The translations under genes and the position numbers were made by a program. From positions 1-41,744 of the forward strand of contig DAOVXU010000001.1 in NCBI GenBank assembly GCA_030635995.1: a stretch of DNA of 41,744 nt. The letters run 5' to 3'. This DNA comes from Arcobacter sp. (GTDB lineage Bacteria; Campylobacterota; Campylobacteria; Campylobacterales; Arcobacteraceae). Under the pieces are notes generated by a model, which saw only the letters and a list, made by a program, of their open reading frames with translations, ran no database searches and had not been told where the DNA came from. Positions within the stretch are counted from its first letter, which is position 1. Each line of letters starts with the position of its first letter. Below, one piece after another: positions 1 to 41,744 of this stretch.

Positions 1-1164
1 GGAATAGATAGAATATCTTTATTTGATCCCGAAGCATACTCTGCTCAAATTGCAGGGGAAGTAAAAAACTTTGATCCAACTGCTATTATGCGTAGAAAAG
101 AAGCTAAAAAAGCTGATAAATTTATTCAACTTGGTATCCATGCTTCGCTTGAAGCTATAAAAGATTCGGGTCTTGCCAATGAAGAGGGAAAAATATCAAA
201 TGATATTGCAGATGAATTTGGAATAGTTTCAGCTTCTGGGATTGGTGGATTACCAAATATTCAAAAAAATTCTATTGTTTGTGAGACACGAAGTCCTTCA
301 AAAATATCTCCATTTTTTATCCCATCATCATTAGTAAATATGTTAGGTGGATTTGTATCTATACAACATAATTTAAAAGGTCCAAATATCTCTGTAGTAA
401 CAGCTTGTGCTGCTGGAACACATGCTATTGGTGAAGCTTTTAAGACTATTGCATTAGGTGGAGCATCTAAAATGTTAGTAATTGGAGCAGAAGGTGCAGT
501 TTGTGGTGCTGGTGTTGGTGGTTTTTCAGCAATGAAAGCACTTAGTACTAGAAATGATGATCCTAAAAAAGCTTCAAGACCTTTTGATAAAGATAGAGAT
601 GGTTTTATTATGGGTGAAGGTGCTGGAGCATTAGTTGTTGAAACATTAGAATCAGCTGAAGCTAGAGGAGCTAAAATCTATGCAGAACTTTTAGGTTTTG
701 GAGAAAGTGGTGATGCAAATCATATTACAACTCCTACTATGGATGGACCCTTAAGAGCAATGAAAGCTGCATTTAAAATGGCTAAAGCAAGTAATGGTGG
801 AGAGTTAAATATTGATTATGTAAATGCTCATGGAACTTCAACACCAGTAAATGATAAAAATGAAACAGCTGCTCTTAAAGAGTTATTTGGTGGTATTGAA
901 AACTGTCCTCCGGTAACCTCTACTAAAGGTCAAATTGGACATTGTTTAGGAGCTGCAGGTGCAATTGAAGCTGTAATTGCAATCAAAGCTATGGAAGATG
1001 GTATCATCCCCCCAACTATCAATCAAATTGTCGCTGATGAAAATTGTGATTTAGATTATGTTCCAAATTCAGCAAGAGAAGCTAACTTAAATATTGTAAT
1101 GTCTAATTCATTTGGTTTTGGTGGAACAAATGGTGTTATAATAATGAAAAAGTATAGTAAATAA
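1..1164 (+). CDS. fabF: 3-oxoacyl-[ACP] synthase II (KAS II), 5'-truncated by window edge
   Basis: Frame 1 is open from nt 1 (GIDRISLFDPEAYSAQIAGEVKNFDP precedes the first ATG at 88), so the gene begins upstream of the window. KAS-II hallmarks: active-site Cys context VVTACAAGTHAIG, NAHGTSTPVNDKNE, GHCLGAAGAIE, C-terminal NSFGFGGTNG. Confidence 0.92.
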   Translation, partial: GIDRISLFDPEAYSAQIAGEVKNFDPTAIMRRKEAKKADKFIQLGIHASLEAIKDSGLANEEGKISNDIADEFGIVSASGIGGLPNIQKNSIVCETRSPSKISPFFIPSSLVNMLGGFVSIQHNLKGPNISVVTACAAGTHAIGEAFKTIALGGASKMLVIGAEGAVCGAGVGGFSAMKALSTRNDDPKKASRPFDKDRDGFIMGEGAGALVVETLESAEARGAKIYAELLGFGESGDANHITTPTMDGPLRAMKAAFKMAKASNGGELNIDYVNAHGTSTPVNDKNETAALKELFGGIENCPPVTSTKGQIGHCLGAAGAIEAVIAIKAMEDGIIPPTINQIVADENCDLDYVPNSAREANLNIVMSNSFGFGGTNGVIIMKKYSK

Positions 1165-1173
1165 GGTTATCAC

Positions 1174-2106
1174 ATGGCAACATATTTAGATTTTGAAGAA
1201 AATATAAAAAAAATTGAAGATGAAATAATAGTTGCTAAAACTAAAGCAGATGAATATGCTGTTGCTATTTTACAAAAGAAATTAGAGCAAGAGGTGGAAA
1301 AAACATATTCTAATCTTTCTGATTTTCAAAAATTAAAACTAGCACGTCATCCAGATCGTCTTTATGCTTTAGATTATGTAAGAGGTCTTATGACTGATGC
1401 TTATGAACTACATGGGGATAGACATCTTACTGATGATTTAGCAATTATTTGTTATATTGGTTATATAGGTGAACAAAAATGTATTGTTATTGGTGAACAA
1501 AAAGGTCGTGGTGTAAAAAATAAAATTAAAAGAAATTTTGGTATGCCAAATCCAGAAGGATACAGAAAAGCTTTAAGAGTTGCTAAAATGGCTGAAAAGT
1601 TTAACTTACCAATTTTATTTTTAGTAGACACTCCCGGTGCATATCCTGGAATTGGTGCCGAAGAGAGAAGTCAAAGTGAAGCAATAGCTAGAAATCTTTT
1701 TGAACTAAGTGATATGGATACAATTATCATATCTGTTGTTATTGGAGAAGGTGGAAGTGGTGGTGCTTTGGCTATCTCCATAGGTGATAGATTAGCAATG
1801 ATGAGATATAGTATATATAGTGTTATCTCTCCTGAAGGTTGTGCTTCTATTCTTTGGAAAGATCAAGCGATGGTTGAAACAGCAACTAATGCTCTTAAAA
1901 TCACAGCTACAGATCTTAAAGAATATAAATTAATTGATGATATTATTGACGAACCATTAATAGGAGCACATAGAAGTAAAAATGCTGCTATTTCTGCACT
2001 TGGTGAATATTTCTTAAAAAGTGTTAATGAATTAAAAACTCTATCAAAAGAGGAAAGATATGAACAAAGATATGAAAAACTAATGTCTTTAGGAAGTTTT
2101 CAATAA
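1174..2106 (+). CDS. accA: acetyl-CoA carboxylase carboxyltransferase alpha subunit
   Basis: N-terminal [61 protein letters not shown]. Lies 9 nt after fabF. Confidence 0.92.
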
Positions 2107-2118
2107 ACTTCCTCTATA

Positions 2119-3378
2119 TTAGGAATTGATAACTATTTGATTTGAACCTTTATGTTTAGCGTTTGCTAGTGCTTCATCTGCTAGATCAATCATATCTTCT
2201 AAACTATCACTAAAATTAATATTTACACCCACGCTTATAGTATATTTTAATATTAAATCATTAAACTTAAATCTATTATTTTCAACAATCATTATAATCT
2301 CTTGAAATGTTTGATGAATCTCAGCATAAGGTCTATTTTTAAATAAAACACAAAATTGATCTGCACCCAACCTTGCAATTATTGAATCTTTATTTATATT
2401 TTCCAGTAATATTCTTGAAAGTTCTTTTATAGCTTCATCACCAGCTTCATGACCATATGATTCATTTATAGTTTGAAATATATCAATATCTATTAAAATA
2501 ACAGCTAATAACTCCTTATGTTTTTTAGCTCTATTATAAACCTCTTCTCCAGCATTTAATAAATATGTTTTATTAAATACACCTGTAAGATAATCTTTCT
2601 TTGCTTTATCTTGTGTAGCTTCAAATAGTTCTAAAACTTCTAAGTTTCCATTAACTCTTGCAAAGAATTCTTCATTTGAAAAATCTTTATATAAAAAATC
2701 ATTTGCTCCATACTTTAAGAAACTTGAAACTATCTCTTTTTCAGACATGCCAGAAAGTGCAATAAGTGCTATTTCATCTTTTTTAAAATCTTTTCTTAAC
2801 TGCATTGTAAATTCTAAACCATTCATTTCAGGCATCATATAATCTACTAAAATTAGTTTTATATTTGGTCTTTGTTTTACAGTTTCTAATGCCTCTTTAG
2901 CACTATGATTCACAATTGCTTTTAAATTATACTTAACACAAAGTGCTTTCATTTTCATAGCAAATGTTTTTGAATCATCAATAACTAAAACTTCTACTTC
3001 AGAATTCTTTATAAATCTTTCTACAACTCCCACAGAATAATCAATAGCATATGAACCATTCTTAATAATATAATCTATTAAATTACTATTTTTAAATATT
3101 TCATCATCAACTTCAAGTTTTGTTCCAGTTAAAAGTAAAGATGGTATTTTAAATTTATTTACAAAAGTCACCACCTCTCCTTTTGGAGCATCAGGCAAAC
3201 CATAATCCAATAATGCAAGTGAAAATTTTCCTTTATGTTCCAATAATAGATCAGCACACTCTTTCATAGAAGCAGCTGTATATACATTTAATCCTAATCT
3301 ATCTTCAATAATATATTTAAGTCCCATTGAGATAGTTTTACTATCGTCAACTACTAATATATTATGTTTTACTTGCAT
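2119..3378 (-). CDS. PleD-like response regulator, REC-REC-GGDEF, with degenerate GGDEF motif (GADQF)
   Basis: Two receiver domains: VVDDS...LALLDYGLPD...LLLTG...K, and VIDDS...LILVDYMMPEMNG...ALSG...K. The C-terminal GGDEF fold shows DYLTGVFNK, IDIDIFQTINESYGHEAGDEAI, RLGADQFCVLF and ADEALANAKHKGSN. The signature pentapeptide reads GADQF (nt 2353-2367). The ATG directly follows the argH stop. Confidence 0.85.
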   Translation of the reverse strand: MQVKHNILVVDDSKTISMGLKYIIEDRLGLNVYTAASMKECADLLLEHKGKFSLALLDYGLPDAPKGEVVTFVNKFKIPSLLLTGTKLEVDDEIFKNSNLIDYIIKNGSYAIDYSVGVVERFIKNSEVEVLVIDDSKTFAMKMKALCVKYNLKAIVNHSAKEALETVKQRPNIKLILVDYMMPEMNGLEFTMQLRKDFKKDEIALIALSGMSEKEIVSSFLKYGANDFLYKDFSNEEFFARVNGNLEVLELFEATQDKAKKDYLTGVFNKTYLLNAGEEVYNRAKKHKELLAVILIDIDIFQTINESYGHEAGDEAIKELSRILLENINKDSIIARLGADQFCVLFKNRPYAEIHQTFQEIIMIVENNRFKFNDLILKYTISVGVNINFSDSLEDMIDLADEALANAKHKGSNQIVINS

Positions 3379-4764
3379 CTATTTATCCTCTATCCAAGCT
3401 CTAAAAGCCTCAATTTGTTTATTTGTTTGTTCAGTACTTGTACCACCAAATGATGTTCTAGCATTCATTGAATTTCTTAAATCCAAATAAGATATTATCT
3501 CTTCATCTATATTTGATACCTCATCATTAGCTGTTCTTAACTCTTCTATTGTTAGTTCACTCATATCTTTATCTAATCTATTTGCTAAAGCTACTACATC
3601 TTTAGTTATATAATAAGCTTTTCTAAAAGGCATATTTACCTTTTGTACTAAATAATCAGCTAAATCAGTAGCACTAAGATGCCCTACTTTACAAGCTTTT
3701 TCCATAACATCAATATTTATAATAAGTGTATTCATAACAGCATCAAGTATATCTATTGATATCTCTATAGTTGCAACACTATCAAAAACACCCTCTTTAT
3801 CCTCTTGAGTATCTTTATTATATGCAAGTGGTAAACCTTTCATAACAGTAAGTAAAGATATAAGATTGCCAAAACATCTTCCAGTTTTACCCCTAAGCAA
3901 TTCAGGAACATCAGGATTTTTCTTTTGTGGCATAATTGATGATGTAGTAGCATACTCATCACTCATTTTTACAAAACCAAATTCATAAGATGACCATAAT
4001 ATAAGCTCTTCGCTTATACGACTTATATGCATCATAGAGGTTGATATATTAAATAATATCTCTAAAGCAAAATCACGATTTGAACTTGTATCCAAAGCAC
4101 AAGCAGTTGGTTCATCAAATCCTAAAAGTTCTGCCGTTTTAAATCTATCAATTTTATGTGGAGTTCCAGCAAGTGCAGCACTTCCTAATGGACATTTATT
4201 ATTTCTAATATATGAAGATTCAAATCTTTCATAATCTCTTTTAAACATATTTGAATAAGCCAACATATGAAAACCAAAATTTATAGGCTGAGCATGTTGA
4301 AGATGTGTATAACCAGGTATCAAAGTTTCAGTATGTTTTGAAGCGATATTTACAAATGTTTCTACTAAAGTTTTAAGTTTATCTTTTATAACTATACTTT
4401 TATCTTGTACATAAAGAGTAAAGTCAGTTGCAACTTGATCATTTCTACTTCTTGCAGTGTGAAGTCTTCCACCTGCATCACCAATAATCTCAGTCAATCT
4501 ACTCTCAATAGCCATATGGACATCTTCAAGTTCTATTTTCCACTCAAAAGTACCTGCTTCTATTTCATCTTTTACTTGTAACAGTCCAGTTTCTATCTTT
4601 TCTTGATCATCAATAGTGATAATATTTTGTAAAGCTAACATTTTACTATGAGCAATACTCCCTTTTATATCTTGAGCATATAACTCTTTATCAAACAAAA
4701 CTGAAGCATTAAATTGGTCTAAAAGTTTTGCATTTGTATTTTTAAGTATTTGGTCTTGTGACAT
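3379..4764 (-). CDS. argH: argininosuccinate lyase
   Basis: Fumarate-lyase superfamily signature [16 protein letters not shown], plus [13 protein letters not shown] and SIAHSKML. Size of 461 aa is typical. AGGA lies 7 nt upstream of the ATG. Confidence 0.94.
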
Positions 4765-4794
4765 CGATATATCCTACTATAATTTATAAGTCGA

Positions 4795-4803
4795 ATTATA
4801 TCA
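4795..4803 (-). promoter_or_regulatory. candidate extended -10 promoter element (TGATATAAT) for argH and the downstream regulator
   Basis: The minus strand reads TGATATAAT about 31 nt upstream of the argH ATG (4764). This matches the TGnTATAAT extended -10 form common in AT-rich Campylobacterota. No transcript data. Confidence 0.3.
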
Positions 4804-4826
4804 TATCTATAGTTTAAAAAGTGTAA

Positions 4827-6272
4827 TTATTTTTTTGAATTTAAAAAGTAAGTTTGTATTTTACCTTTTCCTTTAAACTCTATTATATCTTTCCGTTTTT
4901 CACATATATAATCATCTTTTATTAGTTCATATGTTGAGGGTGATATTTGTATCTTAGATTCTATTCCACCAGATTCCATTCTACTTGCTGTATTTACTGT
5001 ATCACCCCAAACATCATAAGCAAATTTTCTACTTCCAACTACACCTGCAACTAATGGACCAGAACTTATCCCTATTCTTATATGAAATCCAATTGTTGGA
5101 TTATTTATATTAAATTTTTCTACAGATTTCATCATTTCCAGTGCCATATCTACCATATTTTGTGCATGATTATCATTACTTGTAGGTATCCCTGAAGCCA
5201 ACATATAACCATCACCAATAGTTTTTATCTTTTCAATATTATATTTTACTGTTAACTCATCAAAATCAGTATATAATTCATTTAAAAGTCCAACAATCTC
5301 TTTGGCCGAATGAGTTGAAGAAAATTTTGTAAAGCCTACAATATCAGAAAATAACATAGTTGCATTTTCATGTCGTTTTGCAATAAGTCCACTCTCATCC
5401 TCTTTTTTTAAATCAGCTATCTCTTTTGGTAAAATATTTAAAAGTAACTCTTCATTTTCTTTATTTTGTATAAAATTTAGTCGTGAATATTTTTCTATAA
5501 TATATGCACCAAATAAAACTAAAACCATAGTAGATAAAAGTAAAAAATTATTTATAGGTAAATTAATAGCCAATTTTAATTCACCTTGTGCCAATCCACC
5601 AAGCAAACCAATCCCTAATTCTGCACTTTGATGAATTAAGTTAAATAAAAATTCATTTGAGGTAATTAAATTATTAAATATTATTATAAAGAGCATAGTT
5701 ATAACTGCAATAATATATCTAACCCTTGCAATAATAGCAATCCAAGCCATAATTAGTATCAATCCACTAAGATAAATATATGCTGCCATTCCACTAACAT
5801 AAGAGATCATAATAGATATTGCAATAGATCCAAAGAGACCTAAAAATGCAGCAAAATATTCTTGATAATTTTTAAATCTTTTCATAAAACTAATTATAAA
5901 TAAAAAAATACCTAACATTAAAGTATTAAATCTTATTTTCCAAATATTACTCTCTATATCTGATGCAAATTCTTCCCTTTGAAGTAAAATATTTTCAAAA
6001 TTCTCAGTTATAACATTTGTTATTTTATTATGCATAACTAAATTATCATTCAACATTGTTTCTACTATTGTTTTATCTACATTAACTTGAGATTTAAGAC
6101 CTGCTACTATTTGAGCATCTATAAAATGAAACATATAAAATAATATAAGTGCCAAAATCATAGCAGTCCTAGTGTGTTTTAATGTTGTTTCTTTATGAAA
6201 TTGTATATATTCTTTTTCTAATTTATTATTATTATATTTTAGTGTATAACTATTTTGTTCTGTTTTTAGCAT
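4827..6272 (-). CDS. membrane-anchored class III adenylate cyclase (multi-TM N-terminal domain plus CHD catalytic domain)
   Basis: Catalytic domain: ATMLFSDIVGFTKFS, KIKTIGDGYMLASG, IRIGISSGPLVAGVVG, AYDVWGDTVNTASRMES. The Lys in KTIGD and the Asp in YDVWG are the adenine-specifying pair. The N-terminal ~270 aa is hydrophobic (about 6-7 TM). Start moved from the TTG at 6284 to the ATG at 6272, because GGAGG (6278-6282) sits 5 nt upstream of that ATG. Confidence 0.8.
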   Translation of the reverse strand: MLKTEQNSYTLKYNNNKLEKEYIQFHKETTLKHTRTAMILALILFYMFHFIDAQIVAGLKSQVNVDKTIVETMLNDNLVMHNKITNVITENFENILLQREEFASDIESNIWKIRFNTLMLGIFLFIISFMKRFKNYQEYFAAFLGLFGSIAISIMISYVSGMAAYIYLSGLILIMAWIAIIARVRYIIAVITMLFIIIFNNLITSNEFLFNLIHQSAELGIGLLGGLAQGELKLAINLPINNFLLLSTMVLVLFGAYIIEKYSRLNFIQNKENEELLLNILPKEIADLKKEDESGLIAKRHENATMLFSDIVGFTKFSSTHSAKEIVGLLNELYTDFDELTVKYNIEKIKTIGDGYMLASGIPTSNDNHAQNMVDMALEMMKSVEKFNINNPTIGFHIRIGISSGPLVAGVVGSRKFAYDVWGDTVNTASRMESGGIESKIQISPSTYELIKDDYICEKRKDIIEFKGKGKIQTYFLNSKK

Positions 6273-6424
6273 ATTTACCTCCAATAAATCTATCTATTCT
6301 TAATGATACTAAAATATATATAAAAAGCTTATCTAAAATAAAAAGATTAACTAGTACCTTTAAATAATTTAGCTATTCTTAATTAAGTCTAAACTAGATA
6401 TAATCACGTATATAAGGAAAATAA

Positions 6425-7609
6425 ATGACTTTAGAAAATATTGATAAAAATTATGTACTAAATACTTATGCTAGAAATTATGTTAATTTTAAAAAAGGTG
6501 CAAATGCAACACTAACAGACGATAATCAAAAAGATTATATTGATTTTACAAGTGGAATTGGTGTAGTTTCTGTAGGACATGGAAATAAAAGAGTCGCTGA
6601 TGCTATTTGTAATCAAGTTAATAATATAACTCATATATCAAATCTTTTTGAGATAGAACCTCAAAGTTTATTAGCTCAAAAGATTGCAAAACTTAGTGGC
6701 TATGATGTAGCTTGTTTTTTTGGAAATAGTGGAGCTGAAGCAAACGAAGGGGCTATTAAAATAGCTAGAAAATATGGTGAAACAAAATTTGATAATAAGC
6801 GATTTAAAATTATCACTTTAGAACACTCTTTTCATGGAAGAACAATCACAACAGTAAAAGCAACAGGGCAAAAAGATATGCACAAAAGTGATTTTGCACC
6901 ATATCCAGATGGCTTTAGTTTTGATAAAAAAATTAATGATATATATAATTCAATAGATGATGAAACAGTAGCTGTTATGATTGAATTAGTTCAAGGGGAA
7001 GGTGGTGTTCAACCATTTTGTAAAAGTGAAGTTCAAAAATTGGCTAAATTTTTAAAGGAAAATGATATATTAATGATTGTTGATGAAGTTCAAACTGGTG
7101 CATATCGTACTGGTGAATTTTTAGCATCAAATTCATATGATATAACTCCAGATATTATCACTATGGCAAAAGGTATTGGTGGTGGTGTTCCTATTGGAAT
7201 AGTACTAACTACACATAAAGATATTTTAGTTCCAGGTGATCATGGTTCTACTTTTGGTGGGAACTATTTAAGCACTAGTGCCTCACTTGAAGTTTGTAAT
7301 ATTTTAGAAGAGATAAAAAAAGATGGAACTCTTGATAGTACTATCAAATATTTTGAAACTAAATTAGATGCTTTTTATAATTCAAATAAAAATATTTTTG
7401 AAGATTCTGTAGGACTTGGTCTTATGAGAGGTTTAAGGGTAAAAGATGCTGATACTTTATCAGCTATTATGAAAGAAGCATTTAATCATGGAGTATTAGT
7501 TCTTAAAGCTGGGAAAAATACCTTAAGATTTTTACCTCCTCTTACTATTACAAATAGTGAAATTGATAAAGGTTTCAAAAGGTTAGATGATGCTATTGAA
7601 AATATCTAA
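6425..7609 (+). CDS. argD: acetylornithine aminotransferase (class III PLP aminotransferase)
   Basis: GNSGAEANEGAIKIARK, DEVQTGAYRTG, PLP-Lys context ITMAKGIGGG, HGSTFGGN. AAGGAAA lies 5-6 nt upstream of the ATG. Confidence 0.88.
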   Translation: MTLENIDKNYVLNTYARNYVNFKKGANATLTDDNQKDYIDFTSGIGVVSVGHGNKRVADAICNQVNNITHISNLFEIEPQSLLAQKIAKLSGYDVACFFGNSGAEANEGAIKIARKYGETKFDNKRFKIITLEHSFHGRTITTVKATGQKDMHKSDFAPYPDGFSFDKKINDIYNSIDDETVAVMIELVQGEGGVQPFCKSEVQKLAKFLKENDILMIVDEVQTGAYRTGEFLASNSYDITPDIITMAKGIGGGVPIGIVLTTHKDILVPGDHGSTFGGNYLSTSASLEVCNILEEIKKDGTLDSTIKYFETKLDAFYNSNKNIFEDSVGLGLMRGLRVKDADTLSAIMKEAFNHGVLVLKAGKNTLRFLPPLTITNSEIDKGFKRLDDAIENI

Positions 7610-8762
7610 AACACTTAGTTTAGTAACTATTGTTGGTTTATTATCTTCAAGTTTAGTTGCAAGTGAGATATTATCACAAGAGCAATTAGAAGTTTTAAAA
7701 CTATCTAAACAAAAAGCTAAAAAAGAAAATGATAAATTAAAAATTGATTGGGTAAATCCTGTAAAATATACTTATACATATTCTGATGATGAGAAGATGG
7801 GGCTAAGTAAAAAATCTATTCTATCTATAAATCAACCTATATTTAAAAGTGGCGGTATTTATAGTGCTATAAAATATGCTTCAAATGTAAAAGAATCAAC
7901 AACTATCTCACTTGAATTACAAAAAAAAGAGTTAATTAAAAAAGCACTAAATATTGCATTTAATATTAAAAAACTAGATATCCAAATAAAGAAGCAGAAT
8001 TTACAAATAGCTAATGCAATTATTGATTTAAAAATAAAAAAGGAGAGTGTTTTTAATGGCTTACTTGATATCTCATTTTTAAATAATGCGCTTATTACTA
8101 AAAATAGTAAACAATCTACACTTTTAGATCTACAGTTCAATAAAAAATCATTAATAAACTCTTTTAATAACCTATCATCTTTACCATATCAAGATATCAT
8201 ATTACCAACTCTATCAAATATCACAGAACAAGAATTTAATAAAAACAATATATATCTTAAAAAAAGTAATGCAGATATTAAATCAAAAAAGAATTTACAA
8301 TGGATGGTTACATCAACATATTTACCTATAGTAACAGCTAACTATTCACATACTAAAAATCATTCGTTAGATACTACAAATGATATATATGGATTTAATA
8401 TTGTTGTTCCTCTTGATATAAAATCATTTGATGATAGTGGAGCTAGTAAATTAGAATATTTAAAAGCTAAAAAAGAGTTAGAGATAGAGAAAAAGCAAGA
8501 GATAAACTTCTTAAAAACTCAACAATTAAAACTTGAGATGATAGAACAAAAAGTATCATTAACAAAAGAAAATATTATCGCTTATATTGAACTTTTAGAA
8601 CAAACAAAAGAGTTAGCAGATGCAGGTATGAAAACTTCTGATGATGTAAAAGTATTAGAAAATTCTAAAAATACCGAAAAATTAAATTTAAAAATTTATG
8701 ATATTGATACACAAATTGAATTATTAGATATATATGGAAGAATAGTTAATGATAAAATTTAG
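7587..8762 (+). CDS. TolC-family outer membrane channel protein (short form)
   Basis: Signal peptide MMLLKISKTLSLVTIVGLLSSSLVAS. Two coiled-coil-rich repeats with OEP-like segments (NQPIFKSGGIYSAIKYA; ELLDIYG at the C-terminus). Overlaps the argD 3' end by 23 nt. Family-level call only. Confidence 0.65.
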   Translation: MMLLKISKTLSLVTIVGLLSSSLVASEILSQEQLEVLKLSKQKAKKENDKLKIDWVNPVKYTYTYSDDEKMGLSKKSILSINQPIFKSGGIYSAIKYASNVKESTTISLELQKKELIKKALNIAFNIKKLDIQIKKQNLQIANAIIDLKIKKESVFNGLLDISFLNNALITKNSKQSTLLDLQFNKKSLINSFNNLSSLPYQDIILPTLSNITEQEFNKNNIYLKKSNADIKSKKNLQWMVTSTYLPIVTANYSHTKNHSLDTTNDIYGFNIVVPLDIKSFDDSGASKLEYLKAKKELEIEKKQEINFLKTQQLKLEMIEQKVSLTKENIIAYIELLEQTKELADAGMKTSDDVKVLENSKNTEKLNLKIYDIDTQIELLDIYGRIVNDKI

Positions 8763-9762
8763 TACCTATTTTGAAGATTGGTTATATAAAGAAGATGGTT
8801 ATTATGCCAATTATAAAGTTATAGGTAAAGAGGGAGATTTTTTCACTGCCGTTTCTACAAGTAAATTTTTTGGTGGCTCTATTGCAAATAGATTGATTGA
8901 AACTATAAATAGTGGATTTTTACCAAAAAATACAACTATTGTAGAGGTTGGGGCTCATCATGGATATTTATCGGCTGATATAATCCAATTTATCCACACT
9001 ATTCAACCTGAACTTTTAGATACATTAAATTTTGCAATAGTTGAGAGATATGATTCTTTACAACAAAAACAAAAAGAGTATTTTAAAAATTCATTTGGAG
9101 CTGTTATAAATCTAAAACATTATAACTCTATAGAAGATATTAAATTAGAAAATGCTTTTATTGTTGCAAATGAGATATTTGATGCTTTCCCTTGTGAATT
9201 AGTTTATACTACAAAAGATAAAGTTTTACAGCAAGGTTTTGTAAAAAATAATAAAATAGAATTTGTAGATTGTGAAGATAAAGAGATTTTAAAAACTTGT
9301 AAAGATAATCATATAACAAAAGGGGAATTACCTTTAGGATTTAAATCATTTGCAAAAACTTTAGCCTCAAATATTAAAACATTTGAATTTGTAACATTTG
9401 ATTATGGAGATGAGTATCCACGAAATGATTTCTCTTGTAGAGTGTATGAAAAACATAAAGTTTATCCTATTTTTGATGAAGAGATAAAACTTGAAGAGTT
9501 ATTTAAAAAAACAGATATTACTTATGATGTAAATTTTTCATATTTAATAAATTGTTTTAAAGAGGTTGGTGTTGAAAATATTATCTATGAAACACAACTA
9601 AAAGCATTAGTAAGATTTGGAATAATTGACCTACTTGAGATATTACATAAAAATGCAGATGAAAAAACTTATTTAAGAGAAACAAATAAAATCAAAACTT
9701 TACTAGAGCCAACTGGTATGGGTGATAGATTTAAAATGGCAACATTTAGAAACTATAAATAA
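8749..9762 (+). CDS. SAM-dependent methyltransferase, MidA / NDUFAF7 (DUF185, COG1565) family
   Basis: GDFFTAVSTSKFFGGSIANRL followed by the SAM-binding stretch IVEVGAHHGYLSADI, plus ANEIFDAFP. This is the typical family layout. Overlaps the upstream gene by 14 nt. Confidence 0.7.
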   Translation: MIKFSTYFEDWLYKEDGYYANYKVIGKEGDFFTAVSTSKFFGGSIANRLIETINSGFLPKNTTIVEVGAHHGYLSADIIQFIHTIQPELLDTLNFAIVERYDSLQQKQKEYFKNSFGAVINLKHYNSIEDIKLENAFIVANEIFDAFPCELVYTTKDKVLQQGFVKNNKIEFVDCEDKEILKTCKDNHITKGELPLGFKSFAKTLASNIKTFEFVTFDYGDEYPRNDFSCRVYEKHKVYPIFDEEIKLEELFKKTDITYDVNFSYLINCFKEVGVENIIYETQLKALVRFGIIDLLEILHKNADEKTYLRETNKIKTLLEPTGMGDRFKMATFRNYK

Positions 9763-9774
9763 AGAGAGTAAAAT

Positions 9775-11079
9775 ATGAATAACAATATATCAATAATTAT
9801 CTTAGCTGCTGGAAAAGGGACTCGTATGAAGTCATCGCTTCCAAAAGTACTACATAAAATTTCTGGTTTTGAGATGCTTTATTATAGTATTCTTGAAGCT
9901 CAAAAGTTATCAGATGATATCCATGTAGTTTTATATCATCAAGCTTCTTTAGTGCAAAAAACTATGGAAAAATATTTTACAGATGTAAAATTTTCTATCC
10001 AAGACCATGAAAACTATCCAGGGACTGGTGGTGCTGTTATGGGTCTGAAATTAAAATATCCTCAAACTTTAGTTTTAAATGGAGATATGCCATTGATTCA
10101 AGCACCTGAATTAAAACATTTAGTAGTGGTAGATCAAACTATAACTATGTCTATTTTTGAACTACTTGATGCTACTGGGTATGGTAGAGTAATTATTGAA
10201 AATGGGAATGTTAAAAAGATTGTTGAACAAAAAGATTGCAATAAATATGAATTGGAAGTTAAAACTGCAAATGCGGGTATATATTGTTTTGATACAAATT
10301 TTTTACAAGAGAATTTGCCAAAACTTTCAAATAATAATGCACAAGAGGAATACTATATAACAGATTTAGTTGAAATTGCTATTGCACAATATTTAAATGT
10401 AAAACCTGTAATTGTAAGCCAAGAGAATTTTAAAGGGGTAAACTCTAAAATTGATCTATGTGATGCAGAAGTTATACATCAACATAGGATAAAAAAAGAG
10501 TTTATGGCAAATGGTGTTATTATGAGATTGCCTGATACTATCTATATTGAAAGTTCTGTTAAAATAGAGGGTGAATCTATTTTGGAAAATGGTGTTACAC
10601 TTTTAGGTAATAGTAAAATAATAAATTCTCATATCAAAACAAATAGTGTAGTAGAAAATTCAATTTTAGAAAATAGTGATATTGGACCAATGGCAAGAAT
10701 TAGACCATTGTCAATTCTAAAAGATACATATATTGGAAATTTTGTAGAGGTTAAAAAATCAACTTTAAATGGTGTAAAAGCTGGTCATCTATCATACTTA
10801 GGGGATAGTGAAATTGATACAGGTACAAATATAGGAGCAGGTACAATTACTTGCAACTATGATGGTAAAAATAAATTTAAAACAATCATTGGTAAAAATG
10901 TATTTATTGGCTCAGATACACAACTTGTAGCACCTATTACCTTAGAAGATAATTGTATGATTGGTGCAGGAACTACAGTAACTAAAGATGTAAAAAGTGG
11001 AGAGTTAATAACAACAAGAAGTAAACCAAGAATTATAACTGGTTTCTTTTATAAATTTTTTGGAAAGGAAAATAAATAG
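9775..11079 (+). CDS. glmU: bifunctional UDP-N-acetylglucosamine pyrophosphorylase / GlcN-1-P acetyltransferase
   Basis: N-terminal IIILAAGKGTRMKSSLPKVLH. C-terminal left-handed beta-helix hexapeptide repeats ending in NYDGKNKFKTIIG. Confidence 0.93.
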   Translation: MNNNISIIILAAGKGTRMKSSLPKVLHKISGFEMLYYSILEAQKLSDDIHVVLYHQASLVQKTMEKYFTDVKFSIQDHENYPGTGGAVMGLKLKYPQTLVLNGDMPLIQAPELKHLVVVDQTITMSIFELLDATGYGRVIIENGNVKKIVEQKDCNKYELEVKTANAGIYCFDTNFLQENLPKLSNNNAQEEYYITDLVEIAIAQYLNVKPVIVSQENFKGVNSKIDLCDAEVIHQHRIKKEFMANGVIMRLPDTIYIESSVKIEGESILENGVTLLGNSKIINSHIKTNSVVENSILENSDIGPMARIRPLSILKDTYIGNFVEVKKSTLNGVKAGHLSYLGDSEIDTGTNIGAGTITCNYDGKNKFKTIIGKNVFIGSDTQLVAPITLEDNCMIGAGTTVTKDVKSGELITTRSKPRIITGFFYKFFGKENK

Positions 11080-12350
11080 TGCAATTATTAAAAGATAAAA
11101 GAATCCTTGTAGCAGTTACAGGAAGTATTGCTATATATAAATCACTTGAACTTATCCGTTTATATATAAAAGCAGGTGCTGAAGTAAAAGTGTTAATGAC
11201 ACAAAGTGCTACAAGATTTATAACCCCTCTTGCTTTTGAAACTATTTCACAAAATAAAGTTTTAGATGAAAGTACTGAAGATTGGAGTACTGATAGTGTT
11301 AATAATCACATTTCAATAGGAAAATGGGCTGATATATTTGTATTAGCTCCAGCAACTGCAAATACAATAAATAAACTTTCAAATGGTATCGCTGATAATT
11401 TACTTCTTCAAACAGCTTTAGCATATCCTAAAATAAAACTTCTTTGCCCTGCTGCAAATACAAATATGATGCAAAATCCATTTACAAAAGCCTCATTAAA
11501 GATGCTAAAACTTTGTAATTTTAAAGTTATAAATTCTATTACAAAAGAGTTAGCTTGTAAAGATATTGGTGATGGGGCTATGGCAGAGGTTGAAGATATT
11601 TTCCATGCAACTTGTAAAGAGTTATTAAAAGATAACTATTGGAGTGATCGAAAAGTTGTCTTAAATGGTGGTGGTACTATTGAGAAAATTGATGATATAA
11701 GATACATAAGTAATTTTAGTAGTGGAAAGATGGCTATGGCTATGGCTATGGCTTTATATTATAAAGGTGCTGATGTATGTTTGATTACTACTTCAAATAT
11801 TACACTACCAAGTGATATACATACAATAAAAGTTGAAAGTACACAAGAGATGTTTGAATATATTGAAGATTCTATTAGAGTTGCTAAAAAAGGTAAACTA
11901 AGTGAAGCTACACTTATGAATAGTTCTGAAATCAAACTAATTCAAAAAAAGCCTTACTTCTTTGGTGTAGCAGCTATTAGTGATTATATTCCAACTTTTC
12001 CACAAAATGGTAAAATAAAAAAAGATGCTATTGGTGACAATTGGGATTTAAAATTAAAAAAGAATACTGATATTTTAAAATCTCTTGATAAAACTGATAT
12101 TTATACTATTGGATTTAAAGCAGAGATGGCTAAAGATGTTGCAAAATCTAATGCTATCAATATGCTTAAGGCTAAAAACTTAGATGGTGTATGTTTAAAT
12201 ATTATCTCAGATTCAAATCAATTTGGTAGTGATACAAATAGTATAGAGCTTATTACAAAAAAAGATTTTACAACTACATTTGAAAATCAAACTAAATTAG
12301 AACTCTCTATAAATATTTTAGCCAATTTAAAAGAGCAATTTGTTGAATAA
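11079..12350 (+). CDS. coaBC: bifunctional phosphopantothenoylcysteine decarboxylase / synthetase
   Basis: Flavoprotein N-domain ILVAVTGSIAIYKSLELIR and PATANTINKLSNGIADNLL. CoaB domain ISNFSSGKMA. The GTG start overlaps the glmU stop (TAGTG). Confidence 0.9.
   Translation: MQLLKDKRILVAVTGSIAIYKSLELIRLYIKAGAEVKVLMTQSATRFITPLAFETISQNKVLDESTEDWSTDSVNNHISIGKWADIFVLAPATANTINKLSNGIADNLLLQTALAYPKIKLLCPAANTNMMQNPFTKASLKMLKLCNFKVINSITKELACKDIGDGAMAEVEDIFHATCKELLKDNYWSDRKVVLNGGGTIEKIDDIRYISNFSSGKMAMAMAMALYYKGADVCLITTSNITLPSDIHTIKVESTQEMFEYIEDSIRVAKKGKLSEATLMNSSEIKLIQKKPYFFGVAAISDYIPTFPQNGKIKKDAIGDNWDLKLKKNTDILKSLDKTDIYTIGFKAEMAKDVAKSNAINMLKAKNLDGVCLNIISDSNQFGSDTNSIELITKKDFTTTFENQTKLELSINILANLKEQFVE
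11730..11753 (+). repeat. in-frame hexanucleotide microsatellite (ATGGCT)x4 inside coaBC
   Basis: Direct reading gives atggct repeated four times, encoding MAMAMAMA right after the conserved SSGK motif. Confidence 0.9.
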
Positions 12351-13038
12351 TATCTCAAAAATAGAACTACCAAAACATATTGCTATAATTATGGATGGAA
12401 ATGGTAGATGGGCAAAAGAGCAAGGATTAAAAAGAACAGCAGGACATGAGCAAGGTGCAAAAACTGTTAGAGATATTACAATTCATTGTAGTAACATAGG
12501 GATAAAATATTTAACTTTATATGCCTTTTCTACAGAAAACTGGAGTAGACCAAAACTTGAAGTTGAATTTTTAATGAAACTACTTGAAAGATATTTTAAA
12601 AGTGAATTAGAAGTATATATATCAAATAATGTAAAATTTAAAGCTATTGGAAATATAAGTAAATTTTCTAAAAGACTACAAAAAGTTATAAATGACACAC
12701 AAGATAAAACAGCTCACTGTACAGGTTTAACTCAAATTATTGCATTAAATTATGGTAGTCGTGATGAGATAGTAAGAGCTGTTAAGAAATTAAATAAAAA
12801 TAATCTAGAAGTTACTGAAGACAATATAAATAACTGTTTAGATACCGCAGGGATTGATGATGTTGATCTACTAATTCGTACAAGTGGAGAGGTTAGAATA
12901 TCTAACTATCTATTATGGCAATGTGCTTATGCTGAGATGTTTTTTATTGATTCATATTGGCCAGAATTTTGCACAAATGAACTTGATGATATACTTTCAG
13001 ATTTCAATAAAAGAGTAAGAAGATTTGGTGGAATTTAA
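12340..13038 (+). CDS. uppS: undecaprenyl (di-trans,poly-cis-decaprenylcistransferase) diphosphate synthase
   Basis: HIAIIMDGNGRWA and LLIRTSGEVRISNYLLWQCAYAEMFF. TTG start overlaps the coaBC end. The exact start is uncertain, as there are two adjacent TTG codons. Confidence 0.9.
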   Translation: MLNNISKIELPKHIAIIMDGNGRWAKEQGLKRTAGHEQGAKTVRDITIHCSNIGIKYLTLYAFSTENWSRPKLEVEFLMKLLERYFKSELEVYISNNVKFKAIGNISKFSKRLQKVINDTQDKTAHCTGLTQIIALNYGSRDEIVRAVKKLNKNNLEVTEDNINNCLDTAGIDDVDLLIRTSGEVRISNYLLWQCAYAEMFFIDSYWPEFCTNELDDILSDFNKRVRRFGGI

Positions 13039-13041
13039 TAT

Positions 13042-13815
13042 ATGATAGATGTTTTAGTATTTATTTATGGACTTATTTTAGGTAGTTTTTTTAATGTTTT
13101 AATATATAGACTACCTTTAAATATATCTATTTTAAATCCTAAAAGATCATTTTGTATATCTTGTAATAAACAAATAAAATGGTATGAAAATATCCCTATT
13201 CTCTCTTATATATTATTAAAAGGTGAGTGTAGTAATTGTAAAGTAAAAATATCTATACTTTATCCAATTATTGAATTAACCACTGCAATTACTACTATTT
13301 TACTATTTCATAAACTTGAATTAAATCTTGACTTTTTTATAATACTACTACTATTTTATACCCTTATTATTTTATTATTTATCGATTTTAAATATAAAGC
13401 TGTTCCAGATTATCTACTTTTAATTGCTCTTTTATTATCGTTTTTAGTTGAAAGTTTTTCATTTAAAAATGCACTTTTATTTGCTGGTGGATTTAGTTTA
13501 TTAAACTTTTTTATAACTTATTATATACAAAATATTAAATCAAAACTTACATCTAATGATGATTTGAGAGAACAAACTGCTTTAGGGGAAGGTGATATTC
13601 CCATAGTTGCAATTATTGGTGGTATTTTAAATATAAAATTAGCACTAACAGCTATCTTTTTATCTGCAATTTTTGCTATAATCCCTTCTATATATAGTAC
13701 AATTAAAAATAATGATATAGAAACACCATTTATCCCATACTTAGTGTTAGGATTGTTTTGTTGTTTTATTTTTGATAATCAAATTATAAATATATTAAAT
13801 GGGATATTACAATGA
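13042..13815 (+). CDS. prepilin (type IV leader) peptidase, A24 family
   Basis: N-terminal Cys-rich box CISCNKQIKWYENIPILSYILLKGECSNCK. Catalytic Asp contexts FIDFKYKAVPD and GEGDIPIVA. Multi-TM protein. Confidence 0.8.
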   Translation: MIDVLVFIYGLILGSFFNVLIYRLPLNISILNPKRSFCISCNKQIKWYENIPILSYILLKGECSNCKVKISILYPIIELTTAITTILLFHKLELNLDFFIILLLFYTLIILLFIDFKYKAVPDYLLLIALLLSFLVESFSFKNALLFAGGFSLLNFFITYYIQNIKSKLTSNDDLREQTALGEGDIPIVAIIGGILNIKLALTAIFLSAIFAIIPSIYSTIKNNDIETPFIPYLVLGLFCCFIFDNQIINILNGILQ

Positions 13816-14831
13816 GTCTTTTAAAAAGATATTTATCAAAAACTATTTCACAAACTTTTTTCCCAATCTTTTTAACACTATTTGCTATAACTTCTGTTAT
13901 TTTTTTAGTAAAAATTGCATCATTAACCTCAGTTATCACTATGAATTTTAAAGAATTATTATTTTTATATTCATTAACTGTACCTCAAATATTATTCTAC
14001 ACTCTCCCTATAACTTTTTTTATATCTGTTATAATAAATCTTTCTAAACTATCAAATGAATATGAACTTATTGTTATTACTAGTTTTGGACTTTCCCCTT
14101 TAAAACTATTAAAACTTTTAATTCCTATCTCATTACTTATGTCTTTAGCTTTATTTGTTATATCTTTTATACTTATTCCACAAGCTGATTATATGGAAGA
14201 ATCTTTTATGAATAAAAAACAACAAGAGGCACAATTTAATATAAAAGCTAGTGAATATGGTCAAAAATTTGGTCCTTGGTATATTTACGTACAAGAGAAG
14301 AAGAAAAAATACTATAATGATATAATATTATTCCAACCACAACAAAATGAAGATACTTTTATACTATCGCAAAAAGCAACTATGAAAAATAAAGATGGAT
14401 TACTAAGTCTAGAATTATATGAAGGAAGTGCTTCAACAATCACTAATAAAATAAATCAAATTGATTTTTCTAAAATGTCAATGAACAATAGACTAAAGAA
14501 AGCTAAAAAAATATCTTCGCTTAGTAATATTATTAATTATTGGAAAAATACTAAAAAAGAATCAACAAAAAGAAGAATGATTCTTCAAAATACTTTTATA
14601 GCATTATTACCATTTATCTCAATACTATTTTATATCTCATTTGGATATTTTAATCCAAGATATGAAAAAAATAGAAATACTATCTATGCGATATTATTAG
14701 TTATTTTTTATATGATAGTTACTCAAAATATTTCTACATATCGAGAGTTTTATCTATTATTAGTTGTTCCTCCTGTATGGTTATTTATATCATTTTTATT
14801 TTATTTTAAAAGAATAAAACCTTATTATTAA
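13812..14831 (+). CDS. LptF/LptG (YjgP/YjgQ) family LPS export permease
   Basis: N-terminal LLKRYLSKTISQTFFPIFLTLFAITSVIFLV, a central periplasmic beta-jellyroll-sized insert, and three C-terminal TM helices. 4-nt overlap with the upstream gene. Confidence 0.72.
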   Translation: MSLLKRYLSKTISQTFFPIFLTLFAITSVIFLVKIASLTSVITMNFKELLFLYSLTVPQILFYTLPITFFISVIINLSKLSNEYELIVITSFGLSPLKLLKLLIPISLLMSLALFVISFILIPQADYMEESFMNKKQQEAQFNIKASEYGQKFGPWYIYVQEKKKKYYNDIILFQPQQNEDTFILSQKATMKNKDGLLSLELYEGSASTITNKINQIDFSKMSMNNRLKKAKKISSLSNIINYWKNTKKESTKRRMILQNTFIALLPFISILFYISFGYFNPRYEKNRNTIYAILLVIFYMIVTQNISTYREFYLLLVVPPVWLFISFLFYFKRIKPYY

Positions 14832-14845
14832 ATTTAAAATTATCA

Positions 14846-15568
14846 ATGACAATAAAATTAACAATTAGCTACGATGGTTCCAAATTTAACGGTTCACAAA
14901 AACAACCAAATATTATAACTGTACAAGGGGAACTAGATAATTCACTAAAACAACTTGGTATTAATAGTAAAACTAACTTTAGTGGAAGAACTGATAAGGA
15001 TGTACATGCTTCATCTCAAGTTGTATCTTGTACTATACCTACATATTGGAATGACCTTAATAAACTTAAATCAAAACTAAATCATATACTACACAATTCA
15101 ATTAAAATTAAATCTATAATAGAAGTTGATAATAATTTCCATGCAAGGTTTAGTGCCAAAAAAAGATCATATAGATATATTATCTCTAAAAACAGATTAA
15201 CGGCTTTTAACTGTAACTATATGCATTTTAAAAAGGATATAGATATAAAACTATTAAAAAAAATATCTTCACTTTTTATAGGTGTTCATGATTTTGAATA
15301 TTTTAGTAAAAAAGGTAGTGAACCAATTAGTACAATTAGAGAGATTTATAGTATAAAAATATATGAATATAAAGATTTAATAGTTATCAATTTTAATGCA
15401 AATTCATATTTAAGAAGTCAAATCAGAATGATAGTTGATTTTTTATTGAAAATTTCTGATAATAAATTGACTTTAGAAGATTTAAAAAATCAATTAAATA
15501 AAAAAAAGCTAGTATCATGGACACTAGCTCCTCCTAATGGATTATATCTTAGTAGAATTAACTACTAA
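14846..15568 (+). CDS. truA: tRNA pseudouridine(38-40) synthase
   Basis: ISYDGSKFNGSQKQ, catalytic Asp context SGRTDKDVHA, and RSYRY. Confidence 0.9.
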   Translation: MTIKLTISYDGSKFNGSQKQPNIITVQGELDNSLKQLGINSKTNFSGRTDKDVHASSQVVSCTIPTYWNDLNKLKSKLNHILHNSIKIKSIIEVDNNFHARFSAKKRSYRYIISKNRLTAFNCNYMHFKKDIDIKLLKKISSLFIGVHDFEYFSKKGSEPISTIREIYSIKIYEYKDLIVINFNANSYLRSQIRMIVDFLLKISDNKLTLEDLKNQLNKKKLVSWTLAPPNGLYLSRINY

Positions 15569-17058
15569 AATCCACTTGTTTGTACTGCACTACTTACAAT
15601 ATCTAAAATTGGACTAACCCAGAATATTGAAGTGATTGCAAATGTAACTGCAATAGCAATTATAACTTTTAGAATCGTACCACTCATCTCAGTATACTCT
15701 AAAACTTTACCATCTTCTCTTTGCATAAAGAACATATAAACAATAAGTTTTAAATAATAAAATGCTGCAATAGCAGAATTAAGTACCATAATAATAGCTA
15801 ATAATACTTCACCAGCATTTATAGTTGCACTTACAAGATACATTTTACCCCAAAATACAGCAAATGGTGGTACACCTGCTAATCCAAACATTAATATAGC
15901 CAATAAGACAGCAGACAATGGTGAAGTCTTAATTAAACCTGTAAATTTATCATATTGATAATCAGATTTAAACCCATAAAATGATGGCTTCTCTTTAGTT
16001 CTATGTACCCATAACATAGCAAATGCTCCTAAATTTACAAAAGCAAATAAAATCCAATATAAAAATAGACCTTCAAGAGCTTGTGTAGTACCAAGCATAA
16101 TAGCAACTAATACAAATCCTGCATGAGAAATTGATGAATATGCTAACATCCTTTTTACATCAGTTTGAACCAAAGCAACTATATTTGGCAATGTCATTGT
16201 AATAATCGCAACACCATATAATATACCATGAACCCAAGCATTGTTTGCAGAGATAAATATCTCAAAAAATCTTATTGCTACAACTAATGTTGCAATTTTA
16301 GGAACAATAGCAATATAACCTGCCATTGCAGCACTAGAACCCTCATAAACGTCTGGAGCCCATACATGAAAAGGAACTAAAGATAATTTAAATCCTAATG
16401 CAGCTAACATAAAAACAACACCAACTAATACAACTGTATAATTCTCAAAATTATCATTTGCAAAATGTTGAGCAATTACAGATAATTCTATACTTCCTGT
16501 TAAATAATAAAATACCATAGAACCAAATGCAAAAAAACCAGCTGCTAAAGCACCCATTGTAAAGTACTTCATAGCACCTTCTATTGATTTACTAGTATTA
16601 TGCATTGCAATCATTGCATATAAACTCATAGATGCTGTTTCAAGTCCTACAAAAATTAGAATTAAATTATCAGAAGCTGTCATAATTTGAAAACCAGCTG
16701 TCATAAATAAGAACAATGCAAAATATTCAGGATAAGTATATTCATGAAATCTTTGTTTTGATAAACTTAAGAATATAAATAAACCAGAAGCGATAATAAT
16801 TATAGCTTGTGCCAATAATGATATGCCATCAATTAACATAACATCAAAGAAACCTCTAGTTGCACCAGCATAACTTATAACTGCACCTAAATCAAGAATT
16901 AAAAACAATATAGTTAAAACAACATAAAGATGTTTATCTGTATGTTTAGAAAACATATCAATACATAAAATTACTAATGCACCAATTATCGCTATTGACA
17001 TTGGAGCAATTGAAGCTAAATTTAAACTAGCTACATCGATTTGAATTGGAGTCATCAT
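15565..17058 (-). CDS. nuoN: NADH:quinone oxidoreductase subunit N
   Basis: Antiporter-like 14-TM protein, with LAYSSISHAGF and VPFHVWAPDVYEGS. Last gene of the nuo operon. Its start overlaps the nuoM stop (TAATG). Confidence 0.92.
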   Translation of the reverse strand: MMTPIQIDVASLNLASIAPMSIAIIGALVILCIDMFSKHTDKHLYVVLTILFLILDLGAVISYAGATRGFFDVMLIDGISLLAQAIIIIASGLFIFLSLSKQRFHEYTYPEYFALFLFMTAGFQIMTASDNLILIFVGLETASMSLYAMIAMHNTSKSIEGAMKYFTMGALAAGFFAFGSMVFYYLTGSIELSVIAQHFANDNFENYTVVLVGVVFMLAALGFKLSLVPFHVWAPDVYEGSSAAMAGYIAIVPKIATLVVAIRFFEIFISANNAWVHGILYGVAIITMTLPNIVALVQTDVKRMLAYSSISHAGFVLVAIMLGTTQALEGLFLYWILFAFVNLGAFAMLWVHRTKEKPSFYGFKSDYQYDKFTGLIKTSPLSAVLLAILMFGLAGVPPFAVFWGKMYLVSATINAGEVLLAIIMVLNSAIAAFYYLKLIVYMFFMQREDGKVLEYTEMSGTILKVIIAIAVTFAITSIFWVSPILDIVSSAVQTSGF

Positions 17059-18584
17059 TATTTTTTCTCCCCTATTGTATTTACTTTTATAATTGTTTCT
17101 TGAGCTCTAGAAGTAACTGCTCTTTCAGTCATAACTTGAACAAGTTGTTTAACACTCGCATCAACTGGCTCTAAAATTGGTTTAGGATGTACCCCTAAAT
17201 AAACTACTAGAAACACTAATGGAAGAAGTGCTGAATACTCTTTACCATTTAAATCTTTTAAATCTAAATTTGATTTATTTGTAACTGCACCAAAAAATGT
17301 TCTTTTATATAAAACTAACATATAAATTGCACCTAAAATAATTGTTAAACCAGCAATTGCAGTTAAAACTGGAGAAACTGCAAAGTAACCTAATAGTGAC
17401 AAAAATTCACCAACAAAACCAATTGTTAAAGGTAACCCAACTGATGCCATAAGCATAATACCAAATATAAGAGCATACATTGGCATAACTCTAGCTAATC
17501 CACCAAATTCGCTCATCATTTTTGTATGCTTTCTATCATAAATAACACCAACTAACATAAATAGTGCTCCTGATACTACACCATGAGATATCATTAAAAA
17601 TAAACTCCCACCAATACCTTCAACATTTAATGCAAAAATACCAAGTATAATAACACCCATATGAGATACTGAACTATAAGCAATTACTTGTTTTATATCC
17701 TCTTGTGCATAAGCTACCATTGCTGTATATATAATTGCAATTACAGCTAATACACCCATTGGTATCATAAAAGCAACCGAAGCATCTGGAAATAATGGTA
17801 AAGAAAATCTTATAAATCCATATGTTCCCATTTTAAGTAAAATTGCAGCAAGTATAACCGAACCAATAGTAGGTGCTTGTCCATGCGCATAAGGTAACCA
17901 TGTATGAAATGGAACCATAGGTACTTTAATAGCAAATCCTAAGAAAAATGCAACAAATAACCAAAGTTGAGTATTTAATGATAATGGTAACATATACCAA
18001 TCCATTAAATTAAAACTCCATGTTCCTGTTGTTTGTTGATATATAAATGCTAAATATAACATACCAACAAGCATAATTAATGAACCTGTAAATGTATATA
18101 AAAAGAATTTAACCGAAGCATAAATTCTTCTAGGACCTCCCCAAGCACCAATGATATATAACATAGGTACAAGAGAAAATTCCCAAAATACATAGAATAC
18201 AATAGCATCAAGAGCAACAAATACACCAACCATAGCCATCTCTAAAAATAATACAGTGATAATAAGATTTTTTAAATTTCTAGTTTCAGTTAAACCTATA
18301 AGAGAGATCATTGTAATAAATGTAGTCATTATTATTAAAAATAATGATATACCATCAATTCCTAAATTATAAGCAATCCCATACTGTGTAACAAGAGGTA
18401 TATATTCAGTAAACTGCATACCACCATTTGCTGTTTCAAAGTTATACCACAATACACATGATATAAAAAATTCTATAGCTGTAACAACTATACCGTATAC
18501 TCTAATAGCATCTTTCTCTACAAGCAATCCAATTATTGCTGCAAATACTGGAAAAAATATTAAAATAGATAAAATATGTTCCAT
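17058..18584 (-). CDS. nuoM: NADH:quinone oxidoreductase subunit M
   Basis: Antiporter-like subunit, with VPFHTWLPYAHGQAPT, IAYSSVSHMG and WEFSLVPMY. Confidence 0.93.
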   Translation of the reverse strand: MEHILSILIFFPVFAAIIGLLVEKDAIRVYGIVVTAIEFFISCVLWYNFETANGGMQFTEYIPLVTQYGIAYNLGIDGISLFLIIMTTFITMISLIGLTETRNLKNLIITVLFLEMAMVGVFVALDAIVFYVFWEFSLVPMLYIIGAWGGPRRIYASVKFFLYTFTGSLIMLVGMLYLAFIYQQTTGTWSFNLMDWYMLPLSLNTQLWLFVAFFLGFAIKVPMVPFHTWLPYAHGQAPTIGSVILAAILLKMGTYGFIRFSLPLFPDASVAFMIPMGVLAVIAIIYTAMVAYAQEDIKQVIAYSSVSHMGVIILGIFALNVEGIGGSLFLMISHGVVSGALFMLVGVIYDRKHTKMMSEFGGLARVMPMYALIFGIMLMASVGLPLTIGFVGEFLSLLGYFAVSPVLTAIAGLTIILGAIYMLVLYKRTFFGAVTNKSNLDLKDLNGKEYSALLPLVFLVVYLGVHPKPILEPVDASVKQLVQVMTERAVTSRAQETIIKVNTIGEKK

Positions 18585-18595
18585 TCTTTTCTCCC

Positions 18596-20533
18596 TTACT
18601 TAATTGAACCAAAAATTAATACAAGTATAAGTAATACAACTACACCACCTGCCATTAATTTTAAAGCTTTTGACAAGTTAGATGTTTGTACAACTCTTGC
18701 CTCTTGACCACCTGAACGAATACCACTTGCAATACTATCTACAATAGTATCAATGATTTTCATATCTATCTCTTTCCAACTAAATCTTGATAAAGCAAGA
18801 TAAGGTTTATTTATCATAGCTTCAATCATATGTGGAAAATAATATTGATTTGCTAATAATTTAAAACAAAATCTATCTCTTAATTTATCACCAAAATATT
18901 TTCCATCTTTTTGAAATTTAAAGTATGCAAATCCCATACCCGCTAATGATATAGAAATTGTAACAACCATCAACATAAGATTTGTGCTATCACTTACATG
19001 AGGATGAAATGCTGGTAATAATTGTGTAGCAAATTCAAAAAATGAATGTTCCCACCAACCTGCAACAACAGCAAGTATAGCTAAGGGTACCATTGAAGCA
19101 ATTACATAACCATATGCTTCATGAGGATGATAACCTAAACCTAACTCTTGATGAGTTTCTTTTCCAAAAAATACATACATTATAAGTCTAAATGAATAGA
19201 ATGCTGTTAATCCAGCTGTAATATATAATATACCCCATAATATATATGCATGTTCACCAAATGCTGAAGCAAGAATCAATTCTTTAGAATAGAATCCAGC
19301 CATCATTGGGAAACCTGCAAGTGCAGCTGAAGCAATAATCATAATCCAACCTGTATATGGCATATGTTTAAGTAATCCACCCATTTTTTTAATATTTATC
19401 TCATTATTCATAGCATGCATTACATTACCAGCACCTAAGAATAATACTGATTTAAAGAAAGCATGTGTTGCAAGGTGAAATAGTGCAATCCAATATGCTC
19501 CAACTCCAGCAGCAACAAACATATAACCAAGTTGTGACAATGTTGAATAAGCAATAATCTTTTTCATATTAGTAGCTACTAATGCTTGTGATGCTGCAAA
19601 TATTGCAACAAAAGCACCTATACAAGCTATTACATAACCAACTTCAGGAACTACAGTAAATATTTCATTTGCTCTAATTACTAAATATACTCCTGCAGTT
19701 ACCATAGTTGCAGCATGAATTAGTGCTGAAACTGGAGTAGGACCTTCCATCGCATTTGCAAGCCAAGTATTAAATGGAAACTGAGCTGATTTACCCATAG
19801 CTCCAATAAATAAGAATGCTGCAATAGCAACAACTAGACCATGACTCAATGTTCCAATCTCTGCAAATACAACATCATATTGTAAAGAACCTAAATTCCA
19901 ATATATTAAGAAAATACCAATTAACATACCAAGATCTGCAACTCTATTCATAATAAATGCTTCATTTGCAGCATATGAAGGTGAAATTGAAGAATACGGT
20001 GATAATGTAGAAAAAGGTGATTTTTCAATATCATCACTTGCAGGTACATCAGCTTTATGATACCAAAAACCAATTAGAAGCCAAGAACAAAGTCCAACCC
20101 CTTCCCAACCAATAAATAGACCAGCAAAGTTATCACTCATAACTAAGATCATCATAGAAAATACAAATGCACTTAAATATGAGAAAAATCTATTAAATGA
20201 TCTATCATGATCCATATATCCATTTGAATGGATATGAACCATAGCAGATACCATTGTCACAACAATCATCATCGATACACTAACTTGATCAACAACAATT
20301 CCAAATGGAACATTTACATTTCCTATAACTATCCAATCTTTTAAGCTAAAATGGATAATCTCACCTGTAGTTACTATATGATAAGCTAAATTAATAGATG
20401 CTATCAATGAAACTAAAATTAACGCTGATGTAACAATCCCTGTAAGTTGCACTTTCTTACTATTACCAAATAGTCCAGCAAATAATGATCCAACAAGTGG
20501 AGCAAATAATGCGATTAATGCATAATTTTCCAT
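18596..20533 (-). CDS. nuoL: NADH:quinone oxidoreductase subunit L
   Basis: GWEGVGLCSWLLIGFW, GKSAQFPFNTWLANAMEGPTPVSALIHAATMVTAGVYL, IAYSTLSQLGYMF. A C-terminal extension is consistent with the lateral helix. Confidence 0.93.
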   Translation of the reverse strand: MENYALIALFAPLVGSLFAGLFGNSKKVQLTGIVTSALILVSLIASINLAYHIVTTGEIIHFSLKDWIVIGNVNVPFGIVVDQVSVSMMIVVTMVSAMVHIHSNGYMDHDRSFNRFFSYLSAFVFSMMILVMSDNFAGLFIGWEGVGLCSWLLIGFWYHKADVPASDDIEKSPFSTLSPYSSISPSYAANEAFIMNRVADLGMLIGIFLIYWNLGSLQYDVVFAEIGTLSHGLVVAIAAFLFIGAMGKSAQFPFNTWLANAMEGPTPVSALIHAATMVTAGVYLVIRANEIFTVVPEVGYVIACIGAFVAIFAASQALVATNMKKIIAYSTLSQLGYMFVAAGVGAYWIALFHLATHAFFKSVLFLGAGNVMHAMNNEINIKKMGGLLKHMPYTGWIMIIASAALAGFPMMAGFYSKELILASAFGEHAYILWGILYITAGLTAFYSFRLIMYVFFGKETHQELGLGYHPHEAYGYVIASMVPLAILAVVAGWWEHSFFEFATQLLPAFHPHVSDSTNLMLMVVTISISLAGMGFAYFKFQKDGKYFGDKLRDRFCFKLLANQYYFPHMIEAMINKPYLALSRFSWKEIDMKIIDTIVDSIASGIRSGGQEARVVQTSNLSKALKLMAGGVVVLLILVLIFGSIK

Positions 20534-20535
20534 TT

Positions 20536-20841
20536 CTATCCCCCCATCTTTTGTAATGAATCTAGGTTTAAAGTATTTTTTCTTTTAAACCATAATATTA
20601 ATAATCCAAGTCCAACGGCAACTTCACTTGCAGCGATAGCTACAATAAAGAATGCAAACATTTGACCTGTTAAATCACCATGAAATTTTGATATTGCAGC
20701 AAAACCAATATTCACAGCATTTAACATTATTTCAGTTGCAAAAAATAACATAAGTAAATTTTTTCTTCTCATTGCACCTAATAATCCAATAGAAAATAAT
20801 ATTGTACTTAATATTAAATAATCATTTAGTGTTATTTCCAT
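20536..20841 (-). CDS. nuoK: NADH:quinone oxidoreductase subunit K
   Basis: 101 aa with 3 TM helices. Conserved membrane Glu residues in FFATEIMLNAVN and AASEVAVGLGL. Confidence 0.92.
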   Translation of the reverse strand: MEITLNDYLILSTILFSIGLLGAMRRKNLLMLFFATEIMLNAVNIGFAAISKFHGDLTGQMFAFFIVAIAASEVAVGLGLLILWFKRKNTLNLDSLQKMGG

Positions 20842-21431
20842 TACACATCCTTTTTATGTTCAAAATCGCTATGATGATGATCATTTTCTAAAATTTCATC
20901 CATACTCATATCCATTTTTTTACCAGCAAGTATAATACCACCTATCATAGCTACAAGTAACATAACTGCTGCTACTTCAAATGGAATTAGATATTTAGTA
21001 AATAATACAACACCAACATCTTGTATATTACCATCAATAGTTCCATACAAATTAGCTGCTATACCAACAGGATATTCAGGAGTAATATTTGCACCAATTA
21101 GTGGAGCAACAAATATTATAACTACCATTAAAGCTACTGCTCCAGAAAGTACAAATGTTAATCTTGGATTTGCAACAGATTCTTCAACATCACTAATAGA
21201 GTCAAAAAACATCATTCCAAATGCATAAAGTGCCATAACAGCACCTGTATATACAATAATTTGTACAACTCCTAGAAAATCTGCTTCTAAAATAAAAAAG
21301 AATGCAGATATAAAAATCATACCAGCAGCTAATGAACTTAACGCATATAATGCATTTTTAGTCATCACTGTTATGGTAAACATTGCAATTGTTAAAATTG
21401 CAAATAAATAAAAGGCTACTACTTCAAACAT
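20841..21431 (-). CDS. nuoJ: NADH:quinone oxidoreductase subunit J
   Basis: Position between nuoI and nuoK. GVVQIIVYTGAVMALYAFGMMF is typical of NuoJ. Has a hydrophilic His-rich tail (NDHHHSDFEHKKDV). Confidence 0.88.
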   Translation of the reverse strand: MFEVVAFYLFAILTIAMFTITVMTKNALYALSSLAAGMIFISAFFFILEADFLGVVQIIVYTGAVMALYAFGMMFFDSISDVEESVANPRLTFVLSGAVALMVVIIFVAPLIGANITPEYPVGIAANLYGTIDGNIQDVGVVLFTKYLIPFEVAAVMLLVAMIGGIILAGKKMDMSMDEILENDHHHSDFEHKKDV

Positions 21432-21440
21432 TATATATCC

Positions 21441-22064
21441 TTAATACGCAAGCGGTGTTTTTTTAATTTTTTTATCAGCATCTGGGCTAATAGCACCAAA
21501 TCCGTCAAACTCAATTTGTTGTTTAATATTATCAAATGGTGTAAGTAGATCATCTTTAAGTACAAAATGTGCTCTTTGCTCACTTGCATTTTCATATCTA
21601 TCACCATGTACAATAGCAAGCTCTGGACAAACTTCTGCACAATAACCACAAAAAATACATCTACCTAAATTAATTGTATATTCTACAACTTCTTTTCTAG
21701 ATTTTTCATCAATTCGTGTATCCATTTTTATACAATTTGCTATACAAATCTTTTCACAAAGACCACAACCAATACATCTGTTAGTTCCACTTTCAAGTAA
21801 ACCTAAAAGTTTATGTATTGCTCTATATCTAGGCGAAATTGGCAATCTTTCCATTGGATATTGAACTGTATGCATCTCATTATTAAATAATGCACCTTTC
21901 ATTATCTTAAATACAATACCAAGACCTTGAAATAGCTCTACACTAAATGTTCTTCTTGTGGCTTTCTTAAATGCTTCCCAACCAGTTGCTGGATATTCTT
22001 CAATATCCTGCATAACATACTCTTGGCTTCCTACATTTCTATTTTTTAAATCATTAAAATTCAT
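21441..22064 (-). CDS. nuoI: NADH:quinone oxidoreductase subunit I (2x[4Fe-4S])
   Basis: Two ferredoxin motifs, CIGCGLCEKICIANC and CIFCGYCAEVCPELA. Has an N-terminal extension. Confidence 0.93.
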   Translation of the reverse strand: MNFNDLKNRNVGSQEYVMQDIEEYPATGWEAFKKATRRTFSVELFQGLGIVFKIMKGALFNNEMHTVQYPMERLPISPRYRAIHKLLGLLESGTNRCIGCGLCEKICIANCIKMDTRIDEKSRKEVVEYTINLGRCIFCGYCAEVCPELAIVHGDRYENASEQRAHFVLKDDLLTPFDNIKQQIEFDGFGAISPDADKKIKKTPLAY

Positions 22065-22073
22065 ATTCTTTCC

Positions 22074-23036
22074 TTATACCATCATCACTAAACCAGTAAC
22101 TAAAATATTTAGTAACGCTAATGGCATTAATATTTTCCAACATAACCACATTAATTGATCTGGTCTAATATGAGGCCACGATGCTCTTGTCCATAAAAAT
22201 AAAAATATTAAAAACATAACTTTTATTATAATTGCAATTGCACCAGGAATAAACCACATATCATTAAATCCACCTAAAAATACTAAAGCAGTTAAAAATG
22301 AAACTGTAAAAAGATTAGCATACTCACCAATAAAGAACATCCCCCATCTCATACCAGAATATTCTGTTGCATAACCAGAAACAATCTCTGCTTCATGCTC
22401 AAGAAGATCAAATGGTGTTCTATTTGTTTCAGCATAACCTGCAATTAAAAATAGACCAAATGCTAATGGTTGTGACCAAATTAACCAGTTTGAAATTCCA
22501 CCAGCTTGATAATTATTTATATCAATTAAACTTAAACTTCCAACCATCATTAAAGGAGCTAATACAGATAAACCTGTAACAACCTCATATGATAATAATT
22601 GAATTGCTGTTCTAGCACCTCCAAGTAAACCCCATTTATTTGCTTGAGACATACCACCTAACAATGGACCATAAAGTCCAGTTGCCATAGCCCCAAGTAC
22701 AAATAATAATCCAACATTAATATCAGATATAATTACACCAGTGATAAATGGTACAGCACTCATAGCTATAAAAGCAGTAGCTGCTGTAATAATTGGAGCA
22801 AACATAAAGATTGGTCTATTTGCATGTTGAGGAATAAAATCTTCTTTTGTAAATAGTTTTGCTCCATCACAAAGAATTTGTATCACACCAAACGGACCTA
22901 CATGTGTAGGACCTAATCTTCTTTGCATAAAAGCAAGAATCTTTCTCTCTATATAAGTAGTAAACCCTGCTAAAGCTGAAAATACTGAAAGTATTACAAC
23001 AACTTTAACAATCGTCATTATTATGTCATTATCCAT
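22074..23036 (-). CDS. nuoH: NADH:quinone oxidoreductase subunit H
   Basis: ERKILAFMQRRLGPTHVGPFG and AETNRTPFDLLEHEAEIVSGYATEYSGMRW. Confidence 0.94.
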   Translation of the reverse strand: MDNDIIMTIVKVVVILSVFSALAGFTTYIERKILAFMQRRLGPTHVGPFGVIQILCDGAKLFTKEDFIPQHANRPIFMFAPIITAATAFIAMSAVPFITGVIISDINVGLLFVLGAMATGLYGPLLGGMSQANKWGLLGGARTAIQLLSYEVVTGLSVLAPLMMVGSLSLIDINNYQAGGISNWLIWSQPLAFGLFLIAGYAETNRTPFDLLEHEAEIVSGYATEYSGMRWGMFFIGEYANLFTVSFLTALVFLGGFNDMWFIPGAIAIIIKVMFLIFLFLWTRASWPHIRPDQLMWLCWKILMPLALLNILVTGLVMMV

Positions 23037-23038
23037 TT

Positions 23039-25483
23039 TTACACCTTTTTAATATTTGCATTGATATATCTATATCCAGCAAATAGTTTTTTAGTTTCAC
23101 AATTTTTCTCAAATGTTGGAACATATGCAATATCTCCATCAAGTTGATTATCTATAACTATATTTAAATCTACATCACCATTTTGTGTAGTAATATTTAC
23201 AGTATCATTTATATCTAATCCTAAATTTTCTAACATTTTAGAAGAAAGATATAATGCTGTTATATCTTTTGTAAGATTTTTTGATTTTGCTGTAAATTCA
23301 TTAAATTGGTTTATAGGATTTGCATTGTATATAATTGTACCCTCAAGAGTTGCATTGTCAATTTGTTTAACAACATCACTCCAAGGTAGATCGAATACTT
23401 TTAAATCATACCCTCTTGTCTCAACCATACTATTAGTAAAATAATTATCTAAATCATCAAAAGCAATTTTTTCAAAGATATTTGATGTATAATCAATTGT
23501 ATTTTCTTTTTTACAATCTAATATCTCATTAGCAATATCATTTAATGTATAACCAAAATATGGTAAAGCTGCATTTGTAGGTACAACTTTTTTATCAATA
23601 TTAGTAAAAGTACCCTCTTGCTGATTTAGTGAAGGCATATCAAGATCTCCATCTCCCAATGCACTAATTTCATAATCTGCTTTAACATTATATCCAACTG
23701 TATTACCTACAATCTGATCAGATAAATCACAAATTTGACTTGCACCTAAAGTATTTGTATTTGATGGAATTACAACAACTTTAAAATCAGTATATTTTTC
23801 AATTAATCCAGCTATTTTTGCTAAATTTTCACTATTTGGATGTGAATATAAATCTTCACCTAAAACTAAACTAAAAGTATCTTTTTTAAGAAGCATTGCC
23901 GCTATAATTTCTAGTAAAGTTTCATCATGACCAATAATATCTAGCAATTTTGTATATGTATACTCAACCTCTTTAGATACTTTTTTAGGTACCATTTTAG
24001 TAACTTCTTTTGTTCCACCTGTCTCTTCATCAGTAACAGTCTCAACTACTTTTTCTTTAATCATTTCAGATACAGTTTTAACTCTAGTTTCTCTAAAACT
24101 TTCAATATACGAAGCTACATCTACAGGTAAATCTTTTCCAAACTGATCAAGTATAAAAAACAATACAGCTTCTTCAGCTAAAGGTGTATGGAAAATTGTT
24201 TCTATTGTTTTGCTTTTTTTACCAAATCCTTCAATAGTAGTATCATTTAATGGATGAAAATATAATCCTGCACCCTTATTTATACTAATTGAATTATTAA
24301 ATGCAAATCTTACAGCTGGTGCATCTGATTTAAAATAAGAACCAACAGAGATTACAAAATTACTATTATGTACATCTTTTAGCGTTCCATTATATAAACT
24401 CTTACCGGTAATTGATGAAAAACTATTTAAGAACTTTTTATAATTTAAGGCATCACTATTTACAAGATTAAAACCAATTTTTTCTTTTAATTGTTGTAAA
24501 ATATATGCCTCTTCATTAGTAATAAAACTATTAAATAAAACTGTATCAGCTGATTTTAATTTCTCAATTGTATTTTTAAATTCAGCTTCATCTTTATTTT
24601 CTACTTTATTTGAATAATCAAATCCAAATCTAGCAGCTCCACTTAAAGATGTATAATGGGAATCATTAGTAACTCTATATATTTTCTTAACTTGATTTTT
24701 ATCAATTGATTCATTTTTAACTTCATAATATAAAAGTGAACAATCAGAAGAGTATGAATTTGATGCTGGAATCTTTTCTAACTCCCAAGCATTTGATTTA
24801 TATTTAAAATCTGTACTTGCTAATGCTCCCACAGGACAAACGGAGATACACTCACCACAATCTATACAATTATCTTCATTAAAACCTATAAGATTTTTAT
24901 TTAGTTTATTCCACATAGCATAAGCATCTTTTGGCATATTCTCTTTGTACTGTTTATCTAAGGCATCTGCACCTCTTTTAACAGTAGAAAGAGCAGCAGA
25001 ACCAATCATATCTTTACATACAGTTACACATTTTTCACAAACTATACAAAGTCCTGGGTCATAACTCATCACTCCCCAAACTGATGTTGGTCTATCAACA
25101 TCTCTTACTGCATAATCTTGCTTATCAACACCCATATATAAAGTATAATTTTGAAGTTCACACTCTCCACTTTGATCACATACACCACATTGTAATGGAT
25201 GATTTACATCATAAACTTCCATTATTGCTTTTCTCTCTTTAGCAATATTTTCAGTTGTTGTTGTTATTGTCATTCCATCTTTAACTTTAGCATTACAAGA
25301 ATATACTTGCTTACCATCTGCTTCAACCAAACACAATCTACATGCTAAAGTTGGTGAACATCTAGTAAGATAACAAATAGCTGGGACAAATATATCATTA
25401 GCACGAGCTACATTTAATATATATTCACCCTCAACAGCTTTGCACTCCTTACCGTCAATGTTTACAGTAATTAATTCACTCAT
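23039..25483 (-). CDS. nuoG: NuoG-type Fe-S subunit, downstream paralogue (N7-type Cys motif lost)
   Basis: 2Fe-2S CYLTRCSPTLACRLC...SC. N5-type HPLQCGVCDQSGEC. CIVCEKCVTVC plus CIDCGECISVCPVGAL. Molybdopterin-oxidoreductase-like C-terminal part. At the N7 position it reads NSYSSDCS (nt 24737-24760). Its start overlaps the upstream paralogue's stop (ATGA). Confidence 0.85.
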   Translation of the reverse strand: MSELITVNIDGKECKAVEGEYILNVARANDIFVPAICYLTRCSPTLACRLCLVEADGKQVYSCNAKVKDGMTITTTTENIAKERKAIMEVYDVNHPLQCGVCDQSGECELQNYTLYMGVDKQDYAVRDVDRPTSVWGVMSYDPGLCIVCEKCVTVCKDMIGSAALSTVKRGADALDKQYKENMPKDAYAMWNKLNKNLIGFNEDNCIDCGECISVCPVGALASTDFKYKSNAWELEKIPASNSYSSDCSLLYYEVKNESIDKNQVKKIYRVTNDSHYTSLSGAARFGFDYSNKVENKDEAEFKNTIEKLKSADTVLFNSFITNEEAYILQQLKEKIGFNLVNSDALNYKKFLNSFSSITGKSLYNGTLKDVHNSNFVISVGSYFKSDAPAVRFAFNNSISINKGAGLYFHPLNDTTIEGFGKKSKTIETIFHTPLAEEAVLFFILDQFGKDLPVDVASYIESFRETRVKTVSEMIKEKVVETVTDEETGGTKEVTKMVPKKVSKEVEYTYTKLLDIIGHDETLLEIIAAMLLKKDTFSLVLGEDLYSHPNSENLAKIAGLIEKYTDFKVVVIPSNTNTLGASQICDLSDQIVGNTVGYNVKADYEISALGDGDLDMPSLNQQEGTFTNIDKKVVPTNAALPYFGYTLNDIANEILDCKKENTIDYTSNIFEKIAFDDLDNYFTNSMVETRGYDLKVFDLPWSDVVKQIDNATLEGTIIYNANPINQFNEFTAKSKNLTKDITALYLSSKMLENLGLDINDTVNITTQNGDVDLNIVIDNQLDGDIAYVPTFEKNCETKKLFAGYRYINANIKKV

Positions 25484-27759
25484 TTTGTATCAACCTTTTT
25501 AATTTTTACTTGTTTATATCTATAACTCAAGGGTATCGAATCACTACTTAATCCATTGTCAAATGTTGGATATAATGCAATTGTACCCTTAATCGTTGTA
25601 TCAATTTTAAACATTTTAGTAGTAATATTCTCTTTATAAATAATTTCTACCATATCGCCATCATTTATTTTAGCCGCCATCGCAAAAGAGCTACTACCTC
25701 TTAAATGTGAATCAGATTGCAACAATAGTGACTTAGCTGTAGCTGTATTAAACTGATGTAATGGTTCACATCTATAAACAACTGAACCATTATATGATTT
25801 AAGATCATCAACCTCTTCTATATCAATAGGTAATATTTGAATATTCTTACTAGTTAAAGAATAACCTCTTAAATCAGTACCATATTTATCGTAACCATTT
25901 CCTAATATATCAAATTCAATTGACTTATATTCATTTTCATTATCTAATAATGGTGTATAATCTATAGTATATTTTCTTTTTTGATCTAAAATCTCATTTG
26001 CTAAATCATTTAAACAAAATCCATCAAAATTTAAAGCAGAATTTGTATTAACGACTTTCATATCTAAACTTGTAAATGTACCCTCTTGCTGATTTAATGC
26101 TGGAACATTAAAATCACCATCACCACTATTTGATATAGTAAAATTACCAAGTTCATTATAACCTACAATATTACCTTTAACATCCCCATCTAAATCACAT
26201 AATAAACTAACACCAAGTGTATTTGTTTGAGAAGGGATTAACATAATATTAAAATCTGTATATTTATCAATCAACCCTACTAATTTAGCAATATTTATAG
26301 CTCTTGGATGAGCATATAGATCTGTACCAATTATTATAGTTTTATTTTTTCTTCTTATTAATTTTGTTTGAATAAGCTCAAATTCCTCTTCACCTACACT
26401 AGATTCACCACTTAAATAACCAATATCAAGTTCATCAAAATATTCTTCAAATTCTTTAGGAATATCTTCTATTAAATATGATGCTAACATTGCCAGAATA
26501 GCCTCTTCACTACCAACTTCATATTTCACAAATTGTGTATATTTATTTGATAATGCGATATCATCAATTGGGTGCATATAAATAAATTGTGCATTTTGTT
26601 TTTTAGTTGCTATATTTACATTATATTTTACACCTGGATTATCTCTACTTATTCTAGTACCAATCATAATAATTGCATCACTTTGAGATACAGTGTCGTT
26701 AGAAGCAGTATATAAAGACTTCCCAGTTACACTGCTATAATTTCTTAAAAAGTTTTGATAATTTTTAGCATCTTCATTAACTAGATTTAAACCAAGTTTA
26801 TTCTTAAGATTTTGTAATATTAAAGCCTCTTCATTTGTTATAAATGAATTAAACCTAATCGTATTTGCATTTTTAAGTGCATCAACTGCCTTTACAAAAT
26901 CTTCACTAGAATTACTAACTTCTTTATTTTCAAATTCGAATCCAAATCTACCAGCACCACATAAAGTTGAAAATTCAAAATCATTTTTAACTCTTGTAAT
27001 TTTAGATTCATATGGATTATCAATTCCAGCATTCTTAACATCATAAACTAATGCACACCCACTTGAACAATGAGCACAAGATGCTGGTACTTGATCTGCT
27101 TCCCAAGCATTTGAAGTATATTTATAAGCATTTGATACTAAAGCTCCAACTGGACATACAGAGATACAATCTCCACACTGTTCACATCTTGAATATTTAA
27201 TATCAATTGTAGATTTATAGCCACCTGGTTTCACATAAAGTGCAGCAGTACCTATAACTTCATTACAAGTATGTACACATTTTTCACACATAATACATAA
27301 ATGTGGATCATATCCTAAGATTCCCCATTTTTTTTGTTTTCTTGGTTGATCTTTTACTGCAAATTCTTGACTTTCAACTTTAAATTCTAAATTCTTATTT
27401 TGAAGATCACATTCACCACTTTTATCACAAACACCACACTGTAATGGATGATTAACATCATAAAGTTTCATAATATTTACTCTATGTCGTTCTATCTCAT
27501 CATTATTTGTTGTAATAACAGCATTATTTACTGCTTTTTCCTGACATGATAAAATTAAACCATCAACACCTTCAACATTAACTGCACACATTCTACATGA
27601 TGCTATTGGAGAAACTTTTGTAAGGTAACACATAGTAGGGATATAGATATCATTTCTTCTTGCTATATCTAAAATTGTTTCACCATAGACACCATCACAT
27701 GATTTACCATCAATATTTATTGTTATTGGTTTATTCCTATGTTCTGATTTTGTACTCAT
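25480..27759 (-). CDS. NuoG-type Fe-S subunit, upstream paralogue (retains N7-type CxxCxxxC motif)
   Basis: CYLTKVSPIASCRMC...SC, HPLQCGVCDKSGEC, CIMCEKCVHTC, CEQCGDCISVCPVGAL, and CAHCSSGC (nt 27055-27078) plus the downstream LCGAGRF. Clearly paralogous to the next gene (shared NSFITNEEA.ILQ.LK, DKYTDF, LNQQEGTFT, LNDLANEILD). Start set at the ATG at 27759 (MSTKSEHRNKPITINIDGK aligns with MSELITVNIDGK of the paralogue). That ATG forms an ATGA overlap with the preceding stop. The track's longer start at 27795 is less likely. Confidence 0.8.
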   Translation of the reverse strand: MSTKSEHRNKPITINIDGKSCDGVYGETILDIARRNDIYIPTMCYLTKVSPIASCRMCAVNVEGVDGLILSCQEKAVNNAVITTNNDEIERHRVNIMKLYDVNHPLQCGVCDKSGECDLQNKNLEFKVESQEFAVKDQPRKQKKWGILGYDPHLCIMCEKCVHTCNEVIGTAALYVKPGGYKSTIDIKYSRCEQCGDCISVCPVGALVSNAYKYTSNAWEADQVPASCAHCSSGCALVYDVKNAGIDNPYESKITRVKNDFEFSTLCGAGRFGFEFENKEVSNSSEDFVKAVDALKNANTIRFNSFITNEEALILQNLKNKLGLNLVNEDAKNYQNFLRNYSSVTGKSLYTASNDTVSQSDAIIMIGTRISRDNPGVKYNVNIATKKQNAQFIYMHPIDDIALSNKYTQFVKYEVGSEEAILAMLASYLIEDIPKEFEEYFDELDIGYLSGESSVGEEEFELIQTKLIRRKNKTIIIGTDLYAHPRAINIAKLVGLIDKYTDFNIMLIPSQTNTLGVSLLCDLDGDVKGNIVGYNELGNFTISNSGDGDFNVPALNQQEGTFTSLDMKVVNTNSALNFDGFCLNDLANEILDQKRKYTIDYTPLLDNENEYKSIEFDILGNGYDKYGTDLRGYSLTSKNIQILPIDIEEVDDLKSYNGSVVYRCEPLHQFNTATAKSLLLQSDSHLRGSSSFAMAAKINDGDMVEIIYKENITTKMFKIDTTIKGTIALYPTFDNGLSSDSIPLSYRYKQVKIKKVDTK

Positions 27760-29771
27760 ACAGCCACCATCCCAAGGTAATAACATCTCATACATCTCTC
27801 AGCTTCTGCTTGCGCTTCTTCAGCTGTAAAACCTAGATTTACCTCTTTATTATTGTCTTTTCTCACTTCAGTTGCTAGTTTTTCACTCACTTCTCGCAGG
27901 ATGCCTGGCATCCAACCTGTAATTTTTTCTTTTTTATTATAAACTTTAAGTTTATTCATATGATCTTCCATAATCTCTTCATCTGTAAGTGTTATTTTAC
28001 CATCATATATATATCTACTAATTACAGAAGCTGCTCGTCTTGCTTGTCCAACAGCATTTACAATAGTCATAGGACCATATTCACAATCTCCTGCTGCAAA
28101 AAGCCCATCTCTATTTGTCATATAATCTTTACCATTAGTTTGTAATGTACCCCATGAAGTCATCTCTAATTCCCATTCTTTTGGTAATATTTGAAGATCA
28201 CAAGCTTGTGAAACTGCTGGAATTACAAAATCACACTCTATTTCAAAGTCTGCACCCTCTATTTTTACTAATTGAGCTCTACCACCATTTGGATCTGGAA
28301 CTAATTCATATTTATTTACAATTAAGGATGTTAATTGTCCTTCATCATCAAATAACTCTTGAATAGCACTATGAAAAATAAACTCAACACCCTCTTCTAC
28401 TGCTTCAGTATATTCTTCTAAAGTTGTATTTCTAATAATTGTTTTTTCATCTCTTCTATAAAGCATAACAACTCTTTTTGCACCTTCACGAATAGAACAT
28501 CTAACAACATCCATAGAGGTAAATCCACCACCAACACAAACTACAGTTTTACCTTTTAATTCATTTGAAGCAGGAGATCCAATTTTAAATTTATGCCATA
28601 AGTTAACCTTATCAAGCATCTCTATTGCACCCCAGTAACCTTTCATCTCAGTGTTCTCATTTCCACATCTAATAGCTTTACTAAGTCTTGCTCCAAATCC
28701 TAGTAAAGTAGCATCAAATTCCTCTTCAATCTCTTTAAGTCTAGTAGCTGATACTCTATGATTTGTAATAACTTCAACACACTCTAAATCTGTTACAAGT
28801 TTAATATCTTCATTATATTTATCAAAAGGCATTCTATATTCTGGAACACCCACTGTAACTTCACCACCAAGTACTGGTAATTCTTCAAAAATAGTTACCC
28901 TAATACCTTGAATTGCTAAATAATATGCAGCTGTTAAACCTGCTGGTCCAGCTCCTATAATTGCAACTCTTTTACCATCATTTTTAGATTTTGCAGGTTC
29001 AATAGGATGAATCCAAGGAAGATTATGATCAGTTTCATAATCTGCTCCAATTCTTTTTAATTCCATAATTGAAATTGGCTCATCCAAATTTGTTCGTCTA
29101 CAAGCATCTTCACAAGGATGAGGACAAACTCTTCCACAAACATGAGCTAATGGCATATGTTCTCTTGTAGCACTTAATGTTGCTTCAAAATCTAAATCTC
29201 TAACACCTTCAATATATGCAGGAATATCAATATGCGTAGGACACATATCACTACATGGAGCTGTTACATTTGCTATATATTTACTATCATCAACATCATA
29301 CCAAGGAGATTTTTTTTGTTCTTTAATTAAGTCAAAAAAATCTTTTTCAAAATACTGTATCATTTGTAAAATTGGAACAGGAACTGTCTTACCAATTTCA
29401 CATTTACTTGTACTTGTCATAGTGGAACTTATCTCTTTTAAATGATCTAAATCAGAAAATTCACCCTCACCACGAGCAATTTTATCAAGCATGTCATATA
29501 GTATTCTTCCACCCCATCTTCCAGGAGCACATCGACCACAAGCTTCAGAATATTCTTGGTATTGTCTTGCATAATTTAATGCAAGTTTAACAATATCTAC
29601 ATCTTTGGTAAAAAGAGCAAATCCATCCCAACCAACAAAAGCTTTAGTTTGTGTATCTGCATCATAATTTACTGGTAATTTAGCTGATACTTCTTTCCAA
29701 TCATCAATATTATCAATATCTCGATTGTCAATTATATCATCTTGCCAGCTTGAAAAATATACTTTACTCAC
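27756..29771 (-). CDS. chimeric flavoprotein in the NuoF slot: NuoF C-terminal Fe-S segment fused to a GltD/SfrB-type FAD-NAD(P)H oxidoreductase
   Basis: Residues ~44-150 (AFVGWDGFALFTKDVDIV...YSEACGRCAPGRWGG...SKCEIGK) resemble the NuoF N3-cluster region. CGRCAPG lies at nt 29520-29540. Next come CPTHIDIPAYI, CGRVCPHPCEDAC, VAIIGAGPAGLTAAYYLA (GAGPAG at nt 28938-28955), VVCVGGGFTSMD...MLYRRD and LFAAGDC. The protein ends in RCMRC. GTG start has AGGA 7 nt upstream. No FMN-domain motifs seen. Confidence 0.75.
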   Translation of the reverse strand: MSKVYFSSWQDDIIDNRDIDNIDDWKEVSAKLPVNYDADTQTKAFVGWDGFALFTKDVDIVKLALNYARQYQEYSEACGRCAPGRWGGRILYDMLDKIARGEGEFSDLDHLKEISSTMTSTSKCEIGKTVPVPILQMIQYFEKDFFDLIKEQKKSPWYDVDDSKYIANVTAPCSDMCPTHIDIPAYIEGVRDLDFEATLSATREHMPLAHVCGRVCPHPCEDACRRTNLDEPISIMELKRIGADYETDHNLPWIHPIEPAKSKNDGKRVAIIGAGPAGLTAAYYLAIQGIRVTIFEELPVLGGEVTVGVPEYRMPFDKYNEDIKLVTDLECVEVITNHRVSATRLKEIEEEFDATLLGFGARLSKAIRCGNENTEMKGYWGAIEMLDKVNLWHKFKIGSPASNELKGKTVVCVGGGFTSMDVVRCSIREGAKRVVMLYRRDEKTIIRNTTLEEYTEAVEEGVEFIFHSAIQELFDDEGQLTSLIVNKYELVPDPNGGRAQLVKIEGADFEIECDFVIPAVSQACDLQILPKEWELEMTSWGTLQTNGKDYMTNRDGLFAAGDCEYGPMTIVNAVGQARRAASVISRYIYDGKITLTDEEIMEDHMNKLKVYNKKEKITGWMPGILREVSEKLATEVRKDNNKEVNLGFTAEEAQAEAERCMRCYYLGMVAV

Positions 29772-29786
29772 TTTAAAATCCTATAA

Positions 29787-30050
29787 TTATTCTGCTGAAC
29801 TTTCATCAACTTCTACTACTGGTACTGTTTTTTTAATAACTACAGTCCAATCTACTTCATTAAATTTTAAAGAATTCATTAAAGTCCAATTATTTTCTTT
29901 TACAATATCAGCAACATTTTGTACTGGAGAAAAATCTCCAATTTCAAAAAGAAAAATTCCATTTTCATCTTCTACAATTTCACTATTCATTAACTCTACT
30001 AATCTATCAGTAAAATTATCATTTAATTCTCTTAAATCATATCTTTTCAT
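29787..30050 (-). CDS. small acidic Cys-free protein in the NuoE slot (function unknown)
   Basis: 87-aa ORF with no cysteine, so it cannot be a 2Fe-2S NuoE. Its ATG overlaps the nuoD stop (TAATG), and the next gene starts 16 nt after its stop. Coding status is supported by operon fit only. Confidence 0.6.
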   Translation of the reverse strand: MKRYDLRELNDNFTDRLVELMNSEIVEDENGIFLFEIGDFSPVQNVADIVKENNWTLMNSLKFNEVDWTVVIKKTVPVVEVDESSAE

Positions 30051-31276
30051 TATCTATCTATCTCCCCAAATACTATATTTAGGTTACCAATAATTGTAAC
30101 AACATCAGCTAATTGATGACCAGGAAGTAAATCTTGTAATACACCTGTATGCCAAAAGCTCGGAGCTCTAAGTTTCATTCTATATGGATATGGTGAACCA
30201 TCACTTACAACAAAATAGCCTAACTCACCTTTTGGCGATTCAGTTGCTATATAAACTTCTCCTACTGGTGGTCTCATACCCTGAGTTACCAAAACAAAAT
30301 GTTGCATCAAAGAATAATTTTGAGTCATCATATCCTCTTTAGTAGAAGATATATATTCAGGTGAATGAGCCATAAGTTGAGTATCACTTTGCTCATACAT
30401 AGGGATAAGTTGTTTTAATATTCTCATCGATTGATGCATCTCCGCCATATGTAATTTATATCTAGCATATGAATCACCTTTATCAGATGTAGGAATATCA
30501 AAATCTAATTCTGGATAAAGTCCATATGGCATCTCTTTTCTTAAATCCCATTTAACACCAGAAGCTCTTAAAACTAAACCTGTACATCCCCAACTTCTTG
30601 CCATTTTAGAATCAATAACACCTACATTTTCAAGTCTCATTCTCCAAATTCTATTTTTTGTAAGAAGACCTTCATAGATACCTATTTGTTCCGTTAAGAT
30701 ACCCATGAATTTTTCCATTTGTGCTATCCAACCAACAGGTAAATCTAAAGGTACACCTCCAATTCTTACTGCACTATGAGTAAGTCTAGCTCCACAATAA
30801 TCTTCCATAAGATCCATTGCAAATTCTCTTTCTCTAAACGCATATAAAAATACAGACATAGCACCAACATCAAGTGCATGAGTAGCAAGCCAGAAAAGAT
30901 GTGAGATAAGTCTATTTATTTCAAGAAGCATTGTTCTTATCACTTCAGCTCGTCTAGGTGCTTCAACTCCAATAAGTTTTTCTATTGCTAAAGCATAACC
31001 ATAGTTATTTGAAGTTGCTGCAATATAATCTGTTCTATCAGTTGTAGGTAGAAATTCATTATACATCATATTCTCACCCATTTTTTCTATACCTCTATGA
31101 AGGTATCCAACATCTGGATGAGCTTTTACTACCTCTTCACCTTGAAGCTCTAAAATAAGTCTTAACTGACCATGAGCAGATGGATGTTGAGGACCAAAGT
31201 TAACAACCATAGTGTTGTCATCTCTATCAAATGTAATATTTTCAAAAAATGGTTTTAATCTATTGACTTGTTGCAT
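30050..31276 (-). CDS. nuoD: NADH:quinone oxidoreductase subunit D
   Basis: [31 protein letters not shown]-terminal [18 protein letters not shown]. Confidence 0.95.
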
Positions 31277-31278
31277 AA

Positions 31279-32100
31279 TTATCTTCTCTCTTCTAAATTT
31301 GTTGGTTCAATTTCATCAAATGGAGTTACAAGTTTTTTACCAAATAATTGTACTCCACCCTCTTCTTGATATCTTACAGGTGTATCTGGTTCTTTACCAT
31401 CTGTAATATCTGTACCAAATGGAACTTCATGACCAAGTCTTGAAAATCTTGTAGTATCATATCTATCAATAGCAGCTGCATCTCTTATCTCTGGACCAAT
31501 AACATCTCTTGCTTCTTTTCCAAATATTTTATCAACTTCATACCATTGTGCTGATTCATCACCATGCAATGGATAAGTTTTAAGTAAAGGATGACCTGTC
31601 CAATCATCTGGCATAAGAATTCTTTTTAACATAGGATGATTATTTGCAACTATTCCAAACATATCAAACATCTCTCTCTCAGACCAATTTGCCATTCTAA
31701 ATAATGGTTCAACTGATTCAATTGCTTGACCCTCTTTAATAAAAGTTTTGACTCTTAGTCTTTTTCTTTTTGATGTAGATAACATCTCATAAAAAACTTC
31801 AAACCCACCTCTAGTAGCAACATAATCAACTGCACTAAGTTCCATTAAAAAATCATATGCACAAATATCTCTTAAATGCTTAATAGCTTCAATATTATCT
31901 TGTGGTACAATATGTAAAACTAAATGATCTAATTCTATATATGCTTCACTTATTTCAACTTTATTTTTTAAACTTAAATAAGCATTACTTAAAGTCGAAT
32001 CACTATATACTGATTTTCTTTGTAATGTAGGTTTAACAAAAAATCTATCGCTATAATATGATTTTGCTTGTACATTATCTTTTGGTTTATAAGCTCTCAT
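31279..32100 (-). CDS. nuoC: NADH:quinone oxidoreductase subunit C
   Basis: [20 protein letters not shown] and [18 protein letters not shown]. Abuts nuoB and nuoD. Confidence 0.92.
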
Positions 32101-32610
32101 CTATATCAACCTTTTTGCTTTTTGAGCCAATCCAGCTGGCTGTCTTCTTATTTTTCTTTGTAACATCATCAACGCATATTGCAATGTCTCTGGTCTAGGA
32201 GCACATCCTGGAAGATAAATATCAACAGGTACTATTCTATCCACACCTTGAACTGTTGCATATGTATTAAACATACCACCAGTATTTGCACAACTACCCA
32301 TAGAGATTACCCATTTTGGATCTGGCATTTGGTCATATAATCTTCTCATAAACTCTGAATGTTTTTTTGTTAGAGTTCCTGCAACAATAATAACATCAGA
32401 TTGCCTAGGAGATGCTCTAAATATAGTACCAAATCTATCAAAATCAAATCTTGATGCACCTGAAGCCATCATCTCAATAGCACAACATGCTAATCCATAA
32501 GTCATTGGCCAAAGCGAATTACTTCGTCCAAAATTTACTATTTTATCTACTGTTGTAAGAGCAATAGGTGCCCCTCCATCTTGTAAATAGTTTACTTTAT
32601 GCTGTGCCAT
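32101..32610 (-). CDS. nuoB: NADH:quinone oxidoreductase subunit B (N2 cluster)
   Basis: [30 protein letters not shown]. Confidence 0.95.
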
Positions 32611-32981
32611 TCAAGCGCTCCTTTTTTCCATGCATATATAAATCCAATTGTTAATAAAATAATAAATGTTATCATTTCAATAAATCCAAACCATCCAAGA
32701 ACTTTAAAATCAACAGCCCAAGGAAACATAAATATAATCTCAACATCAAATAAAATAAATAATAATGCCATTAGATAAAATTGTACAGAGATAGTGTTAG
32801 GTTGCTTAGTAACCTCTGGTCCACACTCGTATAATGTACATTTTAATTTTTCTGTATCAAGTCTTGCTAGTTTTCTACTTACAAATCTCGATAACATAGT
32901 TGTTGCGGTAAATGCTCCAAATGTTACTATAAACATAACAAAAGCACCAAAATAAGGATGTGCAAAATCCATATGTTCCAT
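32592..32981 (-). CDS. nuoA: NADH:quinone oxidoreductase subunit A
   Basis: 3-TM protein with YECGPEV and [22 protein letters not shown] Shine-Dalgarno lies 5 nt upstream of the ATG. First gene of the operon. Confidence 0.9.
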
Positions 32982-33095
32982 ATTTTCCCCTTCAAATCAA
33001 TAATTATTTATATAATTCATTGACAATAATTAGGCTTATCTTAGCAAAATTACTTTAAATCCTAACTTACTTAACTTTTAGTATCTATTCCAATA

Positions 33096-33130
33096 AGTAA
33101 ATTTTGTATCAAATTGTTACAAAATTTACT
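33096..33130. repeat. 35-nt near-perfect palindrome (13-bp perfect arms) centred in the nuoA / cbiH-like divergent intergenic region
   Basis: agtaaattttgta (33096-33108) and tacaaaatttact (33118-33130) are exact reverse complements. The 9-nt spacer tcaaattgt is itself palindromic except for one t/t position. The centre (33113) falls within about 2 nt of the midpoint of the 266-nt intergenic region. Confidence 0.6.
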
Positions 33131-33247
33131 ATCAAAACTATATTTAATTTTACAAGTTATTTTTATAAATATTGTAATAGTAACTATTAATGAGAATTAA
33201 ATACTATACAATATATAATGCAACAAAATTAATATAAAAGATAAAAA

Positions 33248-34033
33248 ATGAATAGATTATATATAGTAAGTAGTGGTGCTGGTGGAGTTGATTATCTAAC
33301 ATCTCAAGCTAAAAATGCAATAGAAGATAGCGATGTGATTGTTAGCTATACAAAATATGCAAAAGAGTTACAAGATATATTAAAAGATAAAGAGATTTAT
33401 ACCTCTGGAATGACACATGAAATTGATAGATGTAACCAAGCGATACAATATGCCCTAGAGGGGAAAACTACTTCTATAATTAGCAATGGAGATGTAAATG
33501 TTTTTGCAATGGCTACTTTAATTGTAGAATTAGTTGATGAAAAAAATCTATGGGATAAAATAGAAGTTATATCAGTTCCAGGTGTTACATCATTTTTAGC
33601 AGCAGCTTCTAAAATAGGAGCTCCTATTAGTCAAGATTTTGCTGTTATATCTCTTTCTGATAGACTTACAGATATAAATATTATTGATAAAAGGATAAAG
33701 GCAACTTTACAAAGTGATTTTATTATAGGTATTTACAATCCAAAATCAAAAACAAGAGTAGCTCCATATAAAAACTTTTTAAAAGCTTTAAAAGATGAAG
33801 AGGAGAGAATTATAATCATTGCTTCAAATGTTGGAAGAGAAAAAGAAAAAATTTCTATAACAAATAGTAAGGATTTAATCACTCAAGATATCAACCATCC
33901 ACTAGTATCTATGAGTACACTTATAATTGTTTGTAATTCAAATAGTTATCTAACTAAAAATGGCAAAGTCTTAACTCCCAGAGGATACTTAAAAAAATAT
34001 GATACAAAAGGTGAATTAAAAAATGAAAATTAA
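33248..34033 (+). CDS. cbiH: precorrin-3B / cobalt-factor III C17-methyltransferase family protein (CbiH/CobJ-like)
   Basis: Collinear with CbiH as I remember it: LYIVSSGAGG, VIVSYTKY, TSGMTHEIDRCNQAIQYALEG, IISNGDVNVFAMA, PGVTSFLAAASKIGAP, ISLSDRLT, IGIYNPKSK, and C-terminal LTPRGY. Confidence 0.78.
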   Translation: MNRLYIVSSGAGGVDYLTSQAKNAIEDSDVIVSYTKYAKELQDILKDKEIYTSGMTHEIDRCNQAIQYALEGKTTSIISNGDVNVFAMATLIVELVDEKNLWDKIEVISVPGVTSFLAAASKIGAPISQDFAVISLSDRLTDINIIDKRIKATLQSDFIIGIYNPKSKTRVAPYKNFLKALKDEEERIIIIASNVGREKEKISITNSKDLITQDINHPLVSMSTLIIVCNSNSYLTKNGKVLTPRGYLKKYDTKGELKNEN

Positions 34034-35087
34034 TACAATAAATGGATCAAAAGATTTTATAGAATCATTAAGAGGTAAAACTGCTACATTTATTTTAAGT
34101 ATCTCTACAACAAAAACTTGTGAAATTAAAGGTATAACTCAAGCTGGACTTCCTGGACTTATTAGCTTAACACCAACTTTAGATGCTGAATTTTTAGCTA
34201 TTGGAGAGGTGAGAAGTTTAGAAAATATAGCCGAAACTCCTAAAGGCGTTCCAACACCTGCACTTATTACTCGTGCAGTACATCTTGAACATCCATTTAA
34301 AAGAATTGAATTTTTAAATCTTGGGGTTGATAATATACCAAAAATAGATTATTTTCAAATTCATAATTTTGATATAAAAAAAAGTGAAGCAATAGATACA
34401 AATGCAAAAATAAATGCCTTAGAACTATTTCAAAAAGGTGTTGAGTTTGGTAAAAATTATATATGTAAAGATGATTATATAATTTTAGGAGAATCAGTTC
34501 CTTCAGGAACTACTACAGCTGAAGCTACCGCACAAGCGATGGGTTATGATGTAGCAGAAAAATTTAGTAGTAGTTTTAAAAATAATCCAACAAATATCAA
34601 AAATCAAACAATAAAAAAAGCATTAAATAACATAAATAATGAAGATGAACTATTTCAAATATTAGGAAAAGTAAGTGATAATATGCTTATATTTAATGCT
34701 GGATTTCTTTTAGGAAATAGCTACACCAGAACTAAAATATTACTTGCAGGTGGTACACAAATGGCTGCATTACTTCTTGTAGTAAATTCGATTGTAAAGT
34801 ATATGGATGGTCAATTTGATAGTTCAAATATTGCTTTATGTACAACTTCTTGGGTAGCTAATGATGAAGATTCTAACATTATTTCGATATTAAATATGAA
34901 TGATTTTAAAGTAAATGCTTATGCAAGCAATTTTAACTTTTCAAATTCTTCCCATCCTGCACTAAAACTCTATGAAGATGGTGAAGCTAAAGAGGGTGTT
35001 GGTGCAGGTGGAGCTTTAATATATGCTTCTTTAAATGGTATAGAGCAAAATCAAATTACAAATAGAGTTGAAAGTTTATTAGGATAA
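34023..35087 (+). CDS. CobT-like phosphoribosyltransferase, archaeal / UPF0284 (TIGR00303-like) type
   Basis: LGESVPSGTTTAEATAQAMG and LLAGGTQMAALLLV match my recollection of the UPF0284 / archaeal CobT family. Overlaps the cbiH-like gene by 11 nt. Family call is from memory only. Confidence 0.55.
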   Translation: MKINTINGSKDFIESLRGKTATFILSISTTKTCEIKGITQAGLPGLISLTPTLDAEFLAIGEVRSLENIAETPKGVPTPALITRAVHLEHPFKRIEFLNLGVDNIPKIDYFQIHNFDIKKSEAIDTNAKINALELFQKGVEFGKNYICKDDYIILGESVPSGTTTAEATAQAMGYDVAEKFSSSFKNNPTNIKNQTIKKALNNINNEDELFQILGKVSDNMLIFNAGFLLGNSYTRTKILLAGGTQMAALLLVVNSIVKYMDGQFDSSNIALCTTSWVANDEDSNIISILNMNDFKVNAYASNFNFSNSSHPALKLYEDGEAKEGVGAGGALIYASLNGIEQNQITNRVESLLG

Positions 35088-35091
35088 ATAT

Positions 35092-36027
35092 TTGACTTTA
35101 AAAGAAAAATTAAATTATTATGGAGCAAAAAAAGAACCATTCTTTTTTACTATTAGTTATGATTTATCATCTTGGGATGTAATATCTTTATCAAAATTGC
35201 CAGATGATATTTTATATTCAATAGATGATAATATAAAAGAGGAACATAATTTAAATTTGTCAAAAGAGTTTATCACAAAAGATAGCTATAAAAATAAATT
35301 TGATAAAGTTATTAATGAGATAAAAAATGGAAATACATATTTACTAAATTTAACTACAAAAACAATATTAAAAAATAAGTTAGATTTTAAAGATATATTT
35401 ATCAATAGTTCTGCTAAATATAAATTGATGTATAAAGATAAATTTATAAGCTTTTCTCCAGAAACATTTATCAAAATATCAGATAATAAAATAAATACCT
35501 TCCCTATGAAAGGGACTATTGATGCAAATATCAAAGATGCTAAAAATAAAATTTTAAATGATAAAAAAGAGTTAGCAGAACATATTATGATAGTTGATCT
35601 TATGAGAAATGATTTAAATATTGTTGCATCAAATATTAAAGTTGATGATTTTAGATATATTGATAAGATAAAAGCTGGTGAAAAACAATTATTACAAGTA
35701 AGTTCCCATATTAGTGGTGATTTAAAAGCAGACTGGAATAAAAATATTGGTGATATTTTAATACCACTTTTACCCGCAGGAAGTATTACAGGTACTCCAA
35801 AGAAAAAAACAGTTGAGATTATAAAAAATATTGAAGAGTATAATAGAGATTATTTTACAGGTATTTGGGGTATTTATGATGGAAAAACTTTAAATAGTGC
35901 AATTTTAATTAGATTTATTGAAACTTTAAATAATAATTTCTTTTATAAAAGTGGTGGTGGTATCACACTTGATAGTGATTGTGATGCAGAATATAATGAG
36001 ATGAAAGATAAAGTTTATATACCTTAA
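35092..36027 (+). CDS. pabB: aminodeoxychorismate synthase component I, minimal form
   Basis: Chorismate-binding core: FSPETFIK, FPMKGT (the Lys is the PabB-type nucleophile; TrpE has Ala here), HIMIVDLMRNDL, PAGSITGTPKKKTVEII, RDYFTGIWG, SGGGITLDSD. TTG start lies 4 nt after the upstream stop. Lacks the N-terminal ~140 aa of E. coli PabB. Confidence 0.75.
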   Translation: MTLKEKLNYYGAKKEPFFFTISYDLSSWDVISLSKLPDDILYSIDDNIKEEHNLNLSKEFITKDSYKNKFDKVINEIKNGNTYLLNLTTKTILKNKLDFKDIFINSSAKYKLMYKDKFISFSPETFIKISDNKINTFPMKGTIDANIKDAKNKILNDKKELAEHIMIVDLMRNDLNIVASNIKVDDFRYIDKIKAGEKQLLQVSSHISGDLKADWNKNIGDILIPLLPAGSITGTPKKKTVEIIKNIEEYNRDYFTGIWGIYDGKTLNSAILIRFIETLNNNFFYKSGGGITLDSDCDAEYNEMKDKVYIP

Positions 36028-36036
36028 AGAGTTAAA

Positions 36037-36606
36037 ATGAAAAGTGAAAAATATATAGAAACCATAAAATGTGATGATTATAAAGTTTATAATTTAGAAT
36101 ACCACAAAAAAAGGATGGCAAATAGTGTTGGAAAAAACTTTGCTTTAGAGGAATATATCTATCCTCCAAATGAAAAATTATTAAAATGTAAAGTTATATA
36201 TGATGAAAATGAGATAATAGATATTAGTTATGATACTTATAAACAAAGACAAATTAATAGTTTTAAAATAATAAAAGATGATAATATTGTATATAATAAA
36301 AAATCGACAAATAGAGATGATATAAACTATCTATTTTCAAAAAAAGAATTAGCCAATGATATAATCATTTTAAAAAATGGATTAATAACAGATACTTCAA
36401 TTGCAAATATTGCAATATGGTTTAATGATTCTTGGATAACACCGAAAATACCTTTACTTTTAGGGACTACAAGAGCAAGATATATTGATGAAAATATTAT
36501 AAAAGAGGAAAATATTACATTAGATATGCTAAATAATACAACTAAAATTGCACTTCTTAATGCTATGGTTGATTTCAATATATTAGATAATTTTGATATA
36601 ATCTAA
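36037..36606 (+). CDS. pabC: aminodeoxychorismate lyase-like protein (class IV aminotransferase fold, short)
   Basis: NLEYHKKRM, YNKKSTNRDD (Lys-Thr/Ser-x-Asn-Arg type PLP-Lys context), IIILKNGLITDTSIANIAIW, PLLLGTTRARYI. Position directly after pabB. Confidence 0.6.
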   Translation: MKSEKYIETIKCDDYKVYNLEYHKKRMANSVGKNFALEEYIYPPNEKLLKCKVIYDENEIIDISYDTYKQRQINSFKIIKDDNIVYNKKSTNRDDINYLFSKKELANDIIILKNGLITDTSIANIAIWFNDSWITPKIPLLLGTTRARYIDENIIKEENITLDMLNNTTKIALLNAMVDFNILDNFDII

Positions 36607-36626
36607 TAATTAAAAAAGGGAAAAAT

Positions 36627-37058
36627 ATGATAACAGAATTAATAGAGAAAAATAAATACAAAGATTTAACATCAAAGCAGATAAAAGAACTAATCACATT
36701 TTTAGTATCACAAGAGCAAGAATTTAATATAACAGCAAATATAGAAGGTGTTGATTTCAATCCTGAAATACCAGAACCTGTATCTGCACATTTTACACAA
36801 TTTACACTTTTTACATTGGTTAATTATACTTATGAATCACTAGTAATAGAAGATGATTATATTAGTTTTGAAGCTGGATTTGGAAGTGAAAACTTTGGAT
36901 CTGTTTGTTCAGTGCCATACTATGCTATATTTCAAGTAAGCATAGATAATTCTATACTATTTATAAATCCATCTGCTACTGTTCAAAAATATTTTGAAGA
37001 AGATACTGAAGATGAGAAACAAAAAGAACGATCAATGAACGCTTTTAAATTAAAATAA
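36627..37058 (+). CDS. SspB-like protein (ClpXP adaptor / stringent starvation protein B family), tentative
   Basis: LVIEDDYISFEAGFGSENFGSVCSVPYYAIFQV resembles the SspB core (..d.i.F.arFgG....v.vP..av.aI). Has an acidic C-terminal tail. Confidence 0.45.
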   Translation: MITELIEKNKYKDLTSKQIKELITFLVSQEQEFNITANIEGVDFNPEIPEPVSAHFTQFTLFTLVNYTYESLVIEDDYISFEAGFGSENFGSVCSVPYYAIFQVSIDNSILFINPSATVQKYFEEDTEDEKQKERSMNAFKLK

Positions 37059-37165
37059 TAAATAGTAATATTTATTTTATATTAGATACTTAGACTATTA
37101 ACTCAAAAGAGTATACTTAAAGATAATATCAGATATTTTTTCATTGTCATGTCTTATTATCTTTT

Positions 37166-37942
37166 TTATTTTTTGATTATATCTTTTTCAACCTTATCAA
37201 GATCATCTTCACCAACTTTTAAAGTCCCTTTTTCAAACTCTTTTGTTTTTAATAGTGCAATATCTAAATCATAAAGTTTATCTAAATCTATTTTTCCATT
37301 ATTTAAATCAACTTCTAAAACATGACCTCCAAATTTCTTATCTTCGCTTATAAAATGAAAATGGTAACCTGCAACATTAAATTTTGCAAAATACTTAGGA
37401 AGGTAATAGCCTATTAAAGTACCTTTAATATTTTTTGCTTTAAAAAAGTTTTGTGTTTCAACAATATGTTTAACCAAGGGAGGATAAGGTTTTGTAGCTT
37501 TTGGCGCACTTCTTGTTTTTATATAATTAAAATCACCCTCTATTTTAAATCCACAAGGATAATTTTTACATTGTTCATAAGTATCTAATAAAGCTTTTAA
37601 CTTTTTATAAGAGTTTATATCTTTTAATTTTTCACTAAAATCTGCTTTAAAAAAATGCACAGCAGCAAAAGGTACACCTAGATCATCTTTAACTCTTAAA
37701 ACTTCACCTGTTGATTTTACTTGATAAACAATACCATCATCTACTACCATCTCACCATCTATACCATTAAATGTTCCTAAACCAAAATTACCATTTGCTT
37801 TTATATGAGAAACTGTTTTATCTCCATCGTAATGACCTGCAAGAAGTGCATCAATAGTAGAGATCTGATACAATCTTTCACCACTCTCTATCCCAAAAAC
37901 TAAACTACTAAATAATAGTACCATTACTAAAATCTTTTTCAT
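37166..37942 (-). CDS. alsD: alpha-acetolactate decarboxylase family protein with N-terminal signal peptide
   Basis: LYQISTIDALLAGHYDGDKTV, LGLGTFNGIDGEMVVDDGIVYQV, and Zn-ligand His context GYHFHFISEDKKFGGHVL. Start set at the ATG at 37942, because AAGGAG (37949-37954) lies 6 nt upstream. This gives the N-terminus MKKILVMVLLFSSLVFG. The track's GTG at 37975 is less likely. Confidence 0.8.
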   Translation of the reverse strand: MKKILVMVLLFSSLVFGIESGERLYQISTIDALLAGHYDGDKTVSHIKANGNFGLGTFNGIDGEMVVDDGIVYQVKSTGEVLRVKDDLGVPFAAVHFFKADFSEKLKDINSYKKLKALLDTYEQCKNYPCGFKIEGDFNYIKTRSAPKATKPYPPLVKHIVETQNFFKAKNIKGTLIGYYLPKYFAKFNVAGYHFHFISEDKKFGGHVLEVDLNNGKIDLDKLYDLDIALLKTKEFEKGTLKVGEDDLDKVEKDIIKK

Positions 37943-38007
37943 CTTTTTCTCCTTTTTATTTTTATAAATCTTCACAACTTATATAGTACCTTTTTTATTA
38001 AAATAAA

Positions 38008-38016
38008 ATTATATCA
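38008..38016 (-). promoter_or_regulatory. candidate extended -10 element (TGATATAAT) for the acetolactate decarboxylase-like gene
   Basis: The minus strand reads TGATATAAT 66 nt upstream of the ATG at 37942. This is the same 9-mer as upstream of argH. No transcript data. Confidence 0.3.
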
Positions 38017-38127
38017 TCTAAGTGTCGAAAAACTGTCAGAAAATAAACTTAGTAAAAATATTTATAATTTAATGAGCTGTTAATTTTTAATCTATGGTGA
38101 TATCTAAAATGAATAGTAAGGAGATAA

Positions 38128-38328
38128 TCATCCCCCACCAACAAATTGTAGAAGTTCTATTTTATCACCATCTTTTGGTATAAAACTCCCCCAATTGTCT
38201 TTTTTAACAATATCCATATTAACAGCTGCTGCCATAACTTTATCTTCTATTTTTAAATCTTTTATAATTTGATGTAACTCTACACCATCGTTAAACTTTT
38301 TTATTTCACCATTTATTATTAGCTTCAT
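38128..38328 (-). CDS. thiS: ThiS/MoaD-family sulfur-carrier (ubiquitin-fold) protein
   Basis: 66 aa, beginning MKLIINGE and ending in the diagnostic C-terminus IELLQFVGGG. Starts 11 nt after the ankyrin gene stop. Confidence 0.8.
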   Translation of the reverse strand: MKLIINGEIKKFNDGVELHQIIKDLKIEDKVMAAAVNMDIVKKDNWGSFIPKDGDKIELLQFVGGG

Positions 38329-38339
38329 TTTAAATACCT

Positions 38340-40268
38340 TTATATCCTAAAATCTTCTTTAATTTGATCTGTTAATATTCCCATTTTTCTTAATAAATCT
38401 TTATCATTTGTTTTTTGTTTTATCTTATCTACAGATTCTACCATCTTTATAAATTTCTTTTTTATTGATAAAGGTATTGGTTTAGATGTTTTTATAAAAA
38501 CAGTACCAAAATTTAATAACAGTTCCACTATGTCAAAACAATTCATCAATGTAGCATAAACAATGGGTAATATCCCAAATCCATCTGCTATATTTATAAC
38601 ATCATTATTTTTATAATATATTAATTTTACTATATCAAAGTTTTTATTTAAAACTGCATAATGAGCTAGTGTTCTACCTTTCTTGTCCTTAGAATCATAT
38701 TTAAACCTTGCAACATCTATTAAAGTTTCAAATAGTTGAGCATCTGTATCTTTTTTAATAATCCTTGAAAATACATTTTTTCCATCAGAATCAAGTGTAT
38801 TTATATCTACTCCAAAATTTATCATCCCTATAAGATTACTTCTAAATGTATCAAAATATTTATTTTGATCAAATACAGTATAAACATATATATAAAATAT
38901 ATTTAATCCACTTGAATCTCTATCATTAATATTAAATTGATTTGATATATACAGCTTAAACAGATCAAAATATCCATCTAAAATAGGGGTAAAAAATAGT
39001 GGCTGACCACGTGAATCAGTTGTGTTAAGATTCTGTACTGAATTTTGAAGTATCTCTTTTAGTACAATTAGATATTTGCCCCCATCATCAACATATTTTA
39101 ATAATTCTTTATCTTCTATATCTTTAAATTTTGAAGTATGTAAAATAAACATATTTAAAATTTCTAAAATATTTCTATTGTTATCATCTCGTATGATTGG
39201 GTTAGCATAATATTTTAAAAGTAACAATATAATATCAATTGATTTAACCCCATGAAAACAAGCAATTAAAAGTGGTGTTTGATATAAGTTATTTTGCTTA
39301 TTTGGATTTACATCTTTTGTTAATAAAAAAGCACAGGCATTATAGTCGTTATTTCTAATTGCTTCAAATAATCCATTTTCGCCATCATCATTTATTGCAT
39401 TTACATCTATACCTTTTAATACTAGATTTTCTGACATTTTAAGCAATGATTCTCTTCTATCCACTTCATGATCACTTATTTTATAAAATACCCCCATAGT
39501 TTCCATTAAGATTGAGTTGTTATTTCTAACTGTTGTATTTATATTACAACCATACTCTATAGCTACATCAAGTAATCTTGAACCATCCATACCTTTGACT
39601 GCAGTATGGTAAAGTAAGTTTCTTCCCTCTTTATCACAAATAGTAGGATCAGCCCCTTTTTGAATAAGTTTTACACATAAATCTTCATTTTCTAAAGCCT
39701 CTTTTTTATGTAAAATAGTCTCACCCAAATTATCAACTAAATTTAAATCTATCCCTTTTGTATTCATCATATTTTCTATAATATTTTCATCACCATAAGC
39801 AATAGCATCAAAAAGAACATTTCTATTATTTTTATCTACACTATTTACATCAATTGCATTGTTTATTAGCTCATTAGCAATATTTGCATTTCCAGATAAT
39901 ACTGCATTTTGAAGAAGTGAACGACCATCTCCATCTAATTGATTTATATCTATTTTTTTAGTTTTTAAAATAAGTTCTACTATTAGGTGATTGTTCTTTT
40001 TGATAGCTAATTGAATTGGTTCTTCATTTAAATAATTTTTTAAAGATAGATCTATATTATTCAGAATAAGCCATTTTGCTGATTTAAATTTACTATGTAA
40101 AATACATAGATGTAAAAAAGTTTGACCATCAGAATCTTGATGATTGATGGAAAATTTTTTACTATCAATCATTGTTTCTAAAACATCATTATTTAATTTT
40201 TTTTTATACAACTCTTCTAAAAAACCTTTTGGTGTTGCTATAAATTTATTAATTAATGAATTAAACAT
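38340..40268 (-). CDS. ankyrin-repeat protein (about 15 repeats), no signal peptide
   Basis: Recurrent ~33-aa units with D.(D/N)G.(T/N).L..A...(G/N)....(V/L)..L(I/L)..G(A/I)D(V/I)N cores. Examples: DSDGQTFLHLC, DGDGRSLLQNAV, DKEGRNLLYHTA, DKKGRTLAHYAV. Confidence 0.85.
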   Translation of the reverse strand: MFNSLINKFIATPKGFLEELYKKKLNNDVLETMIDSKKFSINHQDSDGQTFLHLCILHSKFKSAKWLILNNIDLSLKNYLNEEPIQLAIKKNNHLIVELILKTKKIDINQLDGDGRSLLQNAVLSGNANIANELINNAIDVNSVDKNNRNVLFDAIAYGDENIIENMMNTKGIDLNLVDNLGETILHKKEALENEDLCVKLIQKGADPTICDKEGRNLLYHTAVKGMDGSRLLDVAIEYGCNINTTVRNNNSILMETMGVFYKISDHEVDRRESLLKMSENLVLKGIDVNAINDDGENGLFEAIRNNDYNACAFLLTKDVNPNKQNNLYQTPLLIACFHGVKSIDIILLLLKYYANPIIRDDNNRNILEILNMFILHTSKFKDIEDKELLKYVDDGGKYLIVLKEILQNSVQNLNTTDSRGQPLFFTPILDGYFDLFKLYISNQFNINDRDSSGLNIFYIYVYTVFDQNKYFDTFRSNLIGMINFGVDINTLDSDGKNVFSRIIKKDTDAQLFETLIDVARFKYDSKDKKGRTLAHYAVLNKNFDIVKLIYYKNNDVINIADGFGILPIVYATLMNCFDIVELLLNFGTVFIKTSKPIPLSIKKKFIKMVESVDKIKQKTNDKDLLRKMGILTDQIKEDFRI

Positions 40269-40281
40269 AAATACACTTAGG

Positions 40282-40809
40282 TTATTTTATATATGCTTTA
40301 ATAATTCTTTGTTCTAAAACTGGTCTATTCCCTCTTCCTGTTCTTACTTTTTCAAGTTTTTTAACTACTTGATAACTATACTTGTCATTTACATATCCAA
40401 ATATAGTATGTTTGCCATTTAGCCATCTAGTTTCTACTGTTGTAATAAAAAATTGACTACCATTTGTATTTGGTCCTCTATTTGCCATAGCTAAAATTCC
40501 TGGTTTATCAAACTGAGCCGATGAACTAAATTCATCATTAAATGATTTACCCCATATAGAATTTCCACCTCTACCAGTCCCTTGTGGATCTCCACTTTGA
40601 ATCATAAATTGAGGTATAATTCTATGAAAAATAATCCCATCATAATAACCTTTTTTAATAAGTTTTGTAAAATTTTCAACAGCAATTGGTGCTAAATCCT
40701 CTCTAAGTTCTAATTCTATATTTCCTTGAGTTGTTTCTAATACTGCAATTTGATGTGCAAATAAGACACTTGTGCTAAAAATTAAAGCTAAAAATATTTT
40801 TTTATACAT
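40282..40809 (-). CDS. periplasmic cyclophilin-type peptidyl-prolyl cis-trans isomerase
   Basis: Signal peptide MYKKIFLALIFSTSVLFA. Motifs FHRIIPQFMIQSGDP, ILAMANRGPNTNGSQFFIT, LNGKHTIFG. Confidence 0.92.
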   Translation of the reverse strand: MYKKIFLALIFSTSVLFAHQIAVLETTQGNIELELREDLAPIAVENFTKLIKKGYYDGIIFHRIIPQFMIQSGDPQGTGRGGNSIWGKSFNDEFSSSAQFDKPGILAMANRGPNTNGSQFFITTVETRWLNGKHTIFGYVNDKYSYQVVKKLEKVRTGRGNRPVLEQRIIKAYIK

Positions 40810-40872
40810 ATTGTTTCCCCTTTTAATTGTTTAAAAGATATAATAACTAAAATAGTATTAAAGGTGAGCCGT

Positions 40873-41511
40873 ATGAATATTAAGACACTAATAAAAGGTA
40901 ATAAAAGATTTAGAAAAGCAAAATTTACAAAATATCAAGAGGATTTTAATACTTTAGTAAAACATGGTCAAAAACCAAATGTTTTATTTATAGGGTGTAG
41001 TGATAGTAGAGTAGTTCCAGATTTAATAGTAGATACAAATCCAGGAGATATGTTTTTACTTAGAAATATTGGGAATTTTGTACCACCATTTAAAGAAGAT
41101 TTTGATTATCATGGAGTTAGTGCTGTTATTGAATATGCTGTATCTGTACTTAAAGTAAAAGATATAATTGTATGTGGACATTCCCACTGTGGTGCTTGTG
41201 CCTCTTTATATGATGATTTATCAAATAATAGAAAATTAATTCATGTAAGAAAATGGTTAGAATTAGGACAAAAAGCTAAAGAGTATGCTTTAATGAATCT
41301 TCTAACAAAAAAAGCTTCAAAAGAGCAACTATTAAGAACAACGGAAAAAATATCTGTAACATACCAACTTGAAAATTTATTAACATATCCAGAAGTTGTA
41401 AAAAGGATAAAAAAAGGTAAATTAAATATCCACGGCTGGTTTTATGATATAGAAGATGGTTCTATTGAAGAATATGATGCTAAGGATAAGAAGTACAGAA
41501 AACTTCAGTAA
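40873..41511 (+). CDS. beta-class carbonic anhydrase
   Basis: Zn-ligand motifs GCSDSRV and GHSHCGA. Start set at the ATG at 40873, which has AAGGTGA 5 nt upstream. The GTG at 40864 lies inside that Shine-Dalgarno. Confidence 0.88.
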   Translation: MNIKTLIKGNKRFRKAKFTKYQEDFNTLVKHGQKPNVLFIGCSDSRVVPDLIVDTNPGDMFLLRNIGNFVPPFKEDFDYHGVSAVIEYAVSVLKVKDIIVCGHSHCGACASLYDDLSNNRKLIHVRKWLELGQKAKEYALMNLLTKKASKEQLLRTTEKISVTYQLENLLTYPEVVKRIKKGKLNIHGWFYDIEDGSIEEYDAKDKKYRKLQ

Positions 41512-41531
41512 AATATAGTTTTTAAATAATA

Positions 41532-41554
41532 AATTGTATATTAAATATACAATT
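41532..41554. repeat. perfect 23-nt palindrome downstream of the carbonic anhydrase gene
   Basis: aattgtatat-taa-atatacaatt. The 10-bp arms are exact reverse complements and the flanking loop bases t/a also pair. Confidence 0.6.
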
Positions 41555-41563
41555 AAAAGTATG

Positions 41564-41587
41564 TATATGATAGTATACCATCATATA
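41564..41587. promoter_or_regulatory. 24-nt palindrome with one mismatch, 18 nt upstream of the last gene's ATG (candidate operator)
   Basis: tatatgat-agtatacc-atcatata. The 8-bp arms are exact, and the core contains the gtatac palindrome. The only mismatch is a/c at 41572/41579. GAAGGA Shine-Dalgarno follows at 41592-41597. Confidence 0.4.
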
Positions 41588-41604
41588 TATTGAAGGATAG
41601 TTCT

Positions 41605-41744
41605 ATGGAACGATTTATTACTAAGTCTGATTTATCAAAACAAATTTTAAAATCAGCTCAACTCTCTGCCTCTTTACCTGTCAATACTCTTATTTATGGT
41701 CAAATGGGCGTTGGAAAAAAACTTTTATCTGCTGAAATCTTACC
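41605..41744 (+). CDS. AAA+ ATPase, sigma-54-activator-like N-terminus (3'-truncated by window edge)
   Basis: MERFITKSDLSKQILKSAQLSASLPVNTLIYGQMGVGKKLLSAEILP. The pattern resembles the start of a sigma-54 interaction domain (..S..m..l...a..lA....pvLI.GE.GtGKe..A..IH) with Walker A GQMGVGKK. A DNA polymerase III delta-prime type clamp-loader subunit cannot be excluded. Confidence 0.4.
   Translation, partial: MERFITKSDLSKQILKSAQLSASLPVNTLIYGQMGVGKKLLSAEIL

Follow-up and report, generated by a model that had tools for sequence, protein, structure and literature searches.

Two NuoG paralogues and an NfnB/GltD-like flavoprotein in the complex I operon of a cold-seep Arcobacteraceae genome

The window analysed here, a stretch of 41,744 nucleotides from an Arcobacteraceae genome of cold-seep origin, contains a complete nuoA–N operon on the minus strand. 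The genes nuoA (32592–32981; Pfam PF00507), nuoB (32101–32610; PF01058), nuoC (31279–32100; PF00329) and nuoD (30050–31276; PF00346) form one block at 30050–32981, and nuoH (22074–23036), nuoI (21441–22064), nuoJ (20841–21431), nuoK (20536–20841), nuoL (18596–20533), nuoM (17058–18584) and nuoN (15565–17058) form another at 15565–23036. Between the blocks, on the same strand, lie a gene for a protein of 87 residues (E87; 29787–30050), a gene for a protein of 671 residues at the NuoF position (Fx; 27756–29771) and two nuoG-like genes, the upstream one encoding the shorter protein (G1; 25480–27759) and the downstream one the longer (G2; 23039–25483). An earlier, sequence-only reading of this DNA had described the last two as open reading frames of 759 and 814 residues, and both are present with those lengths. 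Matches to the window were found in cold-seep metagenome DNA runs only, and a search for RNA runs gave none.

The same reading had joined the two nuoG genes by an ATGA overlap; this overlap is real and lies at 25480–25483. The ATG of G1 at 27759, which gives the protein of 759 residues, forms a further ATGA overlap with the stop codon of the Fx gene, and an alternative ATG at 27795 would give 771 residues and a 40-nt overlap with the preceding gene. Among related loci, a 4-nt overlap was found at about one-quarter of the G1/G2 junctions and about one-third of the Fx/G1 junctions; because these are minorities, we rejected the ATGA overlap as a conserved trait. In nearly all loci, the Fx, G1 and G2 genes overlap or are separated by fewer than 15 nt.

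G1 and G2 are full-length NuoG paralogues, with 40% identity over their full length (BLASTP, 580 bits). Relative to G1, G2 carries two insertions, one at about residues 173–204 (approximately 24872–24967), which the alignment places between two ferredoxin-type cysteine motifs, and a Lys/Glu/Thr-rich one at about residues 460–505 (approximately 23969–24106), seen in the BLASTP alignment. Both proteins passed the curated 591-bit threshold of NF006305, which models NuoG of the Campylobacterota type: G2 scored 1096 bits in a single end-to-end stretch and G1 843 bits in two stretches. Both fell far below the cut-off of 470 bits of the NuoG equivalog model TIGR01973 (G2, 165 bits; G1, 205 bits). Judged by such profiles, the Campylobacterota NuoG proteins are a separate, divergent subfamily. 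In a neighbour-joining tree of G1, G2 and representatives at 50% identity, the G1 clade had 52% support, the clade of G2 proteins lacking N7 had 56% and the deeper nodes had less than 20%; because this support was weak, we classed sequences by differences in HMM score. The G2 HMM outscored the G1 HMM by 104–188 bits for all named Helicobacter NuoG proteins and by 431 bits for Sulfurospirillum NuoG. By sequence, then, the copy of canonical type is G2, which corresponds to the single NuoG present in Helicobacter and Sulfurospirillum, and the G1/G2 duplication is older than the separation of the Helicobacteraceae from the other families.

The sequence-only reading had given both copies a molybdopterin-oxidoreductase-like C-terminal part. 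The Pfam matches behind such a likeness are below threshold (PF00384, E 0.004; PF01568, E 0.01), but the AlphaFold model of G1, confident at residues 280–759, matched FdsA-type formate dehydrogenases, Escherichia coli NuoG and Thermus Nqo3 with E values of 1e-29 to 1e-23. The predicted fold is therefore supported for G1 by the model, and for G2 it is suggested by the 40% identity to G1 across this region. Neither the scores for TIGR01591 and TIGR01553 (only 22–24 bits) nor the sub-threshold PF00384 and PF01568 matches identify a formate dehydrogenase alpha subunit of the FdsA/FdhF type.

Both copies were also said to hold the full NuoG cofactor set. The ligands of N1b (four Cys, [2Fe-2S]), N5 (HxxxCxxCxxxxxC) and N4 (CxxCxxC...CP) are indeed present in both, align with those of E. 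coli NuoG, and are invariant in 80 G1 and 72 G2 sequences. The two complete CxxCxxCxxxC(P) motifs counted as part of that set are not standard for NuoG, as E. coli NuoG has only CxxCxxC and a final C-P, which form N4. G1 and G2 thus each have four Cys more than the E. coli protein, enough for one additional predicted [4Fe-4S] cluster, here named X. Compared with NuoG/Nqo3 of E. coli and Thermus thermophilus, which is a single copy with NuoE and the FMN-containing NuoF as partners, the two proteins share the N1b, N5 and N4 ligands and the overall fold and differ in having X; the N7 motif is shared by G1 only.

In G1, this motif reads CAHCSSGC (27055–27078; C228, C231 and C235), with C267 of LCGAGRF downstream as the fourth ligand; these residues align with C228, C231, C235 and C263, the CxxCxxxC...C of N7, in E. 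coli NuoG. The corresponding site of G2 is degenerate, NSYSSDCS (24737–24760) with Ser at the fourth position in LSGAARF, so that the aligned residues are N/S/S/S. Measured against CxxCxxxC and, about 27 residues further along, a fourth Cys, G1 has the pattern, at a spacing of 31, and G2 does not. Translation and alignment therefore agree with the earlier claim that only the upstream copy at this locus keeps N7. Read as a general property of G2, however, the loss does not hold, being specific to certain lineages: N7 of G2 is absent from all Arcobacteraceae and from Sulfurospirillum-type NuoG, was lost separately in a Sulfurovum subclade, and is retained in the remaining lineages, including the Sulfurimonadaceae, and in the NuoG of gastric Helicobacter (H. 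cetorum). In G1, the N7 Cys are kept at every one of the 80 loci. A single NuoG is the norm for complex I, and N7 lies off the electron pathway and occurs in some lineages only (Spero et al. 2015), in agreement with the background given in the sequence-only reading. The change in Arcobacteraceae G2 would then be the loss of a dispensable structural cluster, and its retention in every G1 is probably for stability.

Fx, which the earlier reading did not mention, combines a NuoF/HydB C-terminal Fe–S domain (residues ~30–155, CxxCxxG...C) with an NfnB/GltD-like FAD/NAD(P)H domain downstream of it (Pfam PF10589, PF14691 and PF07992). Its PDB matches were 9bov_A, 9n5u_A, 8oh5_C and 4ylf_B (E 1e-78 to 1e-66), the first three aligning with residues 167–664 (E 1e-78 to 1e-67), and the solved structures closest to it are GltD-like NADPH/FAD domains, those of StnC, NfnA (from the NfnABC-type, or Bfu-type, transhydrogenase) and NfnB. 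Across 107 orthologues, the GltD-like domain has eight invariant Cys, enough for two predicted [4Fe-4S] clusters, and the NuoF-like domain has three Cys only, its third ligand position being an invariant Gly; a cluster in the latter domain is uncertain. Homology, together with the residues reported for Suden_1824 (bioRxiv 10.1101/717884), points to an NADPH-type flavoprotein. E87 belongs to PF16514 (‘putative NADH-ubiquinone oxidoreductase chain E’; E 1.6e-33), a family specific to Campylobacterota, and precedes Fx, or a truncated G1, in those related loci whose sequence extends far enough upstream. Searches with Pfam and NCBIfam profiles found neither an FMN-binding NuoF/HydB domain nor a NuoE encoded in the operon.

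In a comparison set of 188 related loci, the tandem arrangement, which the sequence-only reading had proposed to look for in related genomes, is conserved in the order E87–Fx–G1–G2–nuoH across Arcobacteraceae, Sulfurovaceae, Sulfurimonadaceae, Nitratiruptor and Nitratifractor. Fx precedes full-length G1 in 112/112 loci, and in 107 of these G2 follows. Wherever G1 lacks its Fe–S N-terminus, Fx is absent too (47/47 loci), and in every one of these Fx-less loci the remaining C-terminal domain of G1 sits between E87 and G2. Such truncated forms occur in Sulfurospirillum, enterohepatic Helicobacter and some Sulfurovaceae and span positions ~340–510 and ~640–756, or 280–757, of the G1 HMM. They score 59–266 bits with this HMM vs 0–67 bits with that of G2, or, in L132, L144 and L145, 366–410 vs 187–215 bits. 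One locus (L019) is a stand-alone Fx–G1 pair without nuoA–D, and the operons of L030, L033 and L034 end directly after G1. Judged by the two invariant associations, the stand-alone pair and the operons that end after G1, Fx and G1 behave as a unit, and from the position that the truncated forms keep, the C-terminal domain of G1 looks like an anchor. The distribution of N7, the Fx–G1 linkage and the truncation of G1 where Fx is absent are new in this comparison.

Both copies are under purifying selection, with dN/dS values of ~0.27 for G1 and ~0.26 for G2, compared with 0.21 for NuoL and 0.10 for NuoD. That one of them might be a duplicate in decay, or a redundant one with no separate function, could be argued from the lost N7 site of G2, yet both are intact in more than 70 genomes of several families, their other cluster ligands are invariant and the duplication predates the Helicobacteraceae split; together with the dN/dS values, this makes such a reading extremely improbable. 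A pseudogene, which the sequence-only reading had named as an outcome that would refute it, or a chance duplication was rejected on the conserved gene order, the invariant ligands and dN/dS. In mirror-tree comparisons, the residuals of G2 correlated with those of E87 (0.57), NuoC (0.46) and NuoB (0.39), but also with those of NuoL (0.63); those of G1 gave no correlation above 0.22 and no clear partner.

The duplication itself is not new; it is part of a modified complex I known from sulfur-oxidising Campylobacterota and has been described in Sulfurimonas denitrificans (Suden_1822/1823) and relatives. The non-canonical complex I of that organism comprises an NfnB-like protein (Suden_1824), a short NuoG (Suden_1823) and a long NuoG (Suden_1822), both NuoG copies reportedly being expressed at similar levels (bioRxiv 10.1101/717884), and the arrangement is reported to be shared across Sulfurimonas and Sulfurovum (bioRxiv 10.1101/717884, after Weerakoon and Olson 2008). 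The window has the same order of a small E-like protein, an NfnB/GltD-like protein at the NuoF position, short NuoG, long NuoG and nuoH; the same two regions, insertions 1 and 2 of Suden_1822 and G2, are absent from the short copy, and the identity between copies is 36% there vs 40% here. It differs in coming from a cold-seep Arcobacteraceae whose G2 lacks N7, which Sulfurimonadaceae G2 keeps.

Fx resembles the GltD domain of StnC and NfnA, which are soluble, and this raises the alternative that Fx–G1 is an independent soluble oxidoreductase, such as an NADPH:ferredoxin or NADPH:flavodoxin enzyme related to Stn or NfnABC, merely co-transcribed with a G2-type complex I whose carrier it supplies or drains. 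In StnC, a GltD-like domain is fused to a NuoG-like domain, into which it feeds electrons linearly (PMC10482914). StnC and NfnA (PDB 8oh5, 9n5u and 9bov) share with the window a GltD/NfnB-like NADPH–FAD domain with two [4Fe-4S] clusters and a NuoG-like, catalytically inactive formate-dehydrogenase-like domain, but there a single chain holds both parts, GltD being an insertion behind the NuoG [2Fe-2S] domain, and docks on a HydBC-like FMN module. The window instead has two separate proteins, a NuoF C-terminal domain on Fx, no FMN module and the context of a membrane complex I, and it encodes no FMN-domain partner of the HydBC/StnAB kind. The stand-alone pair and the three operons that stop after G1 would suit a soluble enzyme; against it, the pair occupies the stretch of the operon between E87 and G2 in 107/112 loci, the C-terminal domain of G1 stays at its operon position after Fx is lost, and G1 is the only NuoG beside nuoH in L041 and L077. 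We regard a soluble Fx–G1 as distinctly unlikely.

The operon position supports a possible place for both G1 and G2 in the peripheral arm of complex I. Our preferred reading, which we hold with about as much confidence as doubt, is that both genes encode functional subunits of a modified Campylobacterota complex I, in which G2 takes the canonical NuoG site and G1, paired with Fx, belongs to an anchored module. Most likely, the G2-containing complex provides the anchorage for an NADP(H) module made up of Fx and the Fe–S part of G1. We found no structure of a Campylobacterota complex I in the PDB. The comparison shows that both genes are conserved, under purifying selection and linked, and how domains were lost; that the proteins assemble together, which way electrons flow and which nucleotide is used are inferred. 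The path would be as follows. G2 would most likely pass electrons via N4 and N5 to NuoI from the canonical position; G1, an old product of duplication, would be the partner of Fx. The forward path would start with NADPH reducing the FAD in the GltD-like domain of Fx, and electrons would move through the two [4Fe-4S] clusters of Fx and the N1b/N4/N5 chain of G1 to the G2-containing arm and quinone. Driven in reverse by the proton-motive force, the same path could make NADPH. The molybdopterin-enzyme-like C-terminal domain of G1 would anchor the module beside E87 and G2. The sequence-only reading had left two alternatives, both copies in one peripheral arm or one copy in an accessory module; the accessory module is favoured by the Fx–G1 linkage (112/112, L019 and L030/L033/L034), and the sharing of one arm is supported indirectly by the G1 remnant in 47/47 loci.

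The loci L041 and L077 have the order E87–Fx–G1–nuoH with no G2 at the locus; therefore G1 may take the canonical position there, or G2 may lie elsewhere in those genomes. Beside operons in which G2 is the sole full-length NuoG (Sulfurospirillum and Helicobacter), these loci are consistent with alternative assemblies, in which G1 and G2 would compete for one NuoG site to give an NADP(H) form with Fx–G1 and a flavodoxin/ferredoxin form with E87–G2, and each copy has the complete N1b/N5/N4 chain that the canonical position would demand. However, a G1 remnant beside G2 in all 47 loci is hard to explain if the two never shared a particle, and the tight packing or overlap of Fx, G1 and G2 fits co-assembly better, so we consider exclusive assemblies unlikely.

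Campylobacterota, including the pathogens Campylobacter and Helicobacter, have a complex I without the normal NADH-oxidising subunits; in the flavodoxin-dependent enzymes of C. jejuni and H. pylori, nuoE and nuoF are replaced by Cj1575c/Cj1574c and HP1264/HP1265. These enzymes share with the window the PF16514 family of E87 and the NuoG type of G2 (NF006305) and differ in lacking Fx and the Fe–S part of G1. At the gene position of Cj1574c and HP1265, Sulfurospirillum and enterohepatic Helicobacter have truncated G1. We tentatively propose, while leaning against it on balance, that the ancestral Campylobacterota complex I held two NuoG proteins at once, with an NADP(H)-linked Fx–G1 anchored through the G1 C-terminal domain on a G2 core, and that the anchor survives as the proteins at the NuoF position in the flavodoxin-dependent enzymes. 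The proteins at this position are G1 remnants in Sulfurospirillum and enterohepatic Helicobacter; Cj1574c and HP1265 may be as well. Profile searches with the truncated-G1 family and a genome scan recovered the Sulfurospirillum and enterohepatic Helicobacter proteins and no C. jejuni or H. pylori protein. If correct, the proposal would explain the identity of the essential NuoF-position subunits and define a complex I with an exchangeable input module. The comparison of loci gives a testable picture in which the NfnB-like protein and the second NuoG make up a single unit, whose Fe–S half is lost together with the flavoprotein and whose other half persists as an unnamed ‘NuoF-like’ protein.

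In FdsA-type enzymes, the clusters equivalent to X and N7 form a continuous chain. G1 of the window carries both, which is compatible with a bifurcating complex I running in reverse (Gotz et al. 2019), as proposed for Suden_1822–1824 (bioRxiv 10.1101/717884): reduction of NADP+ at Fx and of ferredoxin would be driven by the proton-motive force, with X linking N4 to N7 in G1 as the branch point. Aliarcobacter butzleri is a heterotroph; because a MAG labelled with this name (L035) carries the same operon, the module is not tied to autotrophy. In addition, the four X Cys are replaced by S/Y/L/A in G1 of nine Sulfurovum loci, and in four of the nine G2 lacks N7, so that no copy there has an X–N7 chain. 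On these grounds, we think such bifurcation quite improbable. One copy or the other can do without N7, and likewise without X, which sets limits on models that place a bifurcation site there.

The complete nuo operon occupies 15565–32981 on the minus strand of the window, whose G + C content is approximately 29%. Its first genes, assigned by Pfam, are nuoA, nuoB, nuoC and nuoD; these are followed by E87, an 87-residue protein (29787–30050; PF16514, 'putative NADH-ubiquinone oxidoreductase chain E'), Fx, a 671-residue protein at the NuoF position (27756–29771), two NuoG-like proteins, G1 (25480–27759; 759 residues) and G2 (23039–25483; 814 residues), and, 3′ of G2, nuoH to nuoN, all on the minus strand. 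The flanks are housekeeping genes (fabF, accA, argH, argD, glmU, coaBC, uppS, truA, cobJ, cobT and pabB). The nearest genomes are metagenome-assembled genomes (MAGs) of Arcobacteraceae, with G1 proteins approximately 73% identical, and the same DNA is present in cold-seep metagenome runs; no RNA run from this organism was found.

G1 and G2 were 40% identical across their whole length, confirming the two full-length tandem NuoG paralogues of the sequence-only reading; the ATGA overlap at their junction is real, and the Fx/G1 junction has the same type of overlap, provided that G1 starts at 27759. The N7-region motifs of both copies translate exactly as had been given, and alignment with Escherichia coli NuoG agrees that, within the window, only the upstream copy has an N7-type motif: C228/C231/C235/C267 of G1 correspond to C228/C231/C235/C263 of the E. 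coli protein, and the equivalent residues of G2 are N/S/S/S. The 'full NuoG cofactor set' ascribed to both copies needs amendment. The N1b, N5 and N4 ligands are indeed present in both, but so are four further Cys residues, absent from E. coli NuoG and enough for one extra putative [4Fe-4S] cluster, X, so that the set exceeds the canonical one rather than equalling it. As for the molybdopterin-oxidoreductase-like C-terminal part, the AlphaFold model of G1, confident for residues 280–759, matched the alpha subunits of NAD-dependent formate dehydrogenases and NuoG/Nqo3 (E 1e-29 to 1e-23), which supports the fold, although the C-terminal halves of both copies are too diverged to reach Pfam thresholds. 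Both proteins passed the curated cut-off of NF006305, the Campylobacterota NuoG model, G2 matching it end to end.

An architecture of this kind, biochemically uncharacterised, has already been described, and the window adds one more case. A preprint of 2019 on Sulfurimonas denitrificans (bioRxiv 10.1101/717884) reported that chemoautotrophic Campylobacteria have two copies of NuoG and that their NuoE/F subunits are non-canonical; it credits this observation to Weerakoon and Olson 2008 and notes that the arrangement is kept in Sulfurimonas and Sulfurovum. There the NuoF substitute, Suden_1824, is NfnB-like, and the NuoG pair is 36% identical with similar expression levels, two regions of the long copy being missing from the short one. 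The window has the same architecture, but its host belongs to the Arcobacteraceae.

Conservation of the tandem pair in relatives was checked in 188 related loci from species-representative genomes. The order E87-Fx-G1-G2-nuoH is common to Arcobacteraceae (a MAG labelled Aliarcobacter butzleri among them), Sulfurovaceae, Sulfurimonadaceae, Nitratiruptor and Nitratifractor. With crude dN/dS values of 0.27 (G1) and 0.26 (G2), compared with 0.17 (Fx) and 0.10 (NuoD), neither copy is in decay, and it is extremely improbable that one of them is a redundant duplicate. Departures from this order were also seen. Two Campylobacterales MAG contigs (L041:2712-5975 and L077:3416-6683) have E87-Fx-G1 and then directly nuoH, so that either G1 can be the sole NuoG or G2 lies elsewhere in the genome. 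Three related Arcobacteraceae MAGs (L030, L033:5983-10283 and L034:553-4898) have nuoA-D-E87-Fx-G1, the operon stopping after G1; the following genes in L033 and L034 are unrelated and on the opposite strand, and L030 stops at the contig end. A lone Fx-G1 pair without nuoA-D occurs in L019:5938-10286.

The N7 asymmetry, although real in the window, proved to be lineage-specific. G1 has the N7 ligands without exception (80/80); in G2 they are lost from all Arcobacteraceae loci, from L042/L045 and from Sulfurospirillum-type NuoG, and separately, with other replacement residues, from a Sulfurovum subclade, but are kept in Sulfurimonadaceae, most Sulfurovaceae, Nitratiruptor and Nitratifractor, as well as in Helicobacter cetorum NuoG. 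The X ligands never vary in G2 (72/72), and all four X Cys are replaced, by S/Y/L/A, in G1 of nine Sulfurovum-subclade loci (L043, L046, L047, L059, L060, L068, L074, L078 and L080). In four of these (L059, L068, L078 and L080) G2 also lacks N7, leaving no copy with both sites, and a conserved X-to-N7 branch is therefore not essential to the system. Electron bifurcation with its branch point at X/N7 of G1 is weakened by these findings, and also because Arcobacteraceae have the operon, and we consider it distinctly unlikely.

Because tree support was weak, the two types were told apart by HMM scores. All named Helicobacter NuoG proteins scored 104–188 bits higher with the G2 HMM than with the G1 HMM, and Sulfurospirillum NuoG 431 bits higher; G2 is the 'ordinary' NuoG of the phylum. 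Full-length G1-type proteins are also present in some Helicobacter species, so the G1 lineage is older than the chemoautotroph families and extends beyond them and, taken with the HMM preferences, the duplication predates the split of these families. In some Helicobacter-related genomes a divergent full-length G1-type protein stands beside a truncated G1 or a G2-type protein (P0179 and P0459 of Helicobacter sp. MIT 14-3879; P0143 and P0182). In an uncultured bacterium (L108:397-4900), a gene distantly similar to Fx (25% identity over 114 aa) precedes a 919-aa G1-like gene (25% identity); the two may represent an outgroup to Fx-G1.

More interesting than the N7 asymmetry are the strict linkage of Fx to G1 and the truncated G1 that occupies the NuoF position in operons of the Helicobacter and Sulfurospirillum types; we found no description of either in the literature searched. 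Among non-redundant G1-type ORFs, Fx precedes full-length G1 in 112/112 with readable upstream sequence, and those without the Fe-S N-terminus lie directly after E87, without Fx and followed by G2, in 47/47. The truncated forms have two sizes, 241–305 aa (G1 positions ~340–510 plus ~640–756) and 455–463 aa (280–757). The short form is the NuoF-position ORF of Sulfurospirillum, enterohepatic Helicobacter (H. cinaedi, H. magdeburgensis, H. labetoulli, H. japonicus and H. marmotae), Helicobacteraceae MAGs and one Sulfurimonas, the positional equivalent in the first two of Cj1574c and HP1265, the NuoF-position proteins of the flavodoxin-dependent complex I of Campylobacter jejuni and Helicobacter pylori. 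It scored 59–266 bits with the G1 HMM, compared with 0–67 bits with the G2 HMM. Truncated G1 proteins have no Pfam family and are named 'hypothetical' or 'Epsilonproteobacterial nuoF-like' in databases. The short form lies between an E87 homologue and a single NuoG in L081-L107, L109-L125 and others (e.g. L090:6530-7420 and L103:5135-6004); the intermediate form, with the whole C-terminal domain and no Fe-S part, lies directly after E87, without Fx and before G2, in Sulfurovaceae MAGs (L132, L144, L145 and L164). An apparent one-ORF fusion of an E87 homologue (PF16514) with truncated G1 (P0472; 337 aa, on a 1986-nt Helicobacter-like contig) hints at an interaction between the two, but a single-base assembly error could also produce it.

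Fx itself has two parts. Residues ~30–155 are similar to the Fe-S domain at the C-terminus of NuoF/HydB, and their motif, CGRCAPGRWGG...C (window 29400–29540, minus strand; residues 78–124), is invariantly CxxCxxG...C, with Gly at the third N3 ligand position in 107/107 orthologues, so that only three Cys are available in this domain. Residues ~167–664 make up an FAD/NAD(P)H domain of the GltD/NfnB type, in which eight Cys are invariant; among solved structures it is closest to the GltD-like domains in StnC and NfnA (NfnABC, Bfu-type transhydrogenase). In StnC this domain shares a chain with a NuoG-like domain and passes NADPH electrons linearly into the NuoG clusters, its FAD being non-bifurcating (PMC10482914). 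Fx and G1, encoded by separate genes rather than in one chain, are thus the split counterpart of a known module for NADPH input. That they form a soluble enzyme is unlikely.

We propose, with about an even chance of being right, that G2 takes the canonical NuoG position and that Fx, paired with the Fe-S half of G1, makes up an NADP(H)-linked module for electron input or output, held to the complex close to E87 and G2 by the C-terminal domain of G1. Conservation, linkage and the patterns of domain loss are shown by the comparison; co-assembly, nucleotide specificity and the direction of electron flow are what we infer here. The model would explain why Fx disappears along with the N-terminal half of G1 and the C-terminal half, its anchor, stays. 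The N7 of G2 would be a dispensable structural cluster, consistent with existing knowledge of E. coli. An analysis of rate covariation singled out no clear partner of G1. Competition of G1 and G2 for one site, giving alternative assemblies, is a less probable possibility, though not a negligible one. The sequence-only reading, correct in its observation, had both copies in the peripheral arm as an extended electron wire or one in an accessory module docked onto complex I, and was partly right.

Elsewhere in the window, four ORFs of 257–485 aa (4827–6284, minus; 7587–8762, 8749–9762 and 13042–13815, plus) had no NCBIfam match at E 1e-10, their other neighbours being well-annotated housekeeping genes. 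The sole matches of a 642-aa protein (38340–40268, minus) were weak ones to Legionella-type ankyrin (Ank) effector models, all far under the cut-offs, a likeness that is unusual in free-living Arcobacteraceae.

Follow-up and report, generated by a model that had tools for sequence, protein, structure and literature searches.

Complex I operons of an unusual type have been described in S. denitrificans, where the NuoF position is occupied by Suden_1824, a replacement protein with NfnB homology and a YRR motif, and where two copies of NuoG are present, both of which are reported to be expressed; no alternative complex is reported for this organism (bioRxiv 10.1101/717884). The same preprint credits Weerakoon and Olson (2008) with having first noted the combination of non-canonical NuoEF with two NuoG subunits. 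The complex I donor in Campylobacter jejuni is flavodoxin (PMC4178425), and FMN binding by the Helicobacter pylori protein HP1264 has been reported from NMR and fluorescence work (PMC6269979).

The type of flavoprotein module considered here has already been characterized in soluble enzymes, both in SfrAB, which is NADPH-dependent (PMC7483475), and in the structures of the Stn and NfnABC enzymes (PMC11829005). In NfnABC the FAD of the module lies at the end of the electron transfer chain and only oxidises NADPH, and Lys-170 of Caldicellulosiruptor saccharolyticus NfnA ligates the FAD-proximal cluster A7 (PMC11829005). A further departure from the canonical complex is represented by NUO-2 of Nitrospina gracilis and Kuenenia stuttgartiensis, which contains a NuoF without an FMN site and for which a role in reverse electron transport for CO2 fixation has been proposed (PMC3578206). 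Literature searches returned no biochemical characterization of a complex-I-bound form of the module, in agreement with a preliminary description of the locus analyzed here, and the copy of the PDB that was searched contains no complex I structure from the Campylobacterota.

Results

Organization of the operon

The window, the whole stretch of 41,744 nucleotides that was analyzed, derives from the metagenome-assembled genome of an uncultured member of the Arcobacteraceae. It contains a single operon with the epsilon-type two-NuoG layout, in which nuoABCD are followed by a gene of the PF16514 family, a gene for an NfnB-like flavoprotein, a short and a long NuoG gene, and nuoH-N (Table 1). The Pfam domains of the nuoH-N products, annotated on an identical contig, are NADHdh, Fer4, Oxidored_q3, Oxidored_q2 and Proton_antipo_M.

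Table 1. Features of the complex I operon and of the NuoF-slot protein.
Feature	Position	Strand	Basis or remark
nuoA, nuoB, nuoC, nuoD	30050..32981	-	upstream, same operon; ORFs and Pfam Oxidored_q4, Oxidored_q6, Complex1_30kDa, Complex1_49kDa
87-aa NuoE-slot subunit, HP1264/PF16514 family	29787..30050	-	ATG overlaps nuoD stop as TAATG
671-aa NuoF-slot subunit: NuoF four-helix bundle and predicted circularly permuted NfnL/GltD-like module	27756..29771	-	
NuoF-tail, residues 31-153: end of ubiquitin-like domain and four-helix bundle	29313..29681	-	HydB/NuoF alignments
NfnB/GltD-type Fe-S domain, residues 165-250	29022..29279	-	Fer4_20
FAD and NADP(H) Rossmann domains, residues 266-590	28002..28976	-	Pyr_redox_2
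C-terminal segment, residues 633-664, ending in RCMRC	27780..27875	-	permuted N-terminal helix and first CxxC, NfnB-type motif
NuoG-1, short paralogue	25480..27759	-	Pfam; NCBIfam PRK08493, 843 bits
NuoG-2, long paralogue, 814 aa	23039..25483	-	NCBIfam PRK08493, 1096 bits, full length
nuoH, I, J, K, L, M, N	15565..23036	-	downstream, same operon; ORFs and Pfam

The genes for the 87-aa protein, the 671-aa protein and the two NuoG paralogues are translationally coupled inside nuoA-N, the successive junctions from nuoD to NuoG-2 consisting of TAATG, a gap of 15 nt, ATGA and ATGA. The preliminary description had reported the overlaps at nuoD/87-aa and 671-aa/NuoG-1, and both are present in the sequence. 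It had also claimed that the slots between nuoD and the NuoG genes lack canonical NuoE and NuoF, and this is borne out by Pfam, since neither Complex1_51K nor a NuoE-type domain was detected there; the coding strand from nuoD to NuoG-1 contains no ORFs other than those of the 87-aa and 671-aa proteins, and neither NuoE nor the NuoF FMN domain occurs among the Pfam-annotated features of the whole window.

The NuoE-slot protein

The ORF in the NuoE position is free of cysteine and its start overlaps the nuoD stop, as previously described. Its product has a TusA/SirA-like fold with an invariant Trp68, and its only Pfam match is to PF16514 (1.6e-33, 115.3 bits against a gathering cut-off of 25), so that the NuoE-like thioredoxin fold with four cysteines for N1a is absent. 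A sequence search of the PDB matched it to H. pylori HP1264 (2LXR) with an E-value of 7e-18 over residues 1-74, at 45% identity, and 2LXR was also the sole Foldseek match of its structural model, which is of low confidence. The suggestion that the protein is an unrelated novelty must therefore be abandoned: by these matches it is a homologue of HP1264, and its membership of PF16514 makes it a NuoE-slot protein common to the Campylobacter/Helicobacter-type operon. The PF16514 gene lies directly 3' of nuoD here and in 80/80 related loci, and the family alignment, in which Trp68 is conserved, has a mean identity of 68% across both of the operon types distinguished below.

Architecture of the NuoF-slot protein

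The 671-aa ORF has the previously reported GTG start with AGGA 7 nt upstream. The domain order that had been anticipated for its product is exactly the one that Pfam returned: NADH_4Fe-4S (PF10589) at residues 64-145 (3.6e-20), Fer4_20 at residues 170-249 (4.8e-24) and Pyr_redox_2 at residues 268-577 (3.3e-25), with no match to Complex1_51K (PF01512), the FMN/NADH-binding domain. Both halves of the proposed fusion, a segment resembling only the C-terminal part of NuoF and a GltD/NfnB/SfrB-type module behind it, are thus supported. The NCBIfam nuoF model TIGR01959, whose cut-off is 558.65 bits, gives the protein a score of 57.7 bits, the match being confined to model positions 292-407. The AlphaFold2 model (pLDDT 92.8) has as its best Foldseek matches the large subunits of NfnABC/StnABC, followed by NfnB, GltD and dihydropyrimidine dehydrogenase (DPD); matches to PDB sequences include 4ylf_B (2.6e-66) and 6s6s_G (5e-47), and close homologues carry the JGI label 'formate dehydrogenase beta subunit'. 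Judged by its sequence, the protein in the NuoF slot is a fusion of a NuoF-tail with a GltD/NfnB-like FAD/NAD(P)H flavoprotein that lacks the FMN domain, and its module is predicted to carry two [4Fe-4S] clusters, FAD and NADP(H).

The NuoF-tail retains three of the four cysteines of an N3-like site, namely C78, C81 and C124, which are invariant in 38 family members, while Gly84 stands where the third cysteine is expected. Alignment with HydB/NuoF chains pairs ESCGKCvPCReG with EACGRCAPGRWG and SLCGLGKT with SKCEIGKT, and the reported replacement was confirmed at the codon level, CGRCAPG being encoded at 29540-29520 with GGA (Gly) for the third ligand. The motif CxxCxxG is present in 57/59 fusion proteins and was not matched in the other 2, where the 59 comprise those of 55 type-A loci (defined below), L004, L005 and the non-nuo pair L006/L007. 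Glycine at this position also occurs in some relatives outside nuo operons, and its interpretation as a trait specific to nuo operons was rejected.

In the Fe-S domain the predicted ligands are C173, C177, C216, C220, C224 and K239; K239 falls on K170 of 9bov_A in a gap-free alignment, and corresponds to Lys-170 of C. saccharolyticus NfnA. The C-terminal RCMRC had been described as an extra cysteine pair, but this description does not hold. A chimera of residues 625-664 and 170-245 is colinear with residues 12-123 of Thermotoga maritima NfnB (E 6.6e-21), and only in this permuted form, since the normal NfnB order, in which the first CxxC precedes PCxxxCP, is absent from the protein. The permuted C-terminal segment also matches residues 537-569 of 9bov_A, and R659, C660, R662 and C663 are invariant in alignments of the whole beta-subunit family. 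The alignments thus identify RCMRC as the circularly permuted first CxxC of the two-[4Fe-4S] motif of NfnB/GltD, as in NfnABC/StnABC, and the seven invariant cysteines together with K239 would account for two [4Fe-4S] clusters.

The Rossmann domains contain the FAD motif GAGPAGL and an NADP(H) motif consisting of GGGFTSMD and Y438-R439-R440 (nt 28452-28460). The latter triad, which is present in 59/59 fusion proteins, aligns with Y310-R311-R312 of T. maritima NfnB, where it binds the 2'-phosphate of NADPH, and with LYRRD of GltD, which makes an NADP(H)-linked input module the most economical reading. The loop sequence GGGFTSMD of the clade to which the 671-aa protein belongs differs from the GGGN(T/V)A(M/I)D of its relatives, and this difference could alter the handling of the nucleotide. 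What had been proposed as a new NADPH-linked FAD module replacing the FMN domain is accordingly upheld as regards the FAD/YRR module and the missing FMN domain, but not as regards novelty, because the design, the YRR motif and the NfnB homology had already been published for Suden_1824 (bioRxiv 10.1101/717884) at the level of the genome and the hypothesis.

The two NuoG paralogues

NuoG-1 and NuoG-2 are 40% identical. The stop codon TGA of the 671-aa ORF overlaps an in-frame ATG of NuoG-1 at 27759-27756, but two more in-frame ATG codons lie upstream (27786 and 27795), so that the NuoG-1 start is unsettled and its length is between 759 and 771 aa. NuoG-1 contains every N1b-, N5- and N4-type motif as well as an N7-like CxxCxxxC (nt 27055-27078), and has no significant molybdopterin domains in Pfam (Molybdopterin at 16.7 bits against a cut-off of 24; no Molybdop_Fe4S4). 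A motif census indicates that NuoG-2 of the window has lost the N7-like motif, and that two complete NuoG-type Fe-S wires are kept in all type-A loci.

Distribution of the operon types

The type-A order nuoD / PF16514 / fusion / NuoG-1 / NuoG-2 / nuoH is shared by 57 of the 80 related loci, which come from different species-level genomes, so that the layout is not due to chance; loci labelled Sulfurovum, Nitratifractor and Thiovulum are among them. The layout is real and widespread, and has already been described from genomes. The fusion proteins of type-A loci are 665-737 aa long and 63-86% identical, and all cofactor ligands are intact in the 57 loci.

In the 22 type-B loci (22/80) the NuoF slot holds a protein of ~270 aa, within a range of ~250-300 aa, instead of the fusion. 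This protein is a truncated, cofactor-less NuoG-1 without Fe-S domains, which nests inside the NuoG-1 clade of the tree; the assignment covers the Arcobacteraceae and two Helicobacter species. It ties the type-A form to the Campylobacter/Helicobacter-type operon, and its position in the tree implies loss of the fusion module. Best-hit assignment and the tree make NuoG-2 orthologous to the single NuoG of type-B operons, which are found in Halarcobacter, Malaciobacter, two Helicobacteraceae loci and others. The retention of a NuoG-1 remnant in the 22 type-B operons argues that NuoG-1 is an integral part of the complex.

Discussion

The reading that best accommodates these results, with a probability of roughly 0.55, assigns the products of the two genes to the end of an epsilon-type complex I at which electrons enter, and the whole enzyme would act as a reversible NADP(H):menaquinone oxidoreductase. 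For Suden_1824 the preprint arrived at this hypothesis independently (bioRxiv 10.1101/717884), which is counted in favour of NADP(H) input. The beta-then-alpha gene order next to the closest relatives outside nuo operons, described below, likewise speaks for the reading. The sequences show the domain architecture, the conservation of the ligands, the permutation and the synteny; we infer that the subunits are attached to complex I, that NADPH is their physiological partner, and that electrons follow the path outlined here. The 671-aa protein would be an SfrB / NADP-FDH-beta-like beta subunit in which nothing of NuoF remains but the C-terminal four-helix bundle, presumably as a docking piece for a NuoG-type subunit. 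By homology to NfnABC/StnABC, NADPH bound at the YRR Rossmann domain would transfer a hydride to FAD, from which single electrons would pass to the [4Fe-4S] cluster ligated by three cysteines and Lys239, and then to a second, four-cysteine [4Fe-4S] cluster completed by the permuted C660 and C663. From this cluster they may proceed to the Fe-S wire of NuoG-1 and NuoG-2, either directly or with the three-cysteine N3-like site as an intermediate, and on through NuoI and NuoB to menaquinone. The 87-aa HP1264-type subunit would serve as a structural partner and may bind FMN. In heterotrophs the enzyme would oxidise NADPH; autotrophs of this clade that use the rTCA cycle would run it in reverse to form NADPH, with the proton motive force driving the electron flow.

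The three-cysteine N3-like site and the altered NADP(H) loop count against this reading. So do the use of flavodoxin by the C. jejuni homologue and the FMN binding reported in the PF16514 family, which make an additional or different donor site plausible. One model that builds on such a site, proposed by McNichol and Sievert and already in print for S. denitrificans (bioRxiv 10.1101/717884), is a branched, confurcating or bifurcating enzyme whose FAD subunit would react with NADP(H) and whose exchange with ferredoxin or flavodoxin would take place at another site, formed by the second NuoG wire or by the HP1264-type FMN subunit, and which in reverse would reduce NADP+ and ferredoxin together. 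The two complete Fe-S wires of all type-A loci, the bifurcating nature of the homologous flavoprotein NfnB, the use of flavodoxin by the sister type-B enzyme (PMC4178425) and the FMN binding of HP1264 (PMC6269979) are all in its favour, but the module is nearest to the NfnL-like domain of NfnABC/StnABC, whose FAD is terminal and non-bifurcating, the NfnA-type [2Fe-2S]/FAD partner that NfnB requires is absent, and a ferredoxin-binding site is not identifiable from sequence; the model is unlikely. It is rather improbable that electrons come mainly from flavodoxin or ferredoxin, in the manner of C. jejuni, with the GltD-like subunit forming a dispensable auxiliary branch such as a redox-balancing NADPH valve. 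Type-B operons of close relatives, including other Arcobacteraceae, are otherwise complete without this subunit, the tree implies that the module was lost from them, and the degree of conservation of the 87-aa subunit is the same in the two types; yet the identity of the fusion proteins and their intact ligands point to strong selection on a redox function, and the fusion sits, translationally coupled, in the NuoF position.

The 671-aa protein and NuoG-1 could also be regarded as a separate soluble SfrAB-like NADPH:acceptor oxidoreductase that is co-transcribed with complex I but not bound to it. The relatives outside nuo operons (P0123-P0164, 650-685 aa), which are colinear with the 671-aa protein over its full length and end in RCxRC, are 28-40% identical to it (33-40% for the closest). 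P0123, the one relative checked for gene context, has an identical Pfam architecture and adjoins a gene for a NuoG/Fdh-like alpha subunit in the same beta-then-alpha order as the 671-aa protein and NuoG-1. These stand-alone pairs and the soluble, NADPH-dependent SfrAB (PMC7483475) make such an enzyme conceivable, but it is most improbable given that NuoG-1, which has no significant molybdopterin domains, is paralogous to NuoG-2 (40% identity, against 31% to the Fdh-like alpha subunit), both proteins hitting PRK08493, the model for epsilon-type NuoG, that the gene pair lies in mid-operon with overlapping stop and start codons, that the NuoG-1 remnant persists in type-B operons, and that one relative has a PF16514 domain fused to this remnant. 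A more far-reaching idea, also doubtful, is that the type-A enzyme has a branched arm which exchanges electrons with NADP(H) and flavodoxin/ferredoxin simultaneously, and that the flavodoxin-dependent 12-subunit enzyme of Campylobacter and Helicobacter is its degenerate descendant, with a cofactor-less NuoG-1 remnant as its NuoF-slot subunit. If this were true, the arm would consist of two NuoG wires, a FAD/NADPH subunit and an FMN-binding HP1264-type subunit on a proton-pumping complex I, and in reverse it would allow co-reduction of NADP(H) and flavodoxin/ferredoxin carriers driven by the proton motive force.

Comparison with known systems

The preferred reading, NADP(H) input at the NuoF slot, places the window among systems that share some of its parts. 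It belongs with the S. denitrificans family by its operon features, Suden_1824 being known here from its description: in both, an NfnB-like flavoprotein with YRR and Fe-S cysteines takes the place of NuoF, and one short and one long NuoG are present (Suden_1823/1822), the short copy lacking the same two segments. The NuoF-tail, the circular permutation, the lysine ligand and the link to the short NuoF-slot protein go beyond that preprint. C. jejuni and H. pylori (Cj1575c/Cj1574c and HP1264/HP1265) share with the window the PF16514 NuoE-slot family and a NuoG orthologous to NuoG-2 (PRK08493), but Campylobacter/Helicobacter-type operons have no FAD/NADPH module and use flavodoxin as donor.

The SfrB/NADP-FDH-beta class, assigned by architecture and annotation, has the same NuoF-tail, permuted Fe-S domain and FAD/NADPH domains as the 671-aa protein; SfrB-type enzymes, such as that of Geobacter sulfurreducens, are however soluble and two-subunit, and the alpha partner of P0123 has molybdopterin domains, whereas the partner in the window is a NuoG paralogue in a nuo operon. 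NfnABC/StnABC (Bfu family; PDB 9BOV, 9N5U, 8OH5) provide the best sequence and structure matches for residues 167-664; they too have a lysine-ligated proximal cluster, and their permuted CxxC likewise follows the flavoprotein domain. In these enzymes the NADPH/FAD site terminates a chain of Fe-S clusters that connects it with a NuoG-like domain and a NuoF four-helix bundle, but the module carries fused domains on both sides, 2Fe-2S at the N-terminus and Fdh/NuoG-like at the C-terminus, and bifurcation is performed by full NuoF-like (FMN) and NuoE-like partners of which the window operon has none; in the 671-aa protein the FMN subunit is gone, and its four-helix bundle alone survives, ahead of the module. 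NfnB, GltD, SudA and the N-terminal module of DPD share Fer4_20, the FAD and NADPH domains and YRR, but have the first CxxC N-terminal to PCxxxCP and no NuoF-tail. NUO-2 differs from the window in that NuoF2 retains the NADH-binding domain and has additional ferredoxin-like clusters, with neither a GltD-like FAD module nor PF16514.

The complex I operon and its NuoE and NuoF slots

The window, whose base composition is low in GC (about 25-33% G+C), has the same sequence as a metagenome scaffold and as a contig belonging to the metagenome-assembled genome (MAG) GCA_023140115.1, and its nearest relatives are Arcobacteraceae. ORF calling yields a 14-gene nuo operon in which nuoA, nuoB, nuoC and nuoD are followed by an ORF of 87 amino acids, an ORF of 671 amino acids, two NuoG paralogues (NuoG-1 and NuoG-2) and nuoH to nuoN. 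Inspection of the window DNA bore out the details given in the preliminary description: the TAATG junction between nuoD and the 87-aa ORF, the GTG start of the 671-aa ORF with AGGA 7 nt upstream, the position coding for its CGRCAPG motif, and the ATGA junction between this ORF and NuoG-1. That a canonical NuoE or NuoF is hidden in these slots or elsewhere in the window is excluded by the lack of any PF01512 or NuoE-type match in either place.

A low-complexity ORF of 122 amino acids with a TTG start lies antisense to the 87-aa gene and to the start of the 671-aa gene, and is most likely spurious. Elsewhere, the window encodes a 642-aa protein made up of ankyrin repeats (assigned by Pfam to Ank_2/Ank_4 on the identical contig), which is unusual for a free-living bacterium, as well as a response-regulator/GGDEF diguanylate cyclase and a 485-aa class III adenylate/guanylate cyclase, whose genes are separated by about 1.4 kb containing an argininosuccinate lyase gene.

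Coordinates of features in the window and in related loci (L-numbers)
Feature	Location	Strand
14-gene nuo operon	32981 to 15565	-
87-aa protein (NuoE slot)	29787-30050	-
671-aa fusion protein (NuoF slot)	27756-29771	-
CGRCAPG motif of the 671-aa protein	29540-29520	-
NADP(H) glycine-rich loop, residues 409-416	28524-28547	-
NuoG-1	25480-27759	-
N7-like motif region of NuoG-1	27055-27078	-
NuoG-2	23039-25483	-
122-aa antisense ORF	29725-30093	+
642-aa ankyrin-repeat ORF	38340-40268	-
Response-regulator/GGDEF diguanylate cyclase	2119-3378	-
Class III adenylate/guanylate cyclase	4827-6284	-
Fusion protein P0122 of a divergent nuo operon	L005:6525-9413
Both NuoG paralogues of the same operon	L005:9426-15605
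Type-B short protein	L085:7303-8079
Type-B short protein	L068:7272-8069
Type-B short protein	L017:7245-8147

The NuoE-slot protein

The operon had been contrasted with those of Campylobacter and Helicobacter, in which "two unrelated proteins" fill the slots, but this contrast fails for the 87-aa gene, whose product matches PF16514 ("NADH-UOR_E") in Pfam at 1.6e-33 and aligns end to end with its homologue HP1264 of H. pylori (PDB 2LXR; E 7e-18). These matches indicate that the NuoE-slot protein in the window is the same as that in the slot of Helicobacter. Across 26 sequences of the PF16514 family, drawn from both of the operon types described below, the mean column identity is 68%, Trp68 is invariant and a conserved Cys is absent. 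HP1264 has a TusA/SirA-like fold with reported FMN binding (Lee et al. 2013, as summarised in PMC6269979). A PDB search with the 87-aa protein found no homologue besides 2LXR, from which it follows that the PDB copy searched contains no structure of an epsilon-type complex I. The single-sequence model of the protein was poor (pLDDT 62), and Foldseek retrieved 2LXR only.

Architecture of the NuoF-slot protein

The domain order predicted for the 671-aa protein in the preliminary description was recovered exactly by the Pfam search (NADH_4Fe-4S at residues 64-145, Fer4_20 at 170-249 and Pyr_redox_2 at 268-577), as was the predicted absence of Complex1_51K, and the NCBIfam NuoF model matches with its last ~115 positions only, far below threshold. 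The NuoF-tail, residues 31-153, aligns with the last part of NuoF/HydB, which consists of the end of the ubiquitin-like domain and the four-helix bundle holding cluster N3. C78, C81 and C124 do not vary within the family, Gly stands at the third N3 ligand, and CGRC[AT]PGRWGG or a near variant occurs in 57 of 59 fusion proteins (55 from type-A loci, together with those of L004, L005 and the non-nuo pair L006/L007) and is unmatched in the other 2. Since Gly is also found at the third ligand in the non-nuo relatives P0123, P0125 and P0128, with Cys kept in others, it is a variant of the family rather than a nuo-specific feature. In the 962-aa fusion protein P0122, the NuoF-tail and the Fe-S domain are separated by a low-complexity insertion of ~290 residues enriched in S, N, Q and K, and both NuoG paralogues of its operon exceed 1000 aa.

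The best sequence matches of residues 167-664 are to the NfnL-like domain of the NfnABC/StnABC large subunit (3e-78 to 2e-67; NfnABC of C. saccharolyticus, 9BOV, and T. sibiricus, 9N5U, and StnABC of S. ovata, 8OH5), with NfnB, GltD and dihydropyrimidine dehydrogenase ranked next, and the predicted structure of the protein (pLDDT 92.8, pTM 0.91) matches NfnABC/StnABC in Foldseek at 3e-43 to 2e-41. Y438-R439-R440 are aligned on Y310-R311-R312 of T. maritima NfnB, the NADPH 2'-phosphate site as cited in a preprint on S. denitrificans (bioRxiv 10.1101/717884), and LYRRD stands at the equivalent place in an alignment with GltD of the NADPH-dependent A. brasilense enzyme. The glycine-rich loop of the NADP(H) site reads GGGFTSMD in the nuo-linked clade and, in NfnB, GltD and the relatives outside nuo operons, GGGN(T/V)A(M/I)D; this is a change in the nucleotide site particular to the nuo-linked clade.

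The RCMRC pair at the C-terminus had been taken for an extra cluster site, and this interpretation does not stand. The Fer4_20 profile is matched from its position 29 onward only, and when residues 625-664 are placed before residue 170, the resulting chimera aligns colinearly with NfnB residues 12-123 (E 6.6e-21), with ...RKDNNKEVNLGFTAEEAQAEAERCMRCyTAPCSDMCP... paired with a 37-letter stretch of NfnB. The alignment thus identifies the C-terminal RCMRC as the mark of a circular permutation. The equivalent segment also follows the flavoprotein domain in 9bov_A (537-569) and 9n5u_A (562-594), and R659-C660-x-R662-C663 is invariant in 38 family members. K239 (in ELKR) falls, in a gap-free alignment, on Lys-170 of C. 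saccharolyticus NfnA, which together with three Cys ligates the [4Fe-4S] cluster adjoining FAD (PMC11829005), so that the invariant Cys 173, 177, 216, 220, 224, 660 and 663 and K239 would account for two [4Fe-4S] clusters.

Relatives of the fusion protein

A HMMER search run exhaustively over 1.84 billion representatives (E ≤ 0.001) returned 16,313 relatives, among which the nuo-linked clade falls into very few 50% clusters, represented by P0121 (67% identity) and P0122 (49%), which share the nuo context of the 671-aa gene. The next matches, at 33-40% identity, are full-length colinear proteins of ~650 aa outside nuo operons; one of them, P0123, is followed immediately downstream by an 859-aa NuoG/Fdh-like alpha subunit that contains molybdopterin domains, a pair of the SfrAB or NADP-formate-dehydrogenase kind, and homologues of the window carry the JGI label "formate dehydrogenase beta subunit". 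In P0142 (1034 aa), P0202 and P0201, a complete NuoF (Complex1_51K plus NADH_4Fe-4S) is fused to the same permuted GltD-like module. By its domain content the 671-aa protein looks like such a fusion minus the FMN domain, and these three proteins may be ancestral to the tail-only form or collateral relatives of it.

The NuoG paralogues

The paralogues, of 771 and 814 aa, are 40% identical, and two segments of NuoG-2 are missing from NuoG-1, the same pair of absences being reported for Suden_1823 compared to Suden_1822 (bioRxiv 10.1101/717884). Motifs of the N1b, N5 and N4 type and an extra 4Fe-4S motif are present in 50-52 of 52 NuoG-1 and in all 62 NuoG-2 sequences, while the N7-like CxxCxxxC occurs in 38/52 NuoG-1, 10/42 type-A NuoG-2 and 0/20 type-B NuoG; in the window it is kept in NuoG-1 (PASCAHCSSGC), the NuoG-2 equivalent being PASNSYSSDC. 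The start of NuoG-1 is ambiguous, with in-frame ATGs at 27795, 27786 (the public gene call) and 27759 (in the ATGA overlap with the upstream stop), and similarity to NuoG-2 starts only past the third. The import of NuoG-1 as an SfrA/Fdh-like alpha subunit is not favoured, because it is 40% identical to NuoG-2 compared to 31% to the alpha neighbour of P0123, and because both NuoGs match the epsilon NuoG model.

Two operon types and the origin of the short protein

When one genome for each GTDB species was scanned with the 87-aa family, at least 518 genomes proved to encode a relative, and the best 80 loci were fetched; these were ranked by similarity to the protein of the window, so that the proportions that follow are not an unbiased census. 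In type A (57 loci) the PF16514 gene is followed by a fusion protein of 665-737 aa, NuoG-1 (~750-790 aa), NuoG-2 (~815-830 aa) and nuoH, and in type B (22 loci) by a protein of ~224-300 aa, a single NuoG-2-like gene and nuoH; the remaining locus is cut by a contig end. Type A bears the labels of many Arcobacteraceae MAGs, an Arcobacter nitrofigilis-labelled MAG, Sulfurovum, Nitratifractor and Candidatus Thiovulum, and type B is found in Halarcobacter, Malaciobacter canalis, Arcobacter iocasae, Candidatus Marinarcus, Helicobacter sp. 16-1353 and a Helicobacteraceae MAG. In the A. butzleri genome paper an NADH:quinone oxidoreductase was taken for granted, and Moparthi and Hägerhäll (2011) counted Arcobacter as having the standard 14-subunit enzyme, a count called into question by the Arcobacteraceae loci, among which A. 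butzleri is not included.

The type-B short protein matches no Pfam family, but it is matched by the epsilon-type NuoG model PRK08493 (1e-13 to 1e-36) and aligns, at 31-55% identity, with residues ~355-515 and the C-terminal ~100 residues of NuoG-1, that is, with its middle and C-terminal parts only, without the Fe-S domains. Over 241 shared columns its mean identity is 36% to NuoG-1 and 22% to NuoG-2. In neighbour-joining trees computed with capped distances, it falls inside the NuoG-1 clade in 162 of 200 bootstraps without the long branch L005, but in only 32 of 200 with it, and in 136 of 200 replicates the short proteins of Arcobacteraceae are nested among the NuoG-1 sequences of the same family. 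These comparisons indicate that the type-B protein is a truncated NuoG-1, and, most simply read, type B would descend from type A, having lost the flavoprotein gene together with the Fe-S half of nuoG-1. The 55% identity to NuoG-1 of the short protein of L017, an Arcobacteraceae MAG, suggests that the truncation in this locus was recent.

Profile and single-sequence searches with the short protein did not reach Cj1574c/HP1265, their hits being confined to Arcobacter-type proteins, sequences without a name and two named Helicobacter species; Pfam also lacks a family for it, and its kinship to those C. jejuni and H. pylori proteins is therefore presumptive. In a 1986-bp Logan contig, a 337-aa protein (P0404) joins a PF16514 (HP1264-like) domain to a short NuoG-1-like protein through a ~30-residue linker, which is a weak hint, of the Rosetta-stone kind, of an interaction between the two, or else an assembly or frameshift artefact.

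Discussion

The best-supported explanation, whose probability we put at roughly 0.55, is that the type-A operon encodes a reversible NADP(H):menaquinone complex I, in which the input module would be an SfrB/NfnL-type FAD subunit docked via the retained NuoF four-helix bundle, alongside an HP1264-type small subunit. In NfnABC the corresponding FAD lies at the end of the chain and serves NADPH oxidation only, and a NuoG-like domain relays single electrons from it to the cluster of the NuoF-type four-helix bundle (PMC11829005). A branched enzyme using NADP(H) together with ferredoxin or flavodoxin would add a second carrier to this arrangement, and McNichol and Sievert (bioRxiv 10.1101/717884) have proposed reduction of both NADP+ and ferredoxin in reverse electron transport; we regard such branching as unlikely. 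An enzyme driven by flavodoxin, with NADPH as an accessory branch, is rated somewhat lower again. A separate soluble SfrAB-like enzyme, which the pairing of P0123 with its alpha subunit brings to mind, is the least probable of these readings.

If an NADP(H)-wired complex I of this kind exists, it would be a distinct bioenergetic solution and a natural case of an input-module swap on complex I. It would bear on how the rTCA cycle is supplied with NADPH and low-potential reductant in the sulfur-oxidising, CO2-fixing Campylobacterota whose labels, with those of many Arcobacteraceae, accompany type-A operons. No biochemical or structural work on the complex-I-bound module came to light in the literature searched, and the value of the present results lies in steering experiments rather than in new discovery.

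The novelty claimed for the architecture in the preliminary description cannot be upheld: the finding is real, yet it repeats a published genomic observation. The same operon design is reported from Sulfurimonas. In S. denitrificans the NuoF replacement Suden_1824 was described from the genome as an NfnB homologue in which the Tyr-Arg-Arg NADPH site, Fe-S cysteines and FAD residues are all conserved and which is accompanied by two expressed NuoG copies (McNichol and Sievert, bioRxiv 10.1101/717884), and that preprint credits the non-canonical NuoEF and two NuoG of chemoautotrophic relatives to Weerakoon and Olson (2008). Within the literature searched, the circular permutation, the Lys-ligated cluster and the derivation of the type-B protein from NuoG-1 seem not to have been stated before. 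Comparison of the two operon types gives a concrete evolutionary route to a Campylobacter/Helicobacter-type operon, along which the flavoprotein gene disappeared and NuoG-1 was deprived of its Fe-S half, and, if this route is valid for the pathogens, it provides a testable idea of the identity of their NuoF-slot subunit.
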